From an uncultured Eubacteriales bacterium (GTDB lineage: Bacteria; Bacillota; Clostridia; Christensenellales; UBA1242): a DNA stretch of 64,000 bases. A model generated the notes under the pieces. That model made no database searches and was not told where the DNA came from. It saw only the letters and a list, made by a program, of their open reading frames with translations. The translations under genes and the position numbers were made by a program. Positions 1-64,000 of this stretch are shown here, one piece after another. The stretch is from the NCBI GenBank assembly GCA_949001935.1, contig CARJLX010000001.1, positions 67,231-131,230 on the forward strand, read 5' to 3'. Positions within the stretch are counted from its first letter, which is position 1. Every line of letters begins with the position of its first letter.

Positions 1-1
1 T

Positions 2-313
2 GGAAACCTTATGAGAAGTGCTGTTGAACTTGCAGAAACTTGGCGTGACGACAAGGCTGTTAGAAAATTAGAGGCACTTATGATTGTTGCTGATAAAAAT
101 CAACTTTTGATGGTTTCTGGAACTGGAGAGGTAATAGAGCCAGACGAAGATATCTGTGCAATAGGTTCTGGTGGAAACTATGCCTTTGCTGCTGCCAAAG
201 CATTAAAGCAAAATACAGACATGGAAGCCAAAGATATTGCCCAAAAAGCACTAAAAATAGCAAGCGAAATTTGTGTATTCACAAACGACCATATCATTGT
301 AGAGGAGGTTTAA
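2..313 (+). CDS. hslV: ATP-dependent protease subunit HslV (ClpQ), C-terminal part; 5' end outside the window
   Basis: The frame is open from the window edge. The translation contains ...[16 protein letters not shown]..., an HslV-like pattern, and hslU follows after a 1-nt gap. Confidence 0.85.
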
Positions 314-314
314 T

Positions 315-1610
315 ATGAATTATTCACCAAGACAGGTTGTTGACGAACTTGATAAATATATTGTTGGACAATCTAAGGCAAAGCGTGCTGTTGCTATTGC
401 CCTTAGAAATAGATATAGAAGAAGTCAACTTGCAAAAGAACTTAGAGAAGAAATTACTCCTAAAAATATTATTATGCGTGGGCCAACAGGCGTTGGTAAA
501 ACTGAAATTGCAAGACGCCTTGCAAAACTTGTTAAAGCACCTTTCATCAAAATTGAAGCTACAAAATATACAGAAGTTGGTTATGTTGGCAGAGATGTTG
601 AAAGCATGGTTAGAGATTTAGTAGAAGTTTCTGTTCGTCTTGTTAAGGACGAAAAGGCTCATGAAATGGAAGCGAAAGTAGCACCAACAGTTGAAAATCG
701 CATTGTTGACGCAATATGTGACACGCTTCGTGCCCAAGATCAACAAGTTGACCGAAATCAAATTGTAGAGGAATATCGTCAGGGTAAACTTGACAATATG
801 ACAATTGACATTATGGTTCAAGAAACTGCAAAGCCTATGCTTGCTATTGGTGGGCCAGGAATTGATTTAGGCTCTATGTTTGATGGCATCATGCCAGCCA
901 AACGCAAAAAGAGAAAAATGCCGGTTGCAAGAGCAAAAGAAGTTGTGACAGGTGAAGAATGCGAACGCATTATTGATAACGACAATGTTAATGCCGAAGC
1001 GATTCGCCGTGCAGAGGAAGAAGGAATTATTTTTATTGATGAAATTGACAAGATAATTGGCAAGGGTGGGACAAACAATTCTCAAGATGTATCAAGAGAA
1101 GGTGTACAAAGAGATATTTTGCCTATCGTTGAAGGTAGTACAGTTTCAACTAAGTATGGCAATGTAAAAACCGACTTTATTCTCTTTATTGCTTCAGGAG
1201 CCTTCCATGTTTCTAGAATTGAAGATATGATTCCAGAACTTCAAGGTCGTTTTCCAATTCGCGTGGATCTTGAAAATCTTACTAAGGAAGATTTTAAGAA
1301 GATTTTGGCTGAAACCAAAAATTCTCTTATCTTCCAGTATTCAAGTATTTTAAAGGTTGACAATATTGACCTTAAATTCACAGATGACGCTCTAGATGAA
1401 ATTGCTGAAATGGCGGTTGCTGAAAATGAGACTAGCGAAAATATAGGAGCAAGACGCTTGCATACAATTATGGAAATGCTTCTCGAAGATATTTCTTTCA
1501 ATGCATCAGGTGATCATCCAATGCTTGAAGTAAAGATTGACCGTGCTTATGTTCAAAACGCTTTCAAAGAAACTAAGAAGAAGTTTGATTTGAAAAAATA
1601 TGTTTTGTAG
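315..1610 (+). CDS. hslU: ATP-dependent protease ATPase subunit HslU
   Basis: 431 aa with Walker A GPTGVGKTEIARRLAK and Walker B IIFIDEIDK. It pairs with hslV in the classic arrangement. Confidence 0.95.
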   Translation: MNYSPRQVVDELDKYIVGQSKAKRAVAIALRNRYRRSQLAKELREEITPKNIIMRGPTGVGKTEIARRLAKLVKAPFIKIEATKYTEVGYVGRDVESMVRDLVEVSVRLVKDEKAHEMEAKVAPTVENRIVDAICDTLRAQDQQVDRNQIVEEYRQGKLDNMTIDIMVQETAKPMLAIGGPGIDLGSMFDGIMPAKRKKRKMPVARAKEVVTGEECERIIDNDNVNAEAIRRAEEEGIIFIDEIDKIIGKGGTNNSQDVSREGVQRDILPIVEGSTVSTKYGNVKTDFILFIASGAFHVSRIEDMIPELQGRFPIRVDLENLTKEDFKKILAETKNSLIFQYSSILKVDNIDLKFTDDALDEIAEMAVAENETSENIGARRLHTIMEMLLEDISFNASGDHPMLEVKIDRAYVQNAFKETKKKFDLKKYVL

Positions 1611-1620
1611 GAGAAAAACA

Positions 1621-2154
1621 ATGGACGAACTTATAGATATTTATGACGAAAATCAAAATTTTGTAAAAAAAGAAATAAAAAGCATTGCTCATAAACAAGG
1701 AGATTGGCATAAATCAATTCATGCTTACCTTATAAATGATAAAAATGAGATTGTAATTCAAAAAAGAAGTGCAGATAAAGATTTGTATCCTAATGTTTGG
1801 GATGTGTCGTTTGCAGGTCATGTTGGTGCAGGCGAAAGTACAAAAACAAGTGCCATAAGAGAGTGTCAAGAAGAGTTGGGAATAAATCTTGAAGAAAAAG
1901 AAATTGAATATCTTTTTACGATCCCAGAAAAATTGCAATGGGGGCAGGTGCAAAGCAATGAATTTGTTGATGTTTTCTTTTGTAAAAAGAATTTTGGCAA
2001 GATAACAAAACAAGATGAAGAAGTTGCTGATGTGAAAGTTGTTCCAGTCAAAGAATTTATTCAAATGGTTGAAAATAAAGATAAAAATTTATTTCCTCAC
2101 TATGATGAGTATGGAAAGTTGCTTCCAATTTTAAAAGAATATGTGCAGAAATAA
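1621..2154 (+). CDS. NUDIX hydrolase
   Basis: Contains the Nudix box GHVGAGESTKTSAIRECQEELGI. I moved the start to ATG 1621, behind AGGAG; the ORF track starts at 1600. Confidence 0.8.
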   Translation: MDELIDIYDENQNFVKKEIKSIAHKQGDWHKSIHAYLINDKNEIVIQKRSADKDLYPNVWDVSFAGHVGAGESTKTSAIRECQEELGINLEEKEIEYLFTIPEKLQWGQVQSNEFVDVFFCKKNFGKITKQDEEVADVKVVPVKEFIQMVENKDKNLFPHYDEYGKLLPILKEYVQK

Positions 2155-2163
2155 GGATTAAAT

Positions 2164-2859
2164 ATGGAAGATAAAACAATTTTTGACACCTCACGAACTG
2201 AACTTCTTATTGGCAAAGAAGGGATTGAAAAACTGAAAAATAAAAGTGTAATTCTTGTTGGTGTTGGCGGTGTTGGTGGCTATGTAGCAACCATGCTTGT
2301 AAGAGCTGGCGTTGGCAAAATTAAACTTGTCGATTTTGATAAGGTGAGTTCATCCAACATCAATCGTCAAGTTGTTGCAAATGTTGATACTATCGGCAAA
2401 AGTAAGGTGGAAGTTTTAAAAGAAATGCTTTTAAAAATCAACCCAGATTTGCAATGCGAAATTGAGGACGTTAAGTTGACAGCAGATAATGTTGAAAAAA
2501 TAATCACGCCTTGTCATATGTGCATTGATGCAATTGACAGTGTGGCAGATAAGGTTGCACTTATAATTTACTGCAAAAAGCACAATATAGATATAATTTC
2601 GGCTATGGGTGCGGGCAATAGGACAAGTATTCCGCGTTTTGTTTTGACCGACGTCTACAAAACGCATGATGACGGCTTGGCAAAAGTAATTCGAAAGAAG
2701 TTACGCGAGGCGGGAGTTGAAAGTTTAAGCGTTGTAACTTGCGAAGAAAAGGCACTTTCGACAGGTGAGCGAAATGTCGGAAGTATAAGTTATTATCCTG
2801 GCATGTGTGGAATAACTTTGGCGGCGGTTGTAATAAATAAATTTTTGGAGGAGGAATAA
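2164..2859 (+). CDS. tcdA: ThiF/MoeB-family E1-like enzyme, probably tRNA threonylcarbamoyladenosine dehydratase TcdA
   Basis: 231 aa with the Rossmann motif GVGGVGG and DFDKVSSSNINRQ. Its size and N-terminus fit TcdA-type proteins. Confidence 0.7.
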   Translation: MEDKTIFDTSRTELLIGKEGIEKLKNKSVILVGVGGVGGYVATMLVRAGVGKIKLVDFDKVSSSNINRQVVANVDTIGKSKVEVLKEMLLKINPDLQCEIEDVKLTADNVEKIITPCHMCIDAIDSVADKVALIIYCKKHNIDIISAMGAGNRTSIPRFVLTDVYKTHDDGLAKVIRKKLREAGVESLSVVTCEEKALSTGERNVGSISYYPGMCGITLAAVVINKFLEEE

Positions 2860-2861
2860 AA

Positions 2862-3170
2862 ATGGAAGTATTAAACTCAAAAAATTTTGAGGAGCAAACA
2901 AAGAAGGGCATTGTGGTTGTTGACTTTTTTGCAACTTGGTGTGGCCCTTGCAGAATGATGGCACCAGTCCTCGAAGAAGTTCAAGAAGAATTAGGTGACA
3001 AGGTTAAAATTTTTAAGGTTGATGTTGACGAAAGCGAAGCTTTAGCACGTAAGTTTGGCGTTATGATGATACCAACAATGGTTATCTTTGAAAATGGTGA
3101 AGTGCGCGACAAGCATATAGGGTTATGGCAAAAAGACGATATGCTCGACCAAATCAAATCTTATTTATAA
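2862..3170 (+). CDS. trxA: Thioredoxin
   Basis: 102 aa with the WCGPC active site. Confidence 0.93.
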   Translation: MEVLNSKNFEEQTKKGIVVVDFFATWCGPCRMMAPVLEEVQEELGDKVKIFKVDVDESEALARKFGVMMIPTMVIFENGEVRDKHIGLWQKDDMLDQIKSYL

Positions 3171-3185
3171 GCGTTGCACTACTAT

Positions 3186-3217
3186 AAAAAAAGAGATTGT
3201 TTAAATCTCTCTTTTTT
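3186..3217. terminator. Bidirectional intrinsic terminator between trxA and the convergent gene
   Basis: Hairpin AGAGATT-gtttaa-AATCTCT with an A-run on the left and a T-run on the right. Confidence 0.6.
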
Positions 3218-3632
3218 ATTCTAATTCTTCTGGATTTTCTATTCTAACTTTTTGGTAAATTTCTTTCATAACATAGTGTTCATCAATTTCTTTTGTGGCT
3301 TCTTTGATAAGATTTTTTCTCAAATCTTTAACATAAGGTAAACCTTCTCTATCAGCCATGTCTTTTCTAAGCCAACTTGTTGGGTAATCAGCAGTCTCGC
3401 CATCAGGGTGTAAAATTGTATAATCACTTATAAGTTTTAATTGACAACGCCACTTAATAATGCAGCCATATTCTTGCATATAGTCAAAATTTGAAGAATC
3501 TGCAAAGAAAATATCTGTCGGGATATCAGCATAAATATCTTCTAATTTAAGTTCAGGATAAGTTTCACGTAGTATTGTAAGAATATGTTCACGACTTTTG
3601 AAATATTTAAATCTTTTTTCGCTTTTTAACAT
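3216..3632 (-). CDS. Hypothetical protein (138 aa)
   Basis: Long ORF. The start is set at the ATG behind GGAGGAA (MLKSEKRF...). I recognised no family. Confidence 0.55.
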   Translation of the reverse strand: MLKSEKRFKYFKSREHILTILRETYPELKLEDIYADIPTDIFFADSSNFDYMQEYGCIIKWRCQLKLISDYTILHPDGETADYPTSWLRKDMADREGLPYVKDLRKNLIKEATKEIDEHYVMKEIYQKVRIENPEELE

Positions 3633-3778
3633 GGGTTCCTCCATTTTTATATATTTATTCTATCATAAGTTTAAGATTTGTCAATGCTCTTTTTATGAAA
3701 AATTGCTTAAAATTGCGTTTTTTAGTCAAAAATTAAAAGAAATGGCATAAATTTTGAAAATTTAGGGGCTTTTTACTA

Positions 3779-3807
3779 TTGACAATCAGTGTGCAAAGTG
3801 ATAAAAT
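3779..3807 (+). promoter_or_regulatory. Sigma-A-type promoter of the iscS-iscU operon
   Basis: TTGACA, a 17-nt spacer, then TAAAAT, located 24 nt upstream of the ATG. Confidence 0.5.
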
Positions 3808-3830
3808 ATTTAGCGTAAAAGGAAGGTATT

Positions 3831-5003
3831 ATGAGAAAAGTTTATCTTGATAATGCTGCTACAACATTTGTTTCTAGCGAGGTTTTGGCTGAAATGCTCC
3901 CTTGCTTTAACACAATTTATGGCAATGCAAATTCTCTTCACAGTTTTGGTCGCGAGGCTTCTAATATTGTTGACAGAGCAAGAGACAGAATTGCAACTGC
4001 TATTGGTGCAGCTAAATCTAACGAAATATATTTCACTTCTGGTGGTACAGAAGCTGATAACTGGGCAATCAAGGGCATTGCTCATGCCTATGCAAACAAA
4101 GGCAAACATATTATCACAAGTGCAATTGAGCATCATGCAGTTTTAGAGGCTTGTGCTCAACTTGAAAAGGAAGGTTATGAAGTGACTTATCTTCCTGTTG
4201 ACAAATTTGGTCTTGTTAGTTTGCCAGATCTTATTCATGAGATTAAAAAAGACACGACTTTGGTTTCAATTATGGCTGTTAACAACGAAGTTGGAACAAT
4301 TCAAAACATCAAAGCTATTGCTAAGATTTGTCACGAATATGGGGTTATCTTTCACACTGATGCTGTTCAAGGCTTAGGTTCTTTAAGATTAAATGTTCAA
4401 GACATGGAAATCGACGCAATGAGTATTTCGGGTCATAAAATTTATGGACCAAAAGGTGTTGGTGCTTTATATCTTAAGAATGGCATCCGCATTGAGCCTT
4501 TAATCGCAGGTGGGGCACAAGAGAGAAATAAGCGTGGGGGAACTTTGAATGTTCCTGCAATTGCTGGGTTTGGTAAGGCTGTTGAAATTGCCGTTAGAGA
4601 TTTGGCGATAAATCAACAAAAACTTAAAGCTGTTAGAGAATACTTTATTGCTAAAGTGACTGAGAGAATTCCATATATTCAAATCAATGGTCATCCTCAT
4701 CAAAAAATTCAAGGTACTGTGCACATTTCATTTGAAATGATAGAAGGTGAGTCAATCCTTATGCTCCTCGACCTTGAAGGCGTTGCAGTTTCTACTGCTT
4801 CTGCTTGCACATCAAATTCACTTCAACCATCACATGTTTTGAGAGCTATGGGTATCCCTGACGAAATCGCTCAAGGATCAATCCGCTTCTCATTCGGTAA
4901 AAATATATCTAAAGACGATGTTGACTATGTTGTTGATGTTCTTGAAAAAGCCGTTGAACAACTTAGGTCAATTTCACCTATCACTAAAGCAGGGAGGAAA
5001 TAA
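3831..5003 (+). CDS. iscS: Cysteine desulfurase (NifS/IscS type)
   Basis: 390 aa with PLP-lysine context SGHKIYGPKG and catalytic-Cys loop SASACTS. A U-type scaffold gene follows. Confidence 0.9.
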   Translation: MRKVYLDNAATTFVSSEVLAEMLPCFNTIYGNANSLHSFGREASNIVDRARDRIATAIGAAKSNEIYFTSGGTEADNWAIKGIAHAYANKGKHIITSAIEHHAVLEACAQLEKEGYEVTYLPVDKFGLVSLPDLIHEIKKDTTLVSIMAVNNEVGTIQNIKAIAKICHEYGVIFHTDAVQGLGSLRLNVQDMEIDAMSISGHKIYGPKGVGALYLKNGIRIEPLIAGGAQERNKRGGTLNVPAIAGFGKAVEIAVRDLAINQQKLKAVREYFIAKVTERIPYIQINGHPHQKIQGTVHISFEMIEGESILMLLDLEGVAVSTASACTSNSLQPSHVLRAMGIPDEIAQGSIRFSFGKNISKDDVDYVVDVLEKAVEQLRSISPITKAGRK

Positions 5004-5005
5004 TT

Positions 5006-5404
5006 ATGTATAACAAAACTGTTATTGAAAGATTCAAGAATCCTAAAAATGCTGGCGGACTTCGTGGTGCAAATGGAATAGGCAAGGTTGGCAATGCCGC
5101 CTGTGGAGATATTATGAAGATGTATCTTCTTGTTAATGATGAGGGCATTATTGAAGATGCTCGCTTCAAAACATTTGGTTGCTGTGCTGCAATTGCTTCA
5201 ACAGATGTTGCTTGTGACCTTGTTAAAGGCAAGACAATTGACGAAGCACTTAAAGTGACAAACAAACAAGTGTTTGACATCCTTGGCGACCTTCCAGCAC
5301 ACAAAATTCACTGTTCAGTTCTCGCTGAAGAGTCAATCCGTGCCGCAGTTGAAGATTATTACAAAAAGAAGGAAAAAGAATCTAAAAAATTAGCTAAAGA
5401 TTAA
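5006..5404 (+). CDS. iscU: Fe-S cluster assembly scaffold (IscU/NifU N-terminal type)
   Basis: 132 aa with GNAACGD, FGCCAAIAS and HCSVLA motifs carrying the three conserved Cys. Confidence 0.9.
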   Translation: MYNKTVIERFKNPKNAGGLRGANGIGKVGNAACGDIMKMYLLVNDEGIIEDARFKTFGCCAAIASTDVACDLVKGKTIDEALKVTNKQVFDILGDLPAHKIHCSVLAEESIRAAVEDYYKKKEKESKKLAKD

Positions 5405-5431
5405 AAAATCACCCGTAAGGGTGTTTTTTTA
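5404..5431 (+). terminator. Intrinsic terminator after iscU
   Basis: Hairpin CACCC-gtaa-GGGTG followed by T7. Confidence 0.75.
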
Positions 5432-5439
5432 TTTTGCCT

Positions 5440-6333
5440 TTAATTTTGTTGTGCGGATAAAGATTCCAGATAAGAGTAATCGTTATATTTTCCATCATGT
5501 TTTTCAATATAAGCTTCCATACCTTCTAATGAAAATTCCTGTTCTGGATCACGATATAGTGAGTAAAGCATTTTGATATCATTTGCTGATAATTGATGGA
5601 GAGATGTACCAAAAGGATGCTTTGAGTTCATAATTGAGTCTAAATAATTTTCTGTTTCTATTAAATATAAATCACCCAAACCAAGAGAATGACAAATTTC
5701 ATGCTTAAAAGTATAAAATAAAGTAGCAGTTCTTATTCCTTGAAGATGATTTTCATCATCCCAGACCCAAGGACCTAGATGAATTTCATCTTTTTCTAGT
5801 ACAAGTTCTTCATCTAAATAAATTACAGTATCATATATCTCTTTTCCTTCTATATTTTTACTTTTATCTAAAGAATAGTGATAGTTTTGTCCGAGACTAT
5901 AATGCTCATTATATGTAAGTTCTTCAACAGTTTTTGTATATATATCTATATTGTATGGGCTTATAAGATCAGATTCTGTAGGTGTATAGTTTAACTCAAA
6001 TTTATAGACGGGATTAATAAAGGTAAATATATCATTGAATTCATCAATACAATACTGCAAAATATGTTTTTGAGTTTTTGTTATTTGAAAATTTATATTA
6101 ATTTTTATTGTCTCTTTGTTGATAGGACAAGGCATACGAATGATATCATTATCTATCAAATAAAGATTGTCTTTATCCCCAAAACTTTTTAAAAGTTCAG
6201 CTTTAACAGTATTTTTATCATTGAGAGGGAAAGTTGTATAATTAATATTTTCTTCGCATCCAACCATTGTAAAAACACCTGAAAAAATTGCCCCTGCAAG
6301 AATGAATGCTTTTGCCTTTTTAATATTTTTCAT
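5440..6333 (-). CDS. Lipoprotein zinc metalloprotease (HEXXHXXGXXD, metzincin/snapalysin-like motif)
   Basis: Signal peptide with lipobox FTMVGC, plus the motif HEICHSLGLGD near the C-terminus. Confidence 0.65.
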   Translation of the reverse strand: MKNIKKAKAFILAGAIFSGVFTMVGCEENINYTTFPLNDKNTVKAELLKSFGDKDNLYLIDNDIIRMPCPINKETIKININFQITKTQKHILQYCIDEFNDIFTFINPVYKFELNYTPTESDLISPYNIDIYTKTVEELTYNEHYSLGQNYHYSLDKSKNIEGKEIYDTVIYLDEELVLEKDEIHLGPWVWDDENHLQGIRTATLFYTFKHEICHSLGLGDLYLIETENYLDSIMNSKHPFGTSLHQLSANDIKMLYSLYRDPEQEFSLEGMEAYIEKHDGKYNDYSYLESLSAQQN

Positions 6334-6467
6334 ATCTTAATTCGTCCTTCTAGTTTAATCAATATAATATCATTGAACTTTTCTATTGTCAATACTTTTT
6401 CTGAAAGATTTTTAAAAATGAATAAAATCACAAAATCCTCACACACTAGAAATAGGAAGGAGGAGAA

Positions 6468-6722
6468 ATGAAAGATTTATATATGCTTGCTGGTTTTGGC
6501 TTAGGCCTTATCACTGGTGCTATGCTTTACAAATACTCAAAAGACACTAAGAAAATGGTGGATAATGGTGAGAAAAACCTTATGAAAGAAGCTGAAAAGT
6601 TGGGTAATAAGGCTGAAAAGGGCGTTGAAAAGCTTGGCGATAAAGCCGAAAAGGGTATTCAAAAGGTAGAACAAGCCGTTAAAAAAGGCAACAAGGCTTT
6701 ACAAAAACAGATAAATAAGTAG
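6468..6722 (+). CDS. YtxH-like small membrane-anchored protein
   Basis: 84 aa with an N-terminal TM helix followed by repeated KAEKG(V/I)EKLG coiled segments. A strong RBS GGAAGGAGG precedes it. Confidence 0.5.
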   Translation: MKDLYMLAGFGLGLITGAMLYKYSKDTKKMVDNGEKNLMKEAEKLGNKAEKGVEKLGDKAEKGIQKVEQAVKKGNKALQKQINK

Positions 6723-6732
6723 ATTAAAATAT

Positions 6733-6796
6733 AAGATGTTTAATTCCTTGTTGGTTGCAAGCAAAGACTGCGAAATTAAACATCTTTATTTTTTAC
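6733..6796 (+). terminator. Long hairpin terminator
   Basis: AAGATGTTTAATT ... AATTAAACATCTT forms a 13-bp stem with a loop of about 28 nt, followed by a T-run. Confidence 0.5.
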
Positions 6797-6928
6797 TGAA
6801 TGAATGAGACTTTGCTACCTTTTGCAAAATTTGTCGAATGATGGCAAAAAATAAATTTAAGAAATTTGTCGAAACATGTCAACAAACGGCAAAAATGAGG
6901 ACTTTAAAATAAAAATATAGTCAAAATC

Positions 6929-6957
6929 TTGATTTATCTAAAATTTTGTGATATAAT
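6929..6957 (+). promoter_or_regulatory. Promoter of the SRP RNA gene
   Basis: TTGATT, a 17-nt spacer, then TATAAT with an upstream TG, ending about 7 nt before the RNA 5' stem. Confidence 0.6.
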
Positions 6958-6963
6958 AACAAA

Positions 6964-7232
6964 ACCGAGCTAGATGGGGAGTTAGCGGTGCCCTGTACCT
7001 GCAATCCGCTATAGCAGGGTTGACGATTTGTTTCGGTTTAAACTTTTTAAAAATGTGCGATTATTTTTAATGTTGAAGTCAAGGTCTTATGCAAGTAAAA
7101 TCTATGAACCAGGTCAGAGCCTGACGGCAGCATCCTTAAGTGGACACTTTACTGTGCCATAGGGAAGCTTTGGTGGAGTTAAAATTAGTCGAGGCAGTTG
7201 GGAAGTTTTTATCAACGCAAATTGCTCGGGCT
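6964..7232 (+). ncRNA. ffs: Signal recognition particle RNA, long Bacillus type with Alu domain (scRNA)
   Basis: GGGGAGTTAGCGGTGCCCTGTACCTGCAATCCGCTATAGCAGGG nearly matches the B. subtilis scRNA Alu-domain sequence as I remember it. The domain IV-like segment is ATGAACCAGGTCAG...GGCAGCA..TTAAGTG. The 5' CCGAGC pairs with the 3' GCTCGG, and the gene has its own promoter and terminator. Confidence 0.85.
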
Positions 7233-7241
7233 TGAAAATTT

Positions 7242-7267
7242 AAGGCAGTCATAAGACTGCCTTTTTG
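7242..7267 (+). terminator. Intrinsic terminator of ffs
   Basis: Hairpin AAGGCAGTC-ataa-GACTGCCTT followed by a T-run. Confidence 0.8.
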
Positions 7268-7340
7268 CAATTAAAAGTTGAACGATTGATTAAAGTAAGA
7301 AGATGATTTTTGCATATAATTAAAAAAATGGCATTGCCAC

Positions 7341-7559
7341 TTATTCAAAATCCGTATTCCCTAATAAATAATCAGCAGAAGTTTGTAAAATTTTACAAAG
7401 TTGAAGAATAGATTTAATATCTGGCTCTTTTAAACCACGCTCCCAAGCAGAAATATAGGCTTGCGTATAGCCCAACATTTTTGCTAAATCTTTTTGTAGG
7501 AGTTTGCTTTGTTGTCTTAATTCTCTTAACCTTTCTGAAAATGTGTTATTTGTATTCAT
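7341..7559 (-). CDS. XRE-family HTH protein, 72 aa (paralog 1 of 3)
   Basis: Cro/CI-type HTH pattern F.ERL.ELR....Q..LA..LG......S.WE.G...P; C-terminus is DYLLGNTDFE. Confidence 0.85.
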   Translation of the reverse strand: MNTNNTFSERLRELRQQSKLLQKDLAKMLGYTQAYISAWERGLKEPDIKSILQLCKILQTSADYLLGNTDFE

Positions 7560-7562
7560 ATT

Positions 7563-7781
7563 TTATTCAAAATTTGTTTTTCCTAATAAATAATCTAATG
7601 ATGTATCTAAAATATAACTAAGTTGTAATAAAACATCAAAAGATGGTTCTCTTGTACCAAGTTCCCAGCCAGAAACAGCGGCTTGTTTAAAACCTGTCAA
7701 TTTACCTAGTTGTGTTTGAGTTATCTTTTTTTCTTCCCTAAGTTCTTTTAGTCTTTCAGGAAATTTATTTTTGTATTTCAT
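7563..7781 (-). CDS. XRE-family HTH protein, 72 aa (paralog 2 of 3)
   Basis: Same length and architecture as 7341-7559, ending DYLLGKTNFE. Only 3 nt separate it from paralog 1. Confidence 0.85.
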   Translation of the reverse strand: MKYKNKFPERLKELREEKKITQTQLGKLTGFKQAAVSGWELGTREPSFDVLLQLSYILDTSLDYLLGKTNFE

Positions 7782-7836
7782 AAATTTATGATACTACAAT
7801 CTGTTATATTTAAACCAAGTAACGCAAATTGCGTTA

Positions 7837-8055
7837 TTATTCAAAATTTGTTCTACCAATTAAGTAATCCGAAGTTGTTTTAAGTATCTCACATAGTTTG
7901 ATAAGAGAATCTAAATTTGGCTGTCGAGTTCCACCTTCCCAACAGGCGATAGTGGACTGTTTACAATTCAAAAATTTTCCCAACTCTTTTTGTGTGAGGG
8001 GAATTTGATTTCTTAGTTCTTTCAATCGCTCTGGAAACTTGTTTAGTTTATTCAT
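7837..8055 (-). CDS. XRE-family HTH protein, 72 aa (paralog 3 of 3)
   Basis: I moved the start to ATG 8055 (ORF track 8130). This gives MNKLNKFPERLKELR... and the same 72-aa length as the paralogs, ending DYLIGRTNFE. Confidence 0.8.
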   Translation of the reverse strand: MNKLNKFPERLKELRNQIPLTQKELGKFLNCKQSTIACWEGGTRQPNLDSLIKLCEILKTTSDYLIGRTNFE

Positions 8056-8136
8056 AAAAAAAATATAATGCAAATTGTAGTAAGGATTACAACAATTGCA
8101 TTTTGCAATATTTTTATAAAAAGATTGCAAATTAGA

Positions 8137-8166
8137 TTGACATATTGCAATTTGTAGTAATATAAT
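8137..8166 (+). promoter_or_regulatory. Promoter of the 8173 gene with an operator-like repeat in the spacer
   Basis: TTGACA, an 18-nt spacer (TATTGCAATTTGTAGTAA), then TATAAT. The spacer contains one copy of TGCAA(A/T)TTGTAGTAA. Confidence 0.5.
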
Positions 8167-8172
8167 TAAATT

Positions 8173-8784
8173 ATGAAAAATTTAGAAGTATTTTGGATGG
8201 ATTTGAGTGAATTAAGAGAAAGAATTAAGTTAATTGGAATAGATGGGTATTGTAAATATTTTAATATTAGAAAAAAAGACCTTATAAAAGTTTTAAATGA
8301 AAATATGAATTTACCACTGAAGGTTTACATGCAAATCGCTTTAAGTATGCATAAGCAATTAAGCAGTTTTATTTTTGTTGATTGGGAGGGGATGAATTAT
8401 GATTTAAAGCATCCTCGTTTTAAAAGAACTGCACTTTCACAATTTCTTCAAGACTTTATGGAGGAAAATTTTTATACACAAGCAGAGTTGGCAAAAAAGA
8501 TTGGGATTAATTCAAAAGGTATGGCTTTTTTATTATTATCAGACGAAATGTCTTTGCCAGAGGGATTAGTTGAAAAAATTGCTAAAGCCACGCATGTGAC
8601 TTCAGCAGACATAATTTTTTTACTTAATAAAAGATATGACTATTATGATGAACAAGATTATGAAAGATTAAATAGTTTAATAAAGTGTGGTTTTAATGAA
8701 AGAGATTACGCTACATTAGATTATTTAATAAAAAATGGATGTTGTAATGAAGATTATCCTGTAAAAGGCATTTTTAAACATTAA
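8173..8784 (+). CDS. Hypothetical protein with two degenerate HTH-like segments
   Basis: 203 aa, including FYTQAELAKKIGINSKGMAFLL. The C-terminus repeats LIK(C/N)G..(E/N).DY. It is divergent from the XRE trio. Confidence 0.5.
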   Translation: MKNLEVFWMDLSELRERIKLIGIDGYCKYFNIRKKDLIKVLNENMNLPLKVYMQIALSMHKQLSSFIFVDWEGMNYDLKHPRFKRTALSQFLQDFMEENFYTQAELAKKIGINSKGMAFLLLSDEMSLPEGLVEKIAKATHVTSADIIFLLNKRYDYYDEQDYERLNSLIKCGFNERDYATLDYLIKNGCCNEDYPVKGIFKH

Positions 8785-8785
8785 G

Positions 8786-9445
8786 TTAATGCCAATCAAT
8801 TGATGTTTCGCCATTTTTGATTAAAAATTCGTTGCATTTTGAGAAGTGCTTGCAGCCAAAGAAACCGCGGTATGAAGAAAGTGGACTTGGATGTGGGGCT
8901 TTTAATATTAAGTGATGTGAAGCGATTTGTGGTGCAAAGGCTTGTGCGTTTGAACCCCAAAGCAAAAATACAATTGGCTTTTCGCGTTTGGATAGAAGAT
9001 TAATGATTTGTCCTGTAAACTCTTCCCAGCCATGACCACGATGTGAATTGGCTTGATGAGCACGAACGGTTAGGGTAGTGTTTAAAAGTAAAACACCTTG
9101 TTTTGCCCAACGGGTAAGGTCACCAGATTTGATTGGATCAATGTCGAGGTCGTCATGAATTTCTTTAAAAATATTTACAAGTGATGGTGGAATATCAACA
9201 TTCTCTGGAACTGAAAATGATAAACCCTGTGCTTGATTTGGTTCATGATAAGGATCTTGACCGATAATCACAACTTTGACATCATTGTATGCGGTGTAGT
9301 TGAGTGCATTAAAGATATTTTCCATTGCAGGGTAGATTGTGCGAGTTGCATATTCATCATCCAAAAATGCTTGCAATGTTTTGAAATAATCCTTTTCAAA
9401 CTCTGATTTTAATAATTCAAACCAATTTTTCTTAATTTTTATCAT
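8786..9445 (-). CDS. ung: Uracil-DNA glycosylase
   Basis: 219 aa with the family-1 UDG motifs GQDPYH and HPSPLS. Confidence 0.93.
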   Translation of the reverse strand: MIKIKKNWFELLKSEFEKDYFKTLQAFLDDEYATRTIYPAMENIFNALNYTAYNDVKVVIIGQDPYHEPNQAQGLSFSVPENVDIPPSLVNIFKEIHDDLDIDPIKSGDLTRWAKQGVLLLNTTLTVRAHQANSHRGHGWEEFTGQIINLLSKREKPIVFLLWGSNAQAFAPQIASHHLILKAPHPSPLSSYRGFFGCKHFSKCNEFLIKNGETSIDWH

Positions 9446-9565
9446 AATGTGACCTCTTGATGAAGGTATTTTATCATATTTTTATTTTGCGGTCAAGACA
9501 TTTAAATTTAATATTGACAAATTTAGTTTCTGTGGTATAATAAAAGTAATTTTAGGAGGGAGATT

Positions 9566-10771
9566 ATGGCAAGAGTAGATTGGGAATTTTTGCTAAGAAC
9601 AGACAATATGTTAAAGAAAGGATATTGGGACACTAACGACACAGTTAGAACAAAGTGGGAAGACGGAACACCTGCACACACTGTTAAAGGGTTTTCAGCC
9701 TACAACCTTTACGATATGAGAGAAGGTTTTCCAATTTCAACACTTCGAAAAATAAATGGGGATGCTGCAATTGATGAGGTTCAATGGATTTGGCAATTAA
9801 AGAGCAACAACGTTAAAGATTTGCATAGTCACATTTGGGATCAATGGGCAGACGAAAATGGATCTATTGGCAAGGCTTATGGTTGGCAAGTTGCACAAAA
9901 GTCAAAATACAGCTGGGGTGAAGCCGATCAAACAGATATGGTGCTTCACGAACTCAAATTTAATCCGGCTTCAAGAAGAATTCTTACAGAGCTTTTTAAG
10001 CATGAAGATTTGCATGCTATGAGACTTGAACCTTGTGTTCATGGAATGCAGCTTGATGTTGCTGGTGATACTCTCAATATGTTTTTAAATCAACGCTCAA
10101 ACGACACTTTGGCGGCTGGGAATTGGAATGTTGTGCAATATTCAGCACTTTTACATATGCTTGCGCAAGTTAGTGGATTAAAGCCAGGTGTTCTTGCTCA
10201 TGAAATTGTAAACCCTCATATTTATGACCGTCATGTTCCTTTCATTGTTGATATAACTCTTTCAAGAGCAAAGAAAATTGAAGAACTTGCAGGGGAAATT
10301 TTTCGATCAGGAACAAAAATGTGTAATGCTATATACAATATGACTGATGAAGAGGAATCGGCTTTTAAACTTTTTATTAATCAACTTGTAGATAGATTTG
10401 GTCATCCAGTTTCTTATAAAGATCTAATTAAACAAGCACAAGATTTAGAACTTGAAAATGATAAGCATGATGCAACATTCTACGAAAATTATGCAAAAGA
10501 GTTTGTAGAGACTCCACAATTTAAAAAAGCAGAATATATTGTTGAAACAATGATTAAGTATCCAGAGTTTGAAAAAGCTTTCAATTTCTGTTCTCCAAAG
10601 CTTATTCTTGATCCTAGCGTTACAAATTTCTATGATTTTAAATCACCACTCACAACAGACAAAGAAACTGGCAAGTTTGTTCCTAGTGAAGATAGTTCTT
10701 TCAAAGTTGAAGATTACAACTGGAAAGAAGAAGGAATCAAATTGCAATGTGCAGTTCCTGTGGCTGAATAA
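9566..10771 (+). CDS. thyA: Thymidylate synthase (ThyA, B. subtilis ThyA-like subtype) with large internal insertions
   Basis: Catalytic-Cys context LEPCVHGMQ, plus NQRSND, HIYDRH and C-terminal ...FYDF...FKVEDY...AVPVAE. At 401 aa it is much longer than the usual 264-320 aa. Confidence 0.8.
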   Translation: MARVDWEFLLRTDNMLKKGYWDTNDTVRTKWEDGTPAHTVKGFSAYNLYDMREGFPISTLRKINGDAAIDEVQWIWQLKSNNVKDLHSHIWDQWADENGSIGKAYGWQVAQKSKYSWGEADQTDMVLHELKFNPASRRILTELFKHEDLHAMRLEPCVHGMQLDVAGDTLNMFLNQRSNDTLAAGNWNVVQYSALLHMLAQVSGLKPGVLAHEIVNPHIYDRHVPFIVDITLSRAKKIEELAGEIFRSGTKMCNAIYNMTDEEESAFKLFINQLVDRFGHPVSYKDLIKQAQDLELENDKHDATFYENYAKEFVETPQFKKAEYIVETMIKYPEFEKAFNFCSPKLILDPSVTNFYDFKSPLTTDKETGKFVPSEDSSFKVEDYNWKEEGIKLQCAVPVAE

Positions 10772-10780
10772 GACTTAATA

Positions 10781-10809
10781 AAAAAGACTTGAATTTCAAG
10801 TCTTTTTTA
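10781..10809 (+). terminator. Intrinsic terminator after thyA
   Basis: Hairpin AGACTTGAA/TTCAAGTCT followed by T6. Confidence 0.7.
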
Positions 10810-10859
10810 TTTTGATTTTTAAAGATTTTAAGATATAATTGCACTATGGAGGAATTATT

Positions 10860-11528
10860 ATGAGTTGTCCTATTAATATGAAAGGGTTTGGACCTAGCCC
10901 TATTCCTGAGGAAGCAAATTGGGTTCAAGCAAAAGAAATTACACAAATTTCAGGATTTAGTCATGGGTGCGGAAAGTGTGCACCTCAGCAAGGCACTTGC
11001 AAATTGACTTTGAATGTTAAGAATGGTGTTATCAAAGAGGCTCTTGTTGAAACTATCGGTTGCAGTGGTATGACACATTCGGCTGCTATGGCTGGCGAAA
11101 TTTTGACTGGGAAGACTATTTTAGAGGCTTTAAATACAGACCTTGTTTGTGACGCAATCAATGACGCCATGAAGCAAATCTTTTTGCAACTTGTTTATGG
11201 CAGAAGTCAATCTGCTTTTTCTGAAGGTGGTTTAGAGGTAGGAGCAGGGCTTGAAGATTTAGGTAAAAATTTGACAAGTCAGGTGGGGACTATTTATTCA
11301 AGAGAAGACACTGGCACTAGATACTTGAATTTGGCAGAAGGATATATCACAAAAGAAGGGCTTGACAAAAACGGCGAAATTATTGGTTATGAATATGTGA
11401 ACATTGGTGCACTTATGAATTTGCTAAAAGACGAAAAGGTTGATGTAAAAGAAGCTGTGAAGAAAGCAACCAAAACTTATGGGCGTTTTGATGAAGCGGT
11501 CACTGTGATTGACCCAAGGAGGGATTAA
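10860..11528 (+). CDS. NifU-N-like (Fe-S scaffold-like) domain protein, partner of the GGGtGRT protein
   Basis: Start at ATG 10860, behind GGAGGA. It carries a Cys pattern (CGKC ... GCSG) in a U-type-scaffold-like N-terminal half, and GGGtGRT follows after a 2-nt gap. Confidence 0.55.
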   Translation: MSCPINMKGFGPSPIPEEANWVQAKEITQISGFSHGCGKCAPQQGTCKLTLNVKNGVIKEALVETIGCSGMTHSAAMAGEILTGKTILEALNTDLVCDAINDAMKQIFLQLVYGRSQSAFSEGGLEVGAGLEDLGKNLTSQVGTIYSREDTGTRYLNLAEGYITKEGLDKNGEIIGYEYVNIGALMNLLKDEKVDVKEAVKKATKTYGRFDEAVTVIDPRRD

Positions 11529-11530
11529 GA

Positions 11531-12514
11531 ATGGATTACATGAAAAAATATCTTGGAATTAAAGACGCTCTAAAAAAGTATGGGATAAAGTCACTTGACG
11601 ACGCCAAAGAGATTTGTTCTAAAAACGGAATAAATGTTGAAGAGATTGTTAAAGGTATTCAACCTATTTGTTTTGATAGTGCAGTTAAGGCTTATGAACT
11701 TGGCTGTGCAATTGCTATTAAAGCAAAAGTTAAAACGGCTAGCGATGCATCACTTAAAATAGGTGAGGGCTTGCAAGCATTTTGTGAAAAGGGCTCTGTT
11801 GCAGATGACCGTCAAATCGGTCTTGGTCATGGCAGGCTGGGTGCAATGCTTCTTGATGAAAAGACGAAAAGTTTTGCATTTTTGGCAGGACATGAAAGTT
11901 TTGCGGCTGCTGAAGGAGCAATTGGAATTGCCCGTACTGCAAACAAGGTTAGAAAAACACCTTTAAATGTTATCTTGAATGGTCTTGGCAAGGATGCTGC
12001 TTACATTATTTCAAGAATTAATGGGTTCACTTTTGTTCAAACTGAGTTTGACCATAAAACTGGAAAGCTTAAAGTTGTAAAGAAAATTCCTTTTTCAAAA
12101 GGTGATAAGGCAAAGGTTAAATGTTATGGTGCTTATGATGTGCCAGAAGGTGTTGCTATTATGCAAATTGAAAAGGTTGATGTTTCAATAACTGGCAATT
12201 CTACAAATCCTGTGCGTTTCCAACATCCAGTTGCGGGAACTTACAAAAAGTGGTGCGTTGAAAACGGCAAGCAATATTTTTCTGTTGCTTCTGGTGGCGG
12301 AACAGGAAGAACACTTCATCCAGACAATATGGCAGCAGGTCCTGCAAGTTATGGGTTGACTGATACTATGGGAAGAATGCACTCTGATGCTCAATTCGCA
12401 GGTTCTTCATCAGTGCCTGCACATGTCGCAATGATGGGCTTTATTGGCATGGGCAATAATCCAATTGTAGGGGCAACAGTGGCATTATCTGTTGCGGTTG
12501 CTACAAGAAAATAA
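11531..12514 (+). CDS. GGGtGRT-family protein (uncharacterised conserved family)
   Basis: 327 aa carrying the eponymous SGGGTGRTLHPDN motif. Confidence 0.75.
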   Translation: MDYMKKYLGIKDALKKYGIKSLDDAKEICSKNGINVEEIVKGIQPICFDSAVKAYELGCAIAIKAKVKTASDASLKIGEGLQAFCEKGSVADDRQIGLGHGRLGAMLLDEKTKSFAFLAGHESFAAAEGAIGIARTANKVRKTPLNVILNGLGKDAAYIISRINGFTFVQTEFDHKTGKLKVVKKIPFSKGDKAKVKCYGAYDVPEGVAIMQIEKVDVSITGNSTNPVRFQHPVAGTYKKWCVENGKQYFSVASGGGTGRTLHPDNMAAGPASYGLTDTMGRMHSDAQFAGSSSVPAHVAMMGFIGMGNNPIVGATVALSVAVATRK

Positions 12515-12589
12515 AATTGGTACCAAATGTGCCGCGACTAGACTATGAATAAAATTGTTGAATGTAGAAAAATATTGCCATTGGCACAA

Positions 12590-12617
12590 AATAGGTCTTG
12601 AAATAGACCTTTTTTTG
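12590..12617 (+). terminator. Intrinsic terminator after the GGGtGRT operon
   Basis: Hairpin AGGTCT-tgaaat-AGACCT followed by T7. Confidence 0.75.
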
Positions 12618-12646
12618 TGGTATAATCATTTTGTTAGGAGATTAGA

Positions 12647-14290
12647 ATGGGAACATTAAAAATTACAGAAGATGATATTACAAAAATTATTCTTGGCAGA
12701 GTTAATTCTGAAGCAGAAAAATATTGGATTAAGTCTATGATTCGAGCTTTGCCATCAACCTTAGAAGGCACAGTTGTTGAGGTTGCACCAATCGAAGTTG
12801 ACGGGGGAGGGAATTCAAAAGTTACTTTTGATAAATTCACTATTAATATTGAAGGCGAACTTGCTAAATATGCTGATGAAATAAACCAAGATTATGTAGA
12901 CATTATGTGTGAAATTCAACCTGAGTTTAAAAGGTTCTATGAAAAATCTATGGAAGCAATAGAAGAAAAGACTAGAATTTTTAAGCAAAGATTATTGGAA
13001 GAATTTAATAAAAATGGCTATGTAAAAAATGACATTAAATGTATTCTTACTGGCACTGGTGTTAAAGATTTAACTCAACGGTTAGAAGCTATTAAGCATG
13101 GCGAATTTATTGCACCGATTTCAAATAAACTTAATACCCCTAATAGAAAATTCGAGCAAGGTGAAGTTTATTATGCAAATTTAAATCCTGCTTTAGTCGG
13201 TGAATTTGCAGGAGTTAGGCCAGTTGTTATTGTTGCGTGTAATGATTTTTCACTCACAATTTTGCCACTAACAAGTAAATTGGAACAAAAGGGAAACGAA
13301 GAATATCATGTTTTAGTAAAAGCAGATAAATATGATGTTAAGAATTTTACAGATTCTATTGTTTGTACTGAAGTTGTCAAAACTGTCGATAAAAGTAGAA
13401 TTTACGGCAAGGTTTTGACTTTAGATGAAGAAGATACTAATAAAATTGTAGAATTAATGGGAAAACGACTTTTTGGTGACAAATATCTTGCTCCAAGTGA
13501 TGAGTATGAAGCTTATGATATTTTTAGCGAAGAAGAGGTAGAAAAATTTGAGCGTGAGCAAGAATTAGAAGAAAAAAAGAAGGCTGAACAAGCAACCTTA
13601 AAGCAAGATAAATCGCTTAAACCTTCAAATACATTCCATACAGTGGAAAAGTTTATCAATAATCCACAAAGTGAATGCACAATTGGTGAAATTTTATATG
13701 GGATTAAAGAAGAAAAAGTTGAGGACAAAAATTTTATATGTGTAGTAGATAATTCTGTAAAGAAAACGCCAGCAGTTATTTATGAATTGACGGATGAAGA
13801 AGCCATTCAAATTTGTGAACAAAAATTTGAGGGGATGAGAGCAAATGGTTCAAGATTATCTTTTCAAGATCCTATTGTTTTAAGTAATAATTCTCTTCAA
13901 GAAGGCATTAAAATTGCATATAACACAAAAAATGTTAATGGAAAAGAGGGGAAATATTACACAGAAATTTCTTTATCCTCATTTTATGGAACATATGAAT
14001 GCGGAAGTAAAAAAAATAATAATGATATGGATTTAACTTTGTATTTGGCTTCAAAAATGGTTGAAAAATATGGAGATCATTATAAAAACAATTTCTGTAA
14101 GAATTATGTTAAGTATTTTAATAGATTTTATGAATATAATGGTGATCTAAATAAAAATATTAATCTTTTAGATTACTTCTTAAGTTTTGTTGGCAAAAAA
14201 GCAAATAATTCAAATGAATTGGTTATCAATGGATTAAGTGCATATGATTATTATAGTCTAGAAGATATAACAGAAGACGTACAGCAATAA
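12647..14290 (+). CDS. Multidomain protein with an embedded MazF/PemK-like endoribonuclease domain (residues about 168-277 of 547)
   Basis: GEVYYANLNPALVGEFAGVRPVVIVA...ILPLTSK...SIVCTEVVKTVDKSRIYGKVLTLDEEDTNKIVELMGKRL matches the MazF/PemK pattern end to end. Unrecognised regions of about 165 aa (N-terminal) and about 270 aa (C-terminal) flank it. Confidence 0.7.
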   Translation: MGTLKITEDDITKIILGRVNSEAEKYWIKSMIRALPSTLEGTVVEVAPIEVDGGGNSKVTFDKFTINIEGELAKYADEINQDYVDIMCEIQPEFKRFYEKSMEAIEEKTRIFKQRLLEEFNKNGYVKNDIKCILTGTGVKDLTQRLEAIKHGEFIAPISNKLNTPNRKFEQGEVYYANLNPALVGEFAGVRPVVIVACNDFSLTILPLTSKLEQKGNEEYHVLVKADKYDVKNFTDSIVCTEVVKTVDKSRIYGKVLTLDEEDTNKIVELMGKRLFGDKYLAPSDEYEAYDIFSEEEVEKFEREQELEEKKKAEQATLKQDKSLKPSNTFHTVEKFINNPQSECTIGEILYGIKEEKVEDKNFICVVDNSVKKTPAVIYELTDEEAIQICEQKFEGMRANGSRLSFQDPIVLSNNSLQEGIKIAYNTKNVNGKEGKYYTEISLSSFYGTYECGSKKNNNDMDLTLYLASKMVEKYGDHYKNNFCKNYVKYFNRFYEYNGDLNKNINLLDYFLSFVGKKANNSNELVINGLSAYDYYSLEDITEDVQQ

Positions 14291-14315
14291 AAAGTGGCAA
14301 AAGCCACTTTTTTTG
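14288..14315 (+). terminator. Intrinsic terminator (GTGGCA-aaa-GCCAC type)
   Basis: TAA-AAAGTGGCAAAAGCCAC followed by T7, starting at the stop codon. Confidence 0.8.
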
Positions 14316-14393
14316 ATTATTTTTGATTTTTGTTTTACTTTTTTTAAAATTTTGTATATTCTATTTATATAGTTATTTTTTCAAGGAGAAATT

Positions 14394-15128
14394 ATGGCAG
14401 AAAAAAAAGTAAATGAAAGCAATGCTAGAAGATTTCTTAATGCTTTCAATAATATTGATTATGCTTTAAAAACGCGTTATGGCATGCATAGAAGTATGGG
14501 TTTTTCTGATATGATTAGAAAAACGGTTGTTCTTAATTATATTGTTCGTAAAAATGAAGATAGTTTGATTGATTATGGGCGTCTTAGAAATGCTATTATT
14601 CACAATGCAAACGAAGATATTGTTATTGCAGAACCTCATGATAGTGTGGTTGAGGATATTGAGCGTATAGAAAAACTTTTAACAACTCCTCCTAAGGCTT
14701 TAGATTCGGTTGCTCATCGTGATGTTTTAACTATTAGTGCAGATAAAAGCATGTATGATGTTATCACTTTAATGGCAAACTCTAAGTATTCAAATATTCC
14801 TGTTTACAATGGTGAAGTTTTGATGGGCGTTGCAAATGGTCAAAAAATATTGGACTCTTTTGGACAATTTCTTTTAGCTGGTGGCAAGAGTGATGTTTTC
14901 TTAAAAAGTGTTAAGATTGAAGATATGCTCTCTGCACTTGAAAATTCTAATTATTATGTTATTGCTTCAAGTGACGTGACTGTTGAGGAAGCTTTAAATG
15001 AATTTCATAAAAATCCAAAATTGCTTGCAATTTTGATTACTCCAAATGGTGAAATTAATCAAAAGGTTTTGGGTATTGTCACAGGCAGTGACGTTATGGA
15101 TATGAATAAGATTATGGATTTATATTGA
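14394..15128 (+). CDS. HEPN-like (Rx4H) N-terminal domain fused to a CBS-domain pair
   Basis: Residues 1-95 are helical and carry YGRLRNAIIHN (R65-x4-H70). Residues about 100-244 form two CBS-like repeats (VLTISADKSMYDVITLMANSKYSNIPVY..., and VTVEEALNEFHKNPKLLAILIT). Confidence 0.6.
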   Translation: MAEKKVNESNARRFLNAFNNIDYALKTRYGMHRSMGFSDMIRKTVVLNYIVRKNEDSLIDYGRLRNAIIHNANEDIVIAEPHDSVVEDIERIEKLLTTPPKALDSVAHRDVLTISADKSMYDVITLMANSKYSNIPVYNGEVLMGVANGQKILDSFGQFLLAGGKSDVFLKSVKIEDMLSALENSNYYVIASSDVTVEEALNEFHKNPKLLAILITPNGEINQKVLGIVTGSDVMDMNKIMDLY

Positions 15129-15212
15129 TAAACCAAATATTGTGCAATTATTTTAATTAATTTTACTTGACATTTTTATAGTTTTAGTTATACTTAAATT
15201 ATCATCTTAATT

Positions 15213-15446
15213 AAATGCGTTGATGAAAGACAGGGTTGTAAGTGGAGATTTTCAGAGAGTTGTTGGTTGGTGCAAAACAATAAATTGAAACTTGGAATTA
15301 TCACTTTCGGAGTTGCTATCTGAAAATTATAGTAGGGTTTGCCGGTTCTTCCCGTTATAGAAGGCGTGAGTGATGGCTCACAGAAAAGTTTACAAGTGGT
15401 TATAACCTTTTTAAGCACGGGGGTCTTGTATCTTCCGTGCTTTTTC
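15213..15446 (+). promoter_or_regulatory. T-box riboswitch leader (Ile specifier AUC) with terminator
   Basis: Stem I elements GATGAAAGA...AGTGG...CAGAGAG...GGTGCAA; a candidate specifier GAATTATCAC (AUC then A); a degenerate T-box AAGTGGTTATAAC; and terminator GCACGG...CCGTGC followed by T5. A putative promoter TTGACA-16-TATACT lies at 15167-15194. Confidence 0.7.
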
Positions 15447-15620
15447 GAACCCAATGTTCGATGAGTGTTTATTTATTGTAATTAAAACTAATATTATATT
15501 TAATTCACAATTAATAGCTCAAATTAAAGATTTTTATTATTTTATTTTAACCTTAATAATAAGAATAAAAATCCTATTTGCGATACAAAGATAAACCTTT
15601 ATCAAGTATTGCAAAATTAA

Positions 15621-15647
15621 TTTCTTTTGTTTCTTTAAAAGAAAAGA
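15621..15647 (-). repeat. Dispersed hairpin repeat, copy R1 (shortened, degenerate)
   Basis: TTTCTTTTGTTTCTTTAAAAGAAAAGAA, the reverse complement of the family consensus CTTTTCTTT-AAA-GAAAAG-AAACAAAAGAA. It lies about 20 nt upstream of the ileS start. Confidence 0.5.
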
Positions 15648-15668
15648 ATATTGAATAAGGAGAAGGAA

Positions 15669-18600
15669 ATGAAAAAAGAAAATTCAATGCCAAATTTTGT
15701 TGAGATGGAACATGGTGTTCTAAAATTTTGGAATGACAACAAATGTTTCAACAAGCTTCAAGCGCAAAATGCAGGACACGAGCGTTTTAAATTTTTGGAC
15801 GGCCCAGCAACAGCAAATAATCGTTTAGGAATTCATCATTTTTGGGGAAGAACACTTAAAGATATGACTATTCGTTATAACGCCCTTAAAGGTAGGGATT
15901 GCCAATTTCAAAATGGTTTTGACGGTCAAGGTCTTTGGGTGGAAGTTAATGTTGAAAAAGAATTAGGGCTTAACGGCAAGCCAGAAATTCAACAATATGG
16001 AATTGATAAATTTACCAACAAGTGTATGGAGCGTGTTGCATATTTTGGCAATGAAATAACAAATCAATCTAAGCGTATGGGGCAATGGATGGATTGGGAT
16101 CATAGTTATTACACCAACACTGATGAAAATATAACTTCTATTTGGCATTTTCTTAAAAAATGTGATGAAAAAGGTTGGATTGTTAAGAAAAATAGACCTA
16201 TGGCTTGGTGTCCTCGTTGCGGAACAAGTTTAAGTGAACATGAGATGTCATCTTCTTATCATGAAGTTGAACATACAGCTATTTATGCTAAATTCCCTGT
16301 TAAAGGTAAGGATTTTTATATTATTGCATGGACAACTACTCCTTGGACATTGTCAGCTAATGTAGCCCTTGCTGTTAATCCAGAGTTTGATTATGTTAAA
16401 GTGGAATTTAATGGTGAAAAGATTGTTTTAGGTAAAGATAGATTAAAACTTTTAAAACAAGAGGTAAAAATTCTTGAGACTTTTAAAGGTTCACAGCTTG
16501 TTGGGCTTGAATATGAAACTTGTTTTCCTGAACTAACAGAACAAAATTTTGTGCACCATGTTGTTGCATGGGATGAAGTATCAAATGAAGATGGTTCTTG
16601 TGTCGTTCACATTGCACCAGGTTGTGGAGCTGAAGATTTTGAGCTTGGAGTATCATTAGGACTTCCTGAAATTTGTCCAATTAACGAACAAGGCGTAATG
16701 CTTCCTTCAACTGGTTTCTTGGCTGGTAAAAAGACTACTGAAGTTATAGATATGGTTGTTGACAGACTTAAACAAGACAACAAATTGTTATATGCACATA
16801 AACACAAGCATTCATATCCTTTCTGTTGGAGATGTAAAACTGACCTCGTTTACAAACTTATAAATGCATGGTTTATCAAGGTTGACGAAATTCGCCCAAT
16901 GGCACTCAAAGCTATTGAAGAAGTTGAGTTTAAGCCTGAATATGCTAAAAAGCGTATGGTTGATTGGCTTACAAACATGGGTGACTGGAACATTTCGAGA
17001 AGTCGTTTTTATGGGCTTCCACTTCCTTTCTATGTTTGTGAAAAGTGTGGAAAAGTTCATGTTATTGGATCACTAGAAGAACTTAAAGCTAAGGCAGTTG
17101 ACCCTAGTCTTGTAGATAATTTACCAAATATTCACAGGCCTTGGATTGATGAAATCAAAATTAAATGTGAGTGTGGTGAAGAGCTTTCTCGAATTCCAGA
17201 GGTTGGAGATGTTTGGCTTGATGCTGGTATCACACCTTTCTCAACTAAGAAATATTTTACTGATAAAAAGTTCTTTGAAGAAAATTTCCCAAGCGATTAT
17301 GTTTGCGAAATGATTGAACAAATTAAGCTTTGGTTCTACTCACTTTTAATGATGAGTGTTGTTCTGACAGGTAAAGCTCCCTACAAAAAGGTTGTGACTT
17401 ATCAATATGTTCGTGACGAAAATGGAGGAGAGTTCCACAAGAGTGGTGGAAATTCTTTGGAAGCTGACCATGTGGCAGACAAGGTGGGGGCAGATGTTGT
17501 GCGTTATCTTTATTGTTCTTCAAGTCCTGTAAACGATATGCGTTTCGGTTTCAATTTAACAGACGAGGCAAGGCGTAAACTTTTAGGTTTTTGGAATATT
17601 TACACTTTCTTTAACACATATGCTTGTATTGACAATCCAGACATTGCTGATTTTTACCCAAAAGAGAAAGATCTTTCTTATGCTGACAAGTGGCTTATTG
17701 AAAGCGTGAATAAGTTTATCATTGAAAGTGATGAAAACTTTGCCAATGATAGAAACAACTTTGTTGTTCGGGATTTTGAAAAGCTCGTTGATGATATTTC
17801 AAATTACTACATTCGTGCAAACCGTAAGCGTTTCTGGAAGAGTGAAAATAAAAATGATCAATTAACAGCTTATTGGTGCTTGTATTATGCTATCAAATCA
17901 ATTATTCAAGTTATGACACCAATAATACCATTTATGACAGAATATATCTGGCAAAATATGGTTAGAGCGGTTGAAGAAAATGAAAAAGAATGCATTATGC
18001 TTGCAGGTTTCCCAGAAAAGCTTTACGACAAAGCTTTTGATGGCGTACTTGAAACAACACAAATTGCAAGAGATATTATGTCTACTGCTCAACGCCTTAG
18101 AAATGAAAATCAAATTAAGGTTAAGCAACCTTTAAGAAAAATGTTTGTTGCAGGTAGTGAAAATGTAGATAAGGTTATCGAAAATCTTGGAGAAATTATT
18201 AAGGACGAACTTAATATCAAAGAGATTGAGCGCGTAACTGACGACTCTATGTTCAATGACGAATATTTATCTGTCAACTTTAAAAAGGCTGGTGCAGTAC
18301 TTAAAGGTGATGTCCAAAAACTGAAGAATGCTTTGGCAGAACTTTCAGATGAACAAATTAAATTTGTTATGAATGGTTATCATTCAGGCAAGGTGAGCGT
18401 AGGTGAATTTAAAGATTTAGACAGTGAACTTTTCAATCTTGAAAAGAGACCAAAAACAGACTTTGTTATCGCTCACGAAAATGGAAACACTGTTGTGCTT
18501 GATATTAATCTAGATAGAGCTTTAATTTTGGAAGGCTATTATAGAGAGTTTGTGAGAGGACTTCAAGTTCTTCGAAAAGAGGCTGACCTTTCTATTGATG

Positions 18601-18788
18601 AACGAATTTATGTTTACTTTGAAACTGGTGACGATGACTTGGCTGAAATGTTATTTGAGTTTATGGATAAAATTAAGCAAGAAGTTTTGATTATTCGAGC
18701 AGTAGAAAAAATTGTTAAACCTATTATTGAAAAAAATATTGAGGTAGGTGACAGTTTTATTATTGCTAAGTTTGAAAAAGCTGAATAA
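15669..18788 (+). CDS. ileS: Isoleucine--tRNA ligase (type 2, long form)
   Basis: About 1039 aa. The N-terminal class-I pattern F.FLDGPATANN.LGIHH...KD...RY matches the actinobacterial/clostridial type-2 IleRS pattern. It has the zinc motif WCPRCGT and a preceding Ile T-box. Start set at ATG 15669, behind AAGGAGAAGG; the ORF track uses TTG 15651. Confidence 0.9.
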   Translation: MKKENSMPNFVEMEHGVLKFWNDNKCFNKLQAQNAGHERFKFLDGPATANNRLGIHHFWGRTLKDMTIRYNALKGRDCQFQNGFDGQGLWVEVNVEKELGLNGKPEIQQYGIDKFTNKCMERVAYFGNEITNQSKRMGQWMDWDHSYYTNTDENITSIWHFLKKCDEKGWIVKKNRPMAWCPRCGTSLSEHEMSSSYHEVEHTAIYAKFPVKGKDFYIIAWTTTPWTLSANVALAVNPEFDYVKVEFNGEKIVLGKDRLKLLKQEVKILETFKGSQLVGLEYETCFPELTEQNFVHHVVAWDEVSNEDGSCVVHIAPGCGAEDFELGVSLGLPEICPINEQGVMLPSTGFLAGKKTTEVIDMVVDRLKQDNKLLYAHKHKHSYPFCWRCKTDLVYKLINAWFIKVDEIRPMALKAIEEVEFKPEYAKKRMVDWLTNMGDWNISRSRFYGLPLPFYVCEKCGKVHVIGSLEELKAKAVDPSLVDNLPNIHRPWIDEIKIKCECGEELSRIPEVGDVWLDAGITPFSTKKYFTDKKFFEENFPSDYVCEMIEQIKLWFYSLLMMSVVLTGKAPYKKVVTYQYVRDENGGEFHKSGGNSLEADHVADKVGADVVRYLYCSSSPVNDMRFGFNLTDEARRKLLGFWNIYTFFNTYACIDNPDIADFYPKEKDLSYADKWLIESVNKFIIESDENFANDRNNFVVRDFEKLVDDISNYYIRANRKRFWKSENKNDQLTAYWCLYYAIKSIIQVMTPIIPFMTEYIWQNMVRAVEENEKECIMLAGFPEKLYDKAFDGVLETTQIARDIMSTAQRLRNENQIKVKQPLRKMFVAGSENVDKVIENLGEIIKDELNIKEIERVTDDSMFNDEYLSVNFKKAGAVLKGDVQKLKNALAELSDEQIKFVMNGYHSGKVSVGEFKDLDSELFNLEKRPKTDFVIAHENGNTVVLDINLDRALILEGYYREFVRGLQVLRKEADLSIDERIYVYFETGDDDLAEMLFEFMDKIKQEVLIIRAVEKIVKPIIEKNIEVGDSFIIAKFEKAE

Positions 18789-18800
18789 AAATAAAAAAAA

Positions 18801-18826
18801 TTCACGAGAAAGTCGTGGATTTTTTA
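18801..18826 (+). terminator. Intrinsic terminator after ileS
   Basis: Hairpin CACGA-gaaag-TCGTG followed by GATTTTTT. Confidence 0.7.
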
Positions 18827-18940
18827 GTTTTCTTAGAAAAAAAATGGCAGTAAATATTGCATTTAGGGATTTATCAATCTAAAATCTCCTTAAAACATTT
18901 CAAATGTTTTGAAGATTTTAAGGAGGTATGATAAAATAAA

Positions 18941-19543
18941 ATGGAAACCAAGTACTTAAAAGGAGAGATAGAAAAGTTTGATTACAGCAAAATTATTTTG
19001 ACCTATCAACAATATTCACATGCAGATTTATGTAAAACAGGGCCGTGTGAGAATGGTGGGGAAAGTAATAGAATGTGTTGCAAGCCATTTATTCATCGTA
19101 TTCATGAACCAAAAAATATGCATACATTGCCAAAACATCCACATTGTGATTGTTTTTACAAAATTGTCAAAACAAAGTCGTTTGGAAGTATTTCTAAAAA
19201 AGGAACAGAGGCACCAGATGTATGGCTTAAACTCTTTCGCAAATTGCCTGACTATTATATAACAGAGCAAGAAGCAATAGAAGTTTATGGTTGGAACAAA
19301 AATAAAAACACAATTTCGGGCAAAGCACCCGGTAAAATGATAGGTGGAGATGTTTATAAAAATAACAAGCATATTTTGCCAGAAAAAGACGGAAGAGTTT
19401 GGTATCATTGTGATGTTGATTATGAATACGGTGCAAGAAATAGTCTAAGATTATATTATTCAAATGATGGATTGATGTTTTATTCACCAACACACCTTGA
19501 TGGGGATGTAATAGTTTATCAAATAAAAGGAAGTGAAAAATAA
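18941..19543 (+). CDS. Barnase-family ribonuclease toxin with short N-terminal MuF-like (HPxCxC) remnant
   Basis: The C-terminal 100 aa align by eye with barnase: KLPDYYITEQEAIEVYGW / APGKMIGGDVY / GRVWYHCDVDY / GARNSLRLYYS / THLDG. The N-terminus carries LPKHPHCDCFY. Confidence 0.85.
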   Translation: METKYLKGEIEKFDYSKIILTYQQYSHADLCKTGPCENGGESNRMCCKPFIHRIHEPKNMHTLPKHPHCDCFYKIVKTKSFGSISKKGTEAPDVWLKLFRKLPDYYITEQEAIEVYGWNKNKNTISGKAPGKMIGGDVYKNNKHILPEKDGRVWYHCDVDYEYGARNSLRLYYSNDGLMFYSPTHLDGDVIVYQIKGSEK

Positions 19544-19544
19544 A

Positions 19545-19871
19545 ATGAAAGAATTAATTTTTAATAGAAAGGATTACAAAAATTATCAAGAAATGTATAG
19601 TGATATGGCGATAAAATTTGGAGATGTTGGAACACAAGATTATTATGATACTTCATGTTTTGATTTTAATCCAGATATTTTATGGGAATTTTTGTTATGT
19701 TCATATGCGTTTACAAAAATTGATATAAAAATTGTTTTAGTTGGGTTTGCCCGAGAAAAGATTAAAGAAGAAAAAAATTATAACGATTATGAGTATAATA
19801 TGATTTTAAATGTTTTTGAAGATTTTGTTAAAGAATATCCAAATAATAAATTAGAATTTAGGGATGAATAA
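19545..19871 (+). CDS. Barstar-like immunity protein
   Basis: 108 aa, starting immediately after the toxin stop. FNPDILWEFLLC resembles the barstar inhibitory helix (ENLDALWDCLTG). Confidence 0.7.
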   Translation: MKELIFNRKDYKNYQEMYSDMAIKFGDVGTQDYYDTSCFDFNPDILWEFLLCSYAFTKIDIKIVLVGFAREKIKEEKNYNDYEYNMILNVFEDFVKEYPNNKLEFRDE

Positions 19872-19895
19872 AAAGTGGCATTTGCCACTTTTTTG
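19869..19895 (+). terminator. Intrinsic terminator (GTGGCA-ttt-GCCAC type)
   Basis: TAA-AAAGTGGCATTTGCCAC followed by T6. It is nearly identical to the terminator at 14288. Confidence 0.8.
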
Positions 19896-19965
19896 TTTTA
19901 TTATAGATTTCTATTGCTTTTTTGTTAAATTTTTGTTAAAATATTATTAAAGGAAATAAATTTAG

Positions 19966-20826
19966 ATGAAATTAGCAGAAAATTGGGTTGATTACAAGGT
20001 TTTAGCTACTGGTGATGGTGAAAAGTTGGAAAGGTGGGGGAATATTACCTTGCTTCGTCCTGATCCTCAAGTTATTTGGCATGCAAAAAGTGATTTGACA
20101 AAGACAAAAGGACTTGACGCACATTACAAACGCGAAAGCACGGGTGGCGGACATTGGCAATATCTTAAAAAGATACCAGATGAATGGGTTATCTCATGGC
20201 AGGGAATAAAATTTTCTATCAAACCTATGGGTTTTAAGCATACTGGATTATTTCCAGAGCAAGCAGTTAATTGGCAAGATATGTCAAAACTTATTAAAGA
20301 TGCTAAACGCGAAATCAAAGTTTTAAATTTGTTTGCTTATACTGGCGGGGCGAGCGTTGTATGTGCTAAGGCTGGAGCAAAGGTGACTCATGTTGACGCA
20401 AGCAAAGGTATGGTTGAGCGAGCTAAAGAAAATGCTAAACTCAATCAAATTGACAACATTCGATTTATCATTGACGATTGCAAAAAGTTTATTGAGCGTG
20501 AGATAAGGCGTGGAAACAAGTATGACGCAATAATTATGGATCCACCAAGTTATGGACGAGGAACAAGTGGGGAAACTTGGAAACTTGAGGATAATCTTTT
20601 TGATTTTGTATCGGTTTGCAAAGGTGTTTTGTCTGACAAGCCATTGTTTGTGCTTATCAGTTCTTACACAACAGGACTGCAACCGGGGGTTTTGACAAAT
20701 GTGTTAGGGCTTAACTTTGGTTATTCAAATATAGACGCAGACGAAATCGGCTTGCCAAGCGAAGACGGCACAATCTTGCCTTGTGGAGCAAGAGGATTGA
20801 AGGTGTTTAGGGGGGAGAATGAATAG
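19966..20826 (+). CDS. Class I SAM-dependent methyltransferase (RlmI/RlmK-like catalytic domain, no PUA)
   Basis: SAM-binding motif VLNLFAYTGGASV, followed by DAIIMDPPSYGRG (DPPxY/F motif). Confidence 0.7.
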   Translation: MKLAENWVDYKVLATGDGEKLERWGNITLLRPDPQVIWHAKSDLTKTKGLDAHYKRESTGGGHWQYLKKIPDEWVISWQGIKFSIKPMGFKHTGLFPEQAVNWQDMSKLIKDAKREIKVLNLFAYTGGASVVCAKAGAKVTHVDASKGMVERAKENAKLNQIDNIRFIIDDCKKFIEREIRRGNKYDAIIMDPPSYGRGTSGETWKLEDNLFDFVSVCKGVLSDKPLFVLISSYTTGLQPGVLTNVLGLNFGYSNIDADEIGLPSEDGTILPCGARGLKVFRGENE

Positions 20827-21952
20827 GTTTGTATATTTAGATAACAATGCGACAACCAAAATTTCAGCCGCTATTAAAGAAAAATTGCAACCATATTTGG
20901 ATTTGCAATATGGGAATCCAAGTTCACTTTATGGGCATGGAATAAAAATTAAGAAAGAAATATTAAAAGCACGTCAAAATTGTGCAGATCTTTTAAATTG
21001 CAAGCCAAATAATTTAATTTTTACAAGTGGTGGAAGTGAAAGTAATTGTTCTGCATTTAATTCGGCAGTTAATCAATTCCCAAACAAAAAGAAAATAATA
21101 ACAACAAAAGTTGAGCATAGTTCAATATTAGAATATTGCAAAATTCTTGAAAAGAAAGGTTATGAAATTGTTTATTTGGATGTAGATGAAAATTGCAATA
21201 TAAATTTAAAACAACTTGAACAAGAAGTAGATAAAAAAACTTGCCTTGTTTCAATTCAGTTTGCAAACAATGAAGTGGGAACGATTTTACTCACAAAAGA
21301 GTTTATATCAAAGATTAAAAGTCTTAAAAATGAATTTAATTTTCTGTTTCATGTTGACGCTGTTCAAGGACTTGGTAAATTTAAAATTGATATTGATGAT
21401 TTGAACGCAGATTTCATTTCTTGTTCAGGGCATAAAATACATTGTCCAAAAGGAATTGGGTTGCTTTACATTAAGGACACTAAAAACTTTATTCCTTTAA
21501 TTGCAGGACATCAAGAATTTGGGCTTCGTGGTGGAACTGAAAATGTTTTGGGTATTATTGCTTTGGGAGAATCTTGCAATTATATAAACAACAATTTTAA
21601 AGAAATTCAAGAGAAAATTATTGAAACTCACAAATATTTGGAAGAGCAACTTTCAACGATTAGAGGGTTAAAGATTAATTGTAAAGATGTAGAGAGGATT
21701 CCAAACACAACGAGTATAACATTTGATGAGATTTTTGGGAATCAACTAATGTTTAAATTCGACCAAGTAGGAATATGTGTTTCAACTGGTTCAGCTTGTA
21801 ACAGTGAAAGCAGTGAGCCAAGTTATGTTTTGACAAGTATGGGTTTGAAAAATCCACAGAATACAATTCGAGTTAGCATTGATGAAAATACAACCAAAAG
21901 TCAAATAGATTATTTCATAGAAAATCTAAAAAATATTTTAAAAGGAGAATAG
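20819..21952 (+). CDS. Cysteine desulfurase, second copy (NifS-like)
   Basis: 377 aa with PLP-Lys context SGHKIHCPKG and Cys loop TGSACNS. It overlaps the methyltransferase gene by 8 nt. Confidence 0.85.
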   Translation: MNRFVYLDNNATTKISAAIKEKLQPYLDLQYGNPSSLYGHGIKIKKEILKARQNCADLLNCKPNNLIFTSGGSESNCSAFNSAVNQFPNKKKIITTKVEHSSILEYCKILEKKGYEIVYLDVDENCNINLKQLEQEVDKKTCLVSIQFANNEVGTILLTKEFISKIKSLKNEFNFLFHVDAVQGLGKFKIDIDDLNADFISCSGHKIHCPKGIGLLYIKDTKNFIPLIAGHQEFGLRGGTENVLGIIALGESCNYINNNFKEIQEKIIETHKYLEEQLSTIRGLKINCKDVERIPNTTSITFDEIFGNQLMFKFDQVGICVSTGSACNSESSEPSYVLTSMGLKNPQNTIRVSIDENTTKSQIDYFIENLKNILKGE

Positions 21953-21954
21953 TT

Positions 21955-22545
21955 ATGCCAGCTATTATTAATCATAAAATTTGTGACCAAGCAAATGCCT
22001 GTGGAGGAATTAGTGTATGTCCAGTTGGAGCATTCACTTACAATGAAAAAACAAAAAGAATTGAAATCGACAATGACAAATGCATCTCTTGTGGAGCATG
22101 TGCAAAAACTTGTCCTATTGGTGCAATTGGAGTTGCAAAAACTTGGGAAGAGTTTGAAGAACTCAAACAATCTATTAACGAAGATCCAAGAAGTGCAGAT
22201 GATTTGTTCGTTGACAGATTTGGTGGTGATATTATCAATGAAAATGTTTTGATTGATTTTGAAAATCTTGATAAAATGATTAAAGAAAATGATAAAGTTA
22301 TTATTGAACTTTTTAATGACGATAGCATCATGTGTTTGTTAAAATCAATACCATATCAAGATATTTTAGAAAATTCGAATTATACAAAATATTATAGATG
22401 TAATGTTGGAGAAAATGATTTTTCAAAATATGGAATTACAGAACTTCCAAGTTTATTGTTGTGCAATAATGGCATGGTTAAAAAAGTTATTAATGGATAT
22501 TTTGAAGAAAAAGATAAAGAAAAATTATTTGCATTATTAAAATAA
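21955..22545 (+). CDS. 4Fe-4S ferredoxin domain fused to a thioredoxin-like domain lacking CxxC
   Basis: CISCGACAKTCPIGAI plus an upstream C..C....CP cluster. The C-terminal 110 aa look thioredoxin-fold (ITELPSLLLCNNG) but have no CxxC. Confidence 0.6.
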   Translation: MPAIINHKICDQANACGGISVCPVGAFTYNEKTKRIEIDNDKCISCGACAKTCPIGAIGVAKTWEEFEELKQSINEDPRSADDLFVDRFGGDIINENVLIDFENLDKMIKENDKVIIELFNDDSIMCLLKSIPYQDILENSNYTKYYRCNVGENDFSKYGITELPSLLLCNNGMVKKVINGYFEEKDKEKLFALLK

Positions 22546-22561
22546 AGTTTAAGGATAAATT

Positions 22562-23263
22562 ATGGAAGAGAAATTAAACGTTTTATATGAAGATAATCAT
22601 ATTGTGGTGGTGATTAAGCCTCAAAATATGCCTTCGCAGGAGGATGAAAGCGGGGACATGGATTTATTGACGCTTGTTAAAAGTTATATAAAGGAAAAGT
22701 ATAACAAGCCAGGCGAGGTTTTTATTGGGCTTGTTCATAGATTGGATAGACCTACTGGTGGGATTATGGTCTTTGCACGTAATTCTAAATCGGCAGGGCG
22801 TTTAAGCGAGCAAATTCGTGATCACAAAATGCAGAAAACTTATTATGCTATTTGCAAAGGTTGTCCAAAAGATAAAAGTGGTATACTTGTGAACTATCTC
22901 AAAAAGGATGAAAAAGAAAACATTGTTAAAATCGTCACCATGGGTTCTGTTGACGCTAAAAAAGCCGAACTAGAATATAAAGTTTTGCAAACTATTGGAG
23001 ATGAATCTCTTTTAGAGATAAAAATTATTACAGGGAGAAGTCATCAAATTCGTGTGCAACTTGCTGGAATCAATTGCCCGCTTGTAGGTGATAACAAATA
23101 TGGCAAAGACAAAACTCGTGCCAGCAGAAACTTAGGGCTATGGGCTGGGAAACTTGAATTTACTCATCCTGTATCAAAAGAAAAATTGACCTTTATGGCA
23201 ATGCCAGACACAAGCAAGTCGCCTTGGAAAGATTTTTATCTTGATAAATATTTTATACGCTAA
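22562..23263 (+). CDS. RluA-family pseudouridine synthase (no S4 domain)
   Basis: 233 aa with catalytic motif HRLDRPTGG and GRSHQIRVQ. Confidence 0.85.
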   Translation: MEEKLNVLYEDNHIVVVIKPQNMPSQEDESGDMDLLTLVKSYIKEKYNKPGEVFIGLVHRLDRPTGGIMVFARNSKSAGRLSEQIRDHKMQKTYYAICKGCPKDKSGILVNYLKKDEKENIVKIVTMGSVDAKKAELEYKVLQTIGDESLLEIKIITGRSHQIRVQLAGINCPLVGDNKYGKDKTRASRNLGLWAGKLEFTHPVSKEKLTFMAMPDTSKSPWKDFYLDKYFIR

Positions 23264-23275
23264 TTTTATATCTTT

Positions 23276-23300
23276 CTTTTCTTTTAAAGAAAAAACAAAA
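23276..23300 (+). repeat. Dispersed hairpin repeat, copy R2
   Basis: CTTTTCTTTTAAAGAAAAAACAAAA, located 13 nt after the stop codon at 23263. Confidence 0.55.
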
Positions 23301-23422
23301 TAACACCAAATGTTGCACGATTATTTTATAAAAGCCTTTATTCGCTCTTTTAAATTTTGATTAAAGGCTTTTTTATTTGTTTATTTTAGTTGAGAATAGT
23401 ATAATATCTTAAAGGAGAAGTT

Positions 23423-25198
23423 ATGAAAACAAGAAATCAAATTGAAGAGCAATATAAGTGGGATTTGAGTGTATTTGGTGTGACCGATGAAAACTTTTTT
23501 GAGAAGTGTGAGAAAGCAAAAAAATTTATGGAGAAGATTTATGCTTTAGAAGGAAAGTTGAATAGTGATGAGGATTTGATCAAACTTTTTAAACTTGAAA
23601 ATCAACTTGAAGAAATTTTAGAGCCTATTTGTATTTATGTTCATTTTAAACAATGCGAAGATTTAAGTTTATCTAAATACGATGAAATGGAAGATTATTT
23701 AGACAAAATGACGGTTGAATACGATCAAAAAACGCTTTTTATTAACAAAAAACTTAAAAAATTGTCTTTAGGCAGAATTAACGAACTTTTGAATGATAAA
23801 AGATTTAAGGCTTGGACTTTAAGACTTGAAGATTTAAAAGAGGAGAAAAAGCATCAACTTCCTGATGCTGTTGACAAGTTTTTGGCTGGGGCAGACTTTT
23901 TTCATTCAAATTCAGGAATTATGCGTAAACTCAGCGATGTCGACATGACTTTTAATGATGTTGAAGATAGCAATGGCAAAAAACATGAGTTTAATGAGTC
24001 TATTCTCACTAGTTTTCTTGAAAGCGATGACAGGGTGTTGAGAAAAAATGCTTTAACTACTTTACATGGAACTTATGGAAAGTTTATCAATACTTTTTCG
24101 GCAAATTATATCGCTTCAGTTAAAGAGAGATGTTTTTTTGCAAAGGCTTATAAATACAAATCGGCTATTTCGCGTTCTATGCAAAATGAAAAAGTTGACG
24201 AGGGTGTTTATAAAAATTTAGTTAAAAATGTAAGGGAGGCATTACCAATTTTATTTGATTATTTTGAGTTTAAGAGAGAAAAATTGGGATTAAAGGAATT
24301 TTGGAATTACGACACTTATGCTTCAATAAATTACAAAAACAAGAAAAAATACACCTATGATGAGGCAATAGAACTTATTAAAAAAGCAGTTGCACCTCTT
24401 GGTGAAGAGTATGTTTCATTAGTTCAGCGTGCTAAGGATGAGCGTTGGATAGATGTTTATCCAAATAAGAATAAGCGTACTGGTGCTTTTGAATCTGCTA
24501 TTTACGGATATCATCCATTTGTGTTAACGAATTTTGATAATGGACTTGAAAATGTGTTCACTCTTGCACATGAACTAGGTCATGCAATGCACAGTTATTT
24601 TTCTGATAAAACTCAAGACAGAGAAAAGAGCCAATATACAATCTTTGTTGCTGAGGTTGCAAGTACAACTAACGAAATGTTATTATTGAATTATTTACTT
24701 TCGCAGACAAAATCCAAAGCAGAAAAAGAAGAACTTTACAACAAACTTTTTGATAGTGTTAAGGCTACTATTTTCCGTCAAACTATGTTTGCTGAATTTG
24801 AAGAAAAGGTTCATGCTATTCATGAAGAGGGAAAGGCTTTATCTAAAGATAAACTTTGCGATATTTATTATAATTTGAATAAAGATTATTTTGGCAATAA
24901 GGTTAAACTTTTGGGCGAAGTGAAATATGAATGGGCAAGAATTCCACACTTTTTTACTGCTTTTTATGTTTATAAATACGCTATTGGTCTTATCTGTGCT
25001 TTAAATTTTGCTGATAGACTAACAAAAGGCGAAAAAGGTGCAAGGGAGAAATATATTAACAATTTCCTATGTGCGGGATGTAGTAAAAAGCCTGTTGAGA
25101 TTTTAAAAGAAGCAGGGTGTGACCTTGAAGATGAAAAGACCTATCTTAACACATTTAAGTTTTTGAAAGATAAGTTGGATGAATGGAAAAAATTATAG
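23423..25198 (+). CDS. pepF: Oligoendopeptidase F (M3B)
   Basis: 591 aa with the zinc motif HELGHAMH and a typical PepF length and N-terminus. Confidence 0.9.
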   Translation: MKTRNQIEEQYKWDLSVFGVTDENFFEKCEKAKKFMEKIYALEGKLNSDEDLIKLFKLENQLEEILEPICIYVHFKQCEDLSLSKYDEMEDYLDKMTVEYDQKTLFINKKLKKLSLGRINELLNDKRFKAWTLRLEDLKEEKKHQLPDAVDKFLAGADFFHSNSGIMRKLSDVDMTFNDVEDSNGKKHEFNESILTSFLESDDRVLRKNALTTLHGTYGKFINTFSANYIASVKERCFFAKAYKYKSAISRSMQNEKVDEGVYKNLVKNVREALPILFDYFEFKREKLGLKEFWNYDTYASINYKNKKKYTYDEAIELIKKAVAPLGEEYVSLVQRAKDERWIDVYPNKNKRTGAFESAIYGYHPFVLTNFDNGLENVFTLAHELGHAMHSYFSDKTQDREKSQYTIFVAEVASTTNEMLLLNYLLSQTKSKAEKEELYNKLFDSVKATIFRQTMFAEFEEKVHAIHEEGKALSKDKLCDIYYNLNKDYFGNKVKLLGEVKYEWARIPHFFTAFYVYKYAIGLICALNFADRLTKGEKGAREKYINNFLCAGCSKKPVEILKEAGCDLEDEKTYLNTFKFLKDKLDEWKKL

Positions 25199-25388
25199 TT
25201 ACTTTTCTATGCTAGAAAAGGCATCCAGTTTTTGCACGACTAGGGAGAACAAATCTTGTGTAATTTTAAAAGTGCCTAAGGCACAAAGATTCTGGGAGTT
25301 GCAATTCTCCCCGAACCACTACAAACGCTAAAAAGTGGATTTTGTGTTAAGCAAAAAAACTTTTAAATTAAAATAATTAAGGTGTGAT

Positions 25389-26329
25389 ATGAAACTTTTA
25401 GATGAAATTTTGAAGAAAAAAGAAGAGGTTTTCACAAGTTGTGGTGAAAATGTGAAAATTGATAGTATTATGATTGAGAACAATGGCGAGGTTGCTCAGC
25501 ATTTTTACAAACCTGATGGGCTGCATGAAATGAGAAGTATAAGCAAAGTTATGATTGCCTTAGCTTACGGAATTGCCATAGATAGGCAAATTCTTGGCGG
25601 GGGGGGTATCAGTTAACTCTTGATACGCTTGTTTATCCAATTCTTAAAGATTTGACTGAGATTAGAAATAAAGACAATATAGATAAAATCAAAAAGTGGA
25701 CGATTAAAACACTTTTAACTTATTCGGCTGGTTATGAAAACCAAATGTTTTCTAATAAATTTATCAAAGATATTTATCCTAAAAATTATGTTGAATATTG
25801 TTTAAACTACCCATTAAAAAATCAACCTAACACCAAATATGTCTATAACAATGCCGAACCCTTCTTACTTTCAGTTTGTTTTCAAGAATATTTTGGAATT
25901 AATATTAAAGATTTTATTGTAAAAGAAATTTTCAAACCTTTAAAAATTAAAGATTTTATCTGGAAAAACTACGACAAATATTGTCCTGGTGGCACTGGGC
26001 TTTATCTTTCTCACAAAGATTTATTTAAAATTGGGCAGTTGATTTTAAGCAAAGGAAATTTTGAAGGCAGGCAAATTATAAGCAAAAGATATATTGAACA
26101 AATGTGTTCAACGCAAATGCAAACTCCATATGCTGTAAAGCCAGAGAGGGTTTTACCAAAAGAAAGTGTCGGGCTTGTGATGAAAATTTCAAGAAATGGC
26201 TATGTCTTTAAGGATGCGAAAAATGGCCAATACTTGATTGTTAATTTTGACAAGAATTTGCTTATCACAATTTTGGCAAGTGAAAAAGAAATGCAGTTTG
26301 TGACTGAAATTTTGAGAGGAGTTATTTAA
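25389..26329 (+). pseudogene. Serine hydrolase (beta-lactamase/PBP-like family) interrupted by a frameshift in a G8 tract
   Basis: ORF 25389-25616 carries the SxxK motif (SISK). ORF 25652-26329, in another frame, carries YxN (YNN). The second frame stays open back to the G run at 25599-25606, and G9 or G6 would fuse the two into ...LGGG(G)YQLTLDTLVYPILKDL.... Confidence 0.75.
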
Positions 26330-26334
26330 ATTAA

Positions 26335-26368
26335 AAACAAAAACCGCTATTATTAGCGGTTTTTTGTT
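26335..26368. terminator. Bidirectional terminator
   Basis: Hairpin ACCGCTA-ttat-TAGCGGT flanked by A-run and T-run, lying between convergent genes. Confidence 0.75.
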
Positions 26369-26665
26369 TTAACACTTCTTTCCTGTGTTGCCTATCATAT
26401 AGCCTGCGTACATGTAGAGTAGTGAGCAAGGTATTTGAAAATTTATACAACCGCAACTTGGAGTACAACATTGTGGTTGACATGGAAAGTTTGGAAAAGG
26501 CTGTTGAAAGCATGGTTGTTGAAATTGTGGGTAAAACCAAGGGTTATTCCATACAGGATTTTCACAGCCGCAATTTCTATGTGGTGGGCGAGGGCGGTCA
26601 CAGCCACAGGGTGGACGATGGAAATCGAAGCATTGTCCTTCAACATAATTTGTATTATATTTCAT
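26369..26665 (-). CDS. Small Cys/Pro/Gln-rich protein (98 aa)
   Basis: Strong RBS AAAGGAGGC, 13 Cys and many PxP/QP motifs. I recognised no family. Confidence 0.6.
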   Translation of the reverse strand: MKYNTNYVEGQCFDFHRPPCGCDRPRPPHRNCGCENPVWNNPWFYPQFQQPCFQQPFPNFPCQPQCCTPSCGCINFQIPCSLLYMYAGYMIGNTGKKC

Positions 26666-26696
26666 ATTAAAGCCTCCTTTTTAATAAATTGTATTA

Positions 26697-27764
26697 ATGA
26701 GTAATTTTTTTGCTAGATGTATTTGTAAAGCCACATCAAACAAATGTTTAATGACTTTTATGGTTATTGTTGGCACTGTTATTGGCAGTGGATTTTTGAG
26801 TGGAAAAGAGATAGTTGTTTTCTTTTCACGCTTTGGCAAAATGAGTTATTTTTGCATATTTCTTGCTTTTCTGCTTTTTTGGGGATTATTTTATTTTTTC
26901 CTTAAATATGCTGGCGGGACATTAAATAGGCTTGCAAGTTCTAAATATGCAAAGGTATTAAATTTTCTAATTTGTTTAATTTTATCAGCGGCAATGTTTG
27001 CAGGGATTATTGATTTATTATCATCGCTATGGTTTCCTATTCAAATTAGTATAATTTTTATCATGCTTTTAATTTGTTCAAGAATTGCATTAAAGGGGGC
27101 AAGTGTTCTTGAAAAACTAAATCTTTTCTTAGTGCCGATAATGATTGTATTTTTGATTATAAATCTTATATCTTTACTTTCATTAAAGACTTCTTCACTA
27201 TTTGTTGGTGGATATTATCCATACAGCATTTTCTTTTGCGTTTTGTATGTTATATTAAATACCTCAAATTCGGCTATAGTTATTTCTAATTTTTCTAAAG
27301 AATTAACTCAAAAGCAAAAAGTGCAAGTCAGTTTTTCCGCCGCACTTGCACTTTTTATTATTCTTTTATTTGCAAATATTGTATTACTACAAAATTCTTT
27401 TGCCTTTGGGCAGGAAATGCCTTTACTTTATTTAGTTAAGGGTGTCCAAAAAATTTTGATGAGTATCATCATGCTTATCGGATGCTCTACAACGCTTTTT
27501 TCTTTAGTATATACTATTTCTAGCAGTTTGAGAGGGGTGCATAATAAATTTTTTCTTTTGTTTTTCAGCGTTGGGCTTCCTTTTGCACTCAGTTTTCTCG
27601 GTTTTGGACTTATTGTTTCCTATTGTTATCCACTTACTAGTGTCTTGGGTATTTTTCTTTTGTGCGACTTATTTTGCATACCTTTTTTCAAAAAGGTTTA
27701 CAAGGGCATACATTCCACCCGCAAGAATACAAAGCAGGAAGATACTGGTCATGACAAGGTCTAG
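26697..27764 (+). CDS. YkvI-family polytopic membrane protein (putative transporter)
   Basis: About 10 hydrophobic segments and the N-terminal motif VIGSGFLSGKEI, typical of YkvI-like proteins. The start is uncertain because no clear RBS precedes it. Confidence 0.6.
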   Translation: MSNFFARCICKATSNKCLMTFMVIVGTVIGSGFLSGKEIVVFFSRFGKMSYFCIFLAFLLFWGLFYFFLKYAGGTLNRLASSKYAKVLNFLICLILSAAMFAGIIDLLSSLWFPIQISIIFIMLLICSRIALKGASVLEKLNLFLVPIMIVFLIINLISLLSLKTSSLFVGGYYPYSIFFCVLYVILNTSNSAIVISNFSKELTQKQKVQVSFSAALALFIILLFANIVLLQNSFAFGQEMPLLYLVKGVQKILMSIIMLIGCSTTLFSLVYTISSSLRGVHNKFFLLFFSVGLPFALSFLGFGLIVSYCYPLTSVLGIFLLCDLFCIPFFKKVYKGIHSTRKNTKQEDTGHDKV

Positions 27765-28475
27765 ATTAAGCATACTTTTGCCTAGATTGATTAGATAACC
27801 AAGTCCTGCCGTACTTGAAAGATATTCGCCCATAACAGTGCCAACCCAGCTCATACCTACATTAATTTTAAGCACGGAGATAAAGTCGGGTATTGCACTT
27901 GGCAATATGAGTTTTCGAAGTATTTGAAATTTGCTTGCATGCATAGACTGCATAAGCAAGATTTTATCTTGGTCGCAACTAGTGAAGGCATTTAGAAGTG
28001 AAATGGTTGTTATAACTATACAAATTAGCACGCACATCACTATTGTTGCACTAAAGCCTGAGCCTACCCAGAAGATTATTATTGGTCCAAGGGCAATTTT
28101 TGGTAGACTATTCAAAACTATAAGGTAGGGTTGAGCAACTTTTCTTGCTCGTTCGCTCCACCAAAGAAGAATTGCAATTAAGCCTCCAAGTAAGGTGGCA
28201 ATCAAGAAACCTAATATAGTTTCAAGCAGGCTTATACCCATATGCATCCAGATTTCACCCCCACTAAACAGGTCAACAAGAGTGACTGCTATTTTACTTG
28301 GGCTTGAAAAGAAGAATGGGTCTATAACGCCAGTATACGCAAATAATTCCCAAAGACCTAAGAAGAGAAAGAGAAGTAGTATCTGCAAAAAGATTACTAA
28401 TGTTTTCTCTTTTTTTAAAGATTTTACATATTTTTTATGTGTCTGAGAAAATTTTACTTGTTGTTTGGTTTTCAT
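27669..28475 (-). CDS. ABC transporter permease (NitT/TauT, SsuC-like family)
   Basis: Six TM segments and an EAA-like loop (LMQSMHASKFQILRKLILPSAIP). Start set at MKTKQQ (28475), which overlaps the end of the ATPase gene. Confidence 0.8.
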   Translation of the reverse strand: MKTKQQVKFSQTHKKYVKSLKKEKTLVIFLQILLLFLFLGLWELFAYTGVIDPFFFSSPSKIAVTLVDLFSGGEIWMHMGISLLETILGFLIATLLGGLIAILLWWSERARKVAQPYLIVLNSLPKIALGPIIIFWVGSGFSATIVMCVLICIVITTISLLNAFTSCDQDKILLMQSMHASKFQILRKLILPSAIPDFISVLKINVGMSWVGTVMGEYLSSTAGLGYLINLGKSMLNLDLVMTSIFLLCILAGGMYALVNLFEKRYAK

Positions 28476-29229
28476 TGGTAAGACTTCTCCAAATGGTTTC
28501 AAAATGCCTGCCAAATTCGCTGTCCTCGCGTTTTGCAAGTGGCGTCTTACCCTCAAAGTTTAAGTCTAGCACCTGTTTTACTTGGGCTGGACGAGATGAT
28601 AACACAATTATCCTATCCGACATGGACAGAGCTTCAGATATGTCATGACTGACAAGAAGTGCTGTCTTTTTTTCTCGCTTTATAATATCATAAACATCAT
28701 CGCAGACGAGAAGGCGGGTTTGAAAATCTAGTGCTGAGAATGGTTCGTCAAGAAGTAGCAGGGCAGGCTCTAACATTAAAGTTCGAATAAGAGCCACACG
28801 CTGTCGCATTCCGCCAGAAAGTTCGCGAGGCTTTTTGTTTTTAAAGTTGTAGAGGTCATATTTTTTGAGAAGTTCATTGGCTCGTTCAAGTTTTTCATGG
28901 TCTTTATTTTTCTTTTGTATCTCAAGTCCAAGCGTTATATTTTGCCAAATAGTGCGCCATTCAAATAATTGGTCGCGTTGAAACATATAGCCAACCTTGC
29001 CGTCATGTTTATTAACAATTTCACCATTAATTGTAATTTCTCCGCTTGAAGGCTTTAAAAGCCCAGCAGTTAGAGATAAGATTGTGGTTTTTCCACAGCC
29101 ACTTGGGCCAACGAGGGAGGCGAAAGAGTCTTGTTTGACAGAAAAGTCAAGGTTATTTAACGCTTGAATTTCATTATCTTTAGTTTGATAAAAGAAAGAA
29201 ACATTTTTATATTGTAAAAAGTTTTCCAT
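28435..29229 (-). CDS. ABC transporter ATP-binding protein (NitT/TauT family)
   Basis: Walker A GPSGCGKTT, signature LSGGMRQR and Walker B LLLLDEPFSALD. Confidence 0.92.
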   Translation of the reverse strand: MENFLQYKNVSFFYQTKDNEIQALNNLDFSVKQDSFASLVGPSGCGKTTILSLTAGLLKPSSGEITINGEIVNKHDGKVGYMFQRDQLFEWRTIWQNITLGLEIQKKNKDHEKLERANELLKKYDLYNFKNKKPRELSGGMRQRVALIRTLMLEPALLLLDEPFSALDFQTRLLVCDDVYDIIKREKKTALLVSHDISEALSMSDRIIVLSSRPAQVKQVLDLNFEGKTPLAKREDSEFGRHFETIWRSLTNENQTTSKIFSDT

Positions 29230-29380
29230 GATTTTTTTAACCTCTACAATATCATTTTATAAATTCCTCAATCTTTTGTGACTAAATTTTTAAAAAAATT
29301 GCAAATAGTTGGCAGTAAACCTTGAAAAACAATAATTTCATATTTTATACTCATGCCAAAGTTGCTTAAAGGAGGAAAGG

Positions 29381-29683
29381 GTGGATGAAGAAGGAAAACT
29401 TAAAAAGGCTTTATTAAAGAAAGCTTTGGGTTATGATGCCAACGAGGTTGTATGCGAGTATGTTCTAGATGAAGAAGGTCAAGAAAAGCTTAGCAAAAAA
29501 AAGGTGACCAAAAAGCATTATAGTCCTGACATATCGGCCGTCAAAATGATGTTTGAAAGATATTATGGAGATGATTATGCAGATATTTACAACATGAGTG
29601 ATGAAGAACTTGAAAGCGAGAGAAAGCGACTTTTGAAAATTTTAAAGGAGGAAGATGATGGAAATCACAAGATGCAAACATAG
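29381..29683 (+). CDS. Possible small-terminase C-terminal fragment (tentative)
   Basis: 100 aa. KKALLKKALGYD...KK..SPDISAVKMMFERY resembles the C-terminal part of some Firmicute phage TerS proteins. No N-terminal HTH is present. Confidence 0.3.
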   Translation: MDEEGKLKKALLKKALGYDANEVVCEYVLDEEGQEKLSKKKVTKKHYSPDISAVKMMFERYYGDDYADIYNMSDEELESERKRLLKILKEEDDGNHKMQT

Positions 29684-29879
29684 GGTTAAGTGTGACTTTT
29701 ATGGTTGTAGCAATTTGGCAGATTACTCTTTTTCTACAAAGGGGCTTATAAAAAGAGATTTATGTTTTTGCCAAGATTGTTTGAAAGGAATGTACGAATG
29801 TATTTCTAAAATGCAGGTACCCAAGGGAATTGAAAGCCCATTTAAATTAAATAAGAGGTTAAAGAAAGATGAAAAATAA
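29655..29879 (+). CDS. Small Cys-rich (zinc-ribbon-like) phage protein
   Basis: 74 aa with several paired Cys (C..C, CFC..C). It overlaps both neighbouring genes. Confidence 0.4.
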   Translation: MMEITRCKHRVKCDFYGCSNLADYSFSTKGLIKRDLCFCQDCLKGMYECISKMQVPKGIESPFKLNKRLKKDEK

Positions 29880-31740
29880 TAAAGTTAAACTAGAAGAACA
29901 AAGAGTTCAAGATTTAGTTAAGGAAGTTATTGATGACTTCCACAAGCGTCAATATGACCGCAAAAGTTTTGATACAACTTGGCAAATGAACATGAATTTT
30001 CTGCTTGGAAATCAATATTGCAATATTGGTTATGGCGGAGCTGTTGAAGAGATGGACAAGCAATATTTTTGGCAGGAGCGAGAGGTTTTTAATCATATTG
30101 CACCTATTTATGATATTAGATTTGCTAAATTATCTAAAATTAAGCCAAAAATGAGTGTTATACCATCAACAACTGACGAGAGAGATATTAAAACTGCAAA
30201 GGTTTCAAAAAAGATTTTATCTGCGATTTACAACAAAATGGGTATTGGTGAAAAAATCAACGAAGCTTTAAAGTGGAGTGAGGTTTGTGGAACAAGTTTT
30301 TACAAGGTTGTTTGGAGCAAAGATTTAGGTCAAGTAGTTGGCATTGATGAAAATAATAATCATATTAAAAGCGGTGAAGTTGAAGTTTCTGTTTGCTCTC
30401 CTTTTGAAATTTATCCAGACAATATGTCGGCAGGCAATTTAGATGAATGTCAATCAATTATTCATGCAAAAGCATATTCGGTTTTTGACATTAAAGATTT
30501 ATTTGGTGTTGATGTTGAAGGGCAAGATATTAAAACTTTTACATTAAATAATGTTTATTCTGGATTAGGTGGTCTTGGTTATAATGCAACTGCAACTAAG
30601 ATTACACAAAACGTTAAGTCAAATTCAGCAATTGTAATTGAGCGTTATGAAAAGCCATCAAGAGAATTCCCTAATGGTAGGCTTATTATTGTTGCTGGAG
30701 ACAAACTTGTTTTTGAGGGAGAACTTCCTTTTGCAAACGGAATTGATGGCAAAAGAGATTTTCCTTTTATAAGACAAATTTCTTTTGAAAATCCTGGTTG
30801 TTTTTGGGGAAGCAGTGTTATAGAAAGACTGATTCCTGTTCAAAGGGCTTATAACGCAGTAAAAAATCGCAAGCATGAATTTATCAACAGGCTTTCTCTT
30901 GGGATATTGAGTGTTGAGGATGGCTCTGTTGATATTGACAATCTTGAAGACGAAGGCTTATGTCCAGGGAAGGTTTTGGTTTATAGACAGGGGGCTGACA
31001 AGCCAGAGTATCTTTCTGCAGAATCAATCCCTAGCGGTTTAAGTGATGAAGAAGATAAGTTATTAACAGAATTCTCTAAAATAAGTGGCGTTACAGAGAT
31101 TTTGGATAAGAGTTATGTTTCTTCTAATCTAAGTGGTGTTGCACTTGAACTTTTGATTGGTCAAGATGAAACAAGATTAAATATGTCTAGCGAGAGTTTA
31201 AAAAATGCTGTTAGACTTATTGCTCAAAAAATCTTGAGGCTTTACAAACAATTTGCAATTTTCCCAAGACTTGCAAAACTTGTTGGAGATAATGGCAAAT
31301 TGGAAATGTTTTATTTCTCTTCAAGTGATGTTTCATCTGATGATGTTGTGATTGATGCTCAAAGCGAGGTTGGAGAAACGCTTACTCAAAGAAGAGAAAT
31401 GCTTTTCACACTTCTTGACAAGGGCTTATTAAGTGATGAAAATGGAAGTCTATCTAATCGTATGAAAACCAAGTTTTTAGATATGCTTGGACTTGGCGTT
31501 TGGGAGGGTGGACAAGACCTACACGAACTTCAAACCAATATGGCTGACGAAGAAAACTTAAAAATGCTTGACGGCGTTAGTGTTAAAACTTGTGAGATTG
31601 ATGATAACGAATTGCATTACAATTCTCATGTTGCCTTTATGCTTGGCAAAGATTACCTAAATGCAAAAGCTAAAAACCCTAAACTTGAAGATATATTTTT
31701 AGAGCATGTGCGTGAACACAAAAAAGAATTAAATAAATAA
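29869..31740 (+). CDS. Phage portal protein
   Basis: 623 aa. It sits directly upstream of the scaffold-like and capsid-like genes, and the N-terminal ...NMNFLLGNQY... region is reminiscent of podoviral head-tail connector proteins. Confidence 0.6.
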   Translation: MKNNKVKLEEQRVQDLVKEVIDDFHKRQYDRKSFDTTWQMNMNFLLGNQYCNIGYGGAVEEMDKQYFWQEREVFNHIAPIYDIRFAKLSKIKPKMSVIPSTTDERDIKTAKVSKKILSAIYNKMGIGEKINEALKWSEVCGTSFYKVVWSKDLGQVVGIDENNNHIKSGEVEVSVCSPFEIYPDNMSAGNLDECQSIIHAKAYSVFDIKDLFGVDVEGQDIKTFTLNNVYSGLGGLGYNATATKITQNVKSNSAIVIERYEKPSREFPNGRLIIVAGDKLVFEGELPFANGIDGKRDFPFIRQISFENPGCFWGSSVIERLIPVQRAYNAVKNRKHEFINRLSLGILSVEDGSVDIDNLEDEGLCPGKVLVYRQGADKPEYLSAESIPSGLSDEEDKLLTEFSKISGVTEILDKSYVSSNLSGVALELLIGQDETRLNMSSESLKNAVRLIAQKILRLYKQFAIFPRLAKLVGDNGKLEMFYFSSSDVSSDDVVIDAQSEVGETLTQRREMLFTLLDKGLLSDENGSLSNRMKTKFLDMLGLGVWEGGQDLHELQTNMADEENLKMLDGVSVKTCEIDDNELHYNSHVAFMLGKDYLNAKAKNPKLEDIFLEHVREHKKELNK

Positions 31741-31754
31741 AATTTGGAGGATTT

Positions 31755-32456
31755 ATGGAAGAATTACAAAGAGAACAACCATTAGAGGAACCAGCAAATG
31801 TTTCAGGCGAAACGATTGGTGAAAGTGCTGCGAGTGTGAATGGCTCTCTAAAAGAAATGGCAGATGGTGAGTTTGTAGATTTTGAAAATTTTGAGGACAA
31901 AGTTGATACTCCCTCAATTTTACAAGAACATAAAGAAGGAGATTTAGGAAAGTTTAAATCTGTGCAAGCTTTGTTTGACGCGTATAACAATTTGCAGGCT
32001 TCTTACACCAAAAAGTGCCAACGCTTAAGTGAACTTGAAAAAGAGAAAGCAGATTTTAAAGAAGATTTAAAGGAGAATGAAAATTCTTTAGAAGCTAACT
32101 TAAATTTGTTCCTTTCAAAGAACGCCGAAGCGAAAGGTTTTGCCGAAGAAATTAAAAATAAAATAGAAAATTCTGGCAAAACTGACATCTCCGCAATTGA
32201 AGGTGCTTGGAATGAAATTGTACTTGATCATATCAAGAATCCTTTTGATGACGGAGATAAAATAGTGGACAAATATGTCCTAGAAAATCAAAATGTTCGA
32301 GATAAAATTATTCAAGATTATATTAATTCATTAAACAAAACTTTAGTTCCTAAAGTTATTTCTTCAGGACAAGGACAAAGAGTGTCAGACATAACGACTG
32401 GCACTCCTGCGTCATTGTCTGAAGCTAAAAAAATGATGAAGCGAATGTTTGAATAA
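31755..32456 (+). CDS. Scaffolding protein (candidate)
   Basis: 233 aa, acidic and coiled-coil-rich, lying between the portal and capsid genes. Confidence 0.5.
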   Translation: MEELQREQPLEEPANVSGETIGESAASVNGSLKEMADGEFVDFENFEDKVDTPSILQEHKEGDLGKFKSVQALFDAYNNLQASYTKKCQRLSELEKEKADFKEDLKENENSLEANLNLFLSKNAEAKGFAEEIKNKIENSGKTDISAIEGAWNEIVLDHIKNPFDDGDKIVDKYVLENQNVRDKIIQDYINSLNKTLVPKVISSGQGQRVSDITTGTPASLSEAKKMMKRMFE

Positions 32457-32493
32457 TTTTCTTAACAAAACAATTATTTAAAGGAGAAAAATT

Positions 32494-33714
32494 ATGGTTT
32501 CACTTACAACAGCAAACAACGCTTTAAAAGATGTTTATGTAGGCGTTGTTGCAAATCAATTAAACATCAATGCAAATCCTCTTCTTTCTCAAATCAAAAG
32601 ATCTAATAAGGATATTTGGGGAAAAGAGATCGTAAAAATGACTACTTATGGTATCAATGGTGGTATCGGAGCAGGCGAAGAAACTGGGGCTCTTCCTATG
32701 GCAACTGGCAATAGTTATGCACAAATTCGCGCTACACTTAAAAACCTTTATGGTCAACTTGAAATATCAGACAAAGCTATCAAAAGTTCTGCAAACAATA
32801 TTGGTGCTTTTGTTGACCTTCTTGCTTATGAAATGGAAGGACTTGTAAAAGCAAGTTCATTCAATCTTGGCAGAATGCTTTATGGTGATGGTTCTGGAAA
32901 AGTTGCAACTATTTCAGCTGTTGATACTTCAGCTAAAACAATCACTTGTGATAGCGTTAGAAATATCATTGAAGGTATGGTTTTGGATGCTTTTGCAGGT
33001 TCTACTAAGAAAAGTACAGGGGCTATTAAAGTGACATATGTTGACCGCACAAACAACAAGTTTACATTTGATGGTGATATTTATGCAGGTAGCGAACTTG
33101 CTAAAGATCAAGTTTTATATGTTCAAGGTTCAAAAGATTTAGAGATAACAGGTCTTGGAAAACTTTTCTCTGCTGAAGATACATTATACGGTCTTAGCAA
33201 AACAACTTATCCTTGGCTTAAGTCTTATAAAACAGACTCAACAGAAAAAGAAATTTCTGATATGCTTATTCAAGAAGCTATTGATTTCTTGGAAGAGAAC
33301 AATGATGCAGGAATAAACTTTATTTCTTGTTCAAGCAAGGTTAGACGTGCATATCAACAATATCTCTCTGCTTATAGAAGAAATGTAGATATTGCTGAAC
33401 TTGCGGGTGGCTTTAAAACTATTACTCACAATGGAATTCCTGTTGTTGCAGATAGATTTGTTGAGGATGATGCTATGTATCTTCTTAACACTAACGACTT
33501 TACACTTCATGAACTTGATGACTGGAAGTGGATTGAAAGCGAAGATGGAAGTGTATTAAGACAAAATGCTGGACATGCAACATATTCAGCAACACTTGTT
33601 AAATATGCCGAACTCTTATGTGATAAGCCTGCTTCTCAAGCAAAGATTTGCGGAATTAAAGCAACTGTGACCAATCCATTTTTACCAAATGTGACTGCTA
33701 ATACAGAAGGTTAA
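32494..33714 (+). CDS. Major capsid protein (candidate)
   Basis: 406 aa with a strong RBS AAAGGAGA. It follows the scaffold gene, and its composition and the ...GRMLYGDGSGK... block are typical of phage coat proteins. Confidence 0.6.
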   Translation: MVSLTTANNALKDVYVGVVANQLNINANPLLSQIKRSNKDIWGKEIVKMTTYGINGGIGAGEETGALPMATGNSYAQIRATLKNLYGQLEISDKAIKSSANNIGAFVDLLAYEMEGLVKASSFNLGRMLYGDGSGKVATISAVDTSAKTITCDSVRNIIEGMVLDAFAGSTKKSTGAIKVTYVDRTNNKFTFDGDIYAGSELAKDQVLYVQGSKDLEITGLGKLFSAEDTLYGLSKTTYPWLKSYKTDSTEKEISDMLIQEAIDFLEENNDAGINFISCSSKVRRAYQQYLSAYRRNVDIAELAGGFKTITHNGIPVVADRFVEDDAMYLLNTNDFTLHELDDWKWIESEDGSVLRQNAGHATYSATLVKYAELLCDKPASQAKICGIKATVTNPFLPNVTANTEG

Positions 33715-33798
33715 AAATAGAGGGCAAAAAGTTTACTTTTTGCCTTTTATTGTTTTTTGAAGAATTTTTAAGGTTTTTAATCTATTTTAGGAGGTTTT

Positions 33799-34113
33799 AT
33801 GAGAAATTATTTGCTTGTTGATAATGATGTTTATTTTATTTCACAAAGATTGAAAGAGATAGATTTTCGTTATTTTATACTTTTCAATTTAAAAAAACAT
33901 AAATATGAAGTTCACAGCCTAGGACAGATAGGAGGTAGTTATTGTTTTACTCTTCCATTTGACTGTCTTGATGCAAGAGCAATTTCTTTTACTTTAAAAA
34001 CCAAAAGTGAAAACATTGAAAAGCTTGTTAAGGAAATAGATGAAGAAAACAAAAAACTAGAAAAAAACAATATAAAAAAGGCAGTTAATAAACTTGAGGA
34101 GGTTTTATTATGA
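33799..34113 (+). CDS. Phage hypothetical protein (104 aa)
   Basis: RBS AGGAGG, and a 4-nt overlap with the next gene. Confidence 0.5.
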   Translation: MRNYLLVDNDVYFISQRLKEIDFRYFILFNLKKHKYEVHSLGQIGGSYCFTLPFDCLDARAISFTLKTKSENIEKLVKEIDEENKKLEKNNIKKAVNKLEEVLL

Positions 34114-34670
34114 AAGCAATAGATATTATAAAAATTGCTTGTGATTTTACTGAAAATCAAGAGCTTGCTATAAAATTAGACGAAGAAAACCCTGAGTTTA
34201 CTTCAAACGAAAACAAAAAAATAAATTTGTTATTAAAATGTTTAAATTTAATTCAAAATGAGGTTGCGTGTGAATTTATTCCCTTGCAAGCCATAGAGGA
34301 AGTTAAGGCTACAGATTTTAAGGTTAATTATAATCAATTTTCTAAAAAACCAATTTCTATTATTTGGGCAAAAGATAAATTAGGAAGAAACATTCGCTTT
34401 AAGTCTTTTGCAGATTACCTTATGATTTTTGGTGGTTCAGCAAAAATTAAATATAATTATATGCCAAAGGAAATCACTTCTCTTGATAGTGATATAGAGG
34501 AAGCTATTTTACCAATGCGCATATATGCATATGGAATAGCCAGAGAATTTTATCTTATGCAGAGTTTGAGTGAAGATGCAGATATTTGGGAGGTTAGATT
34601 CAAGGATAGTCTTTGTGTTTTTGCAAGAAAAAAACAAGAAGTCAAAATGCCTTGCAGGAGGTGGCTATGA
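34110..34670 (+). CDS. Head-tail adaptor candidate (186 aa)
   Basis: Its size and position correspond to T7 gp11-type adaptors. Its stop overlaps the next gene's start (ATGA). Confidence 0.35.
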   Translation: MKAIDIIKIACDFTENQELAIKLDEENPEFTSNENKKINLLLKCLNLIQNEVACEFIPLQAIEEVKATDFKVNYNQFSKKPISIIWAKDKLGRNIRFKSFADYLMIFGGSAKIKYNYMPKEITSLDSDIEEAILPMRIYAYGIAREFYLMQSLSEDADIWEVRFKDSLCVFARKKQEVKMPCRRWL

Positions 34671-36154
34671 TTTTGAATAAAAACCTAGTGAAAGGCAAGA
34701 AGAAAACTCAAAAAAATCTTATTTATGATGTATTTCAAAACTTTGTAGACTCTTCTATTGCAGAAAGCAGGCAAGAGATTAAAAATGTATCTTCAACTTA
34801 TAACTTTGATATATCAAATGGAGAACTTAAAAGTGGTTATGGGTTTAAAAGACTACAAATGCCAACTAGCAGTTCAAACCTTGATAGTGAAGAGGTTTTA
34901 GCGTTGGATGGCAATGAAGTTTATGCTTTATGGTCTTTCAAATGGTATAGTTCGCTTGCTAAAGAGAACAGATACTATATTGTTTATTATAACGACTTAA
35001 ACAGGCTTGGCTTTGCAAATCTTTTCAATGCTCGTCCAGTTGCCTTGTTTGCTCCAACAGACTTTACTAGTACACCTGTTGGAAACAAAACAAGATACAA
35101 TGGTGACGATGCTATGGTATTTTCTGGCGACATTGATGGACTTTATTTAATGACTGGAAATATTTCAAGAATGTACGAAGATGCACCAAGGGTTTTGTCT
35201 ATTTGTTGGCAGTTTGATAAATATTTTGCAATCACAGCTGGTGAACAGGCTAATTTATATTACAGTGACAATAAAGACATAACTTCTTGGACGGCTCAAA
35301 CCATGAAAGAGATAACATTTGATGATGATAAGGGCAAGCTCAACAAGGTTATGGCGTTCAACGACTATGTTTATGTTTTTAGAGATTTTGGCATAACTAA
35401 AATTTCTATTTATAGTACAAAAAACTTATTTGATGTTAGTGGCATTTATCAATGTGATAGTTTTATTTATCCTGGGACAATCGCATCATCGGGAGATAAA
35501 ATATATTTTCTTGAAGGTTCGGGTATTTATTCCTTCAATGGTTCTTCTACAACAAAAATCAATCTTGAATGTGATGATATGTTAAATAAGACTCAAAAAC
35601 ACAATGCAAGTGCCGTTTGTTTTGAGGGCAGGTATTATCTTGCATGTCGTTATAATTTTGATGATGGTAAAGTTGTAGGGTGCGAAAATGAAGAGGGATA
35701 TGTAAATAATGTCCTTTTTGTGCTTGATTTGGTTTCTAAAAAAGTTAATCTTTTGCGAGGAGTTGATATTAAACAACTTTGTGTCTTGAATAATCCATTT
35801 AAAAGTAAGGTTGTTGCATGTTTTAATGGGAACAATAAAAGTTTTATTGGCGAACTTACTATGGATGGAGATGTATTTGAAGTTTCAACAAGCAAAGAAT
35901 GGACGAGTGTATTAAGTGATTTGAAAGAGCCTGAAAAACTTAAAAAGATTGAATATTTAACTATAAAATCGACAACCGATTGTGAGGTTAAAATTGATAG
36001 TGATAGAGAAGATAAGAGAATTCAAGTTTTGGGTTGTGAAAAATTACAAAAATTGAGTGTTAATGTTTTAGGGCGTGAATTTAAAATTTCATTCTCAACA
36101 ACAAGTAAAGATGCAAACATTTCAAATGTTAAATTAGGCTATAGTATAACCTAA
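34667..36154 (+). CDS. Beta-propeller-like tail nozzle/tubular candidate (495 aa)
   Basis: Start at ATG 34667, behind AGGAGGTGG. It has repeated Y/F-rich beta-strand blades (YALWSF, YIVYYND, YLMTG, YFAITAG, YVYVFRDFG, IYFLEGSG, YYLACRY, LFVLDL). Its position corresponds to T7 gp12. Confidence 0.35.
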   Translation: MILNKNLVKGKKKTQKNLIYDVFQNFVDSSIAESRQEIKNVSSTYNFDISNGELKSGYGFKRLQMPTSSSNLDSEEVLALDGNEVYALWSFKWYSSLAKENRYYIVYYNDLNRLGFANLFNARPVALFAPTDFTSTPVGNKTRYNGDDAMVFSGDIDGLYLMTGNISRMYEDAPRVLSICWQFDKYFAITAGEQANLYYSDNKDITSWTAQTMKEITFDDDKGKLNKVMAFNDYVYVFRDFGITKISIYSTKNLFDVSGIYQCDSFIYPGTIASSGDKIYFLEGSGIYSFNGSSTTKINLECDDMLNKTQKHNASAVCFEGRYYLACRYNFDDGKVVGCENEEGYVNNVLFVLDLVSKKVNLLRGVDIKQLCVLNNPFKSKVVACFNGNNKSFIGELTMDGDVFEVSTSKEWTSVLSDLKEPEKLKKIEYLTIKSTTDCEVKIDSDREDKRIQVLGCEKLQKLSVNVLGREFKISFSTTSKDANISNVKLGYSIT

Positions 36155-36275
36155 TGATAATTTTCAATTTAGGACATATTTCCCACTACAAAAAAAAGAA
36201 ATTAATTCGTGAGGTGGGCGATATGAAAAAACTTTTTAATGAAGAAATACTAGGACGATCTAAGGATAAAGGTCT

Positions 36276-36500
36276 ATGAGTTTTTGGAATGAAATAATAA
36301 GCGTTGTTGTTAGTAATGGAATTTTTGCCACATTATTTGTTTTTCTATTTTTCTATCAACTAAAAGATAGTTCTAAACGCGAAAAAGCATATCAGCAAAC
36401 AATAACCGATCTTACTCAACATTTAGAAATGATTGAGGAGGTTAAAGAAGAGGTTAAAGAATTGCAAGGACTTATCAAAGGAGGGGAAGATGAAAAATAA
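36276..36500 (+). CDS. BhlA/UviB-family holin-like protein
   Basis: 74 aa with an N-terminal TM segment NGIFATLFVFLFFYQLKDSSKREKAY, typical of BhlA, followed by an acidic coiled tail. Confidence 0.65.
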   Translation: MSFWNEIISVVVSNGIFATLFVFLFFYQLKDSSKREKAYQQTITDLTQHLEMIEEVKEEVKELQGLIKGGEDEK

Positions 36501-36756
36501 ATTTCGATCTTATGGATTTTGGACAGCACTTGCTGGAGCGGTTGTGGTGCTGCTAAATGCATTAGGTCAAGCCTTTGGATTTTCTGTGAATGATGAAATT
36601 GTGACAAGTATAATTATGGCGATAGCGGGTGTACTTGTTGTGTTTGGAGTTGTCAGTATGCCAAAAGGTGAAGACGAAAATAAACAAGATGAAATTGAAG
36701 AACAAAAAGAAGATCAAGAAGAATTGGAAGAAAATAAAGATAACAAGCAAGAATAA
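36490..36756 (+). CDS. Phage holin (two-TM, phi LC3/SPP1-like pattern)
   Basis: Start at ATG 36490, behind AGGAGGGG. MKNKFRSYGFWTALAGAVVVLLNALGQAFGF...IIMAIAGVLVVFGVV, followed by a highly charged tail. Confidence 0.6.
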   Translation: MKNKFRSYGFWTALAGAVVVLLNALGQAFGFSVNDEIVTSIIMAIAGVLVVFGVVSMPKGEDENKQDEIEEQKEDQEELEENKDNKQE

Positions 36757-36782
36757 AAAAGGTGCCATTGGCACCTTTTTTT
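36755..36782 (+). terminator. Intrinsic terminator ending the phage-like module
   Basis: Hairpin GGTGCC-att-GGCACC followed by T7. Confidence 0.8.
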
Positions 36783-36880
36783 AGCAATATAAAATTCATT
36801 GGATTTTTATTGTTTCTATAGATAAAATTTAAATAAATTAGTTTTTATAAATTGTTAATTTAAAAGAAATTAAAAGTATA

Positions 36881-36927
36881 AAACAAAGCATTTGAAATCT
36901 TTGATAAAAGATACAAATGCTTTGTTT
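36881..36927. repeat. 47-nt near-perfect hairpin
   Basis: AAACAAAGCATTTG ... CAAATGCTTTGTTT forms a 14-bp perfect stem around an inner ATCTTT/AAAGAT pairing. Confidence 0.6.
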
Positions 36928-36931
36928 TTAG

Positions 36932-36964
36932 TTTTCTTTTGTTTACTTTTCTTTAAAAGAAAAG
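36932..36964 (-). repeat. Dispersed hairpin repeat, copy R3
   Basis: The reverse complement reads CTTTTCTTTTAAAGAAAAGTAAACAAAAGAAAA. It lies about 10 nt downstream of the stop of the minus-strand gene ending at 36975. Confidence 0.6.
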
Positions 36965-36974
36965 TAATGCTAAA

Positions 36975-39074
36975 TTAAGCCACAACAGCGAGTCCTACTT
37001 GGAACTTGTAGTTTTTGGTTGCATAGTCGGATGCAGTCGTCACTTTTACAACCTCAAAAGCAACTTCAAAGAAATCGCAACCATCACTGCCAGAGAACTT
37101 TTCTGGATTTAAAGTTCCATAAGTGTAGGTGGTTTTATCTTCCTCGTTGAAACCATTTTGCATAGTGTAGTAATTGCGTCTGTCGTTGTTTCCTGTTAAA
37201 GGAAGTGCTGTGCCAATGCTTACAAGTCCGTTATACTCTTCTATAGATTGAAGTATACCATTGCCGATATCAGTAGTAAATTCACTGCAAGTGATACCTC
37301 TTGCTTTGCCATTTATGTCGTCCGAATTTATGCCATAAAGCATTGCGGTATTGTTTTTAGAGCCATAAGAGAAACCAGTATCTTGAATTGTTATTTGCAT
37401 AACCTCGTATTTATTTGTGCCTTGTTTGAGATAGGCAGGTCGATATAAATTGTCCTCTTTTGTGTAGTGATTCATGTGGATATTGATTGTGATAGACTCG
37501 TTGCCAACAATGTCGTCGCTACCTTTGTAGTTGAACATTAATCTAATATTCGAGAATTGGAATTTTTTTCTAAACATAAGTGCAAAACTTTGATATTCAA
37601 GTTCTGGCAGATTTGCAAACTCATTGCCTTTGTCGGCAGAGATAAAGAAATCGTTTCCAAAATAATCTATAACTTCACTTGCAAGATATCTGTCGTTGAT
37701 AGTAGGAGCATTTTCGTCTTCGCCCTCTTCTGGATTTTGACCGATTGAAACGAGAGTTGTGCATATGTCGATAATTGCATCAATGTTTTCTTCATAGTGT
37801 CTATCAATATCAGTCACTTTGACTGGTGTTGAAACTTCAACTTCAGGTTGAGGTGTTGTTTGAGGATTGCCGTTTTTATCGCAATAAACTTTGGTTGTTG
37901 TGGAGCCTGATGTTTCCTCATAATAATATTGTGTTGAGGTAGTTGTGATTTCGTTGATAGTAAACGAATTGTCGCTGTTTTCGCCAATAATGTTTTGTAA
38001 AATCCAATTTTTAAGACGAATTTGTTGACGATCAGTTATGCCGACATAAGAGCCAACTTTTTTGAAAACATCTTGAATAGTTTCAAGTGCAATATCTACA
38101 GATGATTTTTCGTCGGTTGCAGGATAGCCGGCAATTTCGACTAATGGAGTGCCATCACTTTTTAAACGAACTTCCATACTGTTTGGAGTTAAATCCAAGT
38201 TGAAACAATAAATTGCATATTCAAGTGCTTTTACATAATCACTGTAATTTAAAAATTGTAGTTGTTTTTCTTCGTATTCAGTTCCAAGATAAATTTTTGA
38301 ATAGTTGTTTTGATAGTTTGTTGCGTTATAAATGGTAGAAAATTCTCTATAAATGTCTTGCTTATCAGTAAAACTATTATCAGGATCAAAAGCGGGGGCA
38401 ATAACACTTATATTTTCAGTTGTAAGGGCTTCGGCAGGTTTACCTTCGGTGTCGTAAGCATAGTAGGAATATTCATAATTATTTATATTTGTGTCAAAAC
38501 TCCAATTCCAAGACTTTTGAGTTGACGCTCTAACAACATAACTATTACTTTTTGGAGAAGGCGAACCTTGTGAGAAAGAGCCATCAGCATTTTTTGTTAA
38601 TTTTACTTCTTGACTTATATTATTTCCGTAAGAAGAAATTTGATATCTTATACTATCATAGAAGCCATTTAATTTATCATCAGTGTCTGGAATTATGTTT
38701 TCAAGAATAGTTCCATCATTCAAAGTAATTTCAATTTTTTGAGTGGTAGCGTATGTTCTGGTCAAAGAGTTTAAAATCCACCAAGCATATTGACCATAAT
38801 AGTATTCATTTCCTTGGCCTATGTAATCTTCATCTTCCCAGCCATAACTCTCAGGGCGATATAAAACTTTTGTGCCGTAAAGAGGAACAGATTGAGAAAG
38901 CAGGCGTTGTTCCAAAAATTCTTCATAACTTATCTCACCATTTTCATAGCGGTCTTTTAAGGTAGAAGAGTAGTTTGAGTCATTACCAGAGCATCCAACT
39001 CCAAGCACACCAAAAATGCACACGAGAAGTGAGCAAAGAATTTTTGATAATCTACCTTTGTTTTTCTTTTTCAT
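36975..39074 (-). CDS. Large lipoprotein of unknown function (699 aa)
   Basis: Signal peptide with lipobox LGVGCSG. The protein is rich in Asn, Thr and Tyr, and I recognised no catalytic motif. Confidence 0.7.
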   Translation of the reverse strand: MKKKNKGRLSKILCSLLVCIFGVLGVGCSGNDSNYSSTLKDRYENGEISYEEFLEQRLLSQSVPLYGTKVLYRPESYGWEDEDYIGQGNEYYYGQYAWWILNSLTRTYATTQKIEITLNDGTILENIIPDTDDKLNGFYDSIRYQISSYGNNISQEVKLTKNADGSFSQGSPSPKSNSYVVRASTQKSWNWSFDTNINNYEYSYYAYDTEGKPAEALTTENISVIAPAFDPDNSFTDKQDIYREFSTIYNATNYQNNYSKIYLGTEYEEKQLQFLNYSDYVKALEYAIYCFNLDLTPNSMEVRLKSDGTPLVEIAGYPATDEKSSVDIALETIQDVFKKVGSYVGITDRQQIRLKNWILQNIIGENSDNSFTINEITTTSTQYYYEETSGSTTTKVYCDKNGNPQTTPQPEVEVSTPVKVTDIDRHYEENIDAIIDICTTLVSIGQNPEEGEDENAPTINDRYLASEVIDYFGNDFFISADKGNEFANLPELEYQSFALMFRKKFQFSNIRLMFNYKGSDDIVGNESITINIHMNHYTKEDNLYRPAYLKQGTNKYEVMQITIQDTGFSYGSKNNTAMLYGINSDDINGKARGITCSEFTTDIGNGILQSIEEYNGLVSIGTALPLTGNNDRRNYYTMQNGFNEEDKTTYTYGTLNPEKFSGSDGCDFFEVAFEVVKVTTASDYATKNYKFQVGLAVVA

Positions 39075-39145
39075 AACAATATTGTATACTATTTTTAAAA
39101 ATAAATCAATTATATTAAATAAAAAAGTAGGATACTTCCTACTTT

Positions 39146-40573
39146 TTAAATATTTTGTTCTTTTTCTTGTATTTGAACTGCTAAGAATTCTTTATCACCT
39201 TCATAAACATTGTAAGTTTTTAAAACCTGTGAATAAGTGTCTTTTGAAGGCTCTTTTCCTAAAAAGTTTTCTTTTGCAACTTGAAGTTTAGTTAATGTAG
39301 AATTTGATCTATTTATTTTTAAATTATATTCATAAATAACATTGTCTTTTACCATAACAATAGTATGAGGATCTTGGCCAAGAGTACTTAAACCATACCA
39401 ACCAGTCCAATCTGCTTTTTTATAATCGTCTTTTAATGTTTGGGTTTTAAGAATCTGCACTAGTTCTTGTTCTTTTTCTTCATTACCTATACAAAACGAA
39501 TATTTTTCTATGCATGAAGTAGTTTGTAAATCATAATTTAAGTTTTGTTTATAAATATCTTCATAGGTGATATCTTTTTGTGTTGGAATAGTTAATTCTA
39601 CCCATTTAAGAAATATATCTTGCGTGTCAGTTCTTTGTAAAGTATAAACAGCACCAATAGTATCAACTACCGAAGAGTTTTCTGACTTAGTTAAGTAAAC
39701 ACTAAAAACATCTTGCAATTCTGATTTTTTTGTTGCTTTGTGACAAATATTCTCAACATGTGGTCGCATTGCTTGTTTCACTGCTTCAATATTCTCAGCA
39801 GTGATTTTAAATTCTTCTTCAACTGGAGGTTGTTCTTGTGTGTTGTTTACATAAGAGGAAGGAAGGTTAACAGGTGAGTTATTAACATTATAAACAGCCA
39901 TTGTTTGATTTGGTGTTGTCAAAACAAGTGAGTTATCTTTTGTGTTATATTGGCAAGAAACATTTAATTTTGATGAACTAACATCTGTTTTTCCATTCAA
40001 AGTGATTTGATTATTTTCTTGTTTTGCAGAAGTCCATTCAACCTCTCCAAGAGTTTCACAAAGTGAAGATTTAAGTGTTTGAGCGGTGAAGTTTTGAGTA
40101 GAAAAATTTTTATGCCATTCATTATTTTGAAGGGTGTATTCAAAAGCCTGACCTTCGGTGGTGTCAACATAAGTTATTTCTTGATTTTCTGTTAATTTAA
40201 CTTTACTATCTTCAATTTCAAATATTTTTGCATTATTTCCATTAGTTGTATCAACAGAAGAAGTTAAACTTTTTGCTTTCACGATATTTGAAACGATTTT
40301 GTTATATTCGCCTGTTGCAGTTTCAAGAAGAATTTTATCTTTATCTTCAGTTGTTGGTTTATCTGGTTCAATTGGCTCAACAGGTGTTGGTGGATTTGGA
40401 TTTACTGGTTTAGATGGCACATCTTTACAACTTGTAAACAGGGTTGCACCAAGTGCCAATGTTGCAGCAAGTCCCAACGCACCAAGAACTTTCATAACCT
40501 TTTTAAATCTTTTACCAACAGGTGCTTTATATGTATTTTCTTGTTTTACAATTTCATTAAATTTGTTTTTCAC
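39146..40573 (-). CDS. Lipoprotein of unknown function (about 476 aa)
   Basis: Lipobox LFTSC followed by a Pro-rich linker PVNPNPPTPVEPIEPDKP. The likely start is GTG 40573, behind GGAGGG; the ORF track starts at 40606. Confidence 0.65.
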   Translation of the reverse strand: MKNKFNEIVKQENTYKAPVGKRFKKVMKVLGALGLAATLALGATLFTSCKDVPSKPVNPNPPTPVEPIEPDKPTTEDKDKILLETATGEYNKIVSNIVKAKSLTSSVDTTNGNNAKIFEIEDSKVKLTENQEITYVDTTEGQAFEYTLQNNEWHKNFSTQNFTAQTLKSSLCETLGEVEWTSAKQENNQITLNGKTDVSSSKLNVSCQYNTKDNSLVLTTPNQTMAVYNVNNSPVNLPSSYVNNTQEQPPVEEEFKITAENIEAVKQAMRPHVENICHKATKKSELQDVFSVYLTKSENSSVVDTIGAVYTLQRTDTQDIFLKWVELTIPTQKDITYEDIYKQNLNYDLQTTSCIEKYSFCIGNEEKEQELVQILKTQTLKDDYKKADWTGWYGLSTLGQDPHTIVMVKDNVIYEYNLKINRSNSTLTKLQVAKENFLGKEPSKDTYSQVLKTYNVYEGDKEFLAVQIQEKEQNI

Positions 40574-40715
40574 AATTTCCCTCCATTTATAGATATATTT
40601 TATCATAAAAACAGCATTTTTGCAATAGTTTTTTAAGTAATTATTTTTTAATTTAGTTAAAATAATTGTCTACTTGACTAATTCGACATTTTTTGATACA
40701 ATTTAGGCGATATTT

Positions 40716-42863
40716 ATGGAAGAATGTGTTAAGGCTAGTAAAGAGGCGGGCAAGAAAAAGAAGAAGATTATTCATTTGAGATATCTATTCTATGCTTTTT
40801 TGGCATTTCTTTTAGGTTTAACTCTTGCTAGAAGTTTATATGCAGGCGAGGCTTTATATATCGCAATTACTATAGTAATTTTAATAAGCGTTTTGATTGG
40901 GCTTTGTTTAACTAAGCGTTTTGCTATGTTAATTATTATATTTTCGCTATTTTTTGTTGGGAATGGTTTATATTTTTGGGGTTATTCTTCTTTTATCGGT
41001 CAAACTTACGAGGGGAATGTTGCCGTGGTTGGTCGGGTTAGCGATCGCATTGATGATCATGGAGATTATCTTTCTTTAAAATTGGACAATGTGACAATCA
41101 ATGGCAAGAGTGAGAGAAATATTTGGCTTGGAGTTGAATTAAATGGTAAAAGCATCAAAAATGGTGATATTTTAGCCTTTGAAACCAACATTGAGCATGT
41201 TAAGCTTTACGAGTTTGGTAAGTTTAATTTTACATATTATCGTATGAACACGCCTTACAGGGCTAGCGTTGATTTAGATGAGGTTGTTATCAGTGAGGGT
41301 GGTTTGCGTTATGACGAGAGTATCAGGGCAGATGCCTACAAGCTTCTTCAAGCCAGTATGGGTGAAGAAAATGCTAATATTTGTTTTGCCGTTCTATTTG
41401 GCGACAAAAGTTTTGTTGATGGTGACACCAAAGATTTATACAACAATGTTGGAATTATTCATATTTTAACGGTATCTGGCTTACATGTTGGATTTTTAGT
41501 TGCCTTATTATACTTTTTGCTTAAAAAAGTTAACAAATATATAAGATTTTCGGTACTTTTTGCGGTTTTATTGCTTTATAACATTCTTTGTGGCTTTACT
41601 CCTTCTGTGCTTCGAGCCTCAATTATGGCTTTAGTACTTTTGATATCTAAGTTGAGTGGCAGGGAGTACGACAGTTTAAGTTCGCTTTCACTAGCTGGGT
41701 TTTTGATTATTCTGCCTCAGCCTTTGGTCGCTTTGGATACAGGTTTTTTAATGAGTTTTTTCAGTGTTGCGGGCATTTTCCTATTAAATAAACGAATTTT
41801 TAAGCTTTTATCTAAAGTTATTCCAGAAAAGATTGCAACTTATATTGCTATTTCAATTTCTGCTCAAATTGGAATTACTCCTTTTGTTGCAAGTTTCTTT
41901 TCAACCTATAATTTTCTTGCTGTTTTTGCAAATCTATTTATTCTTCCTGTTTTTGGCTTCTTATTCCCTCTACTTTTTGTGTCGTTTGTTATTGGACTTG
42001 TTCTGCCATTTATGAAATTTCTATTTCACATTATAGACTGGGGATTTGAAGTTATAAACTACATTGCATATATTTTTGGTTCAAGTTCGCTTAAAGTTGA
42101 CCTCAAACCTCTCCCTATTGTATTTAATATTTTACTTTCGCTTGCCATGTTTGTTGTTAGTTATTTTCTTATGGTGGAAAGCGTGGTTAGGTGGGCTTTA
42201 CTTGCCTCTATCGTGTTTGCCTCTTGCATAACTTTTGTCGTTACTGATGGTGGAAATCGAGAGAAGAACTTTATGGAGTACACCGATTATCCGGGAAGTG
42301 AGGTTGTTTACGCTGTTAACGAGCATGGAGAAAGTTTACTTGTTTGTCAATCGGCTGATGCGGGGTTTTATGCAAATTATGCTCACCTTCGTGGTTTTAA
42401 AAGCTTGGATTACATTATCACTTTTGACAATGAGTTAAATGCCGACAATTTTGAAACTTTTGGAGTCAAGGCGGTGGCTTACCCAGACAGAATTCTATAT
42501 AACAAAGAAGGCTATGAAATAGAGAAGGAAAGCAAACATCAATTTGGTGGTTTTGAATTTAAATATAAATTTATTGACGGATTGGTTGCGGGAGTTGAGT
42601 TTTCTGTTAATAATTTTGTAAATTTCTTTGCTAATGATTTGTATTTGAGTTATAATATTGTTGAAAGTTATATTGATTATCTAGAAAGTTCTTCTTTTGC
42701 TTTTAATTTTTTGAATAAGAGCTATTTAGTTTATCCTGCTCAAGTTAAAGGTGAAAAGTTGTGCACATATTCTAATGATTATATAAACAACTCACTTTAT
42801 GTCTTTGGCAATATGAAGATAAATTTTGCGAAACAAAATTATACTTTGAGGTGCGTGGATTGA
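40716..42863 (+). CDS. comEC: ComEC/Rec2-family DNA internalisation channel protein
   Basis: 715 aa and polytopic, with the competence-domain motif IIHILTVSGLHVGFL. It sits upstream of holA, as is typical for Bacillota. Confidence 0.8.
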   Translation: MEECVKASKEAGKKKKKIIHLRYLFYAFLAFLLGLTLARSLYAGEALYIAITIVILISVLIGLCLTKRFAMLIIIFSLFFVGNGLYFWGYSSFIGQTYEGNVAVVGRVSDRIDDHGDYLSLKLDNVTINGKSERNIWLGVELNGKSIKNGDILAFETNIEHVKLYEFGKFNFTYYRMNTPYRASVDLDEVVISEGGLRYDESIRADAYKLLQASMGEENANICFAVLFGDKSFVDGDTKDLYNNVGIIHILTVSGLHVGFLVALLYFLLKKVNKYIRFSVLFAVLLLYNILCGFTPSVLRASIMALVLLISKLSGREYDSLSSLSLAGFLIILPQPLVALDTGFLMSFFSVAGIFLLNKRIFKLLSKVIPEKIATYIAISISAQIGITPFVASFFSTYNFLAVFANLFILPVFGFLFPLLFVSFVIGLVLPFMKFLFHIIDWGFEVINYIAYIFGSSSLKVDLKPLPIVFNILLSLAMFVVSYFLMVESVVRWALLASIVFASCITFVVTDGGNREKNFMEYTDYPGSEVVYAVNEHGESLLVCQSADAGFYANYAHLRGFKSLDYIITFDNELNADNFETFGVKAVAYPDRILYNKEGYEIEKESKHQFGGFEFKYKFIDGLVAGVEFSVNNFVNFFANDLYLSYNIVESYIDYLESSSFAFNFLNKSYLVYPAQVKGEKLCTYSNDYINNSLYVFGNMKINFAKQNYTLRCVD

Positions 42864-43804
42864 AAACATTAAAAAATAGACTAAAATCGTCTGTAAAAGT
42901 TTGTTATCTTCTTGAAGGGGACGACCTCTATCTTTTTGATAAGGCAATTTCTATGATAAAAAAAGCCTGCAATCTTGAACTTGAAGAATTCAACCTTTCT
43001 GTTTTTGATGACGAAAACTATTCTATGAAAGCAATTTTAGATGCCTGCGAAGTTATGCCTATGGTAGGCGACAAAAAAGTTGTTTTATTAAAAAATATAT
43101 CTAAAGTGACAGAAAGCGATAAAAAACTTCTAGAAAAATATCTAACTTCACCTCTAGAAAGTACTTGTCTAATAATAAGTGATTTTGACGGCAAATTTGC
43201 GTCAATAAAAACTAAAACTGAGTTTGTTGATTGCAAGCGTATGGATAGAAATCTTGCAACGGCTGTTATTGTTGCAGAATTATCCAAACAAGGCAAACAA
43301 ATTAGCGGTGAGGCGGTTGCAACATTGTTAGATTATTGCAATAGTTATTTGACAGGGGTTATGAACGAACTTGACAAACTTATAAATTATGACGCTAGCC
43401 AATCTCTTGTCACCAAAAAGGTTGTGGAAGAAGTGGTATCCAAAGCCACCGAATTTACAGTTTTTGAATTGACCGAAGCCTTAGGCAAAAAGGACAGCGA
43501 CAAGGCTTTAGAACTTGTTAGTTTGATGGAAAAGGATATTTCCACGTTATCTTTAATAACCAATCATTTTAGGCGATTATTTTTTATCGCGATAAGTGAC
43601 TCTAGCGACAGTGAACTTGCTTCTTTATTAGGTGTCAAGGAATATGCCATCACAAAGGCACGGGGGCAGGTTAAAAATTTTTCCAAGATGCAATTAAAAA
43701 AGATTTACTCTTTACTTGAAAAGGTGGATTATTTTATCAAGTCTGGGCAAATGCTTGCTTTAAATGCTTTATATTATCTTGTTTTTTCTATTCTTTATAT
43801 TTAA
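42851..43804 (+). CDS. holA: DNA polymerase III delta subunit
   Basis: 317 aa. It follows comEC in conserved synteny, and its N-terminus VCYLLEGDDLYLFDKA is typical of HolA. The exact start is uncertain (GTG 42851 or TTG 42860). Confidence 0.7.
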   Translation: MRGLKTLKNRLKSSVKVCYLLEGDDLYLFDKAISMIKKACNLELEEFNLSVFDDENYSMKAILDACEVMPMVGDKKVVLLKNISKVTESDKKLLEKYLTSPLESTCLIISDFDGKFASIKTKTEFVDCKRMDRNLATAVIVAELSKQGKQISGEAVATLLDYCNSYLTGVMNELDKLINYDASQSLVTKKVVEEVVSKATEFTVFELTEALGKKDSDKALELVSLMEKDISTLSLITNHFRRLFFIAISDSSDSELASLLGVKEYAITKARGQVKNFSKMQLKKIYSLLEKVDYFIKSGQMLALNALYYLVFSILYI

Positions 43805-43809
43805 TTTTT

Positions 43810-43840
43810 CTTTTCTTTTAAAGAAAAGAAACAAAAGAAA
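43810..43840 (+). repeat. Dispersed hairpin repeat, copy R4 (closest to consensus)
   Basis: CTTTTCTTTTAAAGAAAAGAAACAAAAGAAA, located 6 nt after the holA stop. Confidence 0.6.
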
Positions 43841-43891
43841 TCTAAATCAAACAAAAAGCTGAGAAAATTTTCTCAGTTTTTTGTTTGATTA

Positions 43892-44101
43892 TTATTCTTC
43901 TCTTCCTAATAAATAATCTGTTGTCACTTTATAAAAATCGGCTAGTTTACACAACATTTCTAATGATGGTTCTCTATCACCTGTTTCATATTTGCCGTAA
44001 GTTGATCTTGAAATATTCAAAAAATCAGCAACATCTTGTTGCGAATATTCATTCTCTTTTCTAAGTTCTTTCAATATTCTTGAAATTTTCAATAAAATCA
44101 T
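43892..44101 (-). CDS. XRE-family HTH regulator (69 aa)
   Basis: Start set at MILLKISRILKELRKENEYSQQDVADFLNISRSTYGKYE; C-terminus is DYLLGREE. Confidence 0.8.
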   Translation of the reverse strand: MILLKISRILKELRKENEYSQQDVADFLNISRSTYGKYETGDREPSLEMLCKLADFYKVTTDYLLGREE

Positions 44102-44179
44102 ACCTAATTTATTGACATTGTACCAAACAAGTGCTAAACTAAACTCAATTGCGACACTTCGCCACAAAAGGAGATTGAT

Positions 44180-44416
44180 TTGGAAATACTTAATTTAGGA
44201 AAAAATTTACGAAGAATTTTAAAGCAAAGAAAGTTGGTAGTTCGTGAATTTTCCGAATTGAGCGGTGTAAGTACTCAAACGATTGATAATATTTTAAATT
44301 ATCGTAGAAATGATTACAGGCTTAGTACAGTTATTTCAATTTCTAATGCGTTGGGTGTCGATATAGATGATTTATTGGAAAGAAAAAAAGAATTTATTCG
44401 TAAAAAATCTAATTGA
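44180..44416 (+). CDS. XRE-family HTH regulator (78 aa), divergent partner
   Basis: TTG start behind AAAGGAG. NLRRILKQRKLVVREFSELSGVSTQTIDNIL shows the HTH pattern. Confidence 0.7.
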   Translation: MEILNLGKNLRRILKQRKLVVREFSELSGVSTQTIDNILNYRRNDYRLSTVISISNALGVDIDDLLERKKEFIRKKSN

Positions 44417-44551
44417 CAAATTTTGCTAAAAAGACACGCAATTCGACAAAATTGACGAGTTTATTCTTTTGATATATTTTCTCTTTGGTGTATACTCGCT
44501 CTTGTCACTATTATTATGTGATTATTTTTATTAAAGGAGAAAAATTTTGTC

Positions 44552-44878
44552 ATGAAAAACGATATGCTAAAAACTCTTGCATTACGAGCTAAAAACAGAT
44601 TAATTTGCAAAAACAATTCAGGTAAGCCTATTCCTGAAAAGAACGATTTCCGCATTAAAATCATCAAGAGCGGTGATGAGGTTTTTTATGACAAGGTTAA
44701 AACTCTGCTTGAGCGTGAAGAAAGTGTTCTAAATCCTATCAAGGAACTTATGGACGAGCGTGCATATTCTAATATGTCAACTATGGAAAGAGAAAAATAT
44801 CTTCTCGAAACGGTTGATAAATTTACTAGGGTTAAAAGCAAGATTGAATATGAAAAAGAATTGAAGGTTGTTTATTAA
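44552..44878 (+). CDS. Hypothetical protein (108 aa)
   Basis: RBS AAAGGAGA. The protein is charged and helical, and I recognised no family. Confidence 0.5.
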   Translation: MKNDMLKTLALRAKNRLICKNNSGKPIPEKNDFRIKIIKSGDEVFYDKVKTLLEREESVLNPIKELMDERAYSNMSTMEREKYLLETVDKFTRVKSKIEYEKELKVVY

Positions 44879-44927
44879 ACCTTCAATTTTGTTTGGTTTT
44901 TATATTCTTTTTTGATACAATAGTTCC

Positions 44928-47180
44928 ATGGCAAATTACGATATAAATACTCTTAATGATGAACAACTTCTTCCTCTCAAACAGATTGAGGGGGCTATTT
45001 TAGTGACGGCTGGAGCAGGTTCTGGCAAAACTAGGCTGCTGACTCATCGTGTTGCATATTTGATAGACGAATTGGGTGTTAGTCCTTATAATATTTTGGC
45101 TATAACTTTTACAAACAAGGCAGCAGGCGAGATGAAAGAGCGAATTAGCAAAATGGTTGAGGGTGCTGATGGAGTTTGGATTTCTACCTTTCACTCAATG
45201 TGTGCTAGAATATTGAGACGCGATATCAGCGTTATGCATCCATATGACAAAAATTTTACAATTTATAGTGCTGATGACAGCGAAAAGGTTATCAAAGAAC
45301 TTTTGAGCGAGAGGAATATTGTTGACGATAAGTTTAAAAAGTCGGTTGAGTATCATCTTTCTAATTGGAAAAATTCAAGTCAGAGTTTTGAAGAATATTT
45401 TTCCACACATGAAGATGCAAATGATATTAAAAAGATTGCATTTATTATTAGTGAATATGAAAGCAGGCTAAAACGCAACAACGCCTTAGATTTTGATGAT
45501 TTACTTGGTAAAACTGTAGATCTTTTTAAAAGATATCCAGAAGTTTTGAAATATTATGCAAACAGGTTTAGATATATTTTAGTTGACGAATTTCAAGACA
45601 CCAACACTGTTCAATACAATTTAGTCAAAATGTTGGCAAGTGTTCATGGCAATGTTTTTGCGGTTGGGGATGAAGACCAATGTATATATTCTTGGCGTGG
45701 AGCAAATTTTCAAAACATATTCAATTTCAAAAAGGATTTTGAAGATTGCAAAGTTTTTAAACTTGAAAGAAATTATCGCTCTACATCTGGTATTTTAAAG
45801 ATAGCCAATAATGTTATTAAAAACAATTCTGCACGCTTAGACAAAAAGATGTGGACAGACAAAGATGAAGGTCAATTGCCAGAGTTATATAACGCATATG
45901 ATGAGCGTGATGAGGCTTTATTTGTTGCAAAAAACATCGAAAAACTTATAGTAAATGGTTATAAATATGATGAAATCGCAGTTTTGATGCGATTAAATGC
46001 GTTATCTCGTAGTTTTGAAGAGGCATTTTTATCTTATAATATTCCTCACAGAATTTATGGGGGTTTTAAGTTTTTTGAACGGCAAGAAATTAGATATATA
46101 ATTTCTTATTTAAGATTATTTATCAATCAAAAAGATGATGTTTCTTTATCTCGTGTTATAAATTTCCCTAAGCGTGGGATTGGTGATGGTGCGATTTCCA
46201 AAATAAAGTCTTTGGCAGGTGATAATAGTTTGTTACAAACAATTCTTTCGCCTATTATGACAGAAGAGATGGCAGTTCATAAGAAATTATTGGATTTTAT
46301 TGAAGTCTACAATAGGCTTAATCTTTTACCTAAAAACCCTATATCTAATTTTGTAGAAGAGGTTATTAAATCTTTTAAAATTCGTGAAGCGTATGGCAAC
46401 AAAACAGAAGAAGACACAAACAGGCTTCTCAACATAGAAAGTTTGGTGGCTTCTGTCAAGGAGTTTGAAAAGGCTAATCCAAATATGGATTTGGGTGATT
46501 ATCTTGAAACTATAACATTAATAAGCGACAGCGACGAGATTGGAGAAAATGGTGCAGTGACTATCGCAACAGTCCATGCTGTGAAAGGTTTGGAGTTTAA
46601 GGCTGTGTTTGTTATTGGTTTGGAAGAAGGAATTTTTCCTATTCAACGAGTTTCATCGCCTAGTGATTTAGAGGAAGAGCGAAGGCTTTTATATGTTGCA
46701 ATCACACGTGCTGAAGAAATATTATATATGTCACATTGTTCAAAAAGATATATGTATGGGCAAAGCCAATATCAAGCACCGAGCAGGTTTATAAGAGAAC
46801 TAGGCTTGCTTTCTTTAAGTATAAGTCAAACGCCTAAGAATGATTTTGCTTTTTCTGGCTATCATTCAGGTGGCGGAGATTATTCTTTTAAACCAAAGCA
46901 AAGAAGTTTAAGTGATGACGAAAGGGCAAATGCCTATTCTTCTAATTCAGGGATTGGGTTTAACAGAAAGGATTTTATGCAGAATATTAATACTCGTGTT
47001 GACGACAAGCCTAAAAAAGACATTTCTATTTATTGCATTGGGCAAAAAGTTGAGCATCCAAAATATGGTGAGGGGGTTATCAAAGATATTACGCCTGACG
47101 GTTTAGTGGCTGACATAGTGTTTGAGGATTTTGGCATGAAGAGTTTAATGCTTGAACTTGCCCCATTAACTATTCTTTAG
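44928..47180 (+). CDS. pcrA: ATP-dependent DNA helicase PcrA (UvrD family)
   Basis: 750 aa with Walker A GAGSGKT, DEFQDTN and VHAVKGLEF. It sits upstream of ligA in the usual synteny. Confidence 0.93.
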   Translation: MANYDINTLNDEQLLPLKQIEGAILVTAGAGSGKTRLLTHRVAYLIDELGVSPYNILAITFTNKAAGEMKERISKMVEGADGVWISTFHSMCARILRRDISVMHPYDKNFTIYSADDSEKVIKELLSERNIVDDKFKKSVEYHLSNWKNSSQSFEEYFSTHEDANDIKKIAFIISEYESRLKRNNALDFDDLLGKTVDLFKRYPEVLKYYANRFRYILVDEFQDTNTVQYNLVKMLASVHGNVFAVGDEDQCIYSWRGANFQNIFNFKKDFEDCKVFKLERNYRSTSGILKIANNVIKNNSARLDKKMWTDKDEGQLPELYNAYDERDEALFVAKNIEKLIVNGYKYDEIAVLMRLNALSRSFEEAFLSYNIPHRIYGGFKFFERQEIRYIISYLRLFINQKDDVSLSRVINFPKRGIGDGAISKIKSLAGDNSLLQTILSPIMTEEMAVHKKLLDFIEVYNRLNLLPKNPISNFVEEVIKSFKIREAYGNKTEEDTNRLLNIESLVASVKEFEKANPNMDLGDYLETITLISDSDEIGENGAVTIATVHAVKGLEFKAVFVIGLEEGIFPIQRVSSPSDLEEERRLLYVAITRAEEILYMSHCSKRYMYGQSQYQAPSRFIRELGLLSLSISQTPKNDFAFSGYHSGGGDYSFKPKQRSLSDDERANAYSSNSGIGFNRKDFMQNINTRVDDKPKKDISIYCIGQKVEHPKYGEGVIKDITPDGLVADIVFEDFGMKSLMLELAPLTIL

Positions 47181-47186
47181 ATTTAT

Positions 47187-47396
47187 CTTCTTTTCTTTAT
47201 AGAAAAGAAGCAAAAGAACATTATTTTACGATGCTCTATAAGTAAACTTATCTTCGCATCGTAAAAACATATCTTTTCTTATTTTATGAAATCTTAAAAT
47301 GAAAAATAGTAGTTTTAGCAACTGAAGGATGCGAATGCAGCCAAAGTTGCTAAAAAATAGTTTTCTTTTGTTGCTTTTCTTTCAAAGAAAAGCAAA
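47187..47396. repeat. MITE-like element: inverted copies R5 and R6 of the dispersed repeat flanking about 140 bp with internal hairpins
   Basis: The left end is CTTTTCTTTATAGAAAAGAAGCAAAAGAA (47190-47218). The right end (47361-47392) reads, as reverse complement, CTTTTCTTTGAAAGAAAAGCAACAAAAGAAAA. Internal stems are TACGATGC/GCATCGTA and TAGCAACT/AGTTGCTA. Confidence 0.55.
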
Positions 47397-47420
47397 TAAT
47401 AACAACAAAAAGGAGGCAAA

Positions 47421-49373
47421 ATGGACAAAATAGAAGAAATGAAGAAATTGATTGAGGAAATCAACAAACATAACTACAACTATTATGTGCTTGATAATCC
47501 AACAATTTCTGACATAGAGTATGATAAACTTTATTATACTCTTGTTGATCTTGAAAAAGAATTGAACATAATTTTGCCTTCGTCTCCAACTCAACGGGTG
47601 GGCGGAGACATTTTGGACGGCTTTCAAAAAAAGCAACACGAAGTTCAACTTTATAGTTTAAATAAGGTTAGAGATTTTGATGACCTTCGCTCTTGGGTGG
47701 ATGACATGAACAAACTTTCTAGAGGAACAGATTTTGCCTTGGAATATAAGTTTGACGGTCTTCAAATGGTGCTTGAGTATAATGATGGAAATCTACAATC
47801 TGCAACAACACGAGGCAATGGACTTGTGGGGGAAGATGTGACTGTACAAGTTAAAACAATTCAATCTGTGCCACTTGAAATACCTTATAAAAATAAAATA
47901 ATAGTTCAAGGTGAGGTTATGATGACAAATTCTAACTTTGAACAATATAATAAAACTGCACTTGAGAAACTTAAAAACCCAAGAAATGCAGCGGCAGGAG
48001 CTATTCGTAATTTAGATCCAAAAGAAACTGCTAAGCGTAAACTAGATTATTTTTGTTATTCAATTCTTTTATGTGAAGGAAGAGAATTTGAAACTCAAAC
48101 CGAAATGCATAAATTTTTAGAGGAAAATAGATTTCAAACAGGATTATATTTCTGTAATTTTAAAACCGCTGAAGAGGCTGTTGAAAAAATTAAGGAAGTT
48201 GACAAAATCAAATCTAGACTTGATGTTTTGATAGATGGAATGGTTTTAAAAGTTAACCGTGTGGATGTACGTAAAAAAATTGGTTATACATCCAAATTCC
48301 CTAAATGGGCAGTTGCTTTCAAATTTGAAGCTCAAGAACTTTCAACAATTTTGAAAAAGGTGTCTTGGCAGGTTGGGCGAAGTGGACGCGTCACGCCTAT
48401 TGCTGAACTTGAAGCTATTGAACTTGCAGGGGCAACTGTGCAAAGAGCTACATTAAATAATATTGAAGATATTCGTAAAAAAGGCGTAATGGAAAACAGC
48501 CGAGTTTTTGTAAGGCGTTCAAATGAGGTTATTCCTGAAGTTATGGGATTGGCAGAAAAATTGCCTAATTCAAAAATTATTGAAGAGCCAGAAAACTGTC
48601 CAAGTTGTGGACATAAACTTGTTAAAAAAGGACCATTACTTTACTGTATAAATCACGATAATTGCAAGGAACAAGTAGTTGATAGGCTTGCACATTTTGC
48701 TAGTAGAAATGCAATGAATATTGATGGCATTTCAGAGAAAACTGCAGGTACTTTTTACGATGAACTCGGTGTTAGAAAATTGTCTGATTTATATTCTTTA
48801 AAAGAAGAAAATTTGTTAAAATTAGACAAATTTAAGGATAAAAAAGCAAAAAACACAATAAATTCAATAAAAAACAGTAAAAATCCAGAATTATCTTCAT
48901 TTTTATTCGCTTTAGGGATTGCAGAAGTTGGCTTAAAAACTGCCAAAGATTTAGCAAGAACCTTTGGAAGCATAGATAATTTGAAAGTTGCAAGCAAAGA
49001 AGAAATATCTAGTGTTAGAGATGTTGGGGAAGTGATAGCTCAAAATATTTTTGATTTCTTTAAAGATACTGATAATTTACAAGAGATAGATAAACTTTTT
49101 AATGCTGGCATAACAATTAAAGAGCTAAGTACAATCACAAAGTCAACAGCCATTACTGGAAAGACTATAGTTTTGACAGGGACACTTCCAACGCTAACGC
49201 GTGATGAAGCAACACAACTTATAGAAGAGGCTGGAGGCAGAACATCCAGTTCTGTTTCTAAAAACACCGATTATGTTTTGGCTGGAGAAGAAGCTGGAAG
49301 CAAATTGATTAAAGCAAAAGATTTGGGAATCAAAATTATTAATGAAGATGAATTTAAAGAATTAATAAAATAA
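47421..49373 (+). CDS. ligA: NAD-dependent DNA ligase
   Basis: 650 aa with adenylation motif EYKFDG, zinc finger CPSCGHKLVKKGPLLYC, and C-terminal BRCT (GKTIVLTGTL...). Confidence 0.95.
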   Translation: MDKIEEMKKLIEEINKHNYNYYVLDNPTISDIEYDKLYYTLVDLEKELNIILPSSPTQRVGGDILDGFQKKQHEVQLYSLNKVRDFDDLRSWVDDMNKLSRGTDFALEYKFDGLQMVLEYNDGNLQSATTRGNGLVGEDVTVQVKTIQSVPLEIPYKNKIIVQGEVMMTNSNFEQYNKTALEKLKNPRNAAAGAIRNLDPKETAKRKLDYFCYSILLCEGREFETQTEMHKFLEENRFQTGLYFCNFKTAEEAVEKIKEVDKIKSRLDVLIDGMVLKVNRVDVRKKIGYTSKFPKWAVAFKFEAQELSTILKKVSWQVGRSGRVTPIAELEAIELAGATVQRATLNNIEDIRKKGVMENSRVFVRRSNEVIPEVMGLAEKLPNSKIIEEPENCPSCGHKLVKKGPLLYCINHDNCKEQVVDRLAHFASRNAMNIDGISEKTAGTFYDELGVRKLSDLYSLKEENLLKLDKFKDKKAKNTINSIKNSKNPELSSFLFALGIAEVGLKTAKDLARTFGSIDNLKVASKEEISSVRDVGEVIAQNIFDFFKDTDNLQEIDKLFNAGITIKELSTITKSTAITGKTIVLTGTLPTLTRDEATQLIEEAGGRTSSSVSKNTDYVLAGEEAGSKLIKAKDLGIKIINEDEFKELIK

Positions 49374-49426
49374 TATTTTAGGGCAATATGTTTTTGAATG
49401 GAGAAGCAAGAACTAAAAAATTAATA

Positions 49427-49455
49427 TTGACTCAATAAAAATTTTATGCTACAAT
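49427..49455 (+). promoter_or_regulatory. Promoter upstream of the decayed gene
   Basis: TTGACT, a 17-nt spacer, then TACAAT with an upstream TG. Confidence 0.5.
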
Positions 49456-49476
49456 TTCAATTGAAAAGAGATTAAT

Positions 49477-50037
49477 ATGCAAGAGTTAGAAAATTATGAT
49501 GAAGTTAAAGATTATATTGAAGAAAAAAAGTATATTTCAAACAGAAGTTTAAAGATTAAATCTGAATATATTGATAGGATGCTTAAAGCACGCGTTCAAT
49601 ATGAAATCCATAAGAAGAACGAAGGTTAGTTAAAGAACAATCTTAAAGCATTAAAATTAGCTAAGTTTGAGTCATTAAAATTAAGTATGTTATCTATTGC
49701 ATTTGGAGTTGTAGGTGGAGAACAACTTTTACAAAGCGGAATTCTTTTAGGGTAAGATTATAAAGGCTTGGCAATTTTTAGTTTAGTTGCTTCAGGAGTT
49801 GCAATTTTGACAAGTTTACTTGTTGCTATTATAGATGAAAAAATTAAGAAGAAGCGACCACCAGAAGTTATTGAAACTGAAAAAGAATACAAGGGAATAA
49901 AAAAGTTTTTAAAAACATCATTAAGATAAGAAAGATCTTTAAAGAAGACTGCAAAGAACGATTATTGTTTTATGAAAGTTCTTTGCAAAGAAAATGATGT
50001 TTTTATGGAAGAGATTGATGGCGCTGAATTAAAATAA
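49477..50037 (+). pseudogene. Decayed membrane-protein gene with three in-frame stop codons (possible paralog of 50199-50924)
   Basis: Hand translation in a single frame gives 187 codons, with stops at TAG 49627, TAA 49753 and TAA 49927. The text stays protein-like throughout, including a TM-like LAIFSLVASGVAILTSLLVAII segment. Confidence 0.6.
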
Positions 50038-50198
50038 TACTTTCAAAGGTTTAAGAGTCTTGTTTAGTCTAATATGAATTATGTAAAACGGCCACTTGCT
50101 GTTTTTTGTTATAGTAATTTAATTTCCCTCTTGACAAATCTCTATTTTATGATAAAATATAAACAAATAAGATATTTTTTCACAAAAGAGAGGAGAAA

Positions 50199-50924
50199 AT
50201 GGCTAAAAAAGATAAAAAAATAATTTCACATAAAAAATTGCTTATAAGAGATGGGGTTCTTTTAGGGGCTAATGTAGTAGGCGGAATAACAGGGTTATCT
50301 CTTGCTTCTAATGTTTTATTAACTGGTCTTGCAGGTGTTACATTGGCGCTTAGTGGCGTTTGGATTGCCTTGGGTATTAAGGCTATTAAAGATATCAAAA
50401 ATAAAAAGGCTAATCTTGAAATTGATAATGATAAATGGTTGACACATAATAAAAAATATAAATTAGCTAACGCAGAGAGGAAAAAAGAAATAAAGCAGGA
50501 AAAGAGCGATTTTAAAGTTGCCAAAAAAGAAATTTTGAATAAAAAAGACACTTCAAAAAAAGAAAAGACTGAGTTAATTAAAGAAAAAAAGATTGAAGAA
50601 AAAGCTCACTTAAAGCAAATACCTAAAAAGTCACGATATCGCCATGCGAAAAGATTGGCAATTTTAGCGGCAGGTCTTTCTGGGGTTTTAACCTTAGGAT
50701 GCGGAATTTTCTTTGCAAAAGAGTTTGAAACTGCCTCTGCTTATGCTAATGAAGCAAATCAAAAGCAAGAACAATATCTTAACACAGAAACAGTTAAAAA
50801 TCTTGGAGTTGGAGTTGCTCTTGCAAGTATTCAAGTTGCAAATACAGTGGTTGCTACTTTATCTGCTAGAAACATTGCAAGAAAGCGTGAAGATGAGATT
50901 ATTGAATACGAAGAAGTAGAATAA
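50199..50924 (+). CDS. Lys-rich membrane protein of unknown function (241 aa)
   Basis: Promoter TTGACA-16-TAAAAT and RBS AGAGGAGA. It has TM segments near both the N- and C-termini, with a charged KKE-rich centre. Confidence 0.6.
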   Translation: MAKKDKKIISHKKLLIRDGVLLGANVVGGITGLSLASNVLLTGLAGVTLALSGVWIALGIKAIKDIKNKKANLEIDNDKWLTHNKKYKLANAERKKEIKQEKSDFKVAKKEILNKKDTSKKEKTELIKEKKIEEKAHLKQIPKKSRYRHAKRLAILAAGLSGVLTLGCGIFFAKEFETASAYANEANQKQEQYLNTETVKNLGVGVALASIQVANTVVATLSARNIARKREDEIIEYEEVE

Positions 50925-50970
50925 GAGTCAAAAGTATATAAACCAAAATATGTAGCAAGCAAAATAAAAA

Positions 50971-51003
50971 ACCTTGTCAAAACCCTTGACAAGGAATTTT
51001 TTT
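50971..51003 (+). terminator. Intrinsic terminator overlapping the rpsL promoter -35
   Basis: Hairpin CCTTGTCAA-aaccc-TTGACAAGG followed by AATTTTTTTT. Confidence 0.7.
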
Positions 51004-51013
51004 TGTTCTATAA
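50985..51013 (+). promoter_or_regulatory. str operon promoter
   Basis: TTGACA, a 17-nt spacer, then TATAAT (both hexamers consensus). Confidence 0.7.
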
Positions 51014-51254
51014 TATGCGAGTATGCTTCGTTGTCGGAGGCAGTGCTGAAACTTCTCTTTAGTGAGAAAAGCATAAACAAACAACAAGTGAGATTTATCT
51101 TGCTGATTCGCTTTTAGAAAAGTGGAGTTGTTCGAGTGGTTGCGAACAATCGTGTTGTTCATGTTTTACACAAGTTTTTTGCATGTTTACGCGACGCATA
51201 CAAAGTTATGTAGTCGCGTTTTTTAACGACAAAATTTAAAAAGGAGGAAACAGG
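51014..51254 (+). promoter_or_regulatory. Long 5' leader of rpsL with terminator-like hairpin (candidate ribosomal-protein leader or attenuator)
   Basis: About 240 nt lie between the consensus promoter and the rpsL ATG. A hairpin CGCGACGCATA...TATGTAGTCGCG followed by T6 at 51190-51224 sits just upstream of the RBS. Confidence 0.35.
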
Positions 51255-51632
51255 ATGCCTACAATTAATCAATTGGTTCGCAATGGCAGAAAAACTTTTG
51301 ATAAAAAATCAAAAGCTCCACTTCTTGAAGAAAACCCTCAAAGAAGAGGTGTTTGTCTTTCAGTTAGAACTGCTACACCTAAAAAACCTAACTCAGCTCT
51401 TCGTAAGATTGCCAGAGTTAAATTAACAAATGGTTTTGAAGGTACTTGCTACATTCCTGGCGTAGGTCATAACTTGCAAGAACACAGTGTTGTTCTTATC
51501 CGTGGTGGAAGAGTTAAAGACTTGCCTGGTGTGCGTTATCATATTGTTCGTGGAACTCTTGATACAGCCGGTGTTGTAAACAGAAAGCAAAGCCGTTCTA
51601 AGTATGGTGCTAAACGACCAAAAAGCAAGTAG
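51255..51632 (+). CDS. rpsL: 30S ribosomal protein S12
   Basis: 125 aa beginning [13 protein letters not shown], with ...[10 protein letters not shown].... Confidence 0.97.
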
Positions 51633-51652
51633 AAAATAATTTGAAATGTGGG

Positions 51653-51727
51653 CTTCTTATTAAATAAATTAATTTTCTCGCTGGTTGTTTCTCAAAGGCT
51701 TCAAAAATTAACTTATTTAATAAGAAG
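51653..51727. repeat. 24-bp inverted repeat (one mismatch) forming a long hairpin in the rpsL-rpsG spacer
   Basis: CTTCTTATTAAATAAATTAATTTT (51653-51676) pairs with AAAATTAACTTATTTAATAAGAAG (51704-51727), leaving a 27-nt loop. Confidence 0.7.
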
Positions 51728-51879
51728 AAAAGAAAATTCATTTTATTAAAATTTTTAGTGAAGTGAATATTTGAGGATATTGCAATTTCAAATTATTATA
51801 AAAAAGAAAAAAGAAAAAGTGGATGATCCACAAAAAAATGACTTATGTGTTAATTTAACACTGCAAAAGGAGGATAATT

Positions 51880-52353
51880 ATGCCAAGAAGAAATAGTGCG
51901 GTTAAAAAAGATGTTCTTGTAGATCCAATTTATAATAGCAAGGTTGTGACTAAACTTGTAAATCAAGTTATGCTTGATGGAAAGAAAGGTCTTGCTCAAA
52001 GAATCGTTTATGGAGCATTTGATATTATTAAAGAAAAGATGGGTGCTGACCCAATGGAAGTTTTTACAACTGCCCTTGAAAATGTTAAACCTGTTCTTGA
52101 AACAAAATCAAGAAGAGTAGGTGGTGCTACTTACCAAGTTCCTATGGAAATCAGACCTGAAAGACGCCAAACTCTTGCAATCCGTTGGATTGTAGATTTC
52201 TCTAGAAAGAGATCTGCTGAAAGAGGAATGGACGCTAAACTTGCAGGCGAAATTATGGACGCTTACAATTCTACTGGTTCATCTATCAAAAGAAGAGATG
52301 AAATGCACAGAATGGCTGAAGCTAACAAGGCGTTTGCTCATTACAAGTGGTAA
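51880..52353 (+). CDS. rpsG: 30S ribosomal protein S7
   Basis: 157 aa beginning [28 protein letters not shown].... Confidence 0.97.
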
Positions 52354-52541
52354 TTCGCGGGGACAACTAGAATTTCTTTACGCGGGCACGGCTGTCGCCT
52401 AACCACTAAAATTCGTTTTCCCACGCGTGCCTCTTTCCGCCTCTTGAAAAATTCCGCTGGACATTTTTCTGCGAGAGTAGTGGCAATCAAATTTTTAGGG
52501 TCGGGCAAAGCCCTTCTTCCCATAAAAATTTTATTGCGATT
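52354..52541 (+). repeat. Structured intergenic repeat, copy A (after rpsG)
   Basis: It shares long blocks with copy C: GGACAACTAGAATTT, CTAAAATTCGTTTTCCCA, CTTGAAAAATTCCGCTGGACATTTTTC and CAAATTTTTAGGGTCGGGCAAAGCCCTTCTTCCCATAAAAATTT. Confidence 0.8.
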
Positions 52542-52602
52542 AGAAAGAAAAGGGGATTTGCAAAATTCTAAGCCTTATATATAAGGTTGAAAGAGGGAAA
52601 TT

Positions 52603-52800
52603 ATGGAAAATAAAGAAAAAGTCCAAAATGTAAGCGATTTAGTTGATAAAATGCTTAATAATGGACAAGTAAAAAGCGAAAAAACTACAAAGCCTGTTGA
52701 AGAATTACCAGATGGTTCAGTAGGAAAGGTTTTAGTAAACTTTTTATTAAAAGAAGATGTTTCTCCAACTAAAATTATTTTTGGGGAGAAAGATAATTAA
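52603..52800 (+). CDS. Small hypothetical protein (65 aa) between rpsG and fusA
   Basis: RBS AGAGGGA lies 6 nt before the ATG. The protein is hydrophilic, and I recognised no family. Confidence 0.35.
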   Translation: MENKEKVQNVSDLVDKMLNNGQVKSEKTTKPVEELPDGSVGKVLVNFLLKEDVSPTKIIFGEKDN

Positions 52801-52854
52801 AAGTGTTTAACTTCACTTTAAAAAGTTAAAATTTATTAAAAGGAAAAAATTATT

Positions 52855-54930
52855 ATGGCTAATGATTTACACATGACTAGAAATGTTGGTATCATGGCTC
52901 ACATTGATGCTGGTAAAACTACCACAACTGAGCGTATCCTTTATTACACTGGCAAGAGCCACAAAATCGGTGAAGTTCACGATGGCGCTGCCACAATGGA
53001 CTGGATGGCTCAAGAACAAGAAAGAGGTATTACTATTACTTCTGCTTGTACTACTTGCCAATGGAAAGGTCACAAGATTAACATCATTGATACTCCTGGA
53101 CACGTTGACTTCACAATCGAAGTTGAACGTTCATTGAAGGTTCTTGATGGTGCAGTTCTTGTTCTTTCTGCTCGTGATAAAGTTCAACCTCAAACTGAAA
53201 CAGTTTGGCGTCAAGCAACTAAGTATCATGTTCCAACTATTATCTATGTTAACAAAATGGATAGAGATGCCGCAGACTTTTTTGCCTGCCTTGAGTCTAT
53301 TGAAAGAAGACTTAAAACTCCAACTCTTGCCATTCAAATGCCTGTTGGTGAGGCTGATACATTCTCTGGAATTATCGACCTTATGACCATGAAGGCTGAA
53401 ATTTACAAAGATGATATGGGTACTCAAATTGAAATTACCGAAATCCCTGCTGAACTTAAAGATAAAGCTCAACAATATCATGATAAAATGATTGAACAAA
53501 TCGTTGAAACTGATGATGCTTTACTTGAAAAGTATTTTGGTGGCGAAGAAATTTCAATGGATGAACTTAAAAAAGCTCTTAGAAAGGGTACTATTGCAAA
53601 AACTTTCACTCCTGTTCTTTGCGGTTCTTCTTATAAGAACAAGGGTGTTCAAATGTTATTGGATGCTATGGTTGATTATCTTCCATCTCCACTTGACATT
53701 CCTGCAATCAAAGGTGTAAACCCTGACACTGAAGAGCAAGAAGAAAGAAATGCAGATGAAACTGCACCTCTTGCTGGTCTTGCTTTTAAGATTATGAATG
53801 ACCCATATGTTGGAGGTTTAACATTCTTCCGTGTTTACTCTGGTAAACTTACAGCAGGAAGCTATGTTTATAACTCAAACACTGGTAAACAAGAACGCGT
53901 TGGTCGTTTGATCCGTATGCACGCAAACAACCGTCAAGAAATCACTGAGGTTGGTGCAGGTGATATTGCTGCTATTGTTGGACTTAAAGATACTATCACA
54001 GGACATACTCTTTGTGATGAAAAACATCCAATTCAACTTGAATCTATGCAATTCCCAGAGCCTGTTATTCAACTTGCTATTGAGCCTAAAACTAAAGATA
54101 TGCAAGAAAAGATGTCTATTGGTCTTGGCAGACTTATGAGAGAAGATCCTTCTTTCAGAGTGACTACAAACCAAGAAACTGGACAAACTCTTATTGCTGG
54201 TATGGGTGAACTTCACCTTGAAATTATCGTTGATCGTCTTCTTCGTGAATTCAAGGTAGAAGCTAAGGTTGGTGAACCTCAAGTTTCTTATCGTGAAGCT
54301 CTTAAAAAACCTGTTAAAGCAGAAGGTAAATTCATCCGTCAAAGCGGTGGTAAAGGTCAATATGGTCACTGCGTGATTGAACTTGAACCATTGCCAGCTG
54401 GTAGCGGTTATGAATTTGTAGATAAAACTGTTGGTGGTTCTATTCCAAAAGAATATATTCAACCAATCAACAATGGTATTCAAGAAGCTTCTCACAATGG
54501 TGTAGTTGCAGGTTATGATACTGTTGACTTTAGAGTTACAGTTATTGATGGTTCTTACCATGAAGTTGACTCTTCTGAAATGGCGTTCAAGATTGCTGGT
54601 TCTATGGCTTTCCAAGATGGTGCTAAGAAGGCAGACCCTGTTCTTCTCGAGCCTATCATGAAGGTGACTGTTGAAGTCCCAGATGAATATCTTGGAACAG
54701 TTATGGGTAACCTCACTTCTCGTCGTGGTATGCTTACAGGAACTGAAAGCTCTGCAGGAATTCAAATTGTTAATGCAGAAGTTCCACTTGCTGAAATGTT
54801 TGGTTATGCTACTGACCTTCGTTCTCAAACTCAAGGTCGTGGAAACTATGTTATGGAACCATTGAAATATCAAGAAGTTCCTCGTTCAATTGCTCAAAAT
54901 ATTATTTCTGCAAGGGCTAAGAAAGACTAA
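52855..54930 (+). CDS. fusA: Elongation factor G
   Basis: 691 aa with G1 motif AHIDAGKTT and DTPGHVDF. Confidence 0.97.
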
Positions 54931-54931
54931 A

Positions 54932-55075
54932 AGGCAAGGACAACTAGAATTTTAACGGCGACAGGGCACTTTGTGCCTAACGCTTAACTTTCGGTTTCCC
55001 GTCCCAATCTCCCTCCAATTAAGGTTGCAAAATCGAACACATGATTTTCGATTGTTGCGTTTCTATAGGAGGAAT
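54932..55075 (+). repeat. Structured intergenic repeat, copy B (after fusA; divergent or partial)
   Basis: It starts AAGGACAACTAGAATTTTAACGGCGACAGGGCAC...TTAACTTTCGGTTTCCCG, matching the 5' module of copies A and C. It then diverges into its own hairpin AATCGAA...TTCGATT. Confidence 0.6.
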
Positions 55076-55268
55076 CAGAAGGTTGTTATTTAAAACTACT
55101 ATATATAGTTGAAAAACTATATAAAAGCGGCATAAGAGTACAAAAATTCTCTTGGCTATAGCAAAATATTGCTAAAAAATTAAAAAATTTTGCAAAATCA
55201 TTTTGAAAATATTTTTAAATATGTTAAAATGATAGCGTAAATAAAAAATTAAAGGAGATTTAAAAATT

Positions 55269-56471
55269 ATGGCACAAGGTGTATTTAACAGAAATAAACC
55301 ACACGTTAACATCGGTACTATTGGTCACGTTGACCATGGTAAAACCACTTTGACCGCTGCTATTACTATGACATTAGCACTTAAAGGTCAAGCTCAAAAA
55401 ATGAGATATGACGAAATCGACAAAGCCCCAGAAGAAAAGGCTAGAGGTATTACTATTAATACTGCTCACGTTGAATACGAAACAGCAAATCGTCACTACG
55501 CTCACGTAGACTGCCCAGGACACGCTGACTACGTTAAAAACATGATTACTGGTGCTGCACAAATGGACGGAGCTATCCTCGTTGTTGCATCAACAGATGG
55601 TCCTATGCCTCAAACAAGAGAGCATATTCTTCTTGCTAGACAAGTAGGTGTTCCATACATCGTTGTCTTCATGAACAAAACTGATCAAGTTGACGATCCT
55701 GAACTTCTTGAACTTGTTGAGATGGAAATCCGTGACCTTCTTTCTAAATATGATTTCCCAGGAGATACAACTCCTATTATTAAGGGTTCTGCTTTAAAAG
55801 CATTAGAAGCTGCTCAAGCTGGAAACGCTGATGATCCTGCTTGCAAATGCATTTTCGAACTTATGGATGCAGTTGATTCTTACATCCCTGAGCCTGCTCG
55901 TGAAATCGACAAACCTTTCCTTATGCCTGTTGAAGATGTATTCACAATCACAGGTCGTGGAACTGTTGCTACTGGTAGAGTAGAAAGAGGACAAGTTAAA
56001 GTTAACGATACAGTTGAAATCGTTGGTCTTGGCGCTAACAAAACTACAGTTATTACTGGCGTTGAAATGTTCCACAAATCACTTGATGCTGCTATGGCTG
56101 GTGATAATGCTGGACTTCTTCTTCGTGGTGTTCAAAGAAACGAAATCGAAAGAGGACAAGTTCTTTGCAAACCTGGTTCAATTCACCCTCACACTAAATT
56201 TAATGCAGAAGTTTATGTATTGAAGAAGGAAGAAGGTGGTCGTCATACTCCATTCTTCAATGGTTATAGACCTCAATTCTTCATTAGAACTTGTGATATC
56301 ACAGGTGTTATCGAACTTGAAAAGGGTGTAGAAATGGTTATGCCTGGAGATAACGTTCGTATGACTATCTCTCTTATCAACCCTGTAGCCGTTGAACAAG
56401 GTATGCGTTTCGCTATCCGTGAAGGCGGAAGAACAGTTGGTTCTGGTGTTGTTTCTTCAGTTATTGAATAA
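55269..56471 (+). CDS. tuf: Elongation factor Tu
   Basis: 400 aa with GHVDHGKTT and DCPGHADY. Confidence 0.97.
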
Positions 56472-56473
56472 GT

Positions 56474-56648
56474 CTCATAGGGACAAGTAGAATTCTGACG
56501 CGGACAAGACCGCTAAAATTCGTTTTTCCCATGAACCCTTTTTCGCTTCTTGAAAAATCCCGCTGGGCATTTTTCGTCGAGTAAGGTGGCAAACAAATTT
56601 TTAGGGTCGGGCAAAGCTCTTCTTCCCATAAAAATTTGATTGCGAATT
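56474..56648 (+). repeat. Structured intergenic repeat, copy C (after tuf)
   Basis: GGACAAGTAGAATTC ... CTAAAATTCGTTTTTCCCA ... CTTGAAAAATCCCGCTGGGCATTTTTC ... CAAATTTTTAGGGTCGGGCAAAGCTCTTCTTCCCATAAAAATTT. Confidence 0.8.
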
Positions 56649-56780
56649 TAAAATAGAAATAAAAACACAAGACGCTTTGCGTCTATAAATAAAATATTAG
56701 AAAATAAAACTTGTACATTTGGCGTTTATTTATCTTTTGATAGGTTTTTGCGATGTAAAATAAAAAAATATGCATATATA

Positions 56781-56817
56781 AATAAACATGCTTGTGGTTG
56801 GGCATGTTTATTTTTTA
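56781..56817. terminator. Hairpin terminator between tuf and the convergent acyltransferase gene
   Basis: Hairpin AAACATGC-ttgtggttgg-GCATGTTT followed by a T-run. Confidence 0.6.
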
Positions 56818-56820
56818 TTG

Positions 56821-57801
56821 TTAAATTTTTGATATGATAACCTTTATTGTCTTGATGCTTATAAAGGCTAGAAATGCTGTTAGAATTATTATTGTAATCA
56901 AGTATAATAAAATATTGAACGCTAGATTTTGTGTAATATTTAATAGTGATAATGCTCCAACTGCAAAAATATGATGTGATAAATATATGTAAAAACTGTA
57001 TTTATCACTATAAATTAATATTTTATATGTAGGTTTATTATTTAAAAATTCAAAAGCGATTAATATTATAAAGGAAAATGTTAAAGCGAATATAACTGCA
57101 CAAATTCGTTGGAGAAAAAGTGAAAGGTGGTACAACATAAAAGTATTTTGAGGAAAGCAATGTATAAAGTACATAAAGGGTAAAACAGTTATTAGAAAAA
57201 TTAAAATGCAGATAAAAATGCTTTTATTTTTTTGTTTATAAACTTTTTCTAAAGTTTGAAACCTACTTAAAGCAAATCCTATTACAAAGATAATAATTCC
57301 TAATTGCATACTTGTAAACAAGCAAATGATTGTTTCAAGAATTAAAAATATACTTAAAAATACTATTGCAAGTTTGTTATATTTATGGGATTTATCAAAG
57401 GCAATTTTTATCAATGGAAGTATGAGATAACATATAAATATATTTGGTATAAACCATAGGTGTCCTAAGGCAAACAATTCTGAGGATATATAACTCCACC
57501 AGTTTAAAGGATTTATTGCATTAGTGGCAAAGATTGTACAGAGGAAAAATTCTATTAAACAGAGAAAAAGTACAGGAATAAAAATTTTAATTGCTCGATT
57601 TAAATAAAATTTTTTAATATTTTTTATTTCAATTTTTTCATATAAATATCCACTTATAAAAAAGAAAACTTGAACTCCAAAATATAAAGGTATTATACCC
57701 GCACCTTTCCAGGGGCTAAGAATCATTAAAATATGATAAATTACAATCATAATTGCCGACAAACATCTTAGCACACTGACATTATTTAATCTTTTGTTCA
57801 T
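56821..57801 (-). CDS. Membrane acyltransferase, family 3 (OafA/YrhL-like O-acyltransferase)
   Basis: 326 aa with about 10 TM segments. The N-terminal LRCLSAIMIVIYH motif is typical of acyltransferase_3 proteins. Confidence 0.75.
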   Translation of the reverse strand: MNKRLNNVSVLRCLSAIMIVIYHILMILSPWKGAGIIPLYFGVQVFFFISGYLYEKIEIKNIKKFYLNRAIKIFIPVLFLCLIEFFLCTIFATNAINPLNWWSYISSELFALGHLWFIPNIFICYLILPLIKIAFDKSHKYNKLAIVFLSIFLILETIICLFTSMQLGIIIFVIGFALSRFQTLEKVYKQKNKSIFICILIFLITVLPFMYFIHCFPQNTFMLYHLSLFLQRICAVIFALTFSFIILIAFEFLNNKPTYKILIYSDKYSFYIYLSHHIFAVGALSLLNITQNLAFNILLYLITIIILTAFLAFISIKTIKVIISKI

Positions 57802-57837
57802 AAAAAATTTGCTCCCTCAAACAACTTATTCACAGTC

Positions 57838-57865
57838 AGTATATTGCGGGGGGGGGACTTGTCAA
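57838..57865 (-). promoter_or_regulatory. Acyltransferase promoter with a C9 homopolymer in the -35/-10 spacer
   Basis: The minus strand reads TTGACA-agtCCCCCCCCCgcaa-TATACT (16-nt spacer), then GAGGGAG and the ATG at 57801. Confidence 0.6.
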
Positions 57866-57940
57866 GCAAAAATAAAAAATAGTTGTAAAAATTTGCAAAA
57901 ACAATTTAATTATGATAAAATATTATCATCGAGGTTTATT

Positions 57941-58309
57941 ATGAGTTGGATGGATTATATTTTTAAAGCACTGGGATTTGAAAGTGAAGAAAAGAAAAAC
58001 AAAACTGTTAAGAAAAAGACCAGAGCGTCTTATAAGTTAAAAAACGGCAAAGCTCAGGATAGAGTGGAAGAGATTGATGGTATTCCTGTTTATTATCCCG
58101 AAAATTTTATTCAAGCTAGAGAATACACTGAGTTTTTAAAAGATAAAAAAGCGGTTATAATATCTACTGATCTTTGTGACAAAGATGACCGTGACAGAAT
58201 ATTAGACTTTTATAATGGTGTAGTAGCGGGCATTGGTGCAAAGTTCATTGTATTAGATGAGGGCAGACTTTATTTACTTTTGCCTGAGGGGTGTGAAGTT
58301 GAAGAATAA
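57941..58309 (+). CDS. sepF: Cell division protein SepF
   Basis: Start at ATG 57941, behind GAGG. MSWMDYIFKALGF..., and the C-terminal domain (PENFIQAREYTEFLKDKKAVIIST...DRDRILDFYNGVVAGIGAKFIVLDEGRLYLLLP) fits the SepF pattern. Confidence 0.8.
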   Translation: MSWMDYIFKALGFESEEKKNKTVKKKTRASYKLKNGKAQDRVEEIDGIPVYYPENFIQAREYTEFLKDKKAVIISTDLCDKDDRDRILDFYNGVVAGIGAKFIVLDEGRLYLLLPEGCEVEE

Positions 58310-59024
58310 AAAACTTAATATATGCAACATATTAATGTTATCTTTTTTGGCTTTTGCTTTAATTTTTGATTTAGTTACTAAGTATGTGATTGAAGGAAAG
58401 ATGAAATTAGGGGAGGAGGCAAGTTTTCTTCCTGGTTTTATGAATTTTGTTATTGTTCATAATGATGGTGCTGCTTGGAATTTATTTTCAGGCTTTCAAA
58501 TTTTGCTTATTATTGTCACAGTTATATTTTTGATAGTCTATTTTTGGTTTTTCTTTTCAAAAAAGTCTAAATCAAATCTATTAGGCATTGCTTCTGGACT
58601 TCTTTTAGGTGGTTGCATTGGAAATCTATATGATAGAATTTTTCTTGGCTATGTTCGCGATTTTTTAAATTTTCAATTTATGACTTTTCCTGTTTTTAAT
58701 ATAGCAGATGCAAGCCTTTGCATTGGCGTCTTTTTGCTTGCGATATATTTTATATTTATCTATCCTAAAGAGCTTAAAAAAGAAAAAGAGGAACTTGAAA
58801 AACAGGGCATAAAAACTGATGGCAATGGTGAAGTATATACTGATGACCTTGACAAAATAAAACAAAAGAAAACTAATATTAAAGATTTATTAAATATTAA
58901 AAAACTTATTGGCAAGCACTCTAAAAATGGTAAAAAAGAAGCTGTTAATATTGAAGTCAGCAATGAAGTAATAACTAAGGAAGATAAAGTAGAGAAGACC
59001 AAGGAGAAAGAAGATGGAAGGTAA
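58293..59024 (+). CDS. lspA: Lipoprotein signal peptidase II with a Lys-rich C-terminal extension
   Basis: Motifs HNDGAAWNLFSG and FNIADASL. A tail of about 85 extra charged residues follows. The start is probably GTG 58293, behind GAGGGG. Confidence 0.85.
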   Translation: MKLKNKKLNICNILMLSFLAFALIFDLVTKYVIEGKMKLGEEASFLPGFMNFVIVHNDGAAWNLFSGFQILLIIVTVIFLIVYFWFFFSKKSKSNLLGIASGLLLGGCIGNLYDRIFLGYVRDFLNFQFMTFPVFNIADASLCIGVFLLAIYFIFIYPKELKKEKEELEKQGIKTDGNGEVYTDDLDKIKQKKTNIKDLLNIKKLIGKHSKNGKKEAVNIEVSNEVITKEDKVEKTKEKEDGR

Positions 59025-59913
59025 AATTATTGTACCTCAGGAAGTTAAGGGGACTAGATTAGACCTCTTTCTTTTGTCGCAATTTGCAAATTTTACTAGG
59101 GCTTATATTAAAACCCTTATTGAGAACGGAAGTTTTAAAGTGGATGAAAAAATTGTAAAGGCGGGGTTGCCACTTAAAACAAATATGGTTATTACATATA
59201 AAATAGAAGAGGCTAAACCCTTGGATGCAGTTGCTGAAGAGGTTGAATTTGATATTGTTTTTGAAAATAAAAATTTGCTTGTTATAAATAAGCCTCAAGG
59301 ATTAGTAGTTCATCCATGTTCATCAACAAAAAATAACACCTTAGTAAATGGATTACTTTCAAAAGTCAAGGATTTAAGTGGGATTAATGGCACTCTTAGA
59401 CCTGGCATTGTTCATCGTTTAGATAAAAATACTTCTGGGTTAATGTTGGTGGCTAAAAATGATGTTGCTCATCTTTCACTTGCAAAGCAGATTCAGGACA
59501 AGACTTGTAAACGCAAATATTTAGCTCTTCTTGAAGGTAATTTAAAGCATGAAGAAGGAGAAATTATAACTCAAATAGGAAGAAATCCAAAAGATCGTAA
59601 AAAGATGGCTGTTCTACAAGATGGTGGAAAAGAAGCGATAACAACTTATAAAGTTGTGAAACGCTATCAAAAGTTTTGTCTTGTAGAGTTTTCACTAAAG
59701 ACAGGCAGAACTCATCAAATACGCGTCCATGCAAGCTTTTTAGGACATCCAGTTGTAGGTGATGATATTTATGGCAAGATAAACAAAAGTTTGAAGGGGC
59801 AACTGCTTCATTCTTATTATATAGAATTTGATGAGCCTGTATCTAAAGAAAGATTGCATTTTGAAATTGGACTTCCATATTACTTTGAAAAATTTATTGA
59901 AAGGTTGATTTAA
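59014..59913 (+). CDS. rluD: 23S rRNA pseudouridine synthase RluD-type (S4 domain plus RluA catalytic domain)
   Basis: 299 aa with HRLDKNTSGLML and GRTHQIRVH. It follows lspA in the usual synteny. Confidence 0.88.
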   Translation: MEGKIIVPQEVKGTRLDLFLLSQFANFTRAYIKTLIENGSFKVDEKIVKAGLPLKTNMVITYKIEEAKPLDAVAEEVEFDIVFENKNLLVINKPQGLVVHPCSSTKNNTLVNGLLSKVKDLSGINGTLRPGIVHRLDKNTSGLMLVAKNDVAHLSLAKQIQDKTCKRKYLALLEGNLKHEEGEIITQIGRNPKDRKKMAVLQDGGKEAITTYKVVKRYQKFCLVEFSLKTGRTHQIRVHASFLGHPVVGDDIYGKINKSLKGQLLHSYYIEFDEPVSKERLHFEIGLPYYFEKFIERLI

Positions 59914-60044
59914 TATTTATAATTTTTGCTCATATGGCATATATTTCTAAGGATTTCCTTGATAAAATTTATTTAAATTCAACGTTTGTGCTTGAAAAGG
60001 GTGAGGTTATAGATTTTGAAGTGGAAGAGATTGTGTCTTATTAA

Positions 60045-60076
60045 TAAAAAATCCACGAAGTATCGTGGATTTTATT
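60045..60076. terminator. Bidirectional terminator
   Basis: Hairpin ATCCACGA-agta-TCGTGGAT flanked by A-run and T-run. Confidence 0.75.
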
Positions 60077-60093
60077 ATTTTGTGTTAAAATTT

Positions 60094-60474
60094 TTAAACG
60101 GATTGAAGTTCTGTTATGCCAACATGGCGTTTCTTTCTTTCGACCTCGATAAGGCTTGATAACATATCTCTAACTTCATAAGGCTTTGCAATATGGCGAA
60201 GGTGGAAACATGGTGCTTTTGCATCATTTGAGAAAATTTCAATAGTTCCTGTCTTGAAAATTTTGTCTGCCAAAGAGAGTTGCAATGTAAGGTCAAAGCA
60301 ACGATATACATTAATTTCATCAATAATAGCTGTTAAGAAACCCTTGTGACGGAATAATTTAATCCATTCTCCCTCTTTTTCAACAAGGTAATAACGATAG
60401 AAAGACCAAGGTAATCCTAAGTGTCTTTTTCTATCTTGCCATAAAACTTTTGTTCCTTTTGGAAATCTCATCAT
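60094..60474 (-). CDS. Bacterial PH-domain (bPH_2/YdbT-like) protein
   Basis: Start at ATGATG, behind GGAGG (60474). ...LWQDRKRHLGLPWSFYRYYL...GFL....EINVYRCFDL... resembles membrane-flanked PH domain proteins. Confidence 0.5.
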   Translation of the reverse strand: MMRFPKGTKVLWQDRKRHLGLPWSFYRYYLVEKEGEWIKLFRHKGFLTAIIDEINVYRCFDLTLQLSLADKIFKTGTIEIFSNDAKAPCFHLRHIAKPYEVRDMLSSLIEVERKKRHVGITELQSV

Positions 60475-60633
60475 CGTCCTCCAATTACTTAAATAATAAC
60501 CTAAAACCAACAAAAAGTAAAGAGTTTTTTTAAAATTTTCAAATTTTTATTATAGGCTAACTAAAAAAAGCCCAAAAATTGGGCTTTTTTTAGAAATAAT
60601 TAAATGTTTTTGATTGGGCTTATAAGGTGATGG

Positions 60634-60819
60634 TTATTTACAACCGTTTCCGCAACCACAGCCACAAATGAGTAAAAGGAAAATTATTGTGCATGGGTCA
60701 ATTTGGCAACCGCAACCACAGCATTGTAAAAGTAATAATAAAGTGACGATAGAACATACATCACAGCCACCTTGACAACCACAAGAGTTGTTGCCACAAC
60801 CGTTATTAAAGAAATTCAT
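60634..60819 (-). CDS. Small Cys/Gly-rich hydrophobic protein (61 aa, 20 Cys by my count)
   Basis: Strong RBS AGGAGGAA. It has two hydrophobic segments, each followed by a CGCGC cluster (IVTLLLLLQCCGCGC and IIFLLLICGCGCGNGC). Confidence 0.6.
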   Translation of the reverse strand: MNFFNNGCGNNSCGCQGGCDVCSIVTLLLLLQCCGCGCQIDPCTIIFLLLICGCGCGNGCK

Positions 60820-61052
60820 TTGTTCCTCCTAAAATTTTAACTTATGTATTTATGCGAATATCTGCATTTATTGCATTTACATCCGCACATTAACATATTA
60901 TTAAGTCTTCTTAATAAGTGTGCATAAGATATTTTAGAAAATTTTCAGTTTATTCATTTTTTTGACCTCTTTCGACAAAAGTAGTGAAATTTCTTCCGCA
61001 TATTTATTTTGACCTCTCACAAAATATTTTTGATTTTAATAAGGCAAATTCC

Positions 61053-61081
61053 TTGACATTACCTATAAAATAATATAAAAT
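61053..61081 (+). promoter_or_regulatory. Promoter of the large surface protein gene
   Basis: TTGACA, a 17-nt spacer, then TAAAAT. Confidence 0.5.
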
Positions 61082-61124
61082 AGGGTGTTGAAAAATTTAC
61101 TTATATTAATGCGAGGTTATATTT

Positions 61125-64000
61125 ATGACAAAATCATCTAAAAACAAAACTGGAAAAATCTTTAAAGGAGCTGTTTTAGGCGTAGCATGCGTTCTTTCTT
61201 TATCTGCTTTCCCTTTTGCTTCTCTTCAAAGTGCAACAAGTGCTGAAGGGGTTGAAGCTTCTACTACTGCTAAATCTATCGCAGTTTCTGGTGCAGAAAA
61301 GACTGTTAAAAAAGGTGGGCAATATAATATTAAGTCTGCTGATTATTATGTTGGAACTACTAAAAAGACAACCATTTCTTTAGATAAAAACTTAGGAGAA
61401 GAAGGTTCTCTTAAAACAGATATTTCAGTTAAATATAAAAATTCTAATATAGAAGAAGTTATTGAGGCTGGTAGCGGTTCAATTGCTGGTGTTTTCACTC
61501 CTACTATGGTTGGAACATATACTATCACTTATACAGTTGAAGACTCTGGAAGTAAATTCTCTTATGACTACGATATTACCTGCGAAGTTAGTGAGGCTTC
61601 TTTTGAGTTTGAAACAAATGCTAAAGAAGTTATTCCTTCTGTTTATGACCTTTCTATGATGACAACTCCAAAGAACATCAATCTTCCACAACCAAAAATC
61701 CTTGATGAAAAGGGTGAGGAAGTTAAAGATGTTGTATACCTTACTTCTAAACCAACAGATGGGACTACAACTGATTATGTTTTAATCAGTGTTAATGGTG
61801 GTGTTAATGAAGGAGCTAAAAATGCGCTTAAACAAGATGCTGATACAAAAGCCTTCTATCTTGATGGAAGTGTTTTAAAAGAAAGCGGAATTGGAACTTA
61901 TACAATCACTTATGCTTACTATCAAAACAATCAATTTGTTGTTAGCACAACTAAATCTTTTGATATTAAAGAAAATTACTACAAAATGACAGATAAAGAA
62001 GGTGCTGAGGCTGGCTATGAACTTGTTGCTTCTTTTGCCACAACTAGACCAGATAAGGCTTCTACTGGTGTTGCTATCACTCTCCCTACAGTTAGAGGTA
62101 CAACTTCTTCTAAAAATACTCCTTCAACTGAAAGCGTAAATGTTAGTTATTCAGTTCAAGTTATGAGAAAAGATAACAGTGGTGCATATACTGAAGATGT
62201 TTCAAATTGTGTTGATACTGTTAAAAATACTTTCACTGCTCCAAAAGATGGTGATTACAGATTTGTTTACACTGTGACCGATTTCTATGGTGGAGATAAG
62301 CACTCAGTTAGCAACGAAACAATGACATTCTATATTAGAGATGTTAAGGATGATGTTGCTCCAACTGTTGCAATTTATGATGCTAGCGAAGAGCAAGAAG
62401 TTAAAGATGGCAAGATTGAATACAAGAGTGCTAGAAACGCTTTCAAGAGCGAAACTGTTAATAGAAACATTGTTATTTATGCAATCGGTGCAAATGATAA
62501 TGCAAGCACTTTAGATGAAATGACTTTAACTCGCCGTATTCAAGATAACGGTGGAAATACTAGATTCTCAATTCAAGAGTATAATGATTATAACCTTATC
62601 TTCAATTTCTCTGCTATTAGAGATGAAGCTAAATCACCATATATTCAATTTGTTGAAGACAACTTTGCTGTTGCAAGCAAGATGACAGATGTTGACACAA
62701 GTGATGCTAATGCAATTGCTAAATATCTTAAAGACAACAAATTTTTGATTGTTACACACAATTTAAACAAGAATCCAGAAACAAATGAAGATTTAACTGG
62801 AAGTGATGAAGAAAAGAAAACTAAATTACTTGAACTTGGTTATGCTTATATTGAAAATGCTTCAAATTACTCATTCTCAACTCAAACTTATTCAGTTTAT
62901 TATACAGCTAAAGATAAGGCTGGAAATACTGTTGAAAACGATTATATTTCTATGCATGTGACAACTGATACTCAAGTTAGCGATACAAAAGCTCCAACTG
63001 TCACATTCTCAACTTCACTTCAAAACACTTATCTTCCAGATGACTCTTTTAAATTTACTGCTCCAAAATTTAATGATGATCTTGATAGAAATATTGAAAG
63101 TGTAGTTGCTTATAGATATTTACAATCTGATAAAGAAACTGAAATTGTTGTTGCAGATAAATCTAAGCCATTAACTTTTAAAACTAATTCAAATTCTTTG
63201 GTTAAAGACAAATGGTATGGAGTTGAAGGAACTCACAATACTCAAGCATTTATTCAACCTGAATTAGATAGCAATGGTGAATATAAAGTTGATTTAAGCG
63301 AAAAACCTAATGGTGCAGGGTATGTTGAAATCCTTGTTTATGGTGTTGACGACTATGGCAATATTGGTTTCTGGAATAAGGTTATCACTATTGCACAAGC
63401 AAATGACAAACAAACTCCAACTCTTAAATCTGTGACTGGTGGAGATGCTTTGACTGGTACACAGGGCAAGAAAGTTACTCTTCCAACTCTTGTTTATACT
63501 GATGACCTAGTAGATTATATGACTCAATCTGTTGAAGTTTACTATGTTTCTACCGTTGATGGTGAAACAACTTATAGATCAATGCCAAGTGAAAATGCAA
63601 GTACATCAACAGATACTCGTCGTAAAAGATTTGTTTTAAATGCAGGAACTTTCACTGCTTCTTATGCAGGAAATTATCGTGTTGTTATCACAGTTAAAGA
63701 TGCAGGTAACAATAGTATCGCAACTTTCTTTGATGTAGAGGTTGATGGTTCTACTATCACAGAGGATCCAGTTGTAGACAACTTGACAAGTGAAACAATC
63801 GAGCTTGATGTTGATGAAACATATGCTCTTCCATCACCAACAATTAAGGTTGTTGAAAACGAAAGCAGCAAGATTAGATATGTAGGCTATGAGAAAGGTG
63901 ATGATGCAAAAACTGCAACATATTACACAGTTTCTGCAATAAGTGCTGAAACAAACTACTACGACTTAACTAAATATCACTTTACAGGTCATGCATCGGG
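61125..64000 (+). CDS. Very large secreted or surface protein with repeated Ig-like (HYR/DUF5011-like) modules; 3' end outside the window
   Basis: Hand translation shows an open frame from ATG 61125 to the window end (more than 958 codons). It has a signal peptide ...GVACVLSLSAFPFASLQSATSAEG and recurrent blocks such as GTYTITYTVEDSG, YRFVYTVTDFYGG, YSVYYTAKDKAGN and YRVVITVKDAGNN. It is absent from the ORF track because no stop falls inside the window. Confidence 0.8.
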   Translation, partial: MTKSSKNKTGKIFKGAVLGVACVLSLSAFPFASLQSATSAEGVEASTTAKSIAVSGAEKTVKKGGQYNIKSADYYVGTTKKTTISLDKNLGEEGSLKTDISVKYKNSNIEEVIEAGSGSIAGVFTPTMVGTYTITYTVEDSGSKFSYDYDITCEVSEASFEFETNAKEVIPSVYDLSMMTTPKNINLPQPKILDEKGEEVKDVVYLTSKPTDGTTTDYVLISVNGGVNEGAKNALKQDADTKAFYLDGSVLKESGIGTYTITYAYYQNNQFVVSTTKSFDIKENYYKMTDKEGAEAGYELVASFATTRPDKASTGVAITLPTVRGTTSSKNTPSTESVNVSYSVQVMRKDNSGAYTEDVSNCVDTVKNTFTAPKDGDYRFVYTVTDFYGGDKHSVSNETMTFYIRDVKDDVAPTVAIYDASEEQEVKDGKIEYKSARNAFKSETVNRNIVIYAIGANDNASTLDEMTLTRRIQDNGGNTRFSIQEYNDYNLIFNFSAIRDEAKSPYIQFVEDNFAVASKMTDVDTSDANAIAKYLKDNKFLIVTHNLNKNPETNEDLTGSDEEKKTKLLELGYAYIENASNYSFSTQTYSVYYTAKDKAGNTVENDYISMHVTTDTQVSDTKAPTVTFSTSLQNTYLPDDSFKFTAPKFNDDLDRNIESVVAYRYLQSDKETEIVVADKSKPLTFKTNSNSLVKDKWYGVEGTHNTQAFIQPELDSNGEYKVDLSEKPNGAGYVEILVYGVDDYGNIGFWNKVITIAQANDKQTPTLKSVTGGDALTGTQGKKVTLPTLVYTDDLVDYMTQSVEVYYVSTVDGETTYRSMPSENASTSTDTRRKRFVLNAGTFTASYAGNYRVVITVKDAGNNSIATFFDVEVDGSTITEDPVVDNLTSETIELDVDETYALPSPTIKVVENESSKIRYVGYEKGDDAKTATYYTVSAISAETNYYDLTKYHFTGHAS

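Follow-up and report, generated by a model that had tools for sequence, protein, structure and literature searches.

MazF is among the best-studied bacterial toxins, and to our knowledge it is, in the characterised systems, a small stand-alone protein that is kept in check by a separately encoded MazE; the literature that we searched likewise presents it in this form. The gene analysed here, which lies in a 64-kb window (the whole stretch of DNA under analysis), raises the question of how a MazF domain could be controlled that is embedded in a much larger protein. The initial annotation had described an open reading frame of 547 aa with an internal MazF domain, and this was confirmed by the ORF list of the window as well as by Pfam, phmmer searches against the PDB, PHROG and Foldseek. 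The reading frame (12647..14290, plus strand) begins with an ATG and comprises 547 codons plus a stop codon. The gene and its surrounding signals are composed as follows:

12593-12610, followed by a T run, plus strand: hairpin that resembles a terminator and belongs to the GGGtGRT operon upstream, seen in the sequence itself, putative function
12598-12603 and 12621-12626, plus strand: putative promoter from a consensus scan, with the -35 box TTGAAA, a 17-nt spacer and the extended -10 box TG-TATAAT
12636-12640, plus strand: ribosome binding site AGGAG, 6 nt 5' of the ATG, read directly from the sequence
12647..14290, plus strand: whole coding sequence with N-domain, MazF unit, acidic linker and C-module (ORF list)
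12647..13015, plus strand: N-domain, residues 1-123 (AlphaFold pLDDT 80-89; boundary from hmmsearch on N-C proteins)
12803..12811, plus strand: GGGGGAGGG, coding for Gly53-Gly54-Gly55, an interrupted version of the G9 tract of the relatives
13016..13147, plus strand: N-terminal extension of the MazF unit, residues 124-167 (alignment of 15 fusions)
13148..13486, plus strand: MazF/PemK endoribonuclease core, residues 168-280 (Pfam, phmmer against the PDB, Foldseek, residue conservation and a dN/dS of 0.110)
13487..13762, plus strand: acidic, aromatic-rich linker, residues 281-372 (sequence; pLDDT low to moderate)
13763..14287, plus strand: C-module, residues 373-547 (pLDDT 82-95; repeat unit set by aligning 25 copies)
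14289..14322, plus strand: intrinsic-terminator-like hairpin (14289-14312) with a T run behind it, seen in the sequence itself

The fusion gene is monocistronic. Its putative promoter agrees with the consensus at 11 of 12 positions and additionally carries the TG of an extended -10 box; the terminator-like hairpin of the GGGtGRT operon overlaps it (12593..12626, plus strand). The hairpin behind the gene has a 10-bp stem with four G-C pairs. Thus, the promoter-like TATAAT, the ribosome binding site and the terminator that had been noted before were all found again by consensus scan and direct reading. Neither the 132-bp upstream spacer nor the 103-bp downstream spacer contains a credible coding ORF of at least 20 aa, in line with the earlier statement that there is no small upstream ORF. 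Throughout the 64-kb window, there was no MazE-like ORF, second MazF, second C-module or second N-domain, and phmmer searches of all its frames with MazE of B. subtilis and E. coli as queries yielded no match. The claim that a separate partner gene is missing stands for the spacers and the 64 kb of the window, but not for strain L007, which possesses a fusion 97% identical to that of the window and, in an upstream, antitoxin-like position, a 248-aa free-standing C-module gene.

Residues 168-277 had been proposed to adopt a MazF/PemK fold, and profile searches as well as structural superposition support this. The Pfam profile PemK_toxin (PF02452) covers residues 170-268 with its positions 1-102 of 109 (E=1.2e-15, 58 bits at a cut-off of 23.1) and matches all seven fusions scanned, with E-values from 1e-13 to 4e-18. 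In the PDB, phmmer identified B. subtilis EndoA/YdcE (4mdx, 1ne8; E=4e-11, residues 170-271); the identity between the MazF domain and B. subtilis MazF amounts to 30%. PHROG 1936, a “MazF-like growth inhibitor,” matches at E=1e-20, and the MazF motifs that had been quoted are present in the protein. For a first full-length AlphaFold model the alignment was too shallow, and the MazF core had a pLDDT below 50. A second model was built on an alignment of 20 sequences and gave a pLDDT of 80-90 for the core. It superimposes on 4mdx_A with a TM-score of 0.82 (target-normalised) and an rmsd of 1.9 A over 113 columns (Foldseek E=1.5e-8), and the best 50 of its 100 Foldseek matches in the PDB at E<=1e-3 were all MazF-family chains. 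The catalytic roles of the MazF Arg and Thr residues, as well as Ser as a functional substitute for Thr, have been described (PMC7354611). We compared these positions in an alignment of 15 fusions, which share 25-40% identity. R191 (nt 13217-13219), the counterpart of Arg25 of B. subtilis MazF, is invariant in all of them, and so is E186 of the substrate loop (nt 13202-13204), while position 209, which aligns with Thr48 and is Thr in our protein (nt 13271-13273), is Thr or Ser in 15/15. The catalytic and substrate-loop residues are thus conserved, and judged from its sequence the MazF domain seems capable of catalysis. Compared with B. subtilis MazF, the beta2-beta3 loop lacks about five residues.

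The regions on both sides of the MazF core had been called unknown, and this was borne out, since neither of them has a relative in Pfam, NCBIfam, PADLOC, the PDB sequences, the PDB searched with Foldseek or BFVD. The N-terminal region, for which about 165 aa had been given, has to be divided. Residues 1-123 form an independent domain, which is joined directly to the C-module in the MazF-less paralogs P0016 and P0018 and for which AlphaFold predicts a helix, four strands and a long helical hairpin. Profile searches with this N-domain against the PDB and Pfam gave nothing significant; similarities to DUF4085 or a phage tail tube (E 0.007-0.05) fail the cut-offs and were regarded as noise. The idea that the N-domain is a diverged C-module, with which it shares the order of secondary structure elements and a similar LTEEE start, was abandoned at an hhalign probability of 1.2%. 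Residues 124-167, on the other hand, occur only alongside MazF and were grouped with its core, since the N-C paralogs that have no MazF lack them. They contain a nearly invariant motif (H151..P157..N160..R167), and the second model is of low confidence at residues 121-157.

The acidic linker that had been noted behind the MazF domain is present as well: the segment EEEVEKFEREQELEEKKKAEQ corresponds to residues 295-315, and a helix is predicted for residues 295-320. In addition, the linker carries an IFSEEE motif (292-297), of which F293 and E297 are invariant in the close family, and a short TIGEILYG leader helix (343-350), which generally precedes C-modules. The segment behind MazF is acidic and aromatic in all 14 fusions examined, and the net charge of the 45 residues C-terminal to the core ranges from -4 to -15 in these. 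The C-terminal region, estimated before at about 215 aa, can be refined to this short leader plus a repeatable module of about 175 aa. The C-module is predicted to consist of one helix, four to five strands and four helices; it contains the motifs KYG..Y and IGK and ends in an acidic tail, and conservation falls mostly on aromatic residues, Lys and Gly, among which nothing resembles a catalytic triad. It is a previously undescribed domain, for which the PDB, Pfam, NCBIfam, PADLOC and phage records contained no relatives. A UBC/E2-like fold, the sole recurring theme in the Foldseek output, was rejected (E 3-5, TM below 0.2, no conserved Cys), as were similarities to MtmB or colicin E1 at noise level (E 0.03-0.1). 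The module is not a uniformly acidic nucleic-acid mimic either, as the pI of the copies lies between 5 and 9 and acidity is confined to the tails. Because both AlphaFold models have a pTM of 0.37 and low-confidence linkers, the packing of the domains cannot be read from them.

For the full-length gene, comparison with L020 gave a dN/dS of 0.129, with values of 0.118, 0.110 and 0.135 for the N-domain, MazF and the C-module, so all three parts are under purifying selection. Synonymous divergence is mosaic in this region. We dropped a divergent N-MazF allele as its source, since comparison with the flanks shows that the outlier is a tract of 98-100% identity at 13475-14700, reaching from the linker into the CBS gene. 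This tract most likely reflects a recent recombination.

Which partner could hold such a MazF in check is suggested by the composition of the related loci. The C-module is their constant element: it occurs in one to three copies per locus, either fused or free-standing, and each of the 15 MazF-bearing proteins with a C-terminus on record carries one or two C-modules in cis. Free-standing C-module genes are located 14 bp (L015), 38 bp (L011) or 52 bp (L007) upstream of the fusion gene, or 12 bp (L009) or 15 bp (L021) downstream of it. At L014 and L018, C-modules occupy the same slot without MazF in the sequence on record, whereas a MazF without a C-module was never seen. Such a one-way asymmetry is typical of toxin/antitoxin pairs. 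By sequence comparison, MazF and the C-module thus qualify as a gene fusion/fission (Rosetta-stone) pair, and this pattern argues that the C-module is a functional partner of this MazF. Since L007 has both the fusion and the free 248-aa module, the window the fusion only and L014 the free module only, each is dispensable for the other. The free 248-aa module was therefore rejected as an essential antitoxin of the fusion; it is also absent from L020. The C-modules constitute old, specialised paralog lineages, with distinct subtypes within one locus, and some of these lineages (L014, L018), like the N-C paralogs, persist without any MazF. This means that the module has a MazF-independent role and that the flanking domains are not merely toxin regulators. 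P0016 was not accepted as a MazF-deleted ortholog, because L010 also carries an N-MazF gene on the opposite side of UDG, and the 366-aa P0014 is perhaps a MazF member whose C-module is truncated.

A further peculiarity of the family is a homopolymer within the N-domain. Relatives from L001, L003, L004, L006, L007, L008, L011 and L020 have a G9 tract in frame at the homologous Gly-Gly-Gly, and the nucleotides of the tract are conserved even between lineages with proteins of only about 32% identity. GGG accounts for only 12.6% of the Gly codons, of the four other Gly triplets in long ORFs none is written as three GGG codons, and merely 0.025 G9 or C9 runs would be expected per 64 kb. L009 has a G8 at the same position, which is out of frame; the P0027 record stops where the tract lies, and those of P0002, P0009 and P0015 begin at the tract or a little downstream. 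A nearby intergenic tract shows a G8/G9 difference between samples L001 and L002, where it should be kept in mind that some of the variation in tract length could stem from errors in assembly. Metagenomes were scanned for the G tract and yielded nothing. Slipped-strand phase variation at poly-G contingency loci is described in Campylobacter, Haemophilus and Neisseria. As in those loci, the G9 homopolymer of the relatives is situated in the 5' part of the coding region and an out-of-frame G8 allele exists, which suggests phase variation in the relatives; further G8/G9 tracts are present in the same genomes, and one of them splits a hydrolase gene. Unlike in those loci, switching would here be predicted from assembled alleles, and the interrupted tract of the window, which lacks the homopolymer of the relatives, should not switch. 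The allele of the window is probably a “locked-on” form of the tract. The G9 tract, the G8 allele and the fragments at the tract fit a gene that is costly and useful only under certain conditions better than a housekeeping enzyme.

The family is restricted to uncultured Firmicutes and very narrowly distributed, with 22 representatives among 1.84 billion proteins and occurrence in 3 of 185,579 species genomes. Full-length relatives share 91-97% identity (P0001, L007), others 30-41%. All family loci occupy one housekeeping slot (UDG / thymidylate synthase / NifU-like + GGGtGRT / CBS / IleRS), which is deeply conserved even among relatives that are only 30-40% identical; across the relatives, the core neighbours are UDG, thymidylate synthase, the GGGtGRT pair, the CBS protein, IleRS or TyrRS, RecX and AcpS. 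The locus is vertically inherited inside this housekeeping block. An enrichment in defence islands, which had been brought up as a possible property of the homologs, was not found: every relative sits in the housekeeping block, no family locus examined has a mobile-element or defence-island signature, and PADLOC gave no significant match for the fusion protein or nine relatives. The phage, viral-contig (IMG/VR) and plasmid collections searched contained no relatives beyond the MazF core, and JGI metagenomes scanned by DNA pattern and protein profile contained no family members. Since the same genomes keep a separate canonical EndoA-type MazEF beside acpS, the fusion is not their ordinary MazF. 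Two further candidates were discarded, namely P0026 (1549 aa, seven matching stretches), which is a low-complexity repeat artefact, and a HEPN domain at the N-terminus of the CBS neighbour (invariant R-N-x3-H), which lacks profile support.

Taken at sequence level, we tentatively favour a MazF system that is self-contained and specific to this lineage, with the acidic linker and the C-module in place of MazE. The C-module, probably together with the acidic, aromatic-rich linker, would stand in for MazE and restrain the nuclease in cis or, in the expected MazF dimer, between subunits. Once this restraint is lost, either by a ligand or protein that binds to the C-module or by proteolysis of the exposed linker, the nuclease would be free to cut cellular RNA and cause growth arrest. 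MazE C-terminal regions occupy the RNA groove of MazF, and the acidic and aromatic character of the post-MazF segment in the 14 fusions led us to liken it to them; aromatic MazE residues have been discussed (PMC7354611). That the linker acts as a MazE-like pseudo-substrate would be a conjecture from this likeness. For the N-domain, which contains the long helical hairpin, we propose a role in oligomerisation or as a scaffold. The G9 tract that most relatives have in this domain would toggle the whole protein by slipped-strand frameshifting, while the interrupted tract of the window would allow constitutive expression from the gene's own sigma-70-type promoter. Against a replacement of MazE stand the C-modules and N-C paralogs that persist without MazF, the mutual dispensability of the fusion and the free 248-aa module, the housekeeping locus, the C-module pI of 5-9 and the two models, from which no contact between domains can be read. 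A more far-reaching version, which we regard as rather unlikely, is a phase-variable single-chain MazF whose C-module, present in cis and supplemented by free-standing paralogs, would represent a MazF antitoxin or sensor of a new class, with the poly-G tract hedging between cells with an armed RNase and unarmed cells. If this were true, the armed RNase would serve abortive infection or growth arrest in populations of gut Firmicutes, and the gene would be a chromosomally fixed contingency toxin, not a mobile TA module.

Other explanations have to be weighed against the tentative MazE replacement. The C-module could instead be a recognition domain for a cellular or invading partner, for example an RNA-protein complex, a phage protein or a small ligand, and bring MazF to this partner or activate it there; free C-modules and N-C proteins would then be non-cutting competitors or regulators. 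Such a targeted nuclease or sensor-effector would account for the C-modules that persist as independent conserved genes and in N-C fusions without MazF, which implies a function of their own. Its case also includes subtypes that diversified within one locus, as is often observed for recognition modules, the aromatic, Lys and Gly residues that are conserved in place of a catalytic-looking triad, and the putatively phase-variable tract, which fits a conflict gene. However, an intact MazF without antitoxin is expected to be toxic, as known from type II TA systems, so that inhibition would still be needed. Moreover, no partner can be named, there is neither a defence-island context nor a PADLOC match, and the family is absent from the phage, viral-contig and plasmid collections searched. 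We consider this explanation doubtful.

The slot among deeply conserved core genes, the purifying selection and the separate EndoA-type MazEF next to acpS would also be consistent with a domesticated housekeeping RNase, that is, a protein which is non-toxic alone, processes RNA in a lineage-specific manner with narrow specificity (rRNA, tRNA or a specific mRNA) and uses its N and C domains as substrate-binding accessories. This is improbable, because the gene is dispensable, as the L014 and L018 slots show by the sequence on record, because the frameshifted allele of L009 and the hypermutable G9 tract imply on/off switching, unlike a housekeeping enzyme, and because the family is so narrowly distributed and variable in C-module copy number. 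Finally, the MazF fold could be decayed and non-catalytic, a structural or binding remnant in a protein that is not a nuclease. Multidomain proteins with a MazF-like fold that does not act as a toxin are reported, among them CalpT (bioRxiv 10.1101/2024.05.08.593097), and the shortened beta2-beta3 loop could be read in the same way. Yet this is very hard to reconcile with the invariant catalytic Arg and Glu186 and the conserved Thr/Ser position in the 15 divergent fusions, with the low dN/dS of the MazF domain (0.11) and with the close fit of the model to RNA-bound B. subtilis MazF, and we judge it highly improbable.

When the proposed MazE replacement is compared with known systems, the fusion shares the toxin fold and the equivalents of Arg25 and Thr48 with MazEF, the EndoAI-EndoA (NdoAI-NdoA) system of Firmicutes, and its acidic, aromatic segment might likewise be available for the RNA groove. 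It differs in two hallmarks of type II MazEF, the adjacent small MazE/PemI gene and the stand-alone toxin of 110-130 aa: no MazE/PemI gene and no AbrB or RHH DNA-binding antitoxin domain is present, and the toxin is one domain of a 547-aa protein, compared to a stand-alone toxin of about 115 aa. Its partner is an unrelated domain of about 175 aa, which is fused and sometimes repeated, and an N-terminal extension and the N-domain are added. Single-polypeptide TA systems have been described with EzeT (epsilon/zeta, PMC4826407) and CapRel-SJ46 (fused toxSAS and antitoxin, PMC9712102). Like these, the fusion has a toxin and a presumed neutralising domain on one chain, lacks a separate antitoxin gene and is monocistronic, and, as for CapRel-type toxSAS, relatives also encode the C-module separately. 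Both its toxin class (MazF RNase) and its partner domain are unrelated to those systems, though, the chromosomal context is housekeeping and not a defence island, and searches with Pfam, PADLOC and Foldseek against the PDB gave no sequence or fold similarity to either system. The suggestion of a CapRel-like single-chain TA system thus keeps the competent-looking MazF, the missing MazE and the fusion/fission of the C-module in its favour, but loses the defence-island context; the analogy to CapRel would be one of logic only, from which no trigger or sensor role can be inferred. In CalpT, a MazF-like domain is reported to be fused to an anti-sigma factor as a component of the type III CRISPR system CalpL-CalpT-CalpS (bioRxiv 10.1101/2024.05.08.593097). 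A MazF-type fold embedded in a larger multidomain protein is common to both, whereas the partner domains differ and the conserved catalytic residues of the fusion point to an active nuclease; there are no CRISPR, SAVED-Lon or sigma-factor genes near the fusion gene in the window. In agreement with the initial annotation, which did not recognise the architecture as described, the literature searched contains no description of an N-domain/MazF/C-module protein.

If the MazE replacement holds true, a MazF clade would have swapped MazE for an unrelated, structurally novel domain that is welded to the toxin. This would provide a single-chain MazF switch of natural origin and a fold that is new among antitoxins or sensors. 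The variants found in this one syntenic slot, be they fused, split, duplicated or toxin-less, would then represent a rare natural experiment in the evolution of TA architecture, and the poly-G tract in a toxin-bearing gene would link TA biology with phase variation in uncultured gut Firmicutes. Such a compact, self-regulated RNase might also find use as a tool. If, instead, the protein turns out to be a domesticated processing enzyme, it would illustrate clearly how a toxin fold is taken over for a cellular function.

The centre of the fusion protein is a member of the MazF/PemK superfamily by profile, fold and catalytic residues alike, so that the domain read inside the 547-aa ORF by the initial annotation stands. 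The Pfam profile PemK_toxin covers residues 170-268 (E=1.2e-15, 58 bits versus a cut-off of 23.1), which is the profile support looked for at residues ~168-277. Among solved structures, B. subtilis EndoA/YdcE is nearest in sequence (E=4e-11), and PHROG 1936 "MazF-like growth inhibitor" matches the fusion protein with E=1e-20. A first AlphaFold model, generated with 8 sequences, had both flanking regions folded but not the MazF core; in a second model, generated with 20 sequences, the core reached a pLDDT of 80-90 and was superposed on RNA-bound B. subtilis MazF (4mdx_A) with a TM of 0.82 and an rmsd of 1.9 A (E=1.5e-8). When the protein is aligned with B. subtilis MazF, R191, T209 and E186 correspond to Arg25, Thr48 and Glu20 (beta1-beta2 loop), respectively, whereby Arg25 and Thr48 are the catalytic pair validated by experiment in B. 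subtilis and B. cereus MazF and Ser works as a substitute for the catalytic Thr (PMC7354611). Neither R191 nor E186 varies among 15 fusion proteins (25-40% identity), all of which (15/15) have Thr or Ser at position 209, and the competence of the predicted nuclease thus holds up. Since these residues are conserved and dN/dS against the 91%-identical allele of the related locus L020 is low (N region 0.118, MazF 0.110, C-module 0.135), the domain looks like a working enzyme rather than a relic.

As initially described, the gene has its own promoter-like -10, RBS and terminator, the latter three features being assigned by sequence:

12598-12626, + strand, near-consensus extended -10 promoter
12636-12640, + strand, AGGAG site
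12647..14290, + strand, fusion gene (ORF, 547 aa)
14289-14312, + strand, strong terminator

Neither intergenic spacer flanking the gene contains a plausible small ORF, and a search of the 64-kb window in any frame, with B. subtilis and E. coli MazE among the queries, yielded no MazE-like sequence, second MazF, second N-domain or second C-module, in agreement with the claim that a separate antitoxin gene is missing here. The system is thus not a canonical two-gene MazEF, since there is no MazE and the toxin is not stand-alone. Several relatives keep a canonical EndoA-type MazEF adjoining acpS, roughly 6-8 kb from the fusion, which consists of a 76-77-aa ORF and a 115-aa PemK (E about 1e-46 to B. 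subtilis MazF); no such pair occurs within the 64-kb window. Positions in the relatives' loci are:

L001, 16573-17137
L008, ~18310-18648
L009, ~19256-19594
L021, 8267-8819

The two flanking regions were modelled as folded domains. The N-domain (residues 1-123, pLDDT 80-89) is predicted to comprise a helix, four strands and a long helical hairpin, and the C-module (residues 373-547, pLDDT 82-95) a helix, a 4-5-stranded sheet and four helices. No significant relative of either was found in Pfam, NCBIfam and PADLOC, among PDB sequences (profile searches) or among PDB structures and BFVD viral models (Foldseek), which bears out that both lack a recognised family; relatedness between the two was undetectable as well (hhalign probability 1.2%). 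The C-module is a true repeat unit, with two copies in 727-aa relatives and an alignment of 25 non-redundant copies over about 175 residues, which have in common an LT(D/E)EE helix start, a KYG..Y motif, an IGK motif and an acidic tail. The copies sort into old subtypes (terminal cis, internal cis, free 248-aa type and N-C type). Residues 124-167, within which a nearly invariant H..P..N...R motif is located, are missing in MazF-less paralogs and were therefore assigned to the MazF unit. Past the MazF core follows a 45-residue stretch that is acidic and also rich in aromatic residues, with a net charge of -4 to -15 in 14/14 fusions examined.

An hmmsearch of all loci recovered revealed the following arrangements of N-domain, MazF unit and C-module:

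Window, L020, L005: N-MazF-C
L001, L006, L008: N-MazF-C-C
L009, L021: N-MazF-C-C, followed after 12-15 bp by a free C-module gene downstream
L007 (fusion 97% identical to that of the window): N-MazF-C, with a free 248-aa C-module gene 52 bp upstream
L011: N-MazF-C, preceded by two free C-module genes (38-bp gap)
L015: N-MazF gene running off the contig, with a free C-module 14 bp upstream
L014, L018: free C-module only, slot without MazF
L010, L016: MazF-less N-C proteins, L010 also with an N-MazF gene

All 15 MazF-bearing proteins with a C-terminus on record carry at least one C-module in cis, with the possible exception of the database protein P0014 (366 aa), which may be truncated. Fusion and free 248-aa gene occur independently of each other, with both in L007, only the fusion in the window and only the free gene in L014. 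In L007 the free gene lies at 1036-1782, between the GGGtGRT gene and the fusion, where the window (12515-12646) and L020 have a short spacer only; thus, it is a presence/absence polymorphism among close relatives.

The family is very small and rare. A word-indexed search of 5.8 billion proteins returned 7 relatives, a scan of 185,579 species genomes found the family in 3 MAGs (all uncultured Firmicutes, one labelled Christensenella sp.), and an exhaustive phmmer search of 1.84 billion proteins with the window's N-domain and C-module as query, MazF taken out, gave 23 representatives, one of them a repeat artefact. The JGI metagenomes, IMG/VR, phage records and plasmids searched contained no member, their matches being generic MazF cores only (31-38% identity). 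A defence-island neighbourhood had been expected, but in all loci recovered the family genes sit in one housekeeping block in the order UDG, thymidylate synthase (ThyA or ThyX), NifU-like ~225-aa protein and GGGtGRT, family gene(s), CBS protein and IleRS, or in a rearranged version flanked by TyrRS, Impact, RecX and AcpS. Inheritance is vertical within a narrow lineage and not by a mobile island. One relative encodes SpoIVA near the family locus, and the clade therefore includes spore formers.

Within the N-domain, a Gly-Gly-Gly loop (residues 53-55) is coded by an uninterrupted G9 run in seven loci, and L011, with a protein only about 32% identical, also has G9 in the homologous loop. The L009 tract is G8, and the gene there is frameshifted. 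The positions are:

L001, 8157; L003, L004, also G9
L006, 208
L007, 1991
L008, 10157
L009, 10157
L011, 8890
L020, 2108

Among the database proteins, P0027 ends right past the Gly loop, P0009 and P0015 start right past it, and P0002 starts about 30 residues beyond the latter two. GGG makes up 12.6% of the Gly codons in the window genome, GGG-GGG-GGG is found at none of the 4 other Gly triplets of long ORFs, and only 0.025 G9 or C9 runs per 64 kb are expected. These findings suggest a putative slipped-strand phase variation of the MazF fusion, which would fit a costly, conditionally useful gene. The window tract (12803-12811) reads GGGGGAGGG, with the G run interrupted, and the window allele should therefore be stably on. 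Two further such runs are present in the window. At 25389-26329, a serine-hydrolase/beta-lactamase-like gene (assigned by eye) appears to be split exactly at a G8 run (25599-25606), leaving a 75-aa ORF that ends in ...LGGGGIS* and a further 225 aa, which looks like an off-state frameshift. The second is a G9 (57848-57856) in the spacer that separates a SepF-like ORF from the minus-strand, membrane acyltransferase-like gene at 56821-57801 (both assigned by eye), and it could be a promoter-spacing phase-variation tract. Elsewhere, G9/C9 tracts at L011 8649, L018 7179 and L021 129 fall within free C-module genes (in P0017 close to the acidic tail, in P0023 at residue ~60) or, in one case, 43 bp upstream of the P0012 fusion. 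An intergenic tract upstream of UDG is G9 or G8 depending on the sample (L001 6933 versus L002 6934).

Fusion and fission of MazF unit and C-module, the operon-like spacing, the lack of any MazE, and the asymmetry that C-modules occur without MazF and MazF never without a C-module lead us to argue that this MazF clade probably has the C-module as its cognate partner. As the most economical mechanism we favour, tentatively and on indirect evidence, a self-contained toxin-antitoxin-like protein, in which the nuclease would be held back by the acidic, aromatic linker, the C-module or both until some event frees it; inter-domain geometry in the AlphaFold models is unreliable (pTM 0.37). C-modules clearly also have a MazF-independent existence, and it is conceivable, if rather unlikely, that they serve as targeting or sensor domains. 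The strict synteny would suit a domesticated housekeeping RNase, but the gene is dispensable, one allele is frameshifted and the poly-G tract is present, which makes this explanation improbable. Least probable is a non-catalytic MazF fold, given the conserved catalytic residues.

The CapRel-like idea is thus supported in part: architecture, predicted nuclease competence and novelty stand, autoinhibition is a hypothesis, and the defence-island context does not stand. The fusion would have the single-chain logic in common with EzeT (PMC4826407) and CapRel (PMC9712102), but no homology to them was detected in the Pfam, PADLOC and Foldseek PDB searches and a defence context is missing. A MazF-like fold within a bigger protein has a precedent in CalpT, although in a different setting. 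The literature searched contains no description of the architecture. What the family offers is a fold that is a new candidate for an antitoxin or sensor, variant architectures in a natural series, and a toxin that may be linked to phase variation.

Regarding the surrounding locus, window positions 13475-14700 (from the linker across the C-module to the first part of the CBS gene) are 98-100% identical to L020, versus 81-91% for the rest including N-MazF and the GGGtGRT gene, which looks like recent homologous recombination with one end within the fusion gene. The downstream CBS-pair protein (14394-15128, +) has homologs in L005, L011, L014 and L020. Its N-terminal ~100 aa, outside any assigned family, are 79-86% identical to those of the window in three lineages, of which two carry fusions only 30-37% identical and L014 has none; a HEPN nuclease was considered for this region owing to a similar invariant R65-N-x3-H70 string but was rejected, as Pfam and PDB profiles gave no support. 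The NifU-like ~229-aa protein (weak NifU_N match, three Cys) and the GGGtGRT protein (PF14057, E=1.8e-179) form a pair (10839-12514, +) that adjoins the C-module-bearing gene, in one orientation or the other, at almost every locus, and the papers found report no characterised function for the GGGtGRT family. The window thymidylate synthase (9566-10771, +) is of the ThyA type (PF00303, 401 aa) with a ~160-aa C-terminal extension, and a ThyX of 504-555 aa occupies its position in relatives, which suggests non-orthologous replacement in a conserved slot beside UDG. In L014, which has a free C-module only, a canonical RelB/ParE-YafQ toxin-antitoxin pair (3515-4058) is inserted beside UDG. The sole Rfam match in the window at gathering threshold is a bacterial large SRP RNA (RF01854, 164 bits) at 6965-7229 (+).

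Follow-up and report, generated by a model that had tools for sequence, protein, structure and literature searches.

Organization of the locus

In the window, as we call the whole 64,000-nt stretch of DNA analysed here, a complete gene on the forward strand lies between a gene for a MazF fusion protein and ileS. It encodes a protein of 244 aa (the window protein), in which a helical, HEPN-like N-terminal domain is followed by a CBS pair. The features of this HEPN-CBS gene are as follows.

14344..14373, forward strand: weak sigma-70-like promoter candidate, TTAAAA-18-TATAGT, located 3' of the MazF-fusion terminator; proposed from consensus matching alone (9/12 matches), such sites being no commoner here than in shuffles of the region
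14383..14389, forward strand: Shine-Dalgarno-like AAGGAGA with the ATG 4 nt further on, read from the sequence
14394..15128, forward strand: complete open reading frame with an ATG start, 244 aa, read from the sequence
14394..14693, forward strand: aa 1-100, helical N-terminal region that may be a minimal HEPN domain (AlphaFold2 model and weak, convergent HEPN-family matches)
14457..14471, forward strand: D22-x3-K26, of the type [DE]x3[KR], within the first long helix; D22 is a candidate auxiliary acidic active-site residue (column counts)
14586..14603, forward strand: R65-N66-A-I-I-H70, an Rx4H motif and putative catalytic site (invariant R/N/H and position in the model)
14628..14639, forward strand: A79-E80-P81-H82 (IAEPH), in the loop that leads from the motif helix to the last one (invariant A79 and P81)
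14694..14876, forward strand: first CBS domain, at about aa 101-161 (secondary structure, column counts and a Pfam CBS stretch covering aa 105-146)
14907..15125, forward strand: second CBS domain, approximately aa 172-244 (second Pfam CBS stretch and Foldseek CBS-pair matches)
15072..15092, forward strand: G227-I-V-T230-G-S-D233, a canonical G-h-h-T-x-x-D ribose-binding motif (column counts)

The open reading frame and its CBS pair are present as a preliminary description of this DNA had claimed. That description had also placed the MazF-fusion gene 104 nt upstream with a separate terminator for each gene. The MazF-fusion gene is indeed a close neighbour on the same strand, but the gap from its stop to the HEPN-CBS gene is 103 nt. 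A terminator-like hairpin at 14289-14312 belongs to the MazF-fusion gene and separates the two genes, whereas no terminator-like hairpin was found 3' of the HEPN-CBS gene (MFE -4.8 kcal/mol, weaker than shuffles). Here, a promoter-like site at 15167-15194 is followed by the ileS T-box leader at 15211-15441, which was found by an Rfam E-value scan (69.7 bits) and missed by the scan at the gathering threshold. Beyond ileS, the window contains a barnase-like gene. The HEPN-CBS gene is real, and it is under purifying selection, since its comparison with a 95%-identical relative (locus L001) revealed 57 synonymous but only 13 non-synonymous codon differences.

A C-terminal CBS pair with one canonical ribose-binding motif

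The C-terminal region was assigned to the Pfam CBS family (PF00571), which it matched in two stretches with 45.2 bits (cut-off 24). Foldseek aligned it to numerous CBS pairs of known structure, with target-normalised TM scores of 0.7-0.8, among which 3fv6, 5g5x and 3kpb were matched at E values of 1e-6 to 2e-7. CBS pairs dominated the whole-protein Foldseek search against the PDB, which gave no information on the N-terminal domain.

Residue conservation was analysed in an alignment of 74 homologues sharing 25-63% identity with the window protein. In adenosyl-ligand-binding CBS domains, ribose is bound by a G-h-h-[ST]-x-x-[DN] motif. The corresponding position of the first CBS domain is degenerate in the subfamily (G145-V-A-N148-G-Q-K), and the second CBS domain has the canonical motif, with G227 conserved in 57, T230 in 70 and D233 in 69 of the 74 homologues. 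The sequence thus points to a putative adenosyl-ligand site in the second CBS domain of the window protein.

An invariant Rx4H motif in a helical N-terminal domain

The N-terminus had been predicted to be helical, and the AlphaFold2 monomer model of the first 100 aa bears this out with a pLDDT of 89.9, showing helices at aa 10-29, 37-44, 49-53 (short), 55-69 and 83-97. The segment YGRLRNAIIHN, earlier assigned to nt 14586-14603, in fact covers aa 61-71 and nt 14574-14606; the former coordinates are correct for RNAIIH, with the R65 codon at 14586-14588 and the H70 codon at 14601-14603. RxxxxH occurs once in the window protein. Because 0.20 occurrences of RxxxxH and 0.017 of RNxxxH are expected by chance from its composition, the motif taken alone would be weak evidence for a HEPN domain.

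Its conservation was then considered across the family. L64, R65, N66, H70, A79 and P81 are invariant in all 74 homologues, including the R/H pair on whose conservation the preliminary description had made its proposal depend. N66 provides, in every homologue, the polar residue directly following the conserved R that is described for HEPN domains, and an N at this second motif position contributes to catalysis in KEN domains (PMC3710099). In the model, helix 55-69 has R65 in its final turn, and H70 opens the following loop, so that the Rx4H motif closes the third helix, which is the helix order of HEPN domains (PMC3710099). The fold check of the N-terminal domain proposed earlier therefore agrees with a HEPN-type arrangement at the level of the monomer.

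HEPN domains typically have an upstream acidic residue within an Ex3[KR] motif located in helix 2 (PMC3710099). In the window family, D or E occupies position 22 in 72/74 homologues and R or K occupies position 26 in 64/74, but in the model this [DE]x3[KR] motif falls within the first helix, not the second. Following the Rx4H motif, the IAEPH loop, in which E80 is found in 59 and H82 in 50 of the 74 homologues, presumably shapes the active-site loop.

Relationship of the N-terminal domain to HEPN families

Thirty diverse N-terminal sequences of the family were compared with Pfam, NCBIfam and PADLOC profiles. In Pfam, RiboL-PSP was matched by 20/30 sequences, HepT-like by 10/30, DUF3644 and Cthe_2314 by 5/30 each and Apea by 2/30, and DUF6548, whose function is unknown, by 12/30. 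HepT_toxin was matched by 8/30; in PADLOC, CARF_HEPN was weakly matched by 9/30, and Cas13c was matched as well. Apart from DUF6548, all families matched by several of the 30 sequences are thus HEPN families. The best of these HEPN matches had E values of 8e-5 to 6e-4, every one under its curated cut-off (HepT-like, at best 14.9 bits against 23.5), and the N-terminal domain of the window protein itself had no match in Pfam. All HEPN matches were lost when R, N and H of the motif were changed to Ala; accordingly, they are not independent of the motif.

A profile search of the PDB returned HepT as the best match (E about 1), and HMMER and hhalign both set LRNxxVH in register with HepT. The hhalign comparison covered 26 columns and gave P = 0.031, but the HepT alignment used for it was truncated and of low diversity: the PDB-derived HepT fragment from which it was built had, as a query, yielded short, closely related HepT fragments alone. 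When the N-terminal model was searched against the PDB and BFVD, Foldseek returned no match with E<1; the sole structure with a query TM above 0.5 was the HepT toxin 7bxo_D (TM 0.51, E 7.7, 24% identity). Alignments to HepT-like and other HEPN profiles begin about 30-100 positions into the profile (about position 33 of 120 for HepT-like), and the first canonical HEPN helix may therefore be absent from the domain. Taken together, the HEPN proposal of the preliminary description gains from the invariant R/H pair, the helix order and the weak but convergent HEPN matches, while sub-threshold scores, the dependence on the motif and the insignificant structural hits stop short of HEPN membership. 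We consider a HEPN identity of the N-terminal domain plausible but unproven.

These results bear on whether the protein is an enzyme at all. Non-catalytic domains of this kind are known from the MtlR-type and nucleotidyltransferase-associated HEPN domains, and many CBS proteins, such as CcpN and AcuB, are pure regulators. The window protein might similarly be a non-catalytic CBS regulator whose helical bundle serves as a ligand-, protein- or RNA-binding adaptor, with R/N/H binding phosphate or a partner. The lack of a significant fold or profile match to catalytic HEPN families in Foldseek and hhalign, and the entirely motif-dependent database matches, would suit such a role, and a potentially toxic RNase fits the housekeeping context described below awkwardly. 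In addition, 25/74 members weakly matched the N-terminal region of the sigma-54 regulator PrdR, with aa 64-156 of the window protein aligned to profile positions 28-125; this match, however, reached 24.9 bits against a cut-off of 795, and no DNA-binding domain was detected in the window protein. HEPN families that have turned non-catalytic characteristically lose Rx4-6H (PMC3710099), whereas R/N/H is invariant here across phyla and includes the N that takes part in catalysis in KEN domains. We therefore regard a purely regulatory protein as rather unlikely.

Distribution and genomic context of the family

A search with the 244-aa protein recovered 729 homologues at E<=1e-3, and a profile of the N-terminal domain matched 940 representative clusters at the same threshold. 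With the N-terminal 100 aa alone as the query, 14 truncated family members and no other architectures were found. The family ranges over Clostridia, Enterococcus, Dehalococcoidia, Bacteroidales, Chloroflexota and Rhodococcus. It is rare on plasmids (2 of 72,556) and was found in two phage records, each unverified host DNA. One record labelled 'Listeria phage' (L019) was not taken as Listeria, because L. monocytogenes EGD-e carries a permease gene (lmo1845) upstream of lspA (lmo1844). The HEPN-CBS family is widespread in bacteria, uncharacterised, vertically inherited and not mobile.

Of 65 metagenome loci, 50 have ileS (32 loci), an RlmI/K-like rRNA methyltransferase gene (11) or an RluA-family pseudouridine synthase gene (7) as the following gene on the same strand, often at a distance of 3-90 nt. 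This adjacency is kept across relatives with identities of 36-95%. The upstream neighbours vary (iscS/nifU, spoVA/yunB, fhs), in contrast to the conserved downstream ones, and no conserved partner gene was found in the loci examined. The HEPN-CBS gene thus stands alone and has a conserved place in the ileS / rRNA-methyltransferase / pseudouridine-synthase cluster; the lineage-specific insertion is the MazF fusion. The earlier picture of two RNase-type effectors placed side by side between housekeeping operons is misleading in this respect, since the HEPN-CBS gene itself belongs to the conserved cluster. The conserved neighbourhood could nevertheless be inherited synteny without a functional link.

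That the MazF fusion and the HEPN-CBS protein form a two-gene toxin module, whether of two RNase effectors acting as a pair or of a toxin and its regulator, is very improbable: their close same-strand arrangement is repeated in L001, but L001 is near-identical (95% and 97% protein identity) and not independent evidence, a terminator-like hairpin stands between the genes, the conserved neighbours are those downstream, and neither a MazF fusion nor a MazF domain was found in L002-L019 or in the 47 metagenome loci that include 1.5 kb or more of upstream sequence. A conserved two-gene system, as implied by the preliminary description, is refuted by this lack of co-occurrence outside the window and L001.

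In Enterococcus faecalis DNA, the gene order is fhs, the HEPN-CBS gene, lspA (with a 4-nt overlap), rluD and pyrR, from which we infer that EF1724 is the E. faecalis homologue of the window protein. EF1724 is reported as a genus-core gene and was classified as 'Fitness Important' in a Tn-seq study (PMC7701990). This phenotype could also stem from polarity on the overlapping lspA-rluD genes.

Comparison with known HEPN systems

Fusions of HEPN with CBS domains, some with an additional HD domain (HEPN-CBS-HD), were described computationally by Anantharaman et al. in 2013 within a Swt1-like/Abi2 HEPN assemblage, with alr3009 and gi 118580987 of Pelobacter propionicus as examples, and were predicted to couple the sensing of nucleotide derivatives to RNA stability (PMC3710099). 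By description, the window family is of this kind, with an Rx4-6H HEPN-type domain joined to CBS domains, and its best Pfam match, the RiboL-PSP HEPN family, belongs to the same broad Abi-related assemblage. Unlike the HEPN-CBS-HD fusions, it has no HD domain; its position by ileS, methyltransferase and pseudouridine synthase genes and its core-gene behaviour are absent from the 2013 description.

The experimentally validated counterpart is DS-11, a one-protein anti-phage system identified with DefensePredictor, in which a single polypeptide contains a CBS pair and a HEPN domain (PMC13092281; NCBIfam NF053863). An adenine-derivative-gated dimeric RNase was proposed for DS-11, and a CBS Y157A mutant or HEPN catalytic mutants lose defence (PMC13092281). 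With these precedents, the idea of a HEPN-CBS protein as a ligand-gated RNase, raised in the preliminary description, has precedent in the literature. The window protein shares the one-polypeptide architecture and might likewise be an anti-phage or abortive-infection effector that degrades RNA once an infection-derived adenine derivative arises. The DS11_antiphage model is the NCBIfam model touched by most family members (43/74, best E 1.7e-8) through their CBS pairs; some distant members lie beside defence genes, namely BREX (L009 and L010) and SIR2 with a large helicase (L015), and in the window the HEPN-CBS gene has inserted toxin-type genes on its flanks, the MazF fusion and, beyond ileS, the barnase-like gene. 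However, the DS-11 model covers the first CBS domain only, scoring 20.4 bits at aa 106-146 of the window protein and 19-23 bits in other members against a cut-off of 260, and it was matched by none of the 30 N-terminal sequences; PADLOC found no match for the whole window protein. Members near BREX or SIR2 are a minority among the distant ones, in contrast to the housekeeping synteny of the family. Membership in DS-11 was rejected on account of the low score, the unmatched HEPN-like domain and this context.

Defence genes are typically patchy and island-borne. The HEPN-CBS family shows the opposite pattern, because its position is conserved, it is under purifying selection, plasmids and phages hardly ever carry it, and the E. 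faecalis homologue, as assigned by gene order, is reported as a genus-core gene important for fitness. We therefore consider an anti-phage role of the DS-11 type unlikely.

In CARF-HEPN proteins (Csm6/Csx1) and in RNase L, a dimer of ligand-binding sensor domains acts allosterically on a HEPN dimer whose Rx4-6H site is composite. The control of paired HEPN-like domains by a ligand sensor that we propose for the window protein would be similar, but a CBS pair takes the place of the CARF or ankyrin/pseudokinase sensor, and the HEPN-like domain comes first. In addition, the window family has no CRISPR or cyclase context, and its similarity to CARF-HEPN is carried by the motif only. HepT (DUF86; SO_3166, PDB 5yep and 7bxo) gave the best structural superposition and the best PDB sequence match of the N-terminal domain. 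HepT is controlled by AMPylation, whereas the window family is fused to a CBS pair. A gene for an MNT (nucleotidyltransferase) antitoxin was not found at any locus examined, and with HepT-like scores below the cut-off, membership in the HepT/MNT type VII toxin-antitoxin systems was rejected.

A possible CBS-gated sensor-RNase

The explanation that we prefer, and hold to be moderately likely, is that the HEPN-CBS gene encodes a chromosomally conserved, stand-alone sensor-RNase, a CBS-gated HEPN-like dimer with a physiological role in translation-related RNA. In the proposed mechanism, the C-terminal CBS pair (Bateman module) would dimerise and bind an adenosine-containing ligand at the canonical second site (T230/D233). 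The ligand state would govern the pairing of the two N-terminal HEPN-like domains, and in the correct pairing the R65-N66-x3-H70 motifs would build a metal-independent endoribonuclease site whose cleavage products carry 2',3'-cyclic phosphate ends. The protein would thus work like the CARF-HEPN protein Csm6 or like DS-11, with the CBS pair as the sensor. Its role would be physiological rather than in toxicity or immunity: it would adjust the processing or turnover of rRNA, tRNA or mRNA to the nucleotide or energy state of the cell. In this proposal, the gene, its domain architecture, the invariant residues, the helix order, the conserved neighbourhood and the absence of a conserved partner are observations, whereas HEPN homology, dimerisation, RNase activity, gating by a ligand and the substrate are inferred.

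Tentatively, the family as a whole could be a vertically inherited core housekeeping HEPN endoribonuclease whose CBS pair reads the adenylate or second-messenger state and which cleaves rRNA, tRNA or leader RNA accordingly; we regard this as possible but doubtful. Such a role would include co-transcription with the rRNA methyltransferase and pseudouridine synthase genes in many lineages, or a place beside ileS or lspA-rluD.

The HEPN-CBS fusion type is already known, having been predicted in 2013 and validated with DS-11 in 2026; the housekeeping context is what is unusual. To our knowledge, almost all that is known of bacterial HEPN RNases concerns toxins and immune effectors, including HepT, Cas13, Csm6, RnlA, Abi proteins and DS-11. 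The window family combines predicted HEPN chemistry and a built-in nucleotide sensor, and yet behaves as a core gene. A HEPN motif adjoining a toxin gene should therefore not be taken as defence by default. If the housekeeping role is true, the protein would be a HEPN enzyme functionally nearer to eukaryotic Las1 or Ire1 than to toxins and immune effectors, and a nucleotide-gated RNA-processing step not yet described would exist in Firmicutes. If the protein is an active RNase, it would provide a direct link from energy or nucleotide status to the processing or decay of RNA in enterococci and many gut Clostridia.

A conserved and constrained HEPN-like/CBS-pair gene

The HEPN-CBS gene, encoding a HEPN-like N-terminal domain followed by a CBS pair, and its motif with the R65/H70 numbering are present in the window as the preliminary description gave them, among the following features.

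12647-14290, MazF-fusion gene (compared with region 1036-3478 of L001, the locus of a 95%-identical relative)
14289-14312, terminator-like hairpin 3' of the MazF-fusion gene
AAGGAGA, + strand, four bases before the ATG of the HEPN-CBS gene, read from the sequence
14394-15128, + strand, HEPN-CBS ORF, encoding 244 aa
aa 61-71 of its product, YGRLRNAIIHN
14586-14603, + strand, RNAIIH with R65 and H70
15167-15194, promoter-like site downstream of the HEPN-CBS gene
15211-15441, ileS T-box leader (69.7 bits, E 4.6e-15) with an AUC isoleucine specifier
19966-20826, rRNA methyltransferase
22562-23263, RluA-family pseudouridine synthase

The T-box leader is matched over its full length, yet its score lies below the Rfam gathering score of 93, and it was missed by the default Rfam scan and found by an E-value scan. 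Each gene had been credited with its own terminator; this holds for the MazF-fusion gene, but no terminator-like hairpin was found 3' of the HEPN-CBS gene.

By chance, a protein of this composition is expected to contain ~0.2 RxxxxH and 0.017 RNxxxH motifs. A single RxxxxH is unremarkable, and the remarkable part is its conservation across homologues: L64, R65, N66, H70, A79 and P81 are invariant among 74 aligned representatives, which share 25-63% identity with the window protein, and the proposed R/H pair is thus retained in 74/74. Moreover, the window gene and that of the 95%-identical relative differ by 57 synonymous and 13 non-synonymous codons, indicating that the gene is functional and constrained.

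Breadth of the family

A search of a 90%-clustered database returned 729 homologues at E≤1e-3, the best 120 of which are all full length with 63-95% identity. The N-terminal-domain profile alone retrieved 940 clusters at 50% identity, including 331 at E≤1e-10, and most of the 150 matches listed are ~225-260 aa long. The HEPN-like plus CBS-pair architecture is shared by 74/74 aligned representatives, and at least 577 relatives in metagenome contigs match a DNA pattern for [YF][AG]xLRNAI[VI]H. Members were named from Clostridia, Dehalococcoidia and Bacteroidales MAGs, from a Chlorohelix plasmid, a Rhodococcus plasmid and Enterococcus faecalis DNA, and their source annotations go no further than "CBS domain-containing protein" or "hypothetical protein". 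Plasmids and phages almost lack the family: it occurs in 2/72,556 plasmid records and in 2 phage records, the latter both bearing the flag UNVERIFIED_ORG and containing bacterial housekeeping genes. These two GenBank "phage" records, OR846607.1 (L017) and OR849199.1 (L019), carry fhs, lspA, rluD, pyrR and pyrP and probably represent host DNA; the label of L019 names a Listeria phage, but its gene order is unlike that of L. monocytogenes EGD-e, where the permease lmo1845 precedes lspA.

The N-terminal domain is probably a HEPN domain

When modelled alone (pLDDT 89.9), the N-terminal domain has helices at residues 10-29, 37-44, 49-53, 55-69 and 83-97. R65 lies in the final turn of the third long helix, and H70 opens the loop that follows. 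According to Anantharaman et al. (PMC3710099), HEPN domains typically have an insert separating helix 2 from helix 3, R is mostly followed by N, D or H, and Ex3[KR] often occurs upstream. The features given there (motif position, insert, N after R and an upstream Ex3[KR]-type motif) are all found here, position 22 being D/E in 72/74 sequences and position 26 R/K in 64/74.

Thirty diverse N-terminal sequences of the family were scanned individually against Pfam, NCBIfam and PADLOC. The Pfam HEPN families matched were RiboL-PSP (20/30), HepT-like (10/30), DUF3644 (5/30; classed as HEPN in PMC3710099), Cthe_2314 (5/30) and Apea (2/30); NCBIfam HepT_toxin was matched by 8/30 and PADLOC CARF_HEPN by 9/30, and Cas13c was also matched. 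No HEPN profile match reached its curated cut-off in these scans, and the window protein's own N-terminal sequence matched no Pfam family. LRNxxVH was placed in register with HepT by both PDB profile search and hhalign (P = 0.031 against the HepT alignment), and in a Foldseek search of the domain model, in which all E-values were >1, the HepT toxin 7bxo_D was the only match with a query TM >0.5. When R, N and H alone were changed to Ala, all HEPN matches were lost, indicating that the database similarity comes from the motif and adds no independent evidence to the original observation. The alignments start 30-100 positions into the HEPN profiles, so the domain may be a minimal HEPN without the first canonical helix. 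On motif and topology, we consider homology to HEPN probable. Most HEPN families were originally defined by motif plus topology. We regard a non-catalytic regulator as unlikely.

Pfam DUF6548, matched by 12/30 sequences, was the sole family not assigned to HEPN that matched more than one. The top hit of the family's consensus sequence is to this profile as well (E 7.6e-5; score 23.1 bits, cut-off 27.3; positions 2-78 of its 164), and its relatedness to the domain may have gone unrecognised.

The CBS pair and its relation to DS-11

Pfam CBS matched the window protein in two stretches (45.2 bits against a cut-off of 24), and the full-length AlphaFold2 model (pLDDT 84.9) matches dozens of solved CBS pairs. 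The ribose-binding G-h-h-T-x-x-D of CBS2 is kept (G227 in 57/74, T230 in 70/74, D233 in 69/74), and the equivalent CBS1 site is degenerate in the window protein's subfamily. Read with general knowledge of CBS domains, this pattern suggests that each protomer has one adenosyl-ligand site.

The N-terminal region of the sigma-54 regulator PrdR was a weak recurrent match in 25/74 members (best E 1.2e-7, far under the cut-off). In the window it covers 14583-14861 (aa 64-156), the end of the HEPN-like domain plus CBS1, against profile positions 28-125 of 577; by this similarity, the PrdR sensor region may contain a segment related to the HEPN-CBS protein.

Fusions of HEPN and CBS domains have been on record since 2013, and the function predicted for them then is the one considered here (PMC3710099). 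In 2026, the one-protein CBS/HEPN system DS-11 proved to depend for phage defence on both its CBS adenine-contact residue and its HEPN catalytic residues (PMC13092281). DS-11 is the NCBIfam model most often matched by the family (43/74). Membership of the window protein was rejected (20.4 bits against a cut-off of 260, over CBS1 only). A DS-11-like defence effector seems rather improbable.

The gene neighbours ileS and rRNA-modification genes

Among relatives 65-72% identical, every locus recovered has the HEPN-CBS gene directly upstream of ileS, with variable genes (iscS/nifU or spoVA/yunB) on its other side. A census covered 65 metagenome loci (36-69% identity) that extend at least 400 nt past the gene; the one that follows it on the same strand is ileS in 32/65, an RlmI/K-like class I SAM rRNA methyltransferase in 11/65 and an RluA-family pseudouridine synthase in 7/65, together 50/65. 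The methyltransferase or synthase often starts merely 3-90 nt past the HEPN-CBS stop, which suggests co-transcription. The window order is HEPN-CBS, T-box-ileS, two apparently inserted genes, methyltransferase, NifS-like, ferredoxin-like, RluA-family synthase and PepF. Distant members (~30% identity) have varied neighbours, such as BREX in a Bacteroidales MAG or, in another lineage, SIR2 plus a helicase. No partner gene is kept across the loci examined.

E. faecalis DNA carries, in this order, fhs, the homologue (234 aa), lspA (4-nt overlap), rluD, pyrR and pyrP. With EF1723 being LspA and EF1721 pyrR, we infer from gene order that the homologue is EF1724, listed as a CBS domain-containing protein of the enterococcal core and classed as "Fitness Important" in Tn-seq (PMC7701990); this fitness effect could be a polar effect on lspA-rluD.

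Several other features of the region were observed. Two ileS types, 33-36% identical to each other, share the position downstream of the HEPN-CBS gene: compared with ileS at window 15651-18788, some of the loci L002-L008 and L021-L099 carry an ileS of the window's own type (at 73-86% identity), and in others it is of the L003 type. Since the flanking genes remain 60-75% identical, in-place replacement of ileS by a distant homologue is suggested. Between ileS and the methyltransferase, at 18941-19871, lie two further ORFs. The first, of 200 aa and with a Cys/His-rich N-terminus, weakly matches the barnase-type Pfam Ribonuclease PF00545 over aa 106-185 (E 2.6e-4, 21.9 bits, just under the cut-off of 24); the overlapping 112-aa ORF that follows has no family match and possibly encodes an inhibitor. 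This pair looks like an insertion, because the methyltransferase directly follows ileS in L003, L006, L026 and other relatives. The segment 20819-22545 encodes a cysteine desulfurase of the NifS type (377 aa) and a ferredoxin-like 4Fe-4S protein of 196 aa, and the methyltransferase and synthase genes flanking them are adjacent in L003-L006.

The MazF-fusion gene is not a conserved neighbour

The MazF-fusion protein (547 aa) carries a PemK domain at aa 170-268 (Pfam). Its gene adjoins the HEPN-CBS gene only in the window and L001 (95%/97%-identical relative) and was found at no other locus, among them 47 from metagenomes that reach at least 1.5 kb upstream. The suggested two-gene system is therefore refuted, and despite the adjacency a MazF-linked module is highly improbable.

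The fusion protein resembles known MazF/PemK toxins over ~aa 150-290 only, and its N- and C-terminal regions had no match in phage or plasmid collections. In L001, but not in the window, a further ORF of 248 aa separates the GGGtGRT gene from the fusion gene; the spot is thus variable even among genomes that are nearly identical.

A proposed stand-alone sensor-RNase

The best-supported reading is that the HEPN-CBS protein is a stand-alone sensor with predicted RNase activity. The Bateman-module dimer would bind an adenosine-containing ligand, whose bound state would set the geometry of the HEPN dimer, and the paired R-N-x3-H motifs would form a metal-independent endoRNase site. Such ligand gating is plausible and has precedent; the protein would work as CARF-HEPN effectors do, with a CBS pair as a different sensor. 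The physiological role would be tied to translation or RNA modification and not to immunity, and the most far-reaching reading compatible with the data, a housekeeping nucleotide-gated HEPN RNase in Firmicutes, is less likely than not. The fusion architecture, its functional prediction and the DS-11 precedent were already known. What is new here is evidence that a large HEPN-CBS family has the behaviour of a core gene and is linked to ileS and rRNA-modification genes.

Follow-up and report, generated by a model that had tools for sequence, protein, structure and literature searches.

The ten genes at positions 29381–36756 of the 64,000-nucleotide stretch of DNA that was analysed (the window) are, we think probably though by no means certainly, the structural and lysis operon of a split, host-owned particle system, which resembles a gene transfer agent (GTA), derives from a short-tailed phage, is fixed in the chromosome and is inherited vertically. 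The genes come from an uncultured Christensenellales bacterium of the UBA1242 type, whose genome is 1.04 Mb in size. All ten ORFs are intact and lie on the plus strand in one operon that has a promoter and a terminator of its own, in the order TerS-like protein, Cys-rich 74-aa protein, portal, scaffold, capsid, 104-aa protein, adaptor, nozzle and two holins. An earlier note on this DNA had described the genes as intact, tightly coupled and well supplied with ribosome-binding sites, and the ORFs, ATGA overlaps (at 34110 and 34667) and strong ribosome-binding sites were all found in the sequence.

The operon opens with a gene for a small TerS-like protein of 100 aa (29381..29683, +), which has a GTG start behind the ribosome-binding site AAAGGAGG and matches phrog_309 (5.3e-6). 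The match covers only positions 197–253 of the 319 in the profile, and the protein has no N-terminal DNA-binding HTH. The earlier note took this gene for a terS-like fragment, a description that no longer holds: throughout the order a gene of about 100 aa is conserved between those for TerL and portal, with 12 of its 14 orthologues matching the TerS family phrog_309 in the C-terminal part only, and its dN/dS is 0.07 (this and all other ratios given here are NG86 estimates, and are approximate because dS, at 0.8–2.4, is near saturation). The Cys-rich 74-aa protein that follows (29655..29879, +) contains seven Cys and is zinc-ribbon-like; it matches no family in Pfam, PHROG or NCBIfam profile searches and is a conserved member of the cluster, with orthologues in 35 loci and a dN/dS of 0.09–0.10. 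Next comes a portal of the P22 type (29869..31740, +; 623 aa; Pfam P22_portal PF16510, 9.7e-15; phrog_156, 2.7e-32), present in 36/36 genomes of the genus at 55–97% identity, with a dN/dS of 0.07–0.11. The 233-aa protein encoded at 31755..32456 (+) is assigned as an acidic scaffolding protein from its position and composition (20% D+E), the same grounds that bear out the earlier call; no family was matched in the Pfam, PHROG or NCBIfam profiles, and the gene evolves fast (dN/dS 0.44) while constantly keeping its place between the portal and capsid genes. The major capsid protein (32494..33714, +; 406 aa) is recognized by NCBIfam capsid_maj_Podo NF033394 (6.9e-74) and phrog_14242 (6.4e-59), and its gene too occurs in 36/36 genus genomes, at 42–97% identity and with a dN/dS of 0.10–0.13.

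Directly behind the capsid stop lies a terminator-like hairpin with a T-run (33716..33751, +), which has a 16-bp stem, a folding energy of −23.8 kcal/mol and a z of −2.9, and which, from its sequence, probably attenuates transcription of the genes downstream. The first of these encodes a 104-aa protein with a C-terminal coiled coil (33799..34113, +), a candidate for head completion or the neck; it gave no family match in Pfam, PHROG or NCBIfam and no PDB match by profile search, and its gene stands beside the capsid gene in 41 loci, other orders included, so accompanying the capsid into distant lineages. The two genes that follow were examined as AlphaFold2 models with Foldseek. The predicted fold of the 186-aa protein (34110..34670, +; pLDDT 86) confirmed it as a podovirus head-to-tail adaptor, the best match being Pa223 9nwi_A (1.3e-6, TM 0.70), followed by SU10 7z47_A, KHP30 and T7 gp11. 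That of the 495-aa protein (34667..36154, +; pLDDT 83.7, pTM 0.85), whose ATG overlaps the adaptor stop, likewise confirmed a β-propeller tail nozzle or hub, matching Pa223 9nwi_Y best (4.6e-18, TM 0.71) and then VP1, P22 gp10 9jg6_a (TM 0.60/0.63), SU10 and T7 gp12. Sequence profiles of the 104-, 186- and 495-aa proteins found nothing significant in the PDB, the adaptor and nozzle being identified by fold comparison only. The gp11-like adaptor and β-propeller nozzle proposed in the earlier note are thus upheld, as are its portal, capsid and two holins by the Pfam, PHROG and NCBIfam profile matches. Its T7-type reading survives in the structural assignments but not in the choice of relative, because a P22-type portal and a gp10-like hub place the tail machine nearer to P22, SU10 and Pa223 than to T7 proper.

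The operon ends with a BhlA-family holin of 74 aa (36276..36500, +; PF10960, 1.3e-17; dN/dS 0.08) and a second holin (36433..36756, +; phrog_297, 1.4e-10; phrog_962, 1.6e-7). The ORF of the latter opens with TTG at 36433, and the start is most likely, from the sequence, the ATG at 36490 behind GGAGGGG, which would give a protein of 88 aa. A bidirectional terminator-like hairpin with a 12-bp stem between T and A runs (36755..36781) closes the operon, between the holin and a convergent lipoprotein gene.

The earlier note found no TerL, fibre, lysin, integrase or replication gene adjoining the head block, and in the window this is correct; a search of the rest of the genome, however, found an intact TerL on the same contig, 324 kb away (G000:C1:427808-429247). 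Across 12 genomes the Walker A, Walker B and nuclease motifs of this TerL do not vary, and the gene occurs in 34/36 genus genomes, the two without it being 94% and 89% complete. The TerL locus, of about 2.9 kb, also holds orf284, for a conserved membrane protein, and orf175, for a sigma-region-4-like activator that matches the transcriptional activator family phrog_248 (4.6e-9) and whose weak PDB matches are nearly all to sigma region 4. Together with the 7.4 kb in the window, about 10 kb (the kit) is kept in a reduced 1-Mb genome. Sister genera and other families have the TerL and head blocks as one contiguous cluster of about 12 kb, ordered activator, membrane protein, TerL, TerS-like, Cys protein, portal, scaffold, capsid, 104-aa protein, adaptor, nozzle, (DUF7934) and holins, and intermediate arrangements occur inside the genus (G003, G036 and G026). 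Both loci are flanked by housekeeping or surface-protein genes, and no integrase, replication or lysogeny genes were found in these flanks. The ABC-transporter operon that adjoins the head block has no binding-protein gene there, as the earlier note said, but the missing gene is present beside the TerL block.

In each of the 20 genus loci examined, on contigs as long as 335 kb, the genes stand in identical order next to the same ABC-transporter genes. With the putative scaffold set aside, dN/dS for the kit genes is 0.07–0.25 overall (0.08–0.18 for the holins), and the housekeeping neighbours rluA (0.07), pepF (0.08–0.09), holA (0.11) and comEC (0.19) give similar values; by this measure the head-block genes are under purifying selection like that on their neighbours. 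Distance matrices show that the genes diverge together, both with each other (TerL against portal, r=0.96) and with the host's ABC ATPase (portal, r=0.92; TerL, r=0.87), and this covariation with unlinked host genes indicates that the particle genes are inherited vertically. In a few species (G015, G018, G036, G035 and G002) the capsid, portal or TerL match contains an in-frame stop, which may represent local decay or assembly error.

The promoter of the head operon (29309..29351, +) was recognized in the sequence and by a promoter scan; it reads TTGGCAGTAAACC and then a −35 box TTGAAA, an 18-nt spacer and a −10 box TATACT, and is followed downstream by the conserved 5′ leader TGCCAAAGTTGC. 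It carries an element that is kept in 15/16 aligned genus promoters, and the core of that element, TGGCAGTAAA, recurs in this genome in the orf175 promoter and in four further promoters. The orf175 promoter bears it as TGGCAGTAAATATTG, with 0A-box-like sites upstream; a third site, on contig 3, is the promoter of a gene for a coiled-coil needle- or fibre-like protein, and the element also precedes an RNase-like/small-ORF pair and two paralogous pairs. The former pair, toxin-immunity-like and with TGGCAGTAAATATTG upstream, consists of ORFs of 200 aa (RNase-like; PF00545 Ribonuclease, 2.6e-4, below the cut-off) and 112 aa at 18845..19871 (+); it lies outside the head block and is possibly a member of the same regulon. 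The shared element was not found in the TerL promoter. The 11-mer of the element is seen three times against 1.4–1.5 expected, which alone is not significant, and the case for the motif comes from the 15-mer, its fixed position in the promoters and its conservation in relatives. We rejected a reading of the element as a sigma-54 site, as its spacing is GG-N11-GA rather than GG-N10-GC and it is succeeded by normal −35 and −10 boxes.

Several functions that a complete phage would contribute were sought across the genome. No endolysin gene linked to the kit was found; the sole Amidase_3 of the genome (C3:50498-51193) would, by its size and N-terminal anchor, fit the sporulation protein CwlD as well as an endolysin. 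The genome search found no baseplate locus, no confirmed receptor-binding protein, one portal and one TerL only, and no second phage-like structural region. The genus lacks the DUF7934 gene that other Christensenellales have next after the nozzle. The one candidate for receptor binding is the coiled-coil protein of contig 3 (C3:53375-54580, 401 aa), in which a coiled coil that varies in length lies between a conserved N-terminal end and a conserved C-terminal knob. It matches needle and sigma-1 fibres, the matches being driven by the coiled coil, and from this architecture it is possibly a gp26-like needle; it occurs in only 19/36 genus genomes, and its link to the kit consists of the promoter motif and architecture only. 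An identity as a diverged DUF7934 was discarded (hhalign probability 0.3). Four large ORFs were also considered as missing fibres and rejected, two in the window (699 and 486 aa) and two beside TerL (811 and 784 aa): they look like host surface proteins because they have a lipobox, or a signal peptide and a C-terminal membrane anchor, and they evolve quickly, with no conservation beyond the genus.

Having no replication or integration genes, and being split across distant loci, the kit cannot propagate itself; it is this logic that defines a gene transfer agent, and from its genes the kit most likely makes GTA-like particles. We propose that the host turns on orf175 from the promoter with its 0A-box-like sites, after which the element-bearing promoters of the head operon and of the needle- or fibre-like gene would fire. 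Portal, scaffold and capsid protein would build procapsids, which TerL and a TerS-like partner devoid of a DNA-recognition domain would fill with non-specific host DNA; the adaptor and the P22 gp10-like nozzle would then close the portal, and the two holins, with a host autolysin, would release the particles. A bolder extension, which we regard as rather doubtful, is that a sigma-region-4-like regulon, possibly under Spo0A, in a minimal-genome spore-former jointly fires the split GTA-like kit, the needle or fibre gene, the holins and the toxin-immunity-like pairs. These would constitute a programmed, altruistic module by which the cell lyses, gives away its DNA and kills its competitors; it would belong to a GTA lineage separate from every one described so far, and would be the genetic basis of the whole-genome packaging seen for Christensenellaceae in human stool.

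The particles might instead be kept for a purpose other than transfer, either programmed lysis that releases DNA and other contents or, with the toxin-immunity-like pairs, killing and competition. We consider this a minority possibility, though one to be taken seriously, since the element precedes the RNase-like pair and its two paralogous pairs, the conserved operon includes two holins, and no receptor-binding protein is confirmed in a genus that has lost DUF7934. However, TerL, the TerS-like protein and the portal have been as tightly constrained as housekeeping genes, and the ATPase and nuclease motifs of TerL are invariant, which argues that DNA packaging itself is selected; by the shared promoter element, the needle- or fibre-like gene is apparently co-regulated with the kit. 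It is improbable that the genes serve as a structural reservoir, that is, host-encoded heads hijacked by a phage or satellite with no capsid or packaging genes of its own. The lack of any replication functions in the kit would suit such an arrangement, but the genome has a single portal and a single TerL, no second phage-like structural region turned up in it, and service to a sporadic parasite would hardly explain why the kit has been retained in all species of the genus across deep divergence.

A defective prophage remnant yet to decay is scarcely credible: the genes are phage-derived, many phage functions are missing and a few relatives have in-frame stops, but site and order are the same in all 20 loci, orthologues remain full length at 42–97% identity, dN/dS resembles that of neighbouring core genes, and a genome reduced to 1 Mb would normally have rid itself of useless DNA. 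The identical site and the housekeeping-like ratios exclude the recently truncated prophage suggested by the earlier note and sustain its argument against simple decay. Equally hard to credit is a capsid-forming satellite (cf-PICI-like) or other mobile island, the second of that note's suggestions, for although the gene content amounts to head and packaging functions only, the block borders have no integrase, excisionase, replication module or att-like repeat, the hallmarks of such satellites (integrase and att, replication module, variable presence or site) are found at neither kit locus, the position is fixed genus-wide, the two halves lie 324 kb apart and divergence follows the host genes, in keeping with vertical inheritance. 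The evidence favours the third of that note's alternatives, a domesticated capsid or GTA-like module.

On gene content, the closest published analogue of this GTA-like system is FpGTA of Faecalibacterium prausnitzii (Borodovich et al., Nat Commun 2026; PMC12946183), although the different family of its capsid protein points to analogy rather than orthology. Both belong to gut Clostridia and are podovirus-like, and both encode TerL, a portal, a capsid protein and a TerS-like protein in which the DNA-binding domain is missing. In each, the genes occupy two or more chromosomal loci, are conserved throughout the genus and include none for replication or integration. The FpGTA capsid (RCH50849.1) is named ‘N4-gp56 family’ by NCBI (Supplementary Data 2 of PMC12946183), that is, TIGR04387, whereas that of the kit is capsid_maj_Podo (NF033394), a comparison made by NCBI family names; TIGR04387 had no match in the genome at E<=1, and the window capsid does not match it. 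Between portal and capsid FpGTA has a Prp-like gene where the kit has the acidic scaffold, its operon I begins TerS, TerL, portal, Prp-like and capsid whereas the TerS-like gene of the kit follows TerL, and its operon II comprises baseplate, fibre, RBP, holin and endolysin, whereas the holins of the kit belong to the head operon, and the search turned up neither an endolysin nor a baseplate operon. Particles, DNA and proteomics back FpGTA, whereas the kit is known here from genes alone. The same work reports GTA-like packaging of whole Christensenellaceae genomes (MAGs) into virus-like particles in human stool, the genes not being named (PMC12946183). Random packaging of host DNA is hinted at by this published signal and by the HTH-less TerS-like protein.

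With the podoviruses P22, SU10 and Pa223 the kit shares the P22-type portal, the adaptor fold, the fold of the gp10-like hub or nozzle, an assembly that depends on a scaffold and uses no protease, and possibly a gp26-like coiled-coil needle. Unlike their virions, it has no genes for a tailspike, ejection proteins, replication, lysogeny or an endolysin, and its genes are split and fixed in the host chromosome; the block DNA matched none of 50,697 phage records, and the best capsid protein of a deposited phage is only 29% identical to the one here. Gene transfer agents are well characterized in few lineages only. RcGTA of the Alphaproteobacteria has dispersed, vertically inherited structural genes of phage origin, regulation at the level of the host and release by lysis, with a TerS that lacks DNA specificity; its tail is siphovirus-like, and a prohead protease processes its capsid. 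The kit shares this logic, but lineage and morphology are unrelated, its tail being podovirus-like and its assembly scaffold-based, and the match of the adaptor model to the RcGTA neck (6toa_C; Foldseek E 0.08) is insignificant.

The cluster is a concrete, testable candidate for the genes behind the GTA-like packaging reported for Christensenellaceae (PMC12946183), and its split architecture and shared promoter element offer experimental handles. FpGTA, published in 2026, was the first gene transfer agent in a gut commensal (PMC12946183); as the capsid family here differs from its own, gut Clostridia would have domesticated short-tailed phages on at least two occasions. That a reduced 1-Mb genome keeps about 10 kb of kit across distant loci speaks for a real benefit to the host.

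The source genome, which is very small (1.04 Mb in 13 contigs, 98% complete, ~32% G+C) and belongs to an uncultured gut lineage of Christensenellales, carries ten intact, co-oriented ORFs at window positions 29381-36756, referred to here as the head operon. Profile searches identified a TerS-like first ORF (phrog_309 at 5.3e-6, the C-terminal part of the small terminase profile being matched), a P22-type portal (PF16510 at 9.7e-15 and phrog_156 at 2.7e-32), a capsid protein (phrog_14242 at 6.4e-59 and NCBIfam capsid_maj_Podo at 6.9e-74), a BhlA holin (1.3e-17) and a second holin (phrog_297 at 1.4e-10). The acidic 233-aa protein received no family assignment in these searches; it takes the scaffold position, between portal and capsid, in every case. 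The three proteins encoded downstream of the capsid gene (104, 186 and 495 aa) gave no match when sequence profiles were compared with the PDB. The fold comparison that the earlier note had proposed gave matches for two of them: the predicted structure of the 186-aa protein (pLDDT 86) is that of a podovirus adaptor, with Pa223 9nwi_A as top match (1.3e-6, TM 0.70) and SU10, KHP30 and T7 gp11 as further matches, and that of the 495-aa protein (pLDDT 83.7, pTM 0.85) is that of a tail nozzle or hub, with Pa223 9nwi_Y as top match (4.6e-18, TM 0.71), followed by VP1, P22 gp10, SU10 and T7 gp12. A promoter precedes the operon (window 29309-29351), a terminator-like hairpin lies immediately 3' of the capsid stop (33716-33751, z -2.9) and a bidirectional hairpin closes the unit (36755-36781). 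The ORFs, profile matches, folds and operon signals thus confirm the initial observation of ten intact ORFs with portal, scaffold, capsid, adaptor, nozzle and holin content, and the ATGA overlaps and strong ribosome-binding sites described with it are seen in the sequence. What had been called a terS fragment is, however, an ordinary conserved gene of ~100 aa that belongs between TerL and portal. Twelve of 14 orthologues match TerS profiles via the C-terminal part only, and the protein therefore lacks a helix-turn-helix (HTH) for DNA recognition.

The reported lack of a large terminase holds within the window but not genome-wide, because exactly one TerL is encoded at C1:427808-429247, on the minus strand of the same contig, 324 kb from the head operon (Terminase_6N at 5.4e-10, phrog_2 at 5.6e-29). 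Across 12 genomes of the genus no change was seen in its Walker A (GGNRTGKT), Walker B (VWFDEEPP) or nuclease Asp motifs. TerL has two constant companions: orf175 (175 aa), which matches phage transcriptional activators (phrog_248 at 4.6e-9) and whose profile gave weak PDB matches, nearly all to sigma-factor region 4, and orf284, a membrane-anchored protein of 284 aa coded on the opposite strand. Outside this genus, both in sister genera of its family and in further families of the order, all these genes form one contiguous cluster in the order orf175, orf284 (reverse), TerL, TerS-like, Cys protein, portal, scaffold, capsid, 104-aa gene, adaptor, nozzle, a DUF7934 gene of ~300-340 aa, and holins, with housekeeping genes flanking both sides and no lysin present. 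An insertion 3' of TerL, coding for an 811-aa membrane protein, is seen in some relatives; three species of the genus have TerL, the 811-aa gene and then the ABC-transporter cassette immediately 5' of the TerS-like gene; and the halves lie 35 to >300 kb apart in the source genome and in the majority of the remaining genomes of the genus. The arrangements across relatives thus form a series from one cluster to two separated halves.

The ABC importer bears on the same history. The ABC operon beside the head operon had been described as lacking a binding-protein gene, which is true at that site (ATPase and permease, window 27669-29229), although the NMT1-type gene exists beside the TerL block, 324 kb off (L017:2542-3549, equivalent to G000:C1:421541-422548), and adjoins that block in six relatives as well. 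Its position marks the course of the rearrangement by which the phage-derived cluster was divided and, together with the normal place of the TerS-like gene between TerL and portal, supports the split history.

Variation in content was also seen among the relatives. DUF7934 (PF25588) lies between nozzle and holins in other Christensenellales (loci L069:4340-5302, L098:6282-7295, L077:7043-7999 and L044:13772-14662) and is absent from the source genome and its genus; from this placement it is probably a distal tail or plug component. One locus of a sister genus (L096, G405:C2:8035-10370) has two tandem capsid copies in an otherwise standard contiguous cluster. In another order of Clostridia, a capsid homologue of 41% identity accompanied by the 104-aa gene occurs in 11 of 11 genomes of one genus (L093, G158:C34:52000-71900; L095, G317:C23:110000-129900), with no portal or TerL match beside it; this may be another fixed capsid-gene lineage.

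To the left of the head operon lie the ABC ATPase and permease on the opposite strand, a multi-pass membrane protein gene, pepF and rluA, and to the right two fast-evolving lipoprotein genes on the opposite strand, then comEC and holA. In agreement with the earlier note, these flanks have no gene for an integrase, replication, a repressor, a tail fibre or a lysin next to the block. The minus-strand lipoprotein genes between holins and comEC (window 36975-40606, 699 and 486 aa) have dN/dS values of 0.24-0.67, show 38-45% identity where the capsid shows 84%, are missing from many genomes of the genus and gave no family match; their products look like variable surface proteins. Another ORF of the window (25652-26329, 225 aa, TTG start) matches only positions 93-311 of a 329-position beta-lactamase/PBP profile (1e-10) and may have been truncated; the loci of the relatives yielded no orthologue.

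Across the genus, the head-operon promoter has the consensus TTGGCA-N7-TTGAnn, a 17-18-nt spacer and TAnAAT, with a conserved leader; a sigma-54 site was rejected on its spacing and its -12 bases. In the source genome the 15-mer TGGCAGTAAATATTG occurs at a constant distance from the -10 box 5' of four units: orf175, a 401-aa coiled-coil gene (C3:53375-54580), a pair of genes (211 and 113 aa) just before the latter, and, with the motif at 18845, an RNase-like pair of window ORFs. Variants close to it precede the head operon (at 29310) and, on contig 6, a paralogous pair; no copy was found at the TerL promoter. The 10-mer core has eight copies in the genome, five being these promoters and three lying inside coding sequence without the TTG part. 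The element precedes orf175 in most loci of the genus and in one other family, and of eight relatives three have it immediately 5' of their coiled-coil orthologue. This predicted element links three loci, the head operon, orf175 and the coiled-coil gene. Proteins of the last gene's family are conserved at the N-terminus and in a C-terminal domain, whereas the coiled coil differs greatly in length among members, whose totals range from 253 to 635 aa. A P22 gp26-type needle, or a fibre, is built in this way. The family shows no relationship to DUF7934 and turned up in just 19 of the 36 genomes of the genus, and we therefore rate it a candidate only.

The RNase-like pair (window 18845-19871) comprises a 200-aa ORF, whose barnase/RNase T1-type match is below threshold (PF00545, 2.6e-4), and an overlapping 112-aa ORF; it resembles a toxin gene with its immunity partner and would share a regulon with the particle genes. 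The paralogous pairs (G000:C3:51323-52296, L166:5323-6296; G000:C6:26763-27796, L167:4763-5796) each encode a Cys-rich protein (211 or 215 aa) and a 113- or 129-aa protein, neither with a family match; such a pair was not found in eight relatives, the closest included, and therefore looks like strain-specific cargo. Upstream of orf175 there are TTGTAAAA repeats, and exact Spo0A-box heptamers occur there in six of 22 loci, nine-fold above background. This 1-Mb genome encodes a full Spo0A and two proteins consisting solely of its DNA-binding domain (C1:159294-159602, C3:29490-29795 and C3:54716-55027), one of the latter adjoining the coiled-coil gene. We regard a possible Spo0A connection of orf175 as a lead, not a result.

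That the block is an assembly artefact was rejected, because all 20 loci of the genus fetched for gene order (contigs up to 335 kb) are colinear: membrane protein, ABC permease, ABC ATPase, TerS-like, Cys protein, portal, scaffold, capsid, 104-aa gene, adaptor, nozzle and two holins. The comparison with relatives suggested for defining insertion borders found the same site in all 20, the block being neither mobile nor decaying. Capsid (42-97% identity) and portal genes were present in 36 of 36 genomes of the genus and TerL in 34, the two misses being 94% and 89% complete assemblies; full-length orthologues came from 29-42 loci per gene. A single in-frame stop within the match was seen for the capsid in G015, G018 and G036, the portal in G035 and TerL in G002, which may be local decay or sequencing error in those relatives. 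Against the nearest species with long loci, portal (82%) and capsid (84%) identities are like those of the adjoining core genes (rluA 88%, pepF 75%, holA 79%, comEC 59%). Nei-Gojobori dN/dS values, which are rough because dS is 0.8-2.4, were 0.07-0.11 for portal, 0.10-0.13 for capsid, 0.07 for the TerS-like gene, 0.09-0.10 for the Cys protein and 0.08-0.18 for the holins, compared with 0.07 for rluA, 0.08-0.09 for pepF, 0.11-0.14 for the ABC genes, 0.11 for holA and 0.19 for comEC. Pairwise distance matrices of physically unlinked genes (9 to 12 genomes of the genus) agreed (TerL with portal, r=0.96; TerL with ABC ATPase, 0.87; portal with ABC ATPase, 0.92), permutation P values being indicative only because related genomes are not independent.

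No deposited phage is close to the block: its DNA matched none, and the best capsid protein match among them, to actinobacterial podoviruses, had 29% identity. The capsid family is very large in metagenomes, with at least 5,723 clusters at 90% identity among 8,000 candidates scored; IMG/VR matches were mostly short host-like fragments with the same cluster, plus a few longer contigs with capsid genes 36-42% identical and a different layout. The closest published system is FpGTA of Faecalibacterium, a GTA-like element that is podovirus-like, spans two operons, occurs genus-wide and has 40-nm capsids containing about 8.5-9 kb of DNA (PMC12946183). GTA-like packaging was also reported for Christensenellaceae MAGs, the genes being unnamed (PMC12946183). 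The TerS-like protein lacks an HTH, as reported for the FpGTA TerS (PMC12946183). The capsids differ, as compared by family names, that of FpGTA being called 'N4-gp56 family' by NCBI and ours capsid_maj_Podo, and the source genome gave no N4-gp56-type match; gene order and content are also unlike those of FpGTA. On these differences we treat the block not as a member of the FpGTA family but as the same kind of device, apparently derived from another phage lineage. That the block is a host-fixed, selected, phage-derived particle gene set is close to certain, and the best-supported mechanism, as read from its genes, is that it would work as a GTA, for which it is a candidate.
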